DNA of 24,000 nucleotides, from assembly GCA_035501495.1 (NCBI GenBank), contig DATJWB010000117.1:33955-57954 (forward strand), written 5' to 3'. Below the pieces are notes generated by a model. It had not been told where the DNA came from, did no database searches, and saw only the letters and a list, made by a program, of their open reading frames with translations. The DNA is from Bryobacteraceae bacterium. Its GTDB lineage: Bacteria > Acidobacteriota > Terriglobia > Bryobacterales > Bryobacteraceae. The position numbers and the translations under genes are program-made. Below are positions 1-24,000 of this stretch, piece by piece (position 1 is the stretch's first letter; each line of letters opens with the position of its first letter).

Positions 1-347
1 GCAATCGCTCCCGGAACACCCGAGTCTCTTGGGGTAAATCGGACCTCTCCCCCAAACGCGCGAATCATCAGGACACGCTCGTTGCTGACCCCCTCCGGCA
101 TCACCGCGATGAATCGGAGTTGACGCAGCGCGCAAGCCAACGCGAAGGCGATGCTCGTGGACCCGCTGGACGCCTCGATCACCGTGTCGCCGGCTTGGAT
201 CCGGCTCTCGGCAAATGCCTTTTCGAGGATGAAGCGCGCAATCCGATCCTTCGTCGATCCGCTGGGATTGAGATATTCCAGCTTGCACCAGACCACCGGG
301 CCGGTTTCATCGAGCTGGATCGCTGCAAGCGGAGTCGGTTGAATCAA
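1..347 (-). CDS. PLP-dependent cysteine synthase / cystathionine beta-synthase family enzyme (fold-type II); 5' part only, gene runs off the left edge
   Basis: Not in the ORF track because no stop lies in the window. Manual reverse translation from TTG (347-345) gives LIQPTPLAAIQLDETGPVVWCKLEYLNPSGSTKDRIARFILEKAFAESRIQAGDTVIEASSGSTSIAFALACALRQLRFIAVMPEGVSNERVLMIRAFGGEV. NPSGSTKDR fits the PLP-lysine motif of CysK/CysM/CBS. GGGAG lies 7 nt upstream of the TTG and the TTG is 18 nt after the hpnD stop. Start codon choice is uncertain. Confidence 0.75.
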   Translation of the reverse strand, partial: MIQPTPLAAIQLDETGPVVWCKLEYLNPSGSTKDRIARFILEKAFAESRIQAGDTVIEASSGSTSIAFALACALRQLRFIAVMPEGVSNERVLMIRAFGGEVRFTPRDSGVPGAI

Positions 348-365
348 AGACTTGCTCCCGCGGCC

Positions 366-1205
366 TCACGGCACCAGTGCCCGCATCACGATCCAGGACT
401 TCTCGAGCGGAGTCAGCCGCACACGATGCGTGAAGACGTCGTAGTTGGACCGTTCGATGCGATCGAGCAGCCCCGAGTAAATCGATACCAGCGCCAACAA
501 CGATGGCCTGCTCCGCGGATGGATCAGGTCGAGCAACGGCGCGGATTCGTTGTAATAGGCGCGCGCCCGCGCCGCCTCGAAGCGCATCAATTCCAGAAAC
601 GCCTCGCTGCGATTGCCGGCTGCCAGATCCTGCTCGGTGACATGGAAGCGCTCCAGGTCTTCGACCGGCAGGTACACGCGGCCGTTGCCGGAGTCCTCGC
701 GAATGTCCCGCAGGATGTTCGTCAACTGGAATGCGACCCCGCACTTCTCCGCCAACGGCAGGGCGCTGCGCGTATCGAAGCCGAAAATGTGGATGACGGT
801 CAGCCCCACCACGGAGGCCACCTGGTAACAGTAGCGATACAGTTCGGGAAACGTCTGGAAGCGGCGTGGCTCCAGGTCCGACGCCACGCCGTCGATCATC
901 TCGCGGAAATACTCGTGTGGGATGCCGAATCGCCGCACCGTGTGATGGAATGCGGGCCACACGGGATGGCCGCTGAACCGGCCCTCCAGCGCGTCTTCGG
1001 TTTCCGCGCGCCACCGCTCGATGGCCGCCCGGGTCGCGCCGGGCTCATCGCTCAAATCGTCGCAGTATCGCATGAACGCGTAGATCGCGCACATCGCCTT
1101 GCGTTGTTGCGGCGAGAGCAGCAGGAACGAATAGTAGAAATTCTTGGCCCGGGTGCGCGCCACCCGCCGGCAGTATTCGTACGACGTGTGAATCGCGCTC
1201 TTCAT
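366..1205 (-). CDS. hpnD: Presqualene diphosphate synthase HpnD (squalene/phytoene synthase family)
   Basis: C-terminal 279 codons of track ORF 366..1688. The ATG at 1205-1203 gives MKSAIHTSYEYCRRVARTRAKNFYYSF. Asp-rich motifs are YCDDLSD and QLTNILRDIREDSGNGRVYLP. The start overlaps the hpnC stop by 4 nt (ATGA). The upstream 161 codons of the track ORF are Arg/Ala/Gly-rich and overlap hpnC, so they are rejected. Confidence 0.9.
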   Translation of the reverse strand: MKSAIHTSYEYCRRVARTRAKNFYYSFLLLSPQQRKAMCAIYAFMRYCDDLSDEPGATRAAIERWRAETEDALEGRFSGHPVWPAFHHTVRRFGIPHEYFREMIDGVASDLEPRRFQTFPELYRYCYQVASVVGLTVIHIFGFDTRSALPLAEKCGVAFQLTNILRDIREDSGNGRVYLPVEDLERFHVTEQDLAAGNRSEAFLELMRFEAARARAYYNESAPLLDLIHPRSRPSLLALVSIYSGLLDRIERSNYDVFTHRVRLTPLEKSWIVMRALVP

Positions 1206-2119
1206 GCCGCGCGCTGGAATGCCAGGCGCGCCAGCGAGCCCAGCAGCAGCCGGACGCGCTCGGCCTTGGAAATCGCCGGACGGGAGCGCAGCACGTCGTA
1301 GCCGTGCTGTTCGATCTTGTGGAGGACGTGCAGGCCGCCCCGGCTGAACAGGTCGAGATCGAGCGCCAGCCGCCGGTTCACCATCCCGATGAGCGGCAGG
1401 CCCTCCAGAAAAAGCCCACGGGCCTTCCCGACAATTTCGCGCATCACCTCGCGAAACGCCGCTGTGAATCGATGCGCGAAAAGTTCCTCCAGGGTATAAC
1501 CGTGCCGCCTCATCACATCCAGCGGAATATACACCCGATCCTTGAGCAAGTCTACGGTCACGTCCTGCCAGAAGTTGGCCAGTTGCAGCGCCGTGCAGGT
1601 GGCATCCGACAGCCGCTGCCGCCCCTCGTCCGAGTAGCCGCAGAGATACAGCACCAGCCGGCCGACGGGATTTGCCGAGTTGCGGCAATACCCGAACAAC
1701 TCATCCCAGTTCGCGTAGCGCGTGACCGTCTGATCCTGAACGAACGCATCGATCAGGTCGGCGAAAGGCTGCCGCGGGATCCCGTATTGCTTCACGGTGG
1801 GGCCGAGCGCCACCAGGACCGGATGAGTCGCGCGGCCCGCGTACATCTCGTCGAGCTCGCTGCGCCACCACCCCAGCAGCCGCAGACTCTCGTCGCAGTT
1901 CCCGGTCTCGTCGCCCAGGTCATCCGCCCAGCGGCAATACGAATAGACGTTGTAGAAATCCTGATGCAGCCGCTTGGGGAGCAGGAAGCTCGCCACGTGA
2001 AAGTTCTCGTAGTGATGGGTCGCCAGCCAGCGCGTGTAAGCCTGCGCCTCCGCCAGCGAATAGGCCTGACGCATGGCCTCGGGCGAACGCACGAACTCGA
2101 CTGGAGGAAGAGGCATCAT
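1202..2119 (-). CDS. hpnC: Hydroxysqualene synthase HpnC (squalene/phytoene synthase family)
   Basis: 305-aa ORF with HYENFHVASFLLPKRL, YCRWADDLGDE and LQLANFWQDVTVDLLKDRVYIPLD, the pattern I associate with HpnC. It sits immediately upstream of and overlaps hpnD. Confidence 0.9.
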   Translation of the reverse strand: MMPLPPVEFVRSPEAMRQAYSLAEAQAYTRWLATHHYENFHVASFLLPKRLHQDFYNVYSYCRWADDLGDETGNCDESLRLLGWWRSELDEMYAGRATHPVLVALGPTVKQYGIPRQPFADLIDAFVQDQTVTRYANWDELFGYCRNSANPVGRLVLYLCGYSDEGRQRLSDATCTALQLANFWQDVTVDLLKDRVYIPLDVMRRHGYTLEELFAHRFTAAFREVMREIVGKARGLFLEGLPLIGMVNRRLALDLDLFSRGGLHVLHKIEQHGYDVLRSRPAISKAERVRLLLGSLARLAFQRAA

Positions 2120-2142
2120 GTGGGCAAGCCAGGCTTACCCTG

Positions 2143-3171
2143 TTACGGAACGATCGCGGTCTTCAGGTGCCCGTTGTGGCTCATCAGGTGGCGCATCACT
2201 TCCAGGAGATTGGCCAGCGGCTCCTCGCTGTTGACGAAGAACGATGCGGTGATCTGCCCCGCATAAACCAAATCCAGCGCCTTCTGCACGTATGCCGGCG
2301 TGTGGTGGAAACTCGCTTTGCACGTAATCTCGGAATAGTGCAGCAGGGCGGTGTCGAGGTTCACGGTGCTCTCGTTCGGGCAGCCGCCAAAGAAGTTCAC
2401 CGTTCCGCCGCGCCGCACCATGTTGACCGCCCACTCCCACGTCTGCGGCTGTCCCACGGCTTCGATGGCGATATCCACACCTCGACCGTGTGTGAGATCG
2501 CGGATGGCTTTGACCGGATCCGAGCCGTCGGTGGCTACGACTAACTCGTCGGCGCCGAGCGCTTCGGCGCGCTCCAGTTGCGTCCTGCGGCGGCCCACCG
2601 CAATCACACGGCATCCATAGAGCTTCGCGAGCTTGGCGAACATCAGGCCGATGGGGCCCAGCCCGATGATTGCGATGGTGTCGCCGGGCCGCGGCGCCGC
2701 TTCGTCAAAACCGCGGACCACGCAGGCCAGCGGCTCCGCCAACGCCGCGTCGCGATAGCCGATGTGGTCCGGAATCAGGTAGGTATTGCTCTCCACGATG
2801 CGCGCGGGAATGCGGATGTATTCGGCGTAGGCGCCGTTGTTGAACAACAGGTCCTCGCAGAGATTTTCGAGACCGCGCCGGCAGAAAAAGCACTTTTCGC
2901 ACGGAGCGGAATTGGCTGCTACCACACGTTGTCCTACGGAGAACCTGGTGACACCCCCGCCAACAGCCACCACATCTCCCGCCAACTCGTGGCCGAAAAC
3001 GGCTGGGGGCACGATCATGCGCGCATGATATCCGCGCCGGAAAACCTTGACGTCCGTGCCGCACGTCAGCGCCACTTTTACCCTGACAAGAATGTCGCCG
3101 CGATCGATTGCAGGAACGGCTACGGGCTCTACCTGCAAGTGTTCTTTGCCGTAAAGCACGGCCGCCATCAT
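2143..3171 (-). CDS. MDR-superfamily zinc-dependent dehydrogenase, polyol/sorbitol/threonine-dehydrogenase-like (copy 2 of a tandem pair)
   Basis: Catalytic-site region is LTCGTD plus FGHELAG. Structural zinc motif is C-x2-C-x2-C-x7-C (APCEKCFFCRRGLENLC). Rossmann motif is IIGLGPIGL. Start placed at ATG 3171 (MMAAVLYG), 11 nt after the upstream stop; the track start 3192 is a GTG that would overlap the upstream gene. Confidence 0.85.
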   Translation of the reverse strand: MMAAVLYGKEHLQVEPVAVPAIDRGDILVRVKVALTCGTDVKVFRRGYHARMIVPPAVFGHELAGDVVAVGGGVTRFSVGQRVVAANSAPCEKCFFCRRGLENLCEDLLFNNGAYAEYIRIPARIVESNTYLIPDHIGYRDAALAEPLACVVRGFDEAAPRPGDTIAIIGLGPIGLMFAKLAKLYGCRVIAVGRRRTQLERAEALGADELVVATDGSDPVKAIRDLTHGRGVDIAIEAVGQPQTWEWAVNMVRRGGTVNFFGGCPNESTVNLDTALLHYSEITCKASFHHTPAYVQKALDLVYAGQITASFFVNSEEPLANLLEVMRHLMSHNGHLKTAIVP

Positions 3172-3182
3172 GCGGTTATTCA

Positions 3183-4238
3183 CTATGACCACCTCTGTGG
3201 TTGAACGATTATTTTCAGCGATTTAGGTCCTGGATGCAAGGCCATATCGAAACCTGAACGGATTTTAACCAGGGGCAGACGATGCGAAATTAACTCCTCG
3301 AGCGGCAATTCTCCGCCAAATACGAGATCCGCGGATTCCTGTTGAAGATCTACTGATGCACTATAACATCCGAAGAGAGTTCGCTCACCCACACAGATGT
3401 CCGCACCGGACGTTTCGATGCGCTCGGTTGCCGAAGTCTGTGCAAAAAGCAGGATGCGGGAACCGGGTCGCGAGCATGCGATCGCCTGATCGACAATCCG
3501 CGGTACGGAAGCCGCCACGATGACCAGGTCCGCGCCCCGGCCGTTAGTAAGCGACTTCACTTGTGAGGCAACGTCCACCGCTCGCGGGTCCCAGGTGAAC
3601 TTCGCCCCGCACCGCGCCGATACTGCCAATCGCTCGGCAATCGTATCGGTAACCGCGACCTGCGCGCCGGAGCGGCGCACCAGCATCGTGAACATCAATC
3701 CGATGGGGCCTTGCCCCGTCACCACCACGAAATCCTCGGGCTGTGGATCGCATTGCACCACCGCTTTCAAACAGGTGTTCAGCGGCTCCACGAGAGTGGC
3801 TCGATCGAACGATATGCCTTCGGGTATCCTTTCGACACCCCGATCGACAATCCAGTCCATCACCCGAACATACTGCGCAAATCCTCCGCCCGCGGGCTCA
3901 AAACCGGCGGTGATCCCCACCTTCTTGTACTGCGGGCACTGTGCATAGGTCTTGCGGTGACAATAGAAACACTCCATACACGGAATGTGGTGGAAAGCCA
4001 CAACGCGGTCGCCGGGTCGAAACTTCACCACGCCCGCGCCCGCCGCAACCACGACTCCCGCGGTCTCGTGCCCATAGACACGGGGCGGCGCCAACAGGTT
4101 ATGCTCAATCTTCTTAAGATCGGTGTGGCAGATGCCGCAGGCTTCCACCCGGATTAGAATTTCGCCGCGCTGAATTGCAGGAGTGGGGATCTCCTCGACA
4201 TTCACCACACTCTGCCCGCGATACACCGCTGCGTGCAT
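3183..4238 (-). CDS. MDR-superfamily zinc-dependent dehydrogenase, polyol/sorbitol/threonine-dehydrogenase-like (copy 1 of a tandem pair)
   Basis: Catalytic-site region is EACGICHTD plus YGHETAG. Structural zinc motif is IPCMECFYCHRKTYAQC (C-x2-C-x2-C-x7-C). Rossmann motif is VTGQGPIGL. Start placed at ATG 4238 (MHAAVYRG), 22 nt after the hpnG stop; the track start 4280 is a TTG overlapping hpnG. Confidence 0.85.
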   Translation of the reverse strand: MHAAVYRGQSVVNVEEIPTPAIQRGEILIRVEACGICHTDLKKIEHNLLAPPRVYGHETAGVVVAAGAGVVKFRPGDRVVAFHHIPCMECFYCHRKTYAQCPQYKKVGITAGFEPAGGGFAQYVRVMDWIVDRGVERIPEGISFDRATLVEPLNTCLKAVVQCDPQPEDFVVVTGQGPIGLMFTMLVRRSGAQVAVTDTIAERLAVSARCGAKFTWDPRAVDVASQVKSLTNGRGADLVIVAASVPRIVDQAIACSRPGSRILLFAQTSATERIETSGADICVGERTLFGCYSASVDLQQESADLVFGGELPLEELISHRLPLVKIRSGFDMALHPGPKSLKIIVQPQRWS

Positions 4239-4260
4239 GGTCGCGGGAATGGTCCGCAAG

Positions 4261-4965
4261 TCAGAATCGGCAGTCAGCAAAGAACTCTCCCAGTGAATGC
4301 GCAGCCCGGATACAGCGTTGCCGCAACCGGAGTAACTCCGGAAGGCGGACCGTCGGACGAGTCAAACTTCTACGTAAGATAAGCATTGTATCGAAGTGTC
4401 CGTCCGGCCGGAGAGCAGAATTGAAGTCATTCGCCATAGTTTCGCCTGCCAGATCCGTGACAGCTTTAACACAATAGAACGGTAACCCCAAGGACTGTGT
4501 CCGGCCGGCAACCCCGGCGGCCTCCATTTCCACCACACAGGCGCCCGTGGACCGAAGGCGCCGCTTCTCCTCGAAGGTCTGCGCGATGCGGTCGAGTGAG
4601 CAGACCACGCCGCGCCGCCGTACCGGCCCGTCAACTGGCTGGCATGCGAACGCCGCCTGTGCCGCTTGCCCCACCGTTTTCGCTACTGAGGTGCCCACCA
4701 CGATGTCACCGCTCTCCAGGTCGCCCTCGAGCGCCCCGCAGAAGCCCAGACTGACAACCGCATGGGGGCGAAAATCCGCCGCCGCGTCTACCGCCGCCGC
4801 CGCCCGCTTCCAACCCACCCCGTTGGCAGTCAGCAGGACGTCATGCCCGCCCAGCCTCGCCGAACGCGTCCAATCCGTGGTCGAAGACTCTCGACGCGCT
4901 TGTAGCGTGCTTGCCAGAATGCCGGTGAATTCCATGCGGTCGGACGCCACGAATAAGATCCTCAT
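4261..4965 (-). CDS. hpnG: Hopanoid-associated phosphorylase/nucleosidase HpnG (PNP_UDP family)
   Basis: MRILFVASDRMEF..., SLGFCGAL, GDIVVG and VVEMEAAGVA are MTA/SAH-nucleosidase-like motifs. The gene sits directly after hpnA with a TAATG stop/start overlap (4967-4963). The track ORF start at 5019 would lie inside hpnA. Confidence 0.8.
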   Translation of the reverse strand: MRILFVASDRMEFTGILASTLQARRESSTTDWTRSARLGGHDVLLTANGVGWKRAAAAVDAAADFRPHAVVSLGFCGALEGDLESGDIVVGTSVAKTVGQAAQAAFACQPVDGPVRRRGVVCSLDRIAQTFEEKRRLRSTGACVVEMEAAGVAGRTQSLGLPFYCVKAVTDLAGETMANDFNSALRPDGHFDTMLILRRSLTRPTVRLPELLRLRQRCIRAAHSLGEFFADCRF

Positions 4966-5966
4966 TACGCCGCGGTCGGGCGCGCCGTGCGGTGGTCTGC
5001 CCCGCGGGCGCGAAACCAATCGACGGCGCGACGGAGGGCCGTTTCGGCGGGTCCGGGATGGAAACCCAGCTCGCGCCCCGCCTTCTCATGCGTCACCCAC
5101 ATCTTCTTCCGCGCCATGCGCACGCCGTTCAGCGGGACGCGCGGCGGCACGCCCGTGACCGACGCCCATGCCGTGCTGCAGGCGCCGGCACACAACGCCA
5201 CCGCGTACGGGAGCCGGATTGCCGGCGCCTTGCGCCCGGTGATCTGAGCCAGCTTCTGCAGAATCTGCGCGAGCGTCAGGTTCTCCGATCCGAGAATGTA
5301 GCGCTCCCCGATCCGCCCGCGCTCGCATGCCTGCCAGTGACCCTCGGCCGTGTCGCGTACATCTACCACGTTGAGACCGGTATCGATGAACGCCGGCATG
5401 TCGCCATTCAGGAAATCCACGACAATCTTGCCTGTGGGCGTGGGTTTCACATCGTGATCGCCGATGGGAGCAGTCGGGTTGACAATTACGACCGGCAGTC
5501 CGTCGCGCGCGTATTCCAACGCCACGGCTTCGGCCATAAATTTGGAGCGCTTGTAGTCGCCCACCATGTCGGCGAGGGAAACGGGTGTCTCTTCGTCGCC
5601 GAGGCCATCATGCGGAATCCCGATGCACCCCACGGTGCTGGTGTAGACGACGCGCTCCACGCCCGCGGTGTGGGCGGCTTCGAGCAGATTGTGCGTGCCA
5701 TCGACATTGCACTCGTAAAGGTCGCGCGGCTCTTTGGCCCAAAGCCGGTAGTCCGCGGCCACATGGAAGATGAGTCCGCACCCCGAGACAGCACGTTCCA
5801 CCGAAGCGGCATCCCGAAGATCGCCAGTCACAATCTCGACATCGAGATCATTGACGCGGCTGCCCGCCCGCACCAGCACCCGCACGGGAAAGCCCCGTTC
5901 GCGGAGCACGCGCGCGACATGCCATCCCAGAAAGCCCGAAGCTCCGGTAACGAGGGCGGGCTTCAT
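4965..5966 (-). CDS. hpnA: Hopanoid-associated NAD-dependent epimerase/dehydratase-family SDR HpnA
   Basis: N-terminus is MKPALVTGASGFLG (GxxGxxG). DYKRSK provides the YxxxK motif. Size and position between hpnH and hpnG match the hpnA context. Confidence 0.85.
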   Translation of the reverse strand: MKPALVTGASGFLGWHVARVLRERGFPVRVLVRAGSRVNDLDVEIVTGDLRDAASVERAVSGCGLIFHVAADYRLWAKEPRDLYECNVDGTHNLLEAAHTAGVERVVYTSTVGCIGIPHDGLGDEETPVSLADMVGDYKRSKFMAEAVALEYARDGLPVVIVNPTAPIGDHDVKPTPTGKIVVDFLNGDMPAFIDTGLNVVDVRDTAEGHWQACERGRIGERYILGSENLTLAQILQKLAQITGRKAPAIRLPYAVALCAGACSTAWASVTGVPPRVPLNGVRMARKKMWVTHEKAGRELGFHPGPAETALRRAVDWFRARGADHRTARPTAA

Positions 5967-5968
5967 AC

Positions 5969-6089
5969 CGATGTGGCGCAGGCACTCCTGCCTGCCGCGC
6001 CGAGACTCATCTCGGCGCTTTCGGTGGGCGGCGCGAAAAGTCTCGACACGAGTGTCAAGACGGCAGACACGAGTGTCCGCGCCACATCG
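5969..6089. repeat. 121-nt structured intergenic element bounded by an 11-bp perfect terminal inverted repeat; fills the hpnH-hpnA spacer
   Basis: cgatgtggcgc (5969-5979) is the exact reverse complement of gcgccacatcg (6079-6089). Inside there is a 9-bp GC stem (5997-6005 pairs with 6010-6018, loop ctca). There are also two identical 12-mers, gacacgagtgtc (6045-6056 and 6066-6077), that can pair with each other as 5+5 bp around a 2x2 mismatch. Confidence 0.6.
6045..6077. promoter_or_regulatory. Two identical 12-bp near-palindromes GACAC-GA-GTGTC spaced 21 bp start to start; candidate dimeric regulator operator pair or RNA stem
   Basis: Both copies were read directly. On the transcribed (minus) strand the downstream copy reads TTGACACTCGTGTC, so it overlaps a perfect TTGACA hexamer. 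No matching -10 hexamer was found. Confidence 0.3.
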
Positions 6090-6090
6090 C

Positions 6091-7197
6091 TTACCTTAAA
6101 GTCCATGCCAGCATCTTCAGATTGTCGGCCAGCCCTACATTAATACCCAGCGCGGCCGACGGCTCGAAGCCACAATGCACCATGCAGTGCTCGCAGCGCG
6201 GATCGTTGCCCTGTCCGTAGCTCTCCCACGGCGTCTCGGTCATCAGCCCTTCAAAGGTCTTGTAGTGGCCGTCGGTAATCAGGTAGCACGGGCCCTTCCA
6301 TCCCTTCACGTTGTAGGTCGGATTGCCCCATGCCGTGCACGGCATGTCGTGCTTGCCCTTCAGGAACTCGAGATAGACCGGCGTCTGGCGGATCGGATAC
6401 TTCTTCGCCAGCCGGTCGATGTCCTTGAACTTTTCGTGGATGTCGTCGCGAGTCAGAAAAATCTCGCGATCGTTGACCGCCGAGTATCCGTACGCCGGCG
6501 CGATCTGGTGGCCGTCCACGCCCAGCGTCCCCAGGTACTCAAAAAGCTCCTCCACCTCGCGCATGTCGGTCTCTTTGTAGACGGTGGTGTTCGTGCACAC
6601 CAGAAATCCGGCTGCCTTCGCCCGCTTGATCCCTTCGATGGCCTCGCGGAAGACGCCTTCCTTTTCCACCGCGATGTCGTGGTTCTTCTCCATGCCATCC
6701 AGGTGCACGTTGAAGTAGAAGCGCTTGTCGGGAGTAAATTCGCGCAGACGCTTCTGGATGAACATGCCGTTCGTGCAGAGGTAGATGTGGCGGTTGCGCT
6801 CCAGAATCCCCTCCACCAGCTCGCCGATCTGCGGGTACATCATCGGCTCGCCGCCGCAGATCGAAACTACCGGAGCGCCGCACTCGTCCACCGCTGCCAG
6901 GCATTCCTCCAGAGGAACGCGCTCCGTAATCGTGGACTCGTACTCGCGGATTCGACCGCATCCGGTACAGGTCAGATTGCAGGCATGCAGCGGTTCCAGC
7001 ATGAGGACGATCGGAAACCGCTTGTTGATCATGGGATGAGGCTGGCGCTTTTCCCCGGTCTTCGGCGGCAGGATCCGAAACGGATTGGAAGGATCCGCCG
7101 CGCGCACCGCGTTCTTCTGCCACTCAGGCCGCGGCCGCATCTTGTTCCTGATAATGTATCCGGCCAGTTCAGCGGTCATCGACAGGGGAAATTTCAT
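6091..7197 (-). CDS. hpnH: Adenosylhopane synthase HpnH (radical SAM)
   Basis: FPIVLMLEPLHACNLTCTGCGRI carries the CxxxCxxC radical-SAM motif in the HpnH-type context. The C-terminal Cys-rich region is CEHCMVHCGFEP. The start is 3 nt after the shc stop. Confidence 0.95.
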   Translation of the reverse strand: MKFPLSMTAELAGYIIRNKMRPRPEWQKNAVRAADPSNPFRILPPKTGEKRQPHPMINKRFPIVLMLEPLHACNLTCTGCGRIREYESTITERVPLEECLAAVDECGAPVVSICGGEPMMYPQIGELVEGILERNRHIYLCTNGMFIQKRLREFTPDKRFYFNVHLDGMEKNHDIAVEKEGVFREAIEGIKRAKAAGFLVCTNTTVYKETDMREVEELFEYLGTLGVDGHQIAPAYGYSAVNDREIFLTRDDIHEKFKDIDRLAKKYPIRQTPVYLEFLKGKHDMPCTAWGNPTYNVKGWKGPCYLITDGHYKTFEGLMTETPWESYGQGNDPRCEHCMVHCGFEPSAALGINVGLADNLKMLAWTLR

Positions 7198-7200
7198 AAG

Positions 7201-9126
7201 CTATCCATTCGAGTTTGCCCGGGCCTTCACGAACGAAGACAACGCGAGTAGCGGGAAATAGTCCTTGTACAGATGGTAGTTGAGATAGAAAACTTTGGGA
7301 AATCCGGTGCCGGTGGCCAGCTTTTCGTTCCAGCCGCCATCCGGGCGCTGAGTTTCCAGCAGATATTCGATGCCGTGCTGCACGCTCAAGCTGTTGGAGT
7401 CGCCCCCGGCAATCAGCCCCAGAATCGCCCACGCCGTTTGGGAAGGCGTGCTCGGACCCGAAACGAATCCGCCGTTGTTGTAGCTGGCGCAACTTTCGCC
7501 CCAACCGCCATCGGCATTCTGAATGGATCGCAGCCACTCGCCGGCGCGCAGAATGTGGGCTTCGCGGTCGCTCTCGCCGGAAGCCGCAAGGCCGCGAAGC
7601 GCGAAACACGTGCCGTAGATGTAGGCCACTCCCCAGCGGCCGTACCAGCTTCCATCCGCCTCCTGGTGCTTCACCAGCCACTCCACGCCGCGCCGCACCG
7701 CGCGATGTTCGCTGGGGAGCCCATGCGCCGCTAATGCCTCCAATACGCGCCCGGTGATGTCCGGACACGTCGGGTCGAGCATGGCATTGTGGTCGGCGAA
7801 CGGGACTTTGTTGAGGAATTCCCAGTTGTTGTCGGCATCGAAGGCGGCCCATCCGCCGTCGCCCGACTGCATCGCCAGAAGCCACTCCAGACCTCGCTTA
7901 TGACAGGCCTTCTGCGCTGCGGAGTTCGACCCGGATGTCTCGCTCAGTGCCAGCATCACCATCGCGGTATCGTCGATATCGGGATAATGCTCGTTGTTGT
8001 AGAAGAATGCCCAGCCGGAAGGCTCGGTTTGGGGCCGCTTCACCGACCAATCGCCCTTTCGCCGAACCTCGCGCGCCAATAGCCAGTCGGCCGCCGGGCG
8101 CAGCCTCGAGTGCCTCGCGTCGCTCTGTCCCAGCGCATATGCGCCGATAGCCGTATCCCACACCGGCGAGAAGCATGGCTGGAAGAAGAAGCGCTCGCCA
8201 TCGTCCACCATCAGGTTGTCGAACTCGCGGAGGGCGCGCACGCGCAGTGGATCGTCGGGCGCCAATCCCAGCGCGTCCAGCGCCATCACCGAGTACATCA
8301 TGGGAGGATAAATCGCTCCCAGTCCATCGGAGTGATCCATCCGCTCGATCATCCACTCCCGGGCCTTGGCAATAGCTTTGCGGCGAATAGACCCGATCCC
8401 GTGGCGCTCCCACCACTTCAACACCGCATCGCCGGTCAGGAAGATGTTGTGCCAGGTGAACCACCGGTCGTCCTTCTGAAACGCGGGACTCACTCCCGGC
8501 AGCCAAAGCTCGTCCAACGTGAAACCGGCCGGCACCGGACGCCGCGGGTTGGAAGCATGCACGATGGAAAGCGACACCACGATCGCACGCGTCCACGCCG
8601 ACATCTGATACAGGAACCGGAACGGCATCAGGATCACTTCCGGCGGAATACTGGGACAGTATTGCCGCGGGTACATATCGAACAGGCTCAGATTTACCTT
8701 GACGTAGCTGTTGGTCGCCTGAATTCCGCCCAAGTCGAGGATGCGCTCGCGCAGGCGGACCATCCGGGAATCGTCGCCGTCCAATCCCGCCAGTTTCAGG
8801 GCGAAATAAGCCTTCACCGAAGCATTGACCTCGGAAGGACCGTCCACGTAGATATTAAAACCGCCGTCTGGAAGCTGCCGCGCGAGAATCGAACGCGCCG
8901 CCTTGTCGATCAGCGGCTTGCTTTCCGGCGCCCAAACTCCCGCCACCGGCGGATGCAGCCACAGTTGAAACAGGATGTAATCGGAATCCAGGGTGGTGTC
9001 GGCGGTCAGTTCGGCGCACCAGTGGCCGTCCGGCCGCTGCAGGCTCACCAGGTAGGCCGCCGCGCGGCGCTTCGCCTGTTCGGCGGCCAATTCCAGAGTA
9101 TTGCGAACTTGTAGCGGAGCGCTCAT
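7201..9126 (-). CDS. shc: Squalene-hopene cyclase
   Basis: 641 aa. The catalytic DxDD motif is in YPDIDDTAMVM. Multiple QW repeats are present (QRPDGHW, QSGDGGWAAF, QEADGSWYGRWG, QNADGGWGE, QRPDGGWNE). The start overlaps the ispH stop by 4 nt. Confidence 0.95.
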   Translation of the reverse strand: MSAPLQVRNTLELAAEQAKRRAAAYLVSLQRPDGHWCAELTADTTLDSDYILFQLWLHPPVAGVWAPESKPLIDKAARSILARQLPDGGFNIYVDGPSEVNASVKAYFALKLAGLDGDDSRMVRLRERILDLGGIQATNSYVKVNLSLFDMYPRQYCPSIPPEVILMPFRFLYQMSAWTRAIVVSLSIVHASNPRRPVPAGFTLDELWLPGVSPAFQKDDRWFTWHNIFLTGDAVLKWWERHGIGSIRRKAIAKAREWMIERMDHSDGLGAIYPPMMYSVMALDALGLAPDDPLRVRALREFDNLMVDDGERFFFQPCFSPVWDTAIGAYALGQSDARHSRLRPAADWLLAREVRRKGDWSVKRPQTEPSGWAFFYNNEHYPDIDDTAMVMLALSETSGSNSAAQKACHKRGLEWLLAMQSGDGGWAAFDADNNWEFLNKVPFADHNAMLDPTCPDITGRVLEALAAHGLPSEHRAVRRGVEWLVKHQEADGSWYGRWGVAYIYGTCFALRGLAASGESDREAHILRAGEWLRSIQNADGGWGESCASYNNGGFVSGPSTPSQTAWAILGLIAGGDSNSLSVQHGIEYLLETQRPDGGWNEKLATGTGFPKVFYLNYHLYKDYFPLLALSSFVKARANSNG

Positions 9127-10094
9127 CGGATCGACACGGTCAGTTCGGCGGGCAAAGAGAACCGCACGTCTTCATCCACCAGTTCGATCTCCTCCATCTG
9201 GTGAAAGCCCAGTTTCCGCAGGAATTCGATCAGTTCCTGCACCAAGTGTTCCGGCGCGGAGGCGCCGGCCGTCACGCCAACGTTGCGAATGCCGTTGAGC
9301 CAACCGCCATCCACATCGCTGCGATCGTTCACCAGGAACGAGCGAACTCCGAAATTCTGGCCGACTTCCACCAGGCGCTTGGAGTTCGAACTGTTTTGCG
9401 AGCCGACCACCAGCAGTAACTCGACGTGATCGGAAATCGCCTTCACCGCCATCTGCCGGTTCTCGGTGGCATAACAGATGTCCTGCGCCGGAGGTCCTTC
9501 CACAAACGGAAATCGCTCCTTCAGCCGGTTCACGATGTCGCGCGTCTCATCCAGGCTCAGAGTGGTCTGTGTCAAATACCGGACACGTGTCGGGTCGGGA
9601 AGTTCCAACCGGTCGACATCTTCGACAGTCTCCACCAGGTAGCTCCGCTCCGGCACTTCCCCAAGCGTACCAATCACTTCATCGTGATCTTTGTGGCCGA
9701 TGAGCACAATACTGTAGCCGTCCCTGGCAAACCTCACGGCCTCCAGATGCACTTTGGTGACCAGCGGGCAGGTGGCATCGATCACATCCAACCGCCGCTC
9801 CAGGGCTTGCCTCCGAACCGACGGCGCGACACCGTGGGCGCTGAAGATCGCGCGCGCCCCGTTTGGCACCTCGTCCAGTTCCTCCACGAAGATGGCGCCG
9901 GCCTCTCGCAATTCGTCCACCACATGCTTGTTGTGCACGATCTCCTTGCGCACGTACACAGGCGGACCGTACAGGTCAAGAGCGATCTTCACCACATCGA
10001 TCGCCCGCACTACCCCTGCACAAAAACCGCGCGGCTTAAGCAAAAATATCTTTTTGTCCGCGCCGTGATTCGGTGCGAATAGCTTAAGTGGCAT
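9123..10094 (-). CDS. ispH: 4-hydroxy-3-methylbut-2-enyl diphosphate reductase IspH/LytB
   Basis: PRGFCAGVVRAI, DATCPLVTKVH and DICYATENRQ supply the three conserved Fe-S cysteines. Also present are SAHGV, VVGSQNSSNSKRL and GVTAGASAPE. Start set at ATG 10094 (MPLKLFAP...); the 44 upstream codons of the track ORF have no IspH counterpart. Confidence 0.9.
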   Translation of the reverse strand: MPLKLFAPNHGADKKIFLLKPRGFCAGVVRAIDVVKIALDLYGPPVYVRKEIVHNKHVVDELREAGAIFVEELDEVPNGARAIFSAHGVAPSVRRQALERRLDVIDATCPLVTKVHLEAVRFARDGYSIVLIGHKDHDEVIGTLGEVPERSYLVETVEDVDRLELPDPTRVRYLTQTTLSLDETRDIVNRLKERFPFVEGPPAQDICYATENRQMAVKAISDHVELLLVVGSQNSSNSKRLVEVGQNFGVRSFLVNDRSDVDGGWLNGIRNVGVTAGASAPEHLVQELIEFLRKLGFHQMEEIELVDEDVRFSLPAELTVSIR

Positions 10095-10264
10095 AAAGGG
10101 AGTATTTCTGATTATAGCAGGCAGTACCACCCCACGCACTGGGAAAAACCGTGAATCGCAAGCATTTGGAGTCGAGCGCCGGACGATTTCCAACGCCCGA
10201 ATAGTACTTCCCCAGTCGATTTTCACATAGCTCGTCCGGCGTGATTATGTAAAAAGAGACCATC

Positions 10265-11050
10265 ATGAACGCCTACGCCAACCTGAACGGACTGAACCTC
10301 TATTATGAAATCCACGGCGAGGGAACGCCGTTAATTCTCTTGCACGGAGGCTTGGGTTCGACCGAAATGTCGAGCCCTATGACCAAAACCTTATCGCAGG
10401 GGCGCCGGGTCATAGCCGTCGATTTGCAGGCTCACGGCCGAACTGCCGACATCGACCGCCCGATCCGCTACGAAGCCATGGGTGACGATATCGCCGGCTT
10501 GATCGCGCACCTGGGTATCGAACAGGCCGACCTGATGGGCTATTCGCTGGGCGCCGGCGTGGCTCTTCGCACCGCCATCCAACACCCGGCCGTGGTTCGA
10601 AAACTGGTGGTGGTTTCAACCACGTTTCGCCGGGATGGCTGGTACCCCGAGATTATGGCGGCCGTTTCCCGCATGGACGCCGCGTCCGCCGAGTCGATGA
10701 AACAGAGCCCCCTCTACAAGGTATACGCGCGGGTGGCGCCACGGCCCAAAGACTGGCCGGTGCTGCTGTTCAAACTCCGCGATCTGCTGGCGAATGACTA
10801 CGATTGGTCGAAAGAGGTGGCCGCGATCCAAACCCCCACCTTGCTCGTCTTTGCCGATGCCGACTCGATTCTGCCGGCGCACATCGTCGAGTTCTACTCC
10901 CTGCTCGGTGGCGGCAAGCGCGATGCCGGCTGGGACGGATCCGGCATGCCTCAATCCCAACTCGCCATCCTCCCCGGCCTGACGCATTACAACATCCCCT
11001 CGTCCCCCTTGCTCCACGCAGCAGCCAGCTCGTTCCTCGATAGGCCGTAG
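10265..11050 (+). CDS. Alpha/beta-fold hydrolase
   Basis: HGGLG oxyanion-type motif, nucleophile elbow GYSLGAG, acid residue in VFADADS, and His in LPGLTHYN. The length of 261 aa is typical. Confidence 0.85.
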   Translation: MNAYANLNGLNLYYEIHGEGTPLILLHGGLGSTEMSSPMTKTLSQGRRVIAVDLQAHGRTADIDRPIRYEAMGDDIAGLIAHLGIEQADLMGYSLGAGVALRTAIQHPAVVRKLVVVSTTFRRDGWYPEIMAAVSRMDAASAESMKQSPLYKVYARVAPRPKDWPVLLFKLRDLLANDYDWSKEVAAIQTPTLLVFADADSILPAHIVEFYSLLGGGKRDAGWDGSGMPQSQLAILPGLTHYNIPSSPLLHAAASSFLDRP

Positions 11051-11068
11051 CCCCGCGAGCGCACGAGC

Positions 11069-11500
11069 CTACCGTCCCGAAGATCCAAATCCACCCGCGC
11101 CGCGCCTCGAGTCGGCCAACTCCCCTTCCACCCACTCCACCGCCTCGTACCGCGACACAATCATCTGCGCGATTCGATCGCCCGCATGGATGGTGTACGG
11201 CTCTTTTCCCAAATTGAGCAGAATCACGCGAATCTCTCCCCGATATCCCGGGTCGATCGTGCCCGGCGTATTGGGGCTTGTGATGGCGTGCCGCAATGCC
11301 AGGCCGCTGCGCGGGCGCACCTGCGCCTCATACCCCGACGGCAGTTCGATCGTCAGCCCCGTCGGCACCAGGCGCGGCACCCCCGGCTCCAGCGTGACCT
11401 CCTCCACGGCGCGCAAATCCATCCCCGCGTCTTCTTCCGGCCCATGTGCGTAACTGGGCAGAAAAGCCTCGGGGTGGATGCGTCGAATTCGGATCCGCAT
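11069..11500 (-). CDS. dut: dUTP diphosphatase (trimeric dUTPase)
   Basis: DAGMDLRA, RPRSGLA, GTIDPGYRGEI and the C-terminal RGAGGFGSSG motif. This is only the last 143 codons of track ORF 11069..12250. An alternative ATG at 11512 would add MIAG. Confidence 0.9.
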   Translation of the reverse strand: MRIRIRRIHPEAFLPSYAHGPEEDAGMDLRAVEEVTLEPGVPRLVPTGLTIELPSGYEAQVRPRSGLALRHAITSPNTPGTIDPGYRGEIRVILLNLGKEPYTIHAGDRIAQMIVSRYEAVEWVEGELADSRRGAGGFGSSGR

Positions 11501-11518
11501 TCCCGCTATCATAGCGTC

Positions 11519-12949
11519 TTGACCCCCACCAAACGCGTCATCACCGTGGCGCCCATGCCGCCCGAAAAGAGCGCCTATGCCCTGGCCCGCTACAGCCGGT
11601 CGCCCGATTCCATCCGCGACTCGATCGCATGGGTTCGCACCCACGACTCGCAGAAATTCCTTGAGAGCTTCTATTTCCAATACGGCCACGCCTCCATCGC
11701 CGACCTCGGCCACACGGTCCTCTGCTTCGAGGGCATTTCCGAACTGGCCGCCACCGAAATCGAGGAGGAGAGCCTCTGGGACGGCCAGGCGAAATCGTCG
11801 CGCTACCAGGACTTCTCGCGTTCCGGCTTCGTGACCCCGCCCGAATTCTCCGCCCCCCAGTCCGAGGCATATCGCGCGGCGGGCGAGCGCCTGCTCCGCG
11901 CCTACAGCCTCGTGAACGAACGCGTCTTCGCCTCTCTTTCGGAGCGCCTGCCCCGCCCTGCGGACATGAAGCCCGAGCCCTACCAGCGGAACCTGGCGGC
12001 CCGTGCCTTCGACGTAGCCCGCTACCTGCTCTTCTGGGGAGTGCCCACCAACGTGGGCCAGGTCACCAGCATCCGAACCCTCGAAAAGCAGATCCGCCGC
12101 CTCAAAGCCTCCCCCTATGCCGAACTGCGCAGCCTCGGAGAGGAGATCGCGCAAGCCTGCGCCGCCGAGCCAGACTGCCGCTGGGATCTCCAATCGGCCT
12201 CCGAACCCCTGGCCCCGACGCTCGCCCGCCACGCCGACCCGGATCAGCACGCAGTGACGTCACGCGAAGACCTGAAGCGCTGGGCCGAGCAGAATCTTCC
12301 GCCAGCGGCTGGAGCATGCTCCGTGCGCGTGGACCTCGTCCGTCCGGCGAATGTACCGGCCGATATCGTGGCCACTCTGCTCTACCCTGTGACCGGCCGC
12401 CCCTTCCGGGAGTTGTACCAGGTGGCGTGCGACTGGAGCGAGGGCCGCCGCGCCGAGGTGATCGATGTGGCGCTGGGCTCGCGCACGCGACGCGACGAAA
12501 TCCTCGCCGGATTCCGCGGCGGGCTCTACGCCTACGATTTCGTCATCGATATCGGCGCGTACCGGGATCTTCACCGCCATCGCCGCTGCCAGAAGTTCCG
12601 TCAGGACTACTCCGGCGACCTGGGCTATGACACGCCTCAACTGGTGCTCGATGCGGGAGCTGCCGAACCGTACGGGGCGGCCATGAACGACGCGTTCGAA
12701 ACCATGCGGACTCTTCCCGCTCCCGGAGCGCACTACCTCCTTCCGTTTGGCGCGCGCTCGCGATTTCTCTTCAAGATGGATTTCGCCGAGGCCGAATATA
12801 TCTCCCAACTCCGCAGCGGCGTGAAAGGCCACTTCTCCTACCGCGAAATCGCCTGGGAGATGAAGTGCAAAATGGAGCAGGTCGAGCCCGAATTGGGCCG
12901 GCTCATCCAGGCAACTCCTCCCTGGGTGGAAGATCCGCTGAAGCGATGA
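11519..12949 (+). CDS. thyX: ThyX-family (Thy1 domain) protein, long two-lobe form; putative FAD-dependent thymidylate synthase
   Basis: The second lobe has DIGAYRDLHRHRRCQ (the RHR motif of ThyX) and LLPFGARSRFLFKMDFAEAEYISQLR. The first lobe is ThyX-like (YGHASIADLGH, SSRY, ARYLLFWGVPTN) but has EEE where RHR is expected. The part of the track ORF upstream of about 11500 overlaps dut and is rejected. The start is uncertain: TTG 11519, GTG 11549 or ATG 11555. Confidence 0.65.
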   Translation: MTPTKRVITVAPMPPEKSAYALARYSRSPDSIRDSIAWVRTHDSQKFLESFYFQYGHASIADLGHTVLCFEGISELAATEIEEESLWDGQAKSSRYQDFSRSGFVTPPEFSAPQSEAYRAAGERLLRAYSLVNERVFASLSERLPRPADMKPEPYQRNLAARAFDVARYLLFWGVPTNVGQVTSIRTLEKQIRRLKASPYAELRSLGEEIAQACAAEPDCRWDLQSASEPLAPTLARHADPDQHAVTSREDLKRWAEQNLPPAAGACSVRVDLVRPANVPADIVATLLYPVTGRPFRELYQVACDWSEGRRAEVIDVALGSRTRRDEILAGFRGGLYAYDFVIDIGAYRDLHRHRRCQKFRQDYSGDLGYDTPQLVLDAGAAEPYGAAMNDAFETMRTLPAPGAHYLLPFGARSRFLFKMDFAEAEYISQLRSGVKGHFSYREIAWEMKCKMEQVEPELGRLIQATPPWVEDPLKR

Positions 12950-13155
12950 TCCTTCAGTTATCCGGCGGCTGCTTGCCGGTGAGGATCAAGTCGGCGAAGA
13001 CGCGCAGCACCCCGATGTATTCGTCATGAGCCTTGCTCTCGGTCCGCAATGCTCGTTGCATTCTACTCCGCGGTAGCATATGCAGCATTTGGGCCACATG
13101 GCTCGACTTCCGCCTGGCGTGTTCCAGTACACTCACGGAGCACCTCTCTTGCGGG

Positions 13156-13215
13156 CGATTGTGGCGCGGGCACTCGTGCCTGGTGTGTGCCGAGACTCCC
13201 TCGGCGCTTGTCGGT
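13156..13215. repeat. Second, partial copy of the intergenic repeat seen at 5969-6025
   Basis: Manual alignment, same orientation. 5969-5994 vs 13156-13182 gives 24 identities with 1 indel and 2 mismatches. Then 6000-6008 = 13190-13198 (9/9), 6011-6020 = 13200-13209 (10/10) and 6021-6025 = 13211-13215 (5/5). The copy contains the perfect palindrome GGCAC-TC-GTGCC (13169-13180) and the hairpin gccgag/ctcggc (13189-13205). Confidence 0.6.
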
Positions 13216-13289
13216 CGCCAGGCGTCTCGCTGGCGCACGTGTGGCGCGCGCGTCACCCTTTCTCGCCTTCGTGAGAATAAGGAGTGCGT

Positions 13290-13499
13290 ATGACCGAAAG
13301 CGATCTCCTCCGGCTATCCGCGGAAGGCGATGAGACCGCTTTCGAAGTCCTCTGCCACCATCACCGCGATGCAGTCTTTCGCTTCGCCTGGGTGCTCACG
13401 AAGTCGCCCGCCGATGCCGAGGAAATTGTCCAGGAATGCTTCCTCACATTGAATCGAAAGGCGGCGGAGTTCGATCCCCGGCGCGCCCACCAGGGCTAA
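13290..13499 (+). pseudogene. ECF (sigma-70 family) sigma factor truncated after region 2
   Basis: MTESDLLRLSAEGDETAFEVLCHHHRDAVFRFAWVLTKSPADAEEIVQECFLTLNRKAAEFDP is a typical ECF region-2 sequence. AAGGAG lies 5 nt upstream of the ATG. The ORF stops after 69 codons, whereas full ECF sigmas are about 170-200 aa, and no region 4 was found downstream. Confidence 0.6.
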
Positions 13500-13533
13500 A
13501 TAGCCCCAATTTCCCTTCCTCGATTATCAAAAT

Positions 13534-13557
13534 GCCTGCAGCAATGCGGGCTTTTTT
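13534..13557 (+). terminator. Candidate intrinsic terminator
   Basis: Stem gcctgca (13534-13540), loop gcaa, stem tgcgggc (13545-13551): 7 bp including one G-U pair. It is followed by TTTTTT (13552-13557). Confidence 0.45.
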
Positions 13558-13651
13558 CGGTCTGGCCCCTTGCCAAACTACCCGGAGCTTGCGGGGGGGC
13601 GAGCTCGTCGCTGATTCCCTCGCTTAAGTTTGGGTGAATGGAATGGCTGAT

Positions 13652-13680
13652 TTGACACCCACACGAATTGTGTGTAGGCT
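13652..13680 (+). promoter_or_regulatory. Candidate sigma-70 promoter of the TA operon with an inverted-repeat operator in the spacer
   Basis: Perfect -35 TTGACA (13652-13657), 17-nt spacer, weak -10 TAGGCT (13675-13680). The inverted repeat CACAC-gaatt-GTGTG (13660-13674) lies in the spacer, as expected for antitoxin autoregulation. Confidence 0.4.
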
Positions 13681-13711
13681 TCAGGTAGAAGATCACGAAT
13701 GCCCAACTCCT

Positions 13712-13981
13712 ATGAGCAAGAGAATCAACATCATGCTCCCGGAAAAGACCTTGGCTGTGCTGGACCGGGTGGCCCCTAAGGGGAGCCGCAGCCGCCTGGT
13801 CTCCGAAGCCGTGCTTCACTTCGTGGAAGCGCAAGGCAAGAAGAGCCTGAGGGAACAGCTGAAAGCAGGCGCCCTGGCTAACGCCGATGAGAATCTGAAG
13901 ATTGCGGCGGCGTGGTTTCCCTTAGAGGAAGAACTATGGCAAAAACCACGCGTCGGCCGCCGGGCCAAAAGCAAAAAGTAA
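13712..13981 (+). CDS. Ribbon-helix-helix (CopG-like) antitoxin
   Basis: MSKRINIMLPEKTLAVLDRVAPKGSRSRLVSEAVLHFVE shows an N-terminal beta-strand followed by two helices, the RHH pattern. It lies directly upstream of and overlaps the MazF-like toxin. The earlier in-frame ATG at 13643 lies upstream of the predicted promoter. Confidence 0.7.
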   Translation: MSKRINIMLPEKTLAVLDRVAPKGSRSRLVSEAVLHFVEAQGKKSLREQLKAGALANADENLKIAAAWFPLEEELWQKPRVGRRAKSKK

Positions 13982-14334
13982 TTCCACTGCTCCGTGGCGA
14001 CGTCTACCTCTGCAGCCTTGATCCCACGATTGGCCACGAAATGAAGAAGACCCGGCCGGCGCTGGTCATTCAGAATGACGTCGGAAACCGCTACAGCTCG
14101 GTAACAATCGTGGCGGCGATCACATCCACCCTCTCTCCCGTTCCGTATCCAGTGGAAGTTGTGGTTGACGCCTCCACTACCAACGGCCTGGGGGTCCGGT
14201 CCTCCATCCGCCTTGACCAGATCCGCAGCGTCGATCGCCAGCGCCTGATCCGGCGGCTGGGCGTACTTGACTCCACAACAATGGCCAAGGTCGACGAAGC
14301 CATCAAGATCAGTTTGGGACTGGTCAGACTATGA
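13936..14334 (+). CDS. mazF: MazF/PemK-family type II toxin endoribonuclease
   Basis: RGDVYLCSLDPTIGHEMKKTRPALVIQNDVGNRYSSVTIVAAITS matches the PemK/MazF signature. The ATG at 13936 is preceded by GAGGAAG. Confidence 0.85.
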   Translation: MAKTTRRPPGQKQKVIPLLRGDVYLCSLDPTIGHEMKKTRPALVIQNDVGNRYSSVTIVAAITSTLSPVPYPVEVVVDASTTNGLGVRSSIRLDQIRSVDRQRLIRRLGVLDSTTMAKVDEAIKISLGLVRL

Positions 14335-14383
14335 AGATAAAGCACGAGTTGACGTCTGCTGGCTTGGCAAAGCCGCGTCTTTT

Positions 14384-14770
14384 GTGTCGCCGTCGCAACG
14401 GGATATCGTGAAACGCCTCACAGGGTACTACCTCGACTCTGGCGACTTCAACGGCTATCGAGTTAGGCAACTGGAAGACGATTTTGCGATTCCGTGGGAG
14501 CAGGGGCTCGAAATCCTTCAAGGGCTCATCAAACTCGGTCGTGTTTCGATAGTAACCAGCCACGCCGAGAATCCGTGTATAAAGTGATTTGCGGATCCAC
14601 CAAAGGAACGACGGCTTGAGTTGCTTAACCCTTCAGATTTGGACCATACCTGCATCTATCCGTCGCACGCTGATCTCAGGCGCCTTGTCAATCCAAGGAA
14701 TTACAAAAGCGGACCATTCACGCTTCGGTTGGCTTTGCGAGAGCCCCAACTCGAGTACGGCGCAACCTGA
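14384..14770 (+). pseudogene. Remnant of a hypothetical gene interrupted by an in-frame TGA (14585-14587) and truncated at its 3' end
   Basis: GTG 14384 gives VSPSQRDIVKRLTGYYLDSGDFNGYRVRQLEDDF...HAENPCIK, then TGA. The same frame continues FADPPKERRLELLNPSDLDHTCIYPSHADLRRLVNPRNYKSGPFTLRLALREPQLEYGAT. Both halves look protein-like. The family was not identified. Confidence 0.4.
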
Positions 14771-14837
14771 GCCACGGGCCGGCGTTCGTGCCGGTTCGCC
14801 AACCTCGCATCATTGTCATCAGCCAGGGAGTGCACCC

Positions 14838-16023
14838 ATGAAGAGATGGCTCGTAATCGTTGGTTGCGCGTTGCCGCTGGCCGCGCAAACGCTGCAGGCC
14901 TACTTCTTTCGCCTCGACAACGAGCGCTCAAGTCGCCTACCAGATCTGGAGCGGCGTGGAATTTCAGCCCCGCCAGAAGTCCACCAGCCTTGCGGAGGCC
15001 GGCGGAAACGTGATTCGCCGGACCCGTTTCCTTCCTAACGGCATGCCTTGGCTGGGTTTCGAAGTGGATATCGACATAGACGCAAACCGCGATTTCCGCG
15101 TCTCGTTCGCACCCGGTGGATTCCCTTACTTCGCGGAGAGTCCGGTGCCCCGCGTCGTCCACCACGGCGATCGGGTGATGATGGACGTCCTCGAACAGCC
15201 CGGAACTGGCAAAAAGATTTTCGATCTCGTCCAGGTGTCACAGAACCGCTCCGGCCTGACGATGCTCCCCTTGCCCACGAACACCATTCCCTCGGTGATT
15301 CCGCCGGGAACACCGCTCCAGCTGAGCCATCCACGTTTGCGGTTCGGCGGAAACCTGCCGTCCGCTCAGGCGAACAGCGTCTTGACCGGCCCGCAGCTAT
15401 CCATCGACGTGCCGCGTGTGGGCCGCTTCGGCCTTTCATCCACGCAGTTGCCGGGTTATCGGCTCGAATCCGTGGCGGAAAAGGGAAACATCGAAGTGGC
15501 GGGCAACCATCGTTACGCCATCGTATACGACTCCGACGTCGTCGATTTGCCAGGCTCGTGGTTCCTGTGGGTGCGCTTCGACGCCGCCGATGCCGCACCC
15601 GCGAGCCCGCCTGTCGATGGCCCGCCGCCGCTCGAAGTCACGGCAGTACCGGCCGGCGCGGGCGAAGACGGCTCGCGCGCCGGAATCTTCATCACCGTCC
15701 GCAACACCTCGAAACCGGAATGTGCTGGCCTACTCGGCCCGCATCGGGCACACCAACCCCAACACCGGCGAGGGAATGGGCGCAGGCGGGCACGCCGTGT
15801 TCCGTAGGGGCGTGAAGGCACTCCGAACTATCTGCGCCCGGGCCAGACAGAAACCAGCCCAAAGGCCAATTCATTACCTCTCGATCCCAACGGAGTCGCG
15901 GCAAGCTCTGCCCTCAGCCTCGATCTCGTCGTCTTTGAAGACCGCTCGCGATGGGGACCGGCCACCTCTCGGGCGAGCGTCAATCTCCTGAAGCGCGTGC
16001 AGGCTTCGGGCCTGGTGAAGTGA
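14838..16023 (+). pseudogene. Secreted hypothetical protein gene readable only through three frame changes (pseudogene or indel errors)
   Basis: ATG 14838 gives the signal peptide MKRWLVIVGCALPLAAQ. High-GC3 reading moves to the next frame near 14928 (QVAYQIWSGVEFQ...), again near 15714 (NVLAYSARIGHTNPNTGE) and back near 15808-15830 (TPNYLRPGQTET...LDLVVFEDRSRWGP), ending at TGA 16021-16023. The last segment has no start codon of its own. The 3' end is uncertain and could instead be 15991. Confidence 0.45.
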
Positions 16024-16057
16024 CAACGCCCGCCTCCGGCGCGTGTAAGATACGAAC

Positions 16058-17113
16058 ATGCTTCGCCTTCTGGTAGTGGGTGTGTTCTGTTGCGGAGGTC
16101 TCATGGCCGGCACCGACTTCGACCAATCCCAGGCCGAGCGCTTCGCCCGCCTGGCGCTCGACTGCGTCCACAAGCAATATCCCAACAAGATTGCGCATTC
16201 CTTGAACTCCGATGCCGACGTGAAGCCTCCCCGCGAGTTGACCCCTGCCTTCTATGGCTGCTACGACTGGCATTCCTCCGTCCATGGACACTGGCTCCTG
16301 GTTCGCCTGGCGCGTCTCTTTCCAGGGGCGCCTTTTGCCGCGGAAGCCCGGCGTGCCGTGGCGCAGAGCCTCACCCCGGCCAACATCGCGCAAGAGGTGA
16401 AGTACCTCAATACCGGCGGGCGGTCGTCCTTCGAGCGCCCCTACGGCCTGGCATGGCTGCTGCAACTGGCCGCCGAGTTGAAGGAGTGGGACTCACCCGA
16501 AGCGCGCCAGTGGTCCGAAACGCTGCGGCCCCTGGAGCAGGCGGTCACCGCGCGAATCGTATCCTGGCTGCCGAAGATGGAGCGGCCCATCCGCGCCGGC
16601 GAACACAGCAACACCGCGTTTTCGATCGGCCTGATGCTGGACTACGCGCGCATCACCGGCAATTCTCCGTTCGGCAAAGTAGTGGAGTCGCGCGCCCGCG
16701 ACTACTATTTGAATGACCGGAATTGCCCCCTGTCGTACGAGCCTTCGGGCGAGGATTTCCTGTCGCCCTGTCTCGCCGAGGCCGACGTAGTGCGCCGCAT
16801 TCTGCCCTCGGGCGAATTCTCGCAATGGTTCACCGCATTTCTCCCCAAGGTGGACCTCGAACCGACCCGCGTCGCCGATGTCACCGATGGCAAGCTCTAC
16901 CACCTCGCCGGCCTGAACCTCAGCCGCGCGTGGATGCTCGAGGGCATCGTTTCGAAACTCGGCGCCGGCGACGCACGCCGCGCTCCCCTGTTGGCGCTGG
17001 CGGGCCGCTTGCGCCAGGCGGGGCTCGAAAGCATCAAGAGCGAACACTACGAAGGCGGCCACTGGCTCGGCAGCTTCGCGGTTTATCTGGTGAGTGGGCG
17101 CGGCCTGCGGTAG
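16058..17113 (+). CDS. DUF2891-family protein with N-terminal hydrophobic segment
   Basis: FYGCYDWHSSVHGHWLL, ERPYGLAWLLQL, AGEHSNTAFS, HLAGLNLSRAWML and YEGGHWLGSFAVY match my recollection of DUF2891. This has not been verified by HMM. Confidence 0.8.
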   Translation: MLRLLVVGVFCCGGLMAGTDFDQSQAERFARLALDCVHKQYPNKIAHSLNSDADVKPPRELTPAFYGCYDWHSSVHGHWLLVRLARLFPGAPFAAEARRAVAQSLTPANIAQEVKYLNTGGRSSFERPYGLAWLLQLAAELKEWDSPEARQWSETLRPLEQAVTARIVSWLPKMERPIRAGEHSNTAFSIGLMLDYARITGNSPFGKVVESRARDYYLNDRNCPLSYEPSGEDFLSPCLAEADVVRRILPSGEFSQWFTAFLPKVDLEPTRVADVTDGKLYHLAGLNLSRAWMLEGIVSKLGAGDARRAPLLALAGRLRQAGLESIKSEHYEGGHWLGSFAVYLVSGRGLR

Positions 17114-17119
17114 AGGAGC

Positions 17120-18139
17120 CTATTCGGCTATCGTCAGGACCACACGAAATCGGGCATTTCCGCTCATCATGCGATCGTAGGCCTCATTCACGCGGTCCAG
17201 CGGATAACTCTCGTTCATCGAGCGCACGCCGGTCATGGCGCTGAAGTCGAGCGTGTCCTCGGAATCGATCGACACCCCCGCGTACCAACCCCTCATCGCC
17301 ACGCGTCCCCCGAGAAACTGAATCGGGTTGACGGTCATCGGAGAAGCCGCGCCGATGATCATCAAGCGCCCGTCGGTGGCCAGCCCGCCCAGGCAGGCAG
17401 CCATGGCATCGCCACTGGTGACGGTCGCCAGAATCACTTTCGCGCCGCCCAGTTTGGCCAGTTCCGCCGAAGGATCCTGCGACTGGTTGTCAATGTAATG
17501 CCGCGCGCCCAATTGTCGCGCCAGCGCCTCCTTGTCCTTGCCGCGGGCGATGGCCACGGTCCGGTACCCCGACTTGTCGGCATACTGCACCGCCAGATGC
17601 CCCAGACCGCCAAGACCCAGCACAGCGACCGTCTCCCCGGGGCGCGCGCCCGCGTTGCGGAGGCAGTTGAAGGTCGTCACTCCGGCACACATCAGGGGCG
17701 CGCCCTCGGCCGAGGACAACTCATCGGGAACCGAGGCAACCGCCTCCGCTCGAGCTACCAGGTACTCGGCGTAGCCTCCGTCGTAGGTGATGCCGGTGAT
17801 GGACGTGAACGTCTGGCACGCGAAAAATTCGCCGCGCCGGCAGGCGTTGCAATAGCCGCAGTTTCCGCCGTGCCAGCCCACTCCCCCGCGTTGGCCCGGC
17901 TTCCAGCGCTGCACGCCGGGGCCCACCGCGTCGATAATGCCGATCACTTCGTGCCCAGGCACTCGCGGGAAGCTGACCAGCGGGTAGGTTCCTTCGCGAG
18001 TGAATGAGTCGCTGTGGCAGACACCGCAGGCTTGAACCTTGATTCGCACCGATCCGGGACCGGGCTCGGGAATATCGCGTTCGACAATTTCAAAAGGAGC
18101 ATTCGCTCGCGAGACTTGAGCAGCACGCATCTTTGCCAT
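17120..18139 (-). CDS. Zinc-dependent alcohol dehydrogenase (MDR, AdhP-like)
   Basis: ACGVCHSD, PGHEVIG, the structural zinc motif GNCGYCNACRRGEFFAC, and VLGLGGLGH. Start set at ATG 18139 (MAKMRAAQV); the 96 upstream codons of the track ORF are rejected. Confidence 0.9.
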   Translation of the reverse strand: MAKMRAAQVSRANAPFEIVERDIPEPGPGSVRIKVQACGVCHSDSFTREGTYPLVSFPRVPGHEVIGIIDAVGPGVQRWKPGQRGGVGWHGGNCGYCNACRRGEFFACQTFTSITGITYDGGYAEYLVARAEAVASVPDELSSAEGAPLMCAGVTTFNCLRNAGARPGETVAVLGLGGLGHLAVQYADKSGYRTVAIARGKDKEALARQLGARHYIDNQSQDPSAELAKLGGAKVILATVTSGDAMAACLGGLATDGRLMIIGAASPMTVNPIQFLGGRVAMRGWYAGVSIDSEDTLDFSAMTGVRSMNESYPLDRVNEAYDRMMSGNARFRVVLTIAE

Positions 18140-18366
18140 AACAACCAGTTGGGATGATGCTCCGCAGACATCGGTTGCGCTCCACGGTGGTCCGCAATTG
18201 CCTCCCTGACGGAAGCTTGTGGGGAATCGAACAATCGGATGGCTCGAAAGAGCAGGGAACGGCATCTGGCGAACTGGCCGATTGTAATCCTGCTGTGACA
18301 TTCGCTTGATAACGTCGAAGATCTTGCGCCCCGCAAGCTTCACAAAAGTAAAAGGAGCACGATCAA

Positions 18367-20547
18367 ATGCGGAAGGCATTTGCGACCTTGCTGGTTCTGG
18401 GTGTCCTCCCGGTGGCTGCCCATGCACAATCCTCGTTTTCCGGCTTTACCTCGGAAACCTGGTCTTGAGCCGAAGCGTTTACGTGGGAGACGCCTCCACG
18501 CTCGCGGTCGGCCAGGCCCTGCCGCCCGTCTGTCCCTCCACGGCAGCCTGCGGCACCGCCAAGGCCACCGATAGCGGCCTGTACCCATCCACGGGCAGCA
18601 CCAACAACGTCTGGAACAACGACAAGGCCGACGGCAGCTTCGGAATCACCTCGCCGATCTTCCTCGATCAGATCACCCCCACAGGCACCCTGGTCAACAC
18701 CCTCGCGATCCCCAGCAATATGGTCAACACCAGCTTCAGTTCCAAGTCGGAGCTGGCCATCAATCTCTCCACCGACGGAACCGCGCTCACCTTCATGGCG
18801 TATGTCGCGCCGGTCAACACAGTGGACGTCTCCAACGCCAATACACCAGGTGTGTACGATCCGACCAACCCCGCGGGCGGGAGTTACTTTCGGGCGGTGG
18901 TCCAGGTCGGCGCCAATGGCGCAATCCTGGTGACACCGACCAACGCCTACTGCGGAAACAAAGGGCGCGCCGCCATTCTCGCCAATGGCCTGTACTACAT
19001 GGCCGGCAACTCCAATAACGGCAGCGGAACACCGGCCAACGTGGTCGCCGCCGGCGGAGCCCAAATCGCCACCCCTGGCCAGGTGGCCGATACCGTTCCG
19101 GCTCAGATTGGAAACTTCTCCATCACGCAAGTGAACGATCCCAGCACCGGGAAGCCTTACGCCGCGGACAAGCTGGGCAAGGACAACAATTTTCGCGGCC
19201 TGGCGATCTTCAATAACGCGCTGTACTTCACCAAGGGCAGCGGCGGCAACGGGATCGACACGGTGTACCAGGTCAGCCCGTTGCCGACGGTGGCGAACGC
19301 CGCCAGCGCGACGGTCACGATCCTCCCCGGCTTTCCCACCGTCCTGGCGAAAAACATCGGCCCCAAGGACAACTATCCGTTCGGCATCTACTTCGCCAAC
19401 GCCACCACCCTCTATGTCGCCGATGAAGGCGATGGCGTGGCTGCCGATGCCGCCGGGCAGTCCCAGCGCCGGACTGCAGAAATGGGTGCTGAGCAACGGC
19501 GCCTGGAACCGTGTGTACGTCCTCCAGAACGGCCTGAATCTCGGCCAGCCCTCCACCATCGCCAACTATCCGACTTCGCTGAACCCCGCTACTGACGGCC
19601 TCCGCAACCTCACCGGCAAGGTAAACAGCGACGGCACCGTCACCATCTGGGCAGTCACCTCGACCATTAGCGCCAATGGCGACCAGGGCGCCGACCCGAA
19701 CAGGCTGGTATCCATCACCGACGTCCTCTCCAACACCGATCCAGCCGTGGCGGCCAAAGAGCAGTTCACCACCCTGCGAACCGCGGTGGCCGGCGAGGTC
19801 TTGCGAGGTGTTGCGTTCGCGCCGGCCGCAGGCAAGACGCCCATGCCTGGCGTCCCGTTGATTACGTCGGCCGCTACCCTGAGCACCACGTCGATTGCGC
19901 CCGGTTCGCTGGCCTTCGCCCTCGGGCAGGGACTCGCCACCGGCATCCCCGGCGAGATCCTTGGGCCCTCGCCCACCAGCTTCGATGGCACTTCGGTGTC
20001 CATCGTGGATTCCGCCGGCAATACCGCGGCCGCGCCCCTTCTGTTTGTCTCGCCCTGGCAGGTGACCTTGCCGTCCACCGTGGCGCCCGGCCTGGCCCAG
20101 GTGAAGATCACCGCCGGCGGTTCCACCCAGACCGCGGCCAACGTAAAGATCGCCGGCGTGGCTCCATCCGTCTTCACACTCAACGGCCTTGGACTGGCGG
20201 CCGCCTCCGCCATCCGTGTCTCAGGCGGCAACCAGATCACCGAACCCGCATACGCCTTGAACAGTGCGGGATCCTTCTCGGCGAGCCCCATCCACATGGG
20301 TTCGGGCAGCGGCCAGGTCTACCTCGTCCTCTTCGGAACCGGCATCGCACCCGCTGGAACATCCGGCACGACCGTCACAGTCGGAGGCGTAAACGCTCCG
20401 GTCCTCTATGCCGGGTCGGGAGGCTTCGCCGGCGTCGGCCAGGTGAACGTGCAGCTTCCGGCAGCGCTCGCCGGCATGGGAAATGTGAATGTCCAGCTCA
20501 CCGCCGGTGGTGTGGCCGCAAACGCCGCCCAGATCACAGTCCAGTAG
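18367..20547 (+). pseudogene. Large secreted protein with a Solibacter-type C-terminal domain; coding sequence split over frames 1/0/1
   Basis: AAAGGAG lies 9 nt upstream of ATG 18367. The signal peptide is MRKAFATLLVLGVLPVAAHA, and this frame stops at 18466-18468. The continuation GNLVLSRSVYVGDASTLAVGQ runs in the -1 frame from 18453. Near 19452-19468 the reading returns to the original frame (AGLQKWVLSNGAWNRVYVLQNGLNLG) and runs to TAG 20545-20547. The C-terminus (APSVFTLNG...VYLVLFGTG...VGGVNAPVLYAGSGGFAGVGQVNVQLP) resembles the family I recall as TIGR03437. Confidence 0.55.
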
Positions 20548-20559
20548 GGGCAAGCAGCT

Positions 20560-22218
20560 TTACAGCTTGCTCTTCGCCGAGGCGAACAGGCTGCTCCAGT
20601 CGAAGTCGAGGCCGAAATGCCCTCGCACCTCGCTGGCTTGCGTCAACTCCGTCCGATTCGCCCAGGTGATGCCCGCCGGTATGCTGGCGCCGCTCTTCAA
20701 CGCGAACGTGACCTTACCTTGAATCACCACCAGATTCCCCTTGGGAGCCAGCAGTGTCGCCGCACCGCCAGGAAGCACGATATTGGTATTCGGCGCCAGA
20801 TTCCCCGGGCCGATCGTGATCGCCGCGCTCTCCTTCTGATACTGGTAATAAGCGGCCAATGTCCCGATTGTGTTGCCGAAGTGCCGGTCCAATTGAATCG
20901 CCGCCTGCACGTCGCGCAACATTCCAGTCCCTGCGGGAGGGCTGTCATAAAGTTCCGCCGCCGCGTTGAAACTGACCGCGAAATCGTTGGTAAGTTTCGG
21001 CGGTCTGGCCGGCGCCGCCGCAGCCGCGGCCGCTTTGTCGGCGCGGAGAACGCCGGGATGCAGCGTATAAGCGAGCCGCAGCGTCGAGATCCGCGGCTGG
21101 CTTACCGGCCGCGAGTAGCAATACTCCAGGCTCAAGCCGGACTGGGTTTGCCGCCGCGCGGTGTTGATGGCGGCATCCCGGGCCGCCAGGTACGTCCTCG
21201 CGTCCTTCAGGAACTGCTGAAACGCCGTGACACTATAGGCCGGATCTGTTTTGGCAATGGCCGCCAGGCCATTCCACTGCGCCTGGATGACGCTGGAAAC
21301 CGCGGCATCGTCTTTCCCCGATTCAATGGCGGCGCGCAAGTGAACATCCGCCTCCCGCAGCCAGTTCCGAAACCTTGGCTTCGTCAGGTCGAACCAGTCG
21401 AAAGCCTTGGTATCCTGCTCGGCGGTCTTAGCCGCCGCGGCTACGCTCTGGCCGCCCACCGCGGTCTTCCAGGCGTCGATATAGGTCTTGCTGCGAAGGT
21501 CCAGGCTGTTCCAAAGTTGGATGTGGAGCGTGGCGCCGGTCAGGTGAGTGGCGCTGGTCTCAATCAGTGCGGTGGCCGGCGTGTCTGCGCTTGACCCGCC
21601 TACTGTCCCCGTGACGCTCTCCGTCGTGACGCCGGCGACACTCAGCGCCGCGGAGCCGGAAATGCGGTTCAGAACGCTGGCCGCCGCTCCCTGGCAGGAC
21701 ATCGTGCCTCCGGCACAATACTGGAATACGTCCTCGTTGGCAACAAAGCGGTAGAGACTGAGCGCGTTGGCCTGCAGGTTGATCGTCGTGCCACTGACGC
21801 TCTGCGTCACTGCCCCCGATTCGACCGCCAGCCCCAGTACGTCGCTGAAACCGGTCCGCTCCACAAGGGTCGCTGTTCCGGGCGAGGACGCGCTCGAACC
21901 CAGATGAGTTCCCAGGTTGGAATCCGCAACTCCGGAAATGAAGGAGGACAACAGCGATTGATCTTGCGTCGCGAAAATCGCAAAGGACACCGTCGCGGCA
22001 GTCGGATCCACCAGGTTTCGGATCAGGCTGCAATACTGGAGCGCCGGCCGGTGCTGCGCCAGCGCCGGATCGTCGCACGCGATGTTCCGTTCGCCGGCCG
22101 GAAGCCCCGAGAATGCCTTGCGCGCGGCGCCGATGTCGATGTGGTCGATCGGCACGGCCACTTCCGCGGCCACGGTCATGGCCGCGAACACACCGCTCGC
22201 GAGGACTCTCCGGAACAT
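20560..22218 (-). CDS. Hypothetical exported protein; C-terminal region with beta-barrel-like alternating strands (possible outer-membrane protein)
   Basis: 552 aa. The N-terminus MFRRVLASGVFAAMTVAAEV is signal-peptide-like. There is an Ala/Pro linker KAAAAAAAPARPP. C-terminal amphipathic stretches are FAVSFNAAAELY, TLAAYYQYQ, NLVVIQGKVTFAL, IPAGITWANRTE and VRGHFGLDFDW. No family was recognised. Confidence 0.7.
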   Translation of the reverse strand: MFRRVLASGVFAAMTVAAEVAVPIDHIDIGAARKAFSGLPAGERNIACDDPALAQHRPALQYCSLIRNLVDPTAATVSFAIFATQDQSLLSSFISGVADSNLGTHLGSSASSPGTATLVERTGFSDVLGLAVESGAVTQSVSGTTINLQANALSLYRFVANEDVFQYCAGGTMSCQGAAASVLNRISGSAALSVAGVTTESVTGTVGGSSADTPATALIETSATHLTGATLHIQLWNSLDLRSKTYIDAWKTAVGGQSVAAAAKTAEQDTKAFDWFDLTKPRFRNWLREADVHLRAAIESGKDDAAVSSVIQAQWNGLAAIAKTDPAYSVTAFQQFLKDARTYLAARDAAINTARRQTQSGLSLEYCYSRPVSQPRISTLRLAYTLHPGVLRADKAAAAAAAPARPPKLTNDFAVSFNAAAELYDSPPAGTGMLRDVQAAIQLDRHFGNTIGTLAAYYQYQKESAAITIGPGNLAPNTNIVLPGGAATLLAPKGNLVVIQGKVTFALKSGASIPAGITWANRTELTQASEVRGHFGLDFDWSSLFASAKSKL

Positions 22219-22219
22219 C

Positions 22220-23308
22220 TCAATTCCCTCCCGTGCCGATCACTCTTCGCAGGCGGGTCGGGTTGCCCGGATTATTGGCGAACACGTCGAGCATCGCCCC
22301 GCTCGGGTCTACCAGGTTGACCAGGTCGCCGGGCACCGGCGCGTTATAGGCGAACGACAGGTCCCGCTGCCCGTCTTTGATCGTGAAGCTGGCGCGTGAG
22401 ACATTCGAACCAATCTGCGTGCCGTCGTAAGAAATGCTGGTAAAGACCGCCGCGTTGCTGGGGTCTTGAATCTGCACCGTGGTCTGTGCGCCGCTCGGCC
22501 CGGAAAGCAGCCCGGTGAGCGTATCCAGGGTGAGATTGCACTGCCCGGGGGCCTTTACCGGGACTTGCCGGCCCGGCTCTCGCTTTTCCATGGCTGTCGC
22601 GCTTCGGGCCTGGCGCGCAAAGCCGTCGGAGCTTTCTCTGGTGAGTTTACCCGGCCCGTTGTCCAGAAAGTTTCCCCCGGCCGCCGGTCCGAACAATTGC
22701 CAGATGTGACGATCAGCCGGGATCTGCCACGAAAGGTATCCTCCGTCCAGAACTTCGAGCGGCCCCGTCAGATTGCCGCGGAAACTGTATCGCACCCCGG
22801 TTCCCCGTGATGCTGCGAAGTACTCCGGTGTGCAAAAGTCGGAGACCGGCAATGTCGCCCCGCCCGCCGATTCGATCATGTAGGCGCATTGCGGCCCTTC
22901 ACAGGGATCGCATACCTCCACCAGAAACGTGACGCGGCCTTGTCCCTCCTTGGGAGACGGTCCGGCGGCCAGAGACCGCCCAAACGGATCCACCAGCATT
23001 TCCAGGCATTCGTGGCTGGCGGTGAGGCTCCAGTCGGGCGACCACTCCACGTCGGCGTAGGGCTGCTCATCGTCGTCCAGGTGAAATCCCCCGACGGCGC
23101 CGCCGGGAATCGCGTCCAGCACCGTAATCTTCCAATAACCGTGAGGCACGTCGTTCTCCGAGCCGAACGCCTCCACCGTGGCGTTGACGTTCCAAATCGG
23201 CTTCAGGTCGCGGTTCACCTGCCGCTCCAGAGCTTCACCGGCCCGCGTCAGCTCCGGAAGCAATACGTGCTGGCTCTTGCTCAAGAGCGCAATCTGTCGA
23301 AGAAGCAT
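22220..23308 (-). CDS. Conserved-looking hypothetical protein (N-terminal domain ending SHECLEMLVDP, Cys cluster, C-terminal beta-rich domain)
   Basis: ATG 23308 is preceded by AAGGAG with a 7-nt spacer. There is no signal peptide. Motifs are ERQVNRDLKPIWNV, GGFHLDDDEQPYADV, SLTASHECLEMLVDP and EVCDPCEGPQC-x17-C. The stop TGA (22222-22220) lies 1 nt before the downstream ATG (22218). Confidence 0.75.
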   Translation of the reverse strand: MLLRQIALLSKSQHVLLPELTRAGEALERQVNRDLKPIWNVNATVEAFGSENDVPHGYWKITVLDAIPGGAVGGFHLDDDEQPYADVEWSPDWSLTASHECLEMLVDPFGRSLAAGPSPKEGQGRVTFLVEVCDPCEGPQCAYMIESAGGATLPVSDFCTPEYFAASRGTGVRYSFRGNLTGPLEVLDGGYLSWQIPADRHIWQLFGPAAGGNFLDNGPGKLTRESSDGFARQARSATAMEKREPGRQVPVKAPGQCNLTLDTLTGLLSGPSGAQTTVQIQDPSNAAVFTSISYDGTQIGSNVSRASFTIKDGQRDLSFAYNAPVPGDLVNLVDPSGAMLDVFANNPGNPTRLRRVIGTGGN

Positions 23309-23590
23309 TCGCTCACTCCTTTTTCCCCGGTGGGCCCCGTTACCCAAGGCCGGCCCGGATGGTCCGGATTACGACAGGCCGAGTTGCTGCACGGCGGCCA
23401 ACACTGCGCCGCCATCCATCGCGCCTTGGCTTGTCTTCAAGGAATTCCGGAGCTTTCGGCCGACTCTTCGAACGTCAACCCGCCGAAGGCCGCTGATGTC
23501 CAGTGCCTTCGGGCCACTGCTTTCCTGCGAATTTACCACAAATGCCTCGCCCCACCGCAAATTCGCGCCAATCGGCATAAACTGGGAGCG

Positions 23591-24000
23591 ATGCGCCGCA
23601 TTCTCCAGTGGCTCGTATTGCCCATCGCCGCAGTCGTTGCGGCCGCGGCCCCTCCGGTGCAACTGGTATTCGATACCGACATGGGCAACGATGTCGATGA
23701 TGCCTTGGCGCTGGCGATGATCCACGCGCTCCAGAGCCGCGGCGAGGCCGGACTCCTGGCGGTGACCGTGACCAAGGACAACCGCTACGCCGCCCCCTTC
23801 GTCGACCTGGTGAACACGTTCTACGGCCGGAAGGAGATTCCCATCGGCGTGGTGAAGGGGGGCAGGACGCCGGAGGACAGCCCGATGATCCGGGTGCCCG
23901 CCGAGCGCCGAAATGCAGATGGTTCCTATGTCTACCCGCACCGGCTGACGGACGGGCGGGAGGCTCCGGATGCGGTCTCCGTGCTGCGGCGCGTGCTGGC
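23591..24000 (+). CDS. Inosine-uridine-preferring nucleoside hydrolase family protein with signal peptide; 5' part only, runs off the right edge
   Basis: Not in the ORF track (no stop in the window). Manual translation gives MRRILQWLVLPIAAVVAAAAPPVQLVFDTDMGNDVDDALALAMIHALQSRGEAGLLAVTVTKDN. DTDxGxDDxxAL is the IUNH signature. Confidence 0.85.
   Translation, partial: MRRILQWLVLPIAAVVAAAAPPVQLVFDTDMGNDVDDALALAMIHALQSRGEAGLLAVTVTKDNRYAAPFVDLVNTFYGRKEIPIGVVKGGRTPEDSPMIRVPAERRNADGSYVYPHRLTDGREAPDAVSVLRRVL

What the first reader, a model, noticed from the sequence alone, without database searches (positions are those of the whole stretch)
2143..4238. Two tandem MDR zinc dehydrogenases between hpnG and hpnC: candidates for the unassigned ribosylhopane-to-bacteriohopanetetrol reduction
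Seen in sequence: two paralogous polyol/sorbitol/threonine-DH-like MDR genes sit inside the hopanoid operon on the same strand. Spacers are only 22, 11 and 23 nt, which leaves no room for their own promoter or terminator. Both keep complete catalytic and structural zinc motifs (C-x2-C-x2-C-x7-C) and a GxGxxG Rossmann motif, and both share the PIGLMF motif. They differ clearly from the AdhP-like MDR gene at 17120-18139. Established knowledge: HpnH makes adenosylhopane, and HpnG removes adenine to give ribosylhopane. The open-chain aldehyde of ribosylhopane is reduced with NAD(P)H to bacteriohopanetetrol. To my knowledge no gene has been assigned to that step. Inference: an aldehyde/polyol oxidoreductase placed directly after hpnG fits that step both chemically and positionally. 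The second copy could act on another side-chain hydroxyl or carbonyl. Caveat: HpnA, an SDR of unclear role, is an alternative candidate.
Basis: partly seen in the sequence, partly recalled or inferred. Interest (0 to 1): 0.75.

Follow-up and report, generated by a model that had tools for sequence, protein, structure and literature searches.

The report
Conserved dehydrogenase pair in hopanoid operon
Two different zinc dehydrogenase genes sit as a fixed pair inside the hopanoid (bacterial sterol-like lipid) operon of this soil acidobacterium; the same pair recurs next to hopanoid or squalene genes in at least five phyla, which makes it a credible but unproven candidate for the still unassigned reduction that produces bacteriohopanetetrol.

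Summary
Two intact zinc MDR dehydrogenase genes (MDR-A 4238..3183, MDR-B 3171..2143, minus strand) lie between hpnG and hpnC in one tightly packed operon: ispH-shc-hpnH-hpnA-hpnG-A-B-hpnC-hpnD.

They are not recent duplicates (31% identity). They are an old two-gene unit. In 166 related loci the first gene is always A-type and the second B-type. A keeps an NAD-type acidic residue; B keeps an NADP-type Gly-Arg-Arg.

The pair matches the genes ug1 and ug2 that Sinninghe Damsté et al. (2017) noted in acidobacterial hopanoid clusters, function "not established".

hpnG directly precedes A in 47 of 75 genome loci and 39 of 43 metagenome loci, and hpnG-A-B survives as a trio when the cluster breaks up.

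Outside Acidobacteria (Armatimonadota, a "Chlamydiota" MAG, an Omnitrophica MAG) the pair sits next to hpnC-hpnD(-hpnE), never next to hpnG, and sometimes stands alone. By the 2017 paper's account, Chloracidobacterium makes BHT derivatives without ug2.

The idea that the pair reduces ribosylhopane to bacteriohopanetetrol (BHT) is plausible, best for the NADPH-type B, and no gene is yet assigned to that step. It is unproven, and the synteny points equally towards squalene synthesis.

The parts
9123..10226 (-). ispH (HMBPP reductase), first gene of the string; its stop overlaps the shc start (ATGA)
   Evidence: NCBIfam NF002189, 459 bits, above cut-off; junction read
7201..9126 (-). shc/hpnF, squalene-hopene cyclase (641 aa)
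   Evidence: ORF and translation with QW-type repeats; orthologues at 41-69% identity in the same position in related loci
6091..7197 (-). hpnH, radical SAM adenosylhopane synthase
   Evidence: TIGR03470, 428 bits, above cut-off 225; Pfam Radical_SAM plus DUF3463
4965..5966 (-). hpnA, extended SDR ('hopanoid-associated sugar epimerase'); the rival candidate for the same reduction
   Evidence: TIGR03466, 484 bits, above cut-off 368
4261..4965 (-). hpnG, nucleosidase/phosphorylase that yields ribosylhopane; its likely ATG at 4965 overlaps the hpnA stop by 1 nt
   Evidence: TIGR03468, 160 bits (best hit, below cut-off 187); Pfam PNP_UDP_1; start read
3183..4238 (-). MDR-A (= ug1 type): zinc MDR dehydrogenase, 351 aa, NAD-type (Asp198 at the end of beta-2), motif CGICHTDLKK, conserved loop TAGFEPAGGGFA
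   Evidence: Pfam ADH_N plus ADH_zinc_N; no NCBIfam model reaches its cut-off; Asp or Glu at position 198 in 86 of 86 orthologues; A-type alignment A1
2143..3171 (-). MDR-B (= ug2 type): zinc MDR dehydrogenase, 342 aa, NADP-type (Gly193-Arg194-Arg195), motifs TCGTDVKV and FHHTP
   Evidence: Pfam ADH_N plus ADH_zinc_N; position 193 is never acidic, and Arg/Lys follows in 58 and Arg in 63 of 70 orthologues; Gly193-Arg194 aligns with Ala199-Arg200 of the NADP(H)-dependent ketose reductase 1e3j
1202..2119 (-). hpnC (hydroxysqualene synthase), 23 nt after MDR-B
   Evidence: TIGR03464, 352 bits, above cut-off 250; junction
366..1205 (-). hpnD (presqualene diphosphate synthase); its ATG at 1205 overlaps the hpnC stop (ATGA)
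   Evidence: TIGR03465, 271.5 bits, just below cut-off 278.6 but the best hit; start read

Best explanation
MDR-A and MDR-B are the two members of an old, co-transcribed pair of zinc dehydrogenases (ug1/ug2) dedicated to the hopanoid pathway.

The most likely role is redox chemistry on the polar, ribose-derived C5 side chain that HpnH and HpnG create. B is the NADP(H)-type enzyme. It would reduce the open-chain C-35 aldehyde of ribosylhopane to the primary alcohol of bacteriohopanetetrol. A is the NAD(H)-type enzyme. It would be a partner acting on the same head group, as a second redox step or as a hetero-oligomer subunit.

Shown: the gene anatomy, the operon packing, the pair's conservation, its linkage to hpn genes, and the cofactor motifs. 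Inferred: the substrate, the direction of each reaction, and any physical complex.
For: 1. One operon with 1-nt to 23-nt junctions and no terminator: hpnA-hpnG-A-B-hpnC-hpnD.
2. The pair is a unit. In Armatimonadota, TARA marine, 'Chlamydiota', Omnitrophica and soil contigs the first gene is 36-44% identical to A and the second 40-51% identical to B, while A against B is 25-33%.
3. hpnG immediately precedes A in 47 of 75 and 39 of 43 loci. The trio hpnG-A-B stands alone in L054 and L068. hpnG-B-hpnC occurs without A in L099, L100 and L123.
4. Both score best against polyol, cyclitol and threonine dehydrogenase models (IolM, Tdh, GatD), not against ADH/CAD types. B keeps polar invariant residues (FHHTP) where sorbitol dehydrogenase and ketose reductase have their substrate-binding F-R-Y.
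5. B's Gly-Arg-Arg aligns with the NADP-specifying Ala-Arg of ketose reductase 1e3j. A keeps Asp/Glu in 86 of 86 orthologues.
6. No enzyme is assigned to ribosylhopane-to-BHT as of 2025-2026. From memory, the cell-free reduction reported by Bodlenner et al. 2015 used NADPH; I could not read that paper here.
Against: 1. Outside Acidobacteria the pair is never next to hpnG. It sits beside hpnC-hpnD(-hpnE) in L001, L006, L009, L167 and L168, or alone in L004, L005, L010, L014, L016, L065, L075, L169 and L170. Armatimonadetes are reported to use HpnCDE for C30 carotenoids (PMC9907078).
2. An acidobacterial clade has ispH-hpnA-A-B-hpnD-shc with no hpnG or hpnH within 10 kb.
3. The 2017 paper reports BHT derivatives in Chloracidobacterium and says ug2 is absent there. 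Neither the genome nor the metagenome scan gave proteobacterial loci, so the pair cannot be the universal reductase.
4. One reduction needs one enzyme, so the role of A stays unexplained.
5. A-like singletons in Verrucomicrobiota have no hpn context.
6. HpnA is an equally placed oxidoreductase.
Confidence: 0.35

Rival explanations
1. The pair serves the squalene branch (HpnC/HpnD/HpnE) rather than the C35 side chain. It would be an accessory redox function tied to presqualene diphosphate, hydroxysqualene or farnesyl metabolism. Its position after hpnG in Acidobacteria would then be a by-product of operon fusion.
For: - B is followed directly by hpnC or hpnD in 51 of 62 genome loci and 59 of 62 metagenome loci.
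- This is the only hpn linkage seen outside Acidobacteria: Armatimonadota L001 and L009, 'Chlamydiota' L167 and L006 (with overlapping stop/start codons), and Omnitrophica L168.
- In L082 and L084 the pair stays with hpnCDE, while hpnG-hpnA-shc-ispH lie inverted 5 kb away.
Against: - By the 2017 paper's account of Pan et al. [quoted passage not shown] No redox gap is known there.
- Both proteins resemble polyol/threonine dehydrogenases with polar pocket residues, not enzymes for hydrocarbons.
- According to the 2017 paper, ug2 is present in all subdivision 1 and 3 acidobacteria, although four cultivated species lack hpnE or both hpnC and hpnE.
- hpnG-A-B trios exist without hpnC/D nearby (L054, L068).
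Confidence: 0.2
2. The pair is a two-step redox module on the finished or nascent polyol side chain, not a simple aldehyde reduction. A (NAD+) would oxidise a hydroxyl or the ribosylhopane lactol, and B (NADPH) would reduce a carbonyl. The result would be epimerisation of a side-chain carbinol (a BHT stereoisomer) or a branch between ribonylhopane (lactone) and BHT.
For: - The opposite cofactor signatures are strictly conserved in 86 A-type and 70 B-type sequences.
- The tandem order and short or overlapping junctions are strictly kept.
- Both give weak Pfam hits to the C-terminal domain of MDR glucose 1-dehydrogenases, which oxidise sugar lactols.
- Ribonylhopane is reported in some R. palustris mutants (PMC4263297).
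- From general knowledge, alternating NADPH reduction and NAD+ oxidation is how fungal pentose catabolism and inositol epimerisation invert carbinol centres.
Against: - No unusual BHT isomer or lactone is reported for Acidobacteria; the 2017 study used Rohmer degradation, which erases side-chain detail.
- One lineage keeps only B in the cluster.
- The same cross-phylum hpnCD linkage problem applies as for the main explanation.
Confidence: 0.2
3. The pair acts on an ordinary soluble polyol, sugar or amino alcohol with no hopanoid substrate, and it travels with hpn genes only through inherited gene order.
For: - Of 46 genome loci with full 10-kb flanks, 7 have no hpn gene.
- The pair stands alone in a Vicinamibacteria MAG (L016), in groundwater and forest-soil contigs (L169, L170) and in a marine contig (L004).
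- A-like singletons occur in Verrucomicrobiota and in a cyanobacterial-type contig (L003).
- Source annotations call these proteins L-iditol 2-dehydrogenase.
Against: - Linkage to hpn genes is kept across lineages whose A proteins are only 41-50% identical and whose tree follows taxonomy. Neutral retention over that distance is unlikely.
- Junctions are overlapping or very short.
- No sugar transporter, kinase or catabolic gene recurs beside the pair.
Confidence: 0.15

Closest known systems
ug1 and ug2 of acidobacterial hopanoid clusters (Sinninghe Damsté et al. 2017, Front Microbiol 8:968, PMC5462960)
   Same: ug1 is a Zn-dependent alcohol dehydrogenase of about 370 aa placed after hpnA-hpnG. 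ug2 is a Zn-binding alcohol dehydrogenase of about 350 aa placed before hpnC-hpnD-hpnE. The window shows exactly this arrangement, with ORFs of 365 and 349 aa.
   Different: That paper treats them as two separate unknown genes of two clusters, gives no function ('not established'), and proposes HpnA for the ribosylhopane reduction. New here: they form one conserved A-B unit, they occur in other phyla, and they carry opposite cofactor motifs.
Polyol/threonine dehydrogenase branch of the zinc MDR superfamily (L-threonine 3-dehydrogenase 2dq4/2dfv, sorbitol dehydrogenase 1pl6, NADP(H) ketose reductase 1e3j, IolM, GatD)
   Same: Same two-domain fold by Pfam, same catalytic Cys-His-Glu plus Glu, a structural zinc lobe, and a CGTD motif in B. 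B shares the NADP-type Ala/Gly-Arg with 1e3j.
   Different: Identity is only about 30%. Every curated NCBIfam cut-off is missed by a wide margin (for example Tdh 165 against 458, IolM 167 against 450). The sorbitol-dehydrogenase substrate residues Arg-Tyr are His-His in B. A has an ADH-like CGICHTD motif and a family-specific TAGFEPAGGG loop.
HpnA (TIGR03466), the other unassigned oxidoreductase of hopanoid clusters
   Same: An NAD(P)-dependent oxidoreductase of unknown role that directly precedes hpnG or the pair in almost all acidobacterial loci. It has been proposed for the same reduction.
   Different: It belongs to a different superfamily (extended SDR, no zinc). It is absent next to the pair outside Acidobacteria. 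The 2017 paper cites Schmerk et al. [quoted passage not shown]
Two-enzyme NADPH-reductase / NAD+-dehydrogenase schemes (polyol pathway; fungal L-arabinose pathway; IolG/IolW inositol epimerisation). This comparison comes from general knowledge, not from a test here.
   Same: An NADP(H)-type and an NAD(H)-type dehydrogenase are paired on one polyol or sugar skeleton.
   Different: Those enzymes act on soluble sugars, and most are not two MDRs encoded in tandem. Nothing here shows that A and B share a substrate.

Membership tests
[quoted passage not shown] | N-terminal GroES-like catalytic domain plus C-terminal Rossmann domain | tested here: met
   Pfam ADH_N (E 5e-25 and 2e-25) and ADH_zinc_N (2e-18 and 3e-28), both above the gathering scores
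[quoted passage not shown] | Catalytic zinc ligands (Cys, His-Glu, distal Glu) and four structural-zinc Cys | tested here: met
   A: Cys34, His57-Glu58, Glu152 and C87/C90/C93/C101. B: Cys36, His60-Glu61, Glu144 and C-x2-C-x2-C-x7-C. All are conserved in the 86- and 70-sequence alignments.
[quoted passage not shown] | GxGxxG dinucleotide-binding motif | tested here: met
   A has GQGPIG and B has GLGPIG; the glycines are invariant
L-threonine 3-dehydrogenase (TIGR00692 / NF003808) | Score above the curated equivalog cut-off | tested here: not met
   B: 165 against 458 and 157 against 380. A: 144 against 458 and 150 against 380.
scyllo-inosose 3-dehydrogenase IolM (NF041097) | Score above the curated equivalog cut-off | tested here: not met
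   B 167 and A 155 against a cut-off of 450
Sorbitol / L-iditol 2-dehydrogenase (the name given by JGI to many homologues) | Close similarity to characterised SDH and conservation of its polyol-binding residues (Ser after the zinc Cys; the Phe-Arg-Tyr segment) | tested here: not met
   Solved SDH and xylitol-DH chains match only at E 1e-21 to 1e-26. B keeps Thr38 but has His-His where ketose reductase has Arg-Tyr. A has Ile at the Ser position. The residue roles are recalled from the SDH literature.
ug1/ug2 hopanoid-cluster alcohol dehydrogenases of Acidobacteria (PMC5462960) | Zn-ADH of about 370 aa immediately downstream of hpnA-hpnG | tested here: met
   MDR-A (365-aa ORF) lies 22 nt after hpnG. 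The same order is seen in 47 of 75 and 39 of 43 related loci.
ug1/ug2 hopanoid-cluster alcohol dehydrogenases of Acidobacteria (PMC5462960) | Zn-ADH of about 350 aa immediately upstream of hpnC-hpnD | tested here: met
   MDR-B (349-aa ORF) lies 23 nt before hpnC. The same order is seen in 51 of 62 and 59 of 62 loci.
Ribosylhopane reductase (an activity; no sequence family is defined) | NAD(P)H-dependent conversion of ribosylhopane to bacteriohopanetetrol | not testable with these tools
   Only indirect evidence exists: position after hpnG, an NADP-type motif in B, and a polyol-DH-like family.
Ribosylhopane reductase (an activity; no sequence family is defined) | Occurs only in genomes that also have hpnH and hpnG | tested here: inconclusive
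   Only 10-kb flanks could be read. hpnG or hpnH lie nearby in most acidobacterial loci and hpnH in L167 and L006. Neither appears in Armatimonadota, Omnitrophica, clade-ii or stand-alone loci. The rest of those genomes could not be searched.

The most novel reading that the evidence does not exclude
A and B together form a cross-phylum NAD+/NADPH redox module of hopanoid biosynthesis. It would supply the last unassigned core step (ribosylhopane to BHT). Through an oxidation-reduction couple it would also set the oxidation state or stereochemistry of the C-32 to C-35 polyol, giving lactone or stereoisomer BHPs. That would give a genetic marker for side-chain variants that geochemists use as biomarkers.
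Probability: 0.2. Interest if true: 0.8.

Novelty: new member of a known kind. Interest (0 to 1): 0.55.

Why it matters
Bacteriohopanepolyols are major bacterial membrane lipids and the source of geohopanes. The enzyme that turns ribosylhopane into bacteriohopanetetrol is still missing from the pathway.

A conserved, easily cloned gene pair that sits right after hpnG in abundant soil Acidobacteria gives a concrete target for testing that step. If the pair instead belongs to the HpnCDE squalene branch, it would expose an unrecognised redox requirement there.

Either way, the pair deserves a name and an assay. It has stayed annotated as 'L-iditol 2-dehydrogenase' or 'zinc-binding dehydrogenase' since it was first noticed in 2017.

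Tried and rejected
- Fusion proteins as 'Rosetta stone' evidence. The 602-aa hit P0266 is a sugar-1-phosphate nucleotidyltransferase fused to an MDR, with no hopanoid link. P0271 (HpnG C-terminus plus A) and P0314 (A C-terminus plus B) are short fragments of close relatives and most likely frameshift or gene-calling run-throughs. They were given no weight.
- Neighbours of stand-alone pairs and of Verrucomicrobia A-singletons. These are RluA, PEP-CTERM proteins, GNAT, PlsC-like acyltransferase, aminopeptidase N and DapA/DapB/aspartokinase. No recurrent metabolic partner emerged. A threonine-aldolase-like gene precedes the pair in one Armatimonadota genome only.
- The metagenome scan seeded with a non-acidobacterial B returned almost only Terriglobales-like soil contigs. 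It added counts but no new phyla.
- Literature searches for any assignment of these genes or of the reductase found nothing beyond the 2017 paper. I could not retrieve Bodlenner 2015 or Liu 2014.
- Structure prediction was not run. Model coordinates cannot be inspected here, and sequence searches had already placed both proteins among TDH, polyol-DH and ADH structures at about 30% identity.
Full report
WHAT IS THERE. The window comes from a Bryobacteraceae (Acidobacteriota) metagenome-assembled genome; identical proteins carry that name in public sources. On the minus strand lies one tightly packed gene string:
- ispH (10226..9123)
- shc (9126..7201)
- hpnH (7197..6091)
- hpnA (5966..4965)
- hpnG (4965..4261)
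- MDR-A (4238..3183)
- MDR-B (3171..2143)
- hpnC (2119..1202)
- hpnD (1205..366)

The hopanoid genes are identified by NCBIfam models. HpnH, HpnA, HpnC and IspH score above their curated cut-offs. HpnG and HpnD are best hits slightly below theirs. Junctions are a 4-nt overlap (ispH/shc), a 1-nt overlap (hpnA/hpnG), spacers of 22, 11 and 23 nt around the two MDR genes, and a 4-nt overlap (hpnC/hpnD). The only longer gap is 124 nt before hpnA. No terminator-like site lies between genes, and the scan found fewer such sites than shuffled sequence gives. The gene after hpnD is a cysteine-synthase-like gene, not hpnE.

Both proteins have the ADH_N and ADH_zinc_N domains, the catalytic Cys/His-Glu/Glu, a C-x2-C-x2-C-x7-C structural-zinc lobe, and GxGxxG inside a shared GPIGLMF. 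No curated NCBIfam family claims either protein. The best models (IolM, Tdh, GatD) reach 140-167 bits against cut-offs of 380-550. The closest solved structures are threonine dehydrogenases, a Thermus ADH and the NADP(H) ketose reductase, at E 1e-34 to 1e-39 and about 30% identity. The third MDR of the window (17120-18139) is of a different, Ahr/AdhP-like type.

NOT A RECENT DUPLICATION BUT AN OLD PAIR. A and B share only 31% identity. In loci from an Armatimonadota MAG, a TARA marine contig and two other metagenome contigs, the first gene is 36-44% identical to A and the second 40-51% identical to B, while A-type against B-type stays at 25-33%.

I scanned one genome per GTDB species with an A-type alignment and JGI metagenomes with a B-type alignment. 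I annotated the 160 loci with the window's own proteins and with HMMs built from them. A is followed by B in 67 of 75 genome loci with enough flank and in 66 of 66 metagenome loci. Two apparent absences of B are frameshifted assemblies. The true exceptions are eight A-like singletons, six of them in MAGs labelled Verrucomicrobiota. A rough neighbour-joining tree of A-type proteins follows taxonomy, so the family is old rather than recently exchanged.

OPPOSITE COFACTOR SIGNATURES. At the end of the second Rossmann strand, A-type proteins have Asp (83) or Glu (3) in 86 of 86 sequences. B-type proteins never have an acidic residue there (Gly 40, Val 20, Ala 8 of 70), and Arg/Lys (58 of 70) and then Arg (63 of 70) follow. 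In the HMMER alignment, B's Gly193-Arg194 lines up with Ala199-Arg200 of the NADP(H)-dependent ketose reductase 1e3j, and with Asp or Glu of the NAD-dependent enzymes 4cpd and 2dfv. By the established rule for Rossmann folds, A should use NAD(H) and B NADP(H). This is an inference from motifs, not a measurement.

PRIOR ART. Sinninghe Damsté et al. 2017 (PMC5462960) described 'cluster C' as hpnA-hpnG-ug1 and 'cluster A' as ug2-hpnC-hpnD-hpnE. Their Table S1 lists ug1 as a Zn-dependent ADH of about 370 aa and ug2 as a Zn-binding ADH of about 350 aa, both 'not established'. They suggested HpnA, not ug1 or ug2, for the ribosylhopane reduction. The reduction step is still called unestablished in Nov 2025 (PMC12583986). 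It is drawn as non-enzymatic in an Aug 2026 review (PMC13459092).

WHAT THE SYNTENY SAYS FOR THE PROPOSAL. hpnG immediately precedes A in 47 of 75 genome loci and 39 of 43 metagenome loci. Where the large cluster is broken, hpnG-A-B can remain as a trio (L054, a complete 6.2-Mb chromosome; L068). In one lineage B follows hpnG directly and A is missing (L099, L100, L123). Both enzymes resemble polyol, cyclitol and threonine dehydrogenases. B has invariant polar residues (FHHTP) where sorbitol dehydrogenase and ketose reductase bind the polyol. This fits a polar head group better than a hydrocarbon.

WHAT THE SYNTENY SAYS AGAINST IT.
- B is followed by hpnC or hpnD at least as regularly: 51 of 62 and 59 of 62 loci.
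- This is the only hpn linkage found outside Acidobacteria. It appears in Armatimonadota (L001, L009), a 'Chlamydiota' MAG and its relative (L167, L006; there with overlapping stop/start codons and a convergent hpnH), and an Omnitrophica MAG (L168, divergent from hpnCDE).
- No hpnG lies near the pair in any of these loci.
- Armatimonadetes are reported to combine HpnCDE with CrtN/P for C30 carotenoids (PMC9907078), so hpnCDE there need not indicate hopanoids.
- Ten acidobacterial MAGs share ispH-hpnA-A-B-hpnD-shc with no hpnG or hpnH within 10 kb. One of them has a weak HpnG-like gene 8.7 kb away.
- In L082 and L084 the pair stays with hpnCDE, while hpnG-hpnA-shc-ispH are inverted.
- Seven of 46 fully flanked loci have no hpn gene at all.
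- The pair also stands alone in groundwater, forest-soil and marine contigs.
- The 2017 paper states that ug2 is absent from Chloracidobacterium thermophilum and cites reported BHT derivatives in that strain. No proteobacterial locus appeared among the best 80 genome loci. The pair therefore cannot be the general ribosylhopane reductase.

MOST LIKELY MECHANISM. I rate the general statement 'a hopanoid/squalene-pathway-linked MDR heteropair' at about 0.85.

For the specific chemistry I commit, at about 0.35, to side-chain redox after HpnG. B would be the NADPH-dependent enzyme that reduces the C-35 aldehyde of open-chain ribosylhopane to BHT. A would be an NAD-linked partner whose role is open.

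The main rivals are:
- a role in the HpnCDE squalene branch (0.2);
- a true two-step oxidation/reduction module that changes the stereochemistry or oxidation state of the polyol, for example ribonylhopane lactone, which is reported in some R. palustris mutants (0.2);
- an unrelated soluble-polyol function that merely hitch-hikes with the hpn genes (0.15).

HpnA remains an equally placed alternative reductase under any of these.

LIMITS. Only 10-kb flanks could be read, so the absence of hpnH, hpnG or shc from a locus does not mean absence from the genome. Organism labels of MAGs are as deposited, and some are plainly wrong (for example L031 'Gammaproteobacteria', L083 'Klebsiella'). The NADPH dependence of the cell-free reduction (Bodlenner et al. 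2015) and the residue roles in sorbitol dehydrogenase and ketose reductase are recalled from memory, not read here.

VERDICT. The finding is real and is a good lead, but it is a new instance of an arrangement published in 2017. Its functional reading is only partly supported. The new elements are the obligate A-B pairing, the NAD/NADP dichotomy, and the cross-phylum linkage to hpnC/hpnD.

Noticed in passing
L099, L100, L123 (metagenome contigs Ga0326597_10011726, Ga0209343_10002098, Ga0209640_10062933): A lineage with hpnA-hpnG-MDR-B-hpnC-hpnD-hpnE in which MDR-A is missing, so B directly follows hpnG. This suggests that B is the indispensable member of the pair in hpn clusters.
   Followed up: partly
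L015, L017-L019, L023-L026, L032, L076: An acidobacterial MAG clade has a compact ispH-hpnA-A-B-hpnD-shc operon with a single SQS_PSY gene of about 290 aa and no hpnC, hpnE, hpnG or hpnH within 10 kb; housekeeping lysine-pathway genes follow. How these organisms get from presqualene diphosphate to squalene is unclear.
   Followed up: partly
L167 (GCA_030699095.1, labelled Chlamydiota) and L006: A-B-hpnC-hpnD with overlapping stop/start codons, a convergent full-length hpnH (478 bits to my HpnH model) and hpnE. C35 hopanoid genes in a MAG labelled Chlamydiota would be unusual if the label is right.
   Followed up: no
L001/L002 (Armatimonadota, GCA_028871815.1), 8946-9977: A low-specificity threonine-aldolase-like gene sits directly upstream of the A-B pair and on the same strand. 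It was seen only in this genome.
   Followed up: no
P0266 (representative-library hit, 602 aa): A natural fusion of a sugar-1-phosphate nucleotidyltransferase domain (residues 1-250) with an A-like MDR (36% identity). This hints that some relatives of the family act on nucleotide-sugar-type substrates.
   Followed up: partly
window 4261-5019: The HpnG ORF extends 18 codons upstream into hpnA. The likely start is the ATG at 4965, which overlaps the hpnA stop by 1 nt. HpnG scores below the TIGR03468 cut-off (160 against 187), so acidobacterial HpnG proteins diverge from the model's seed.
   Followed up: partly
window 18306-20547 (+): Two long overlapping plus-strand ORFs in different frames (18306-19595 and 19414-20547) look like one large secreted protein interrupted by a frameshift. 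The Gly/Ala/Val-rich repetitive C-terminus looks to me like C-terminal domains of Solibacter secreted proteins; that resemblance is recalled, not tested. There are no Pfam hits at 1e-5.
   Followed up: no
window 20560-23347 (-): Two adjacent minus-strand ORFs (552 aa and 375 aa, 1 nt apart) have no Pfam or NCBIfam hit. They could be real orphan genes or artefacts of high G+C content.
   Followed up: no
window 11069-14334: A dUTPase-like C-terminus (ORF 11069-12250, minus strand; recognised by eye from the translation, not tested) overlaps in antisense the 5' part of a long ThyX (Thy1) ORF (11186-12949, plus strand). A MazF/PemK toxin gene lies at 13912-14334. An Omnitrophica locus (L168) also has a PemK toxin between hpnCDE and the pair, probably by coincidence.
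   Followed up: no
L031, L063, L083 (genome collection records): MAGs labelled Gammaproteobacteria, Chitinophaga pinensis and Klebsiella sp. carry loci that by protein identity (for example IspH 77% to the window) and gene order are acidobacterial or verrucomicrobial. These are likely binning or labelling errors.
   Followed up: no
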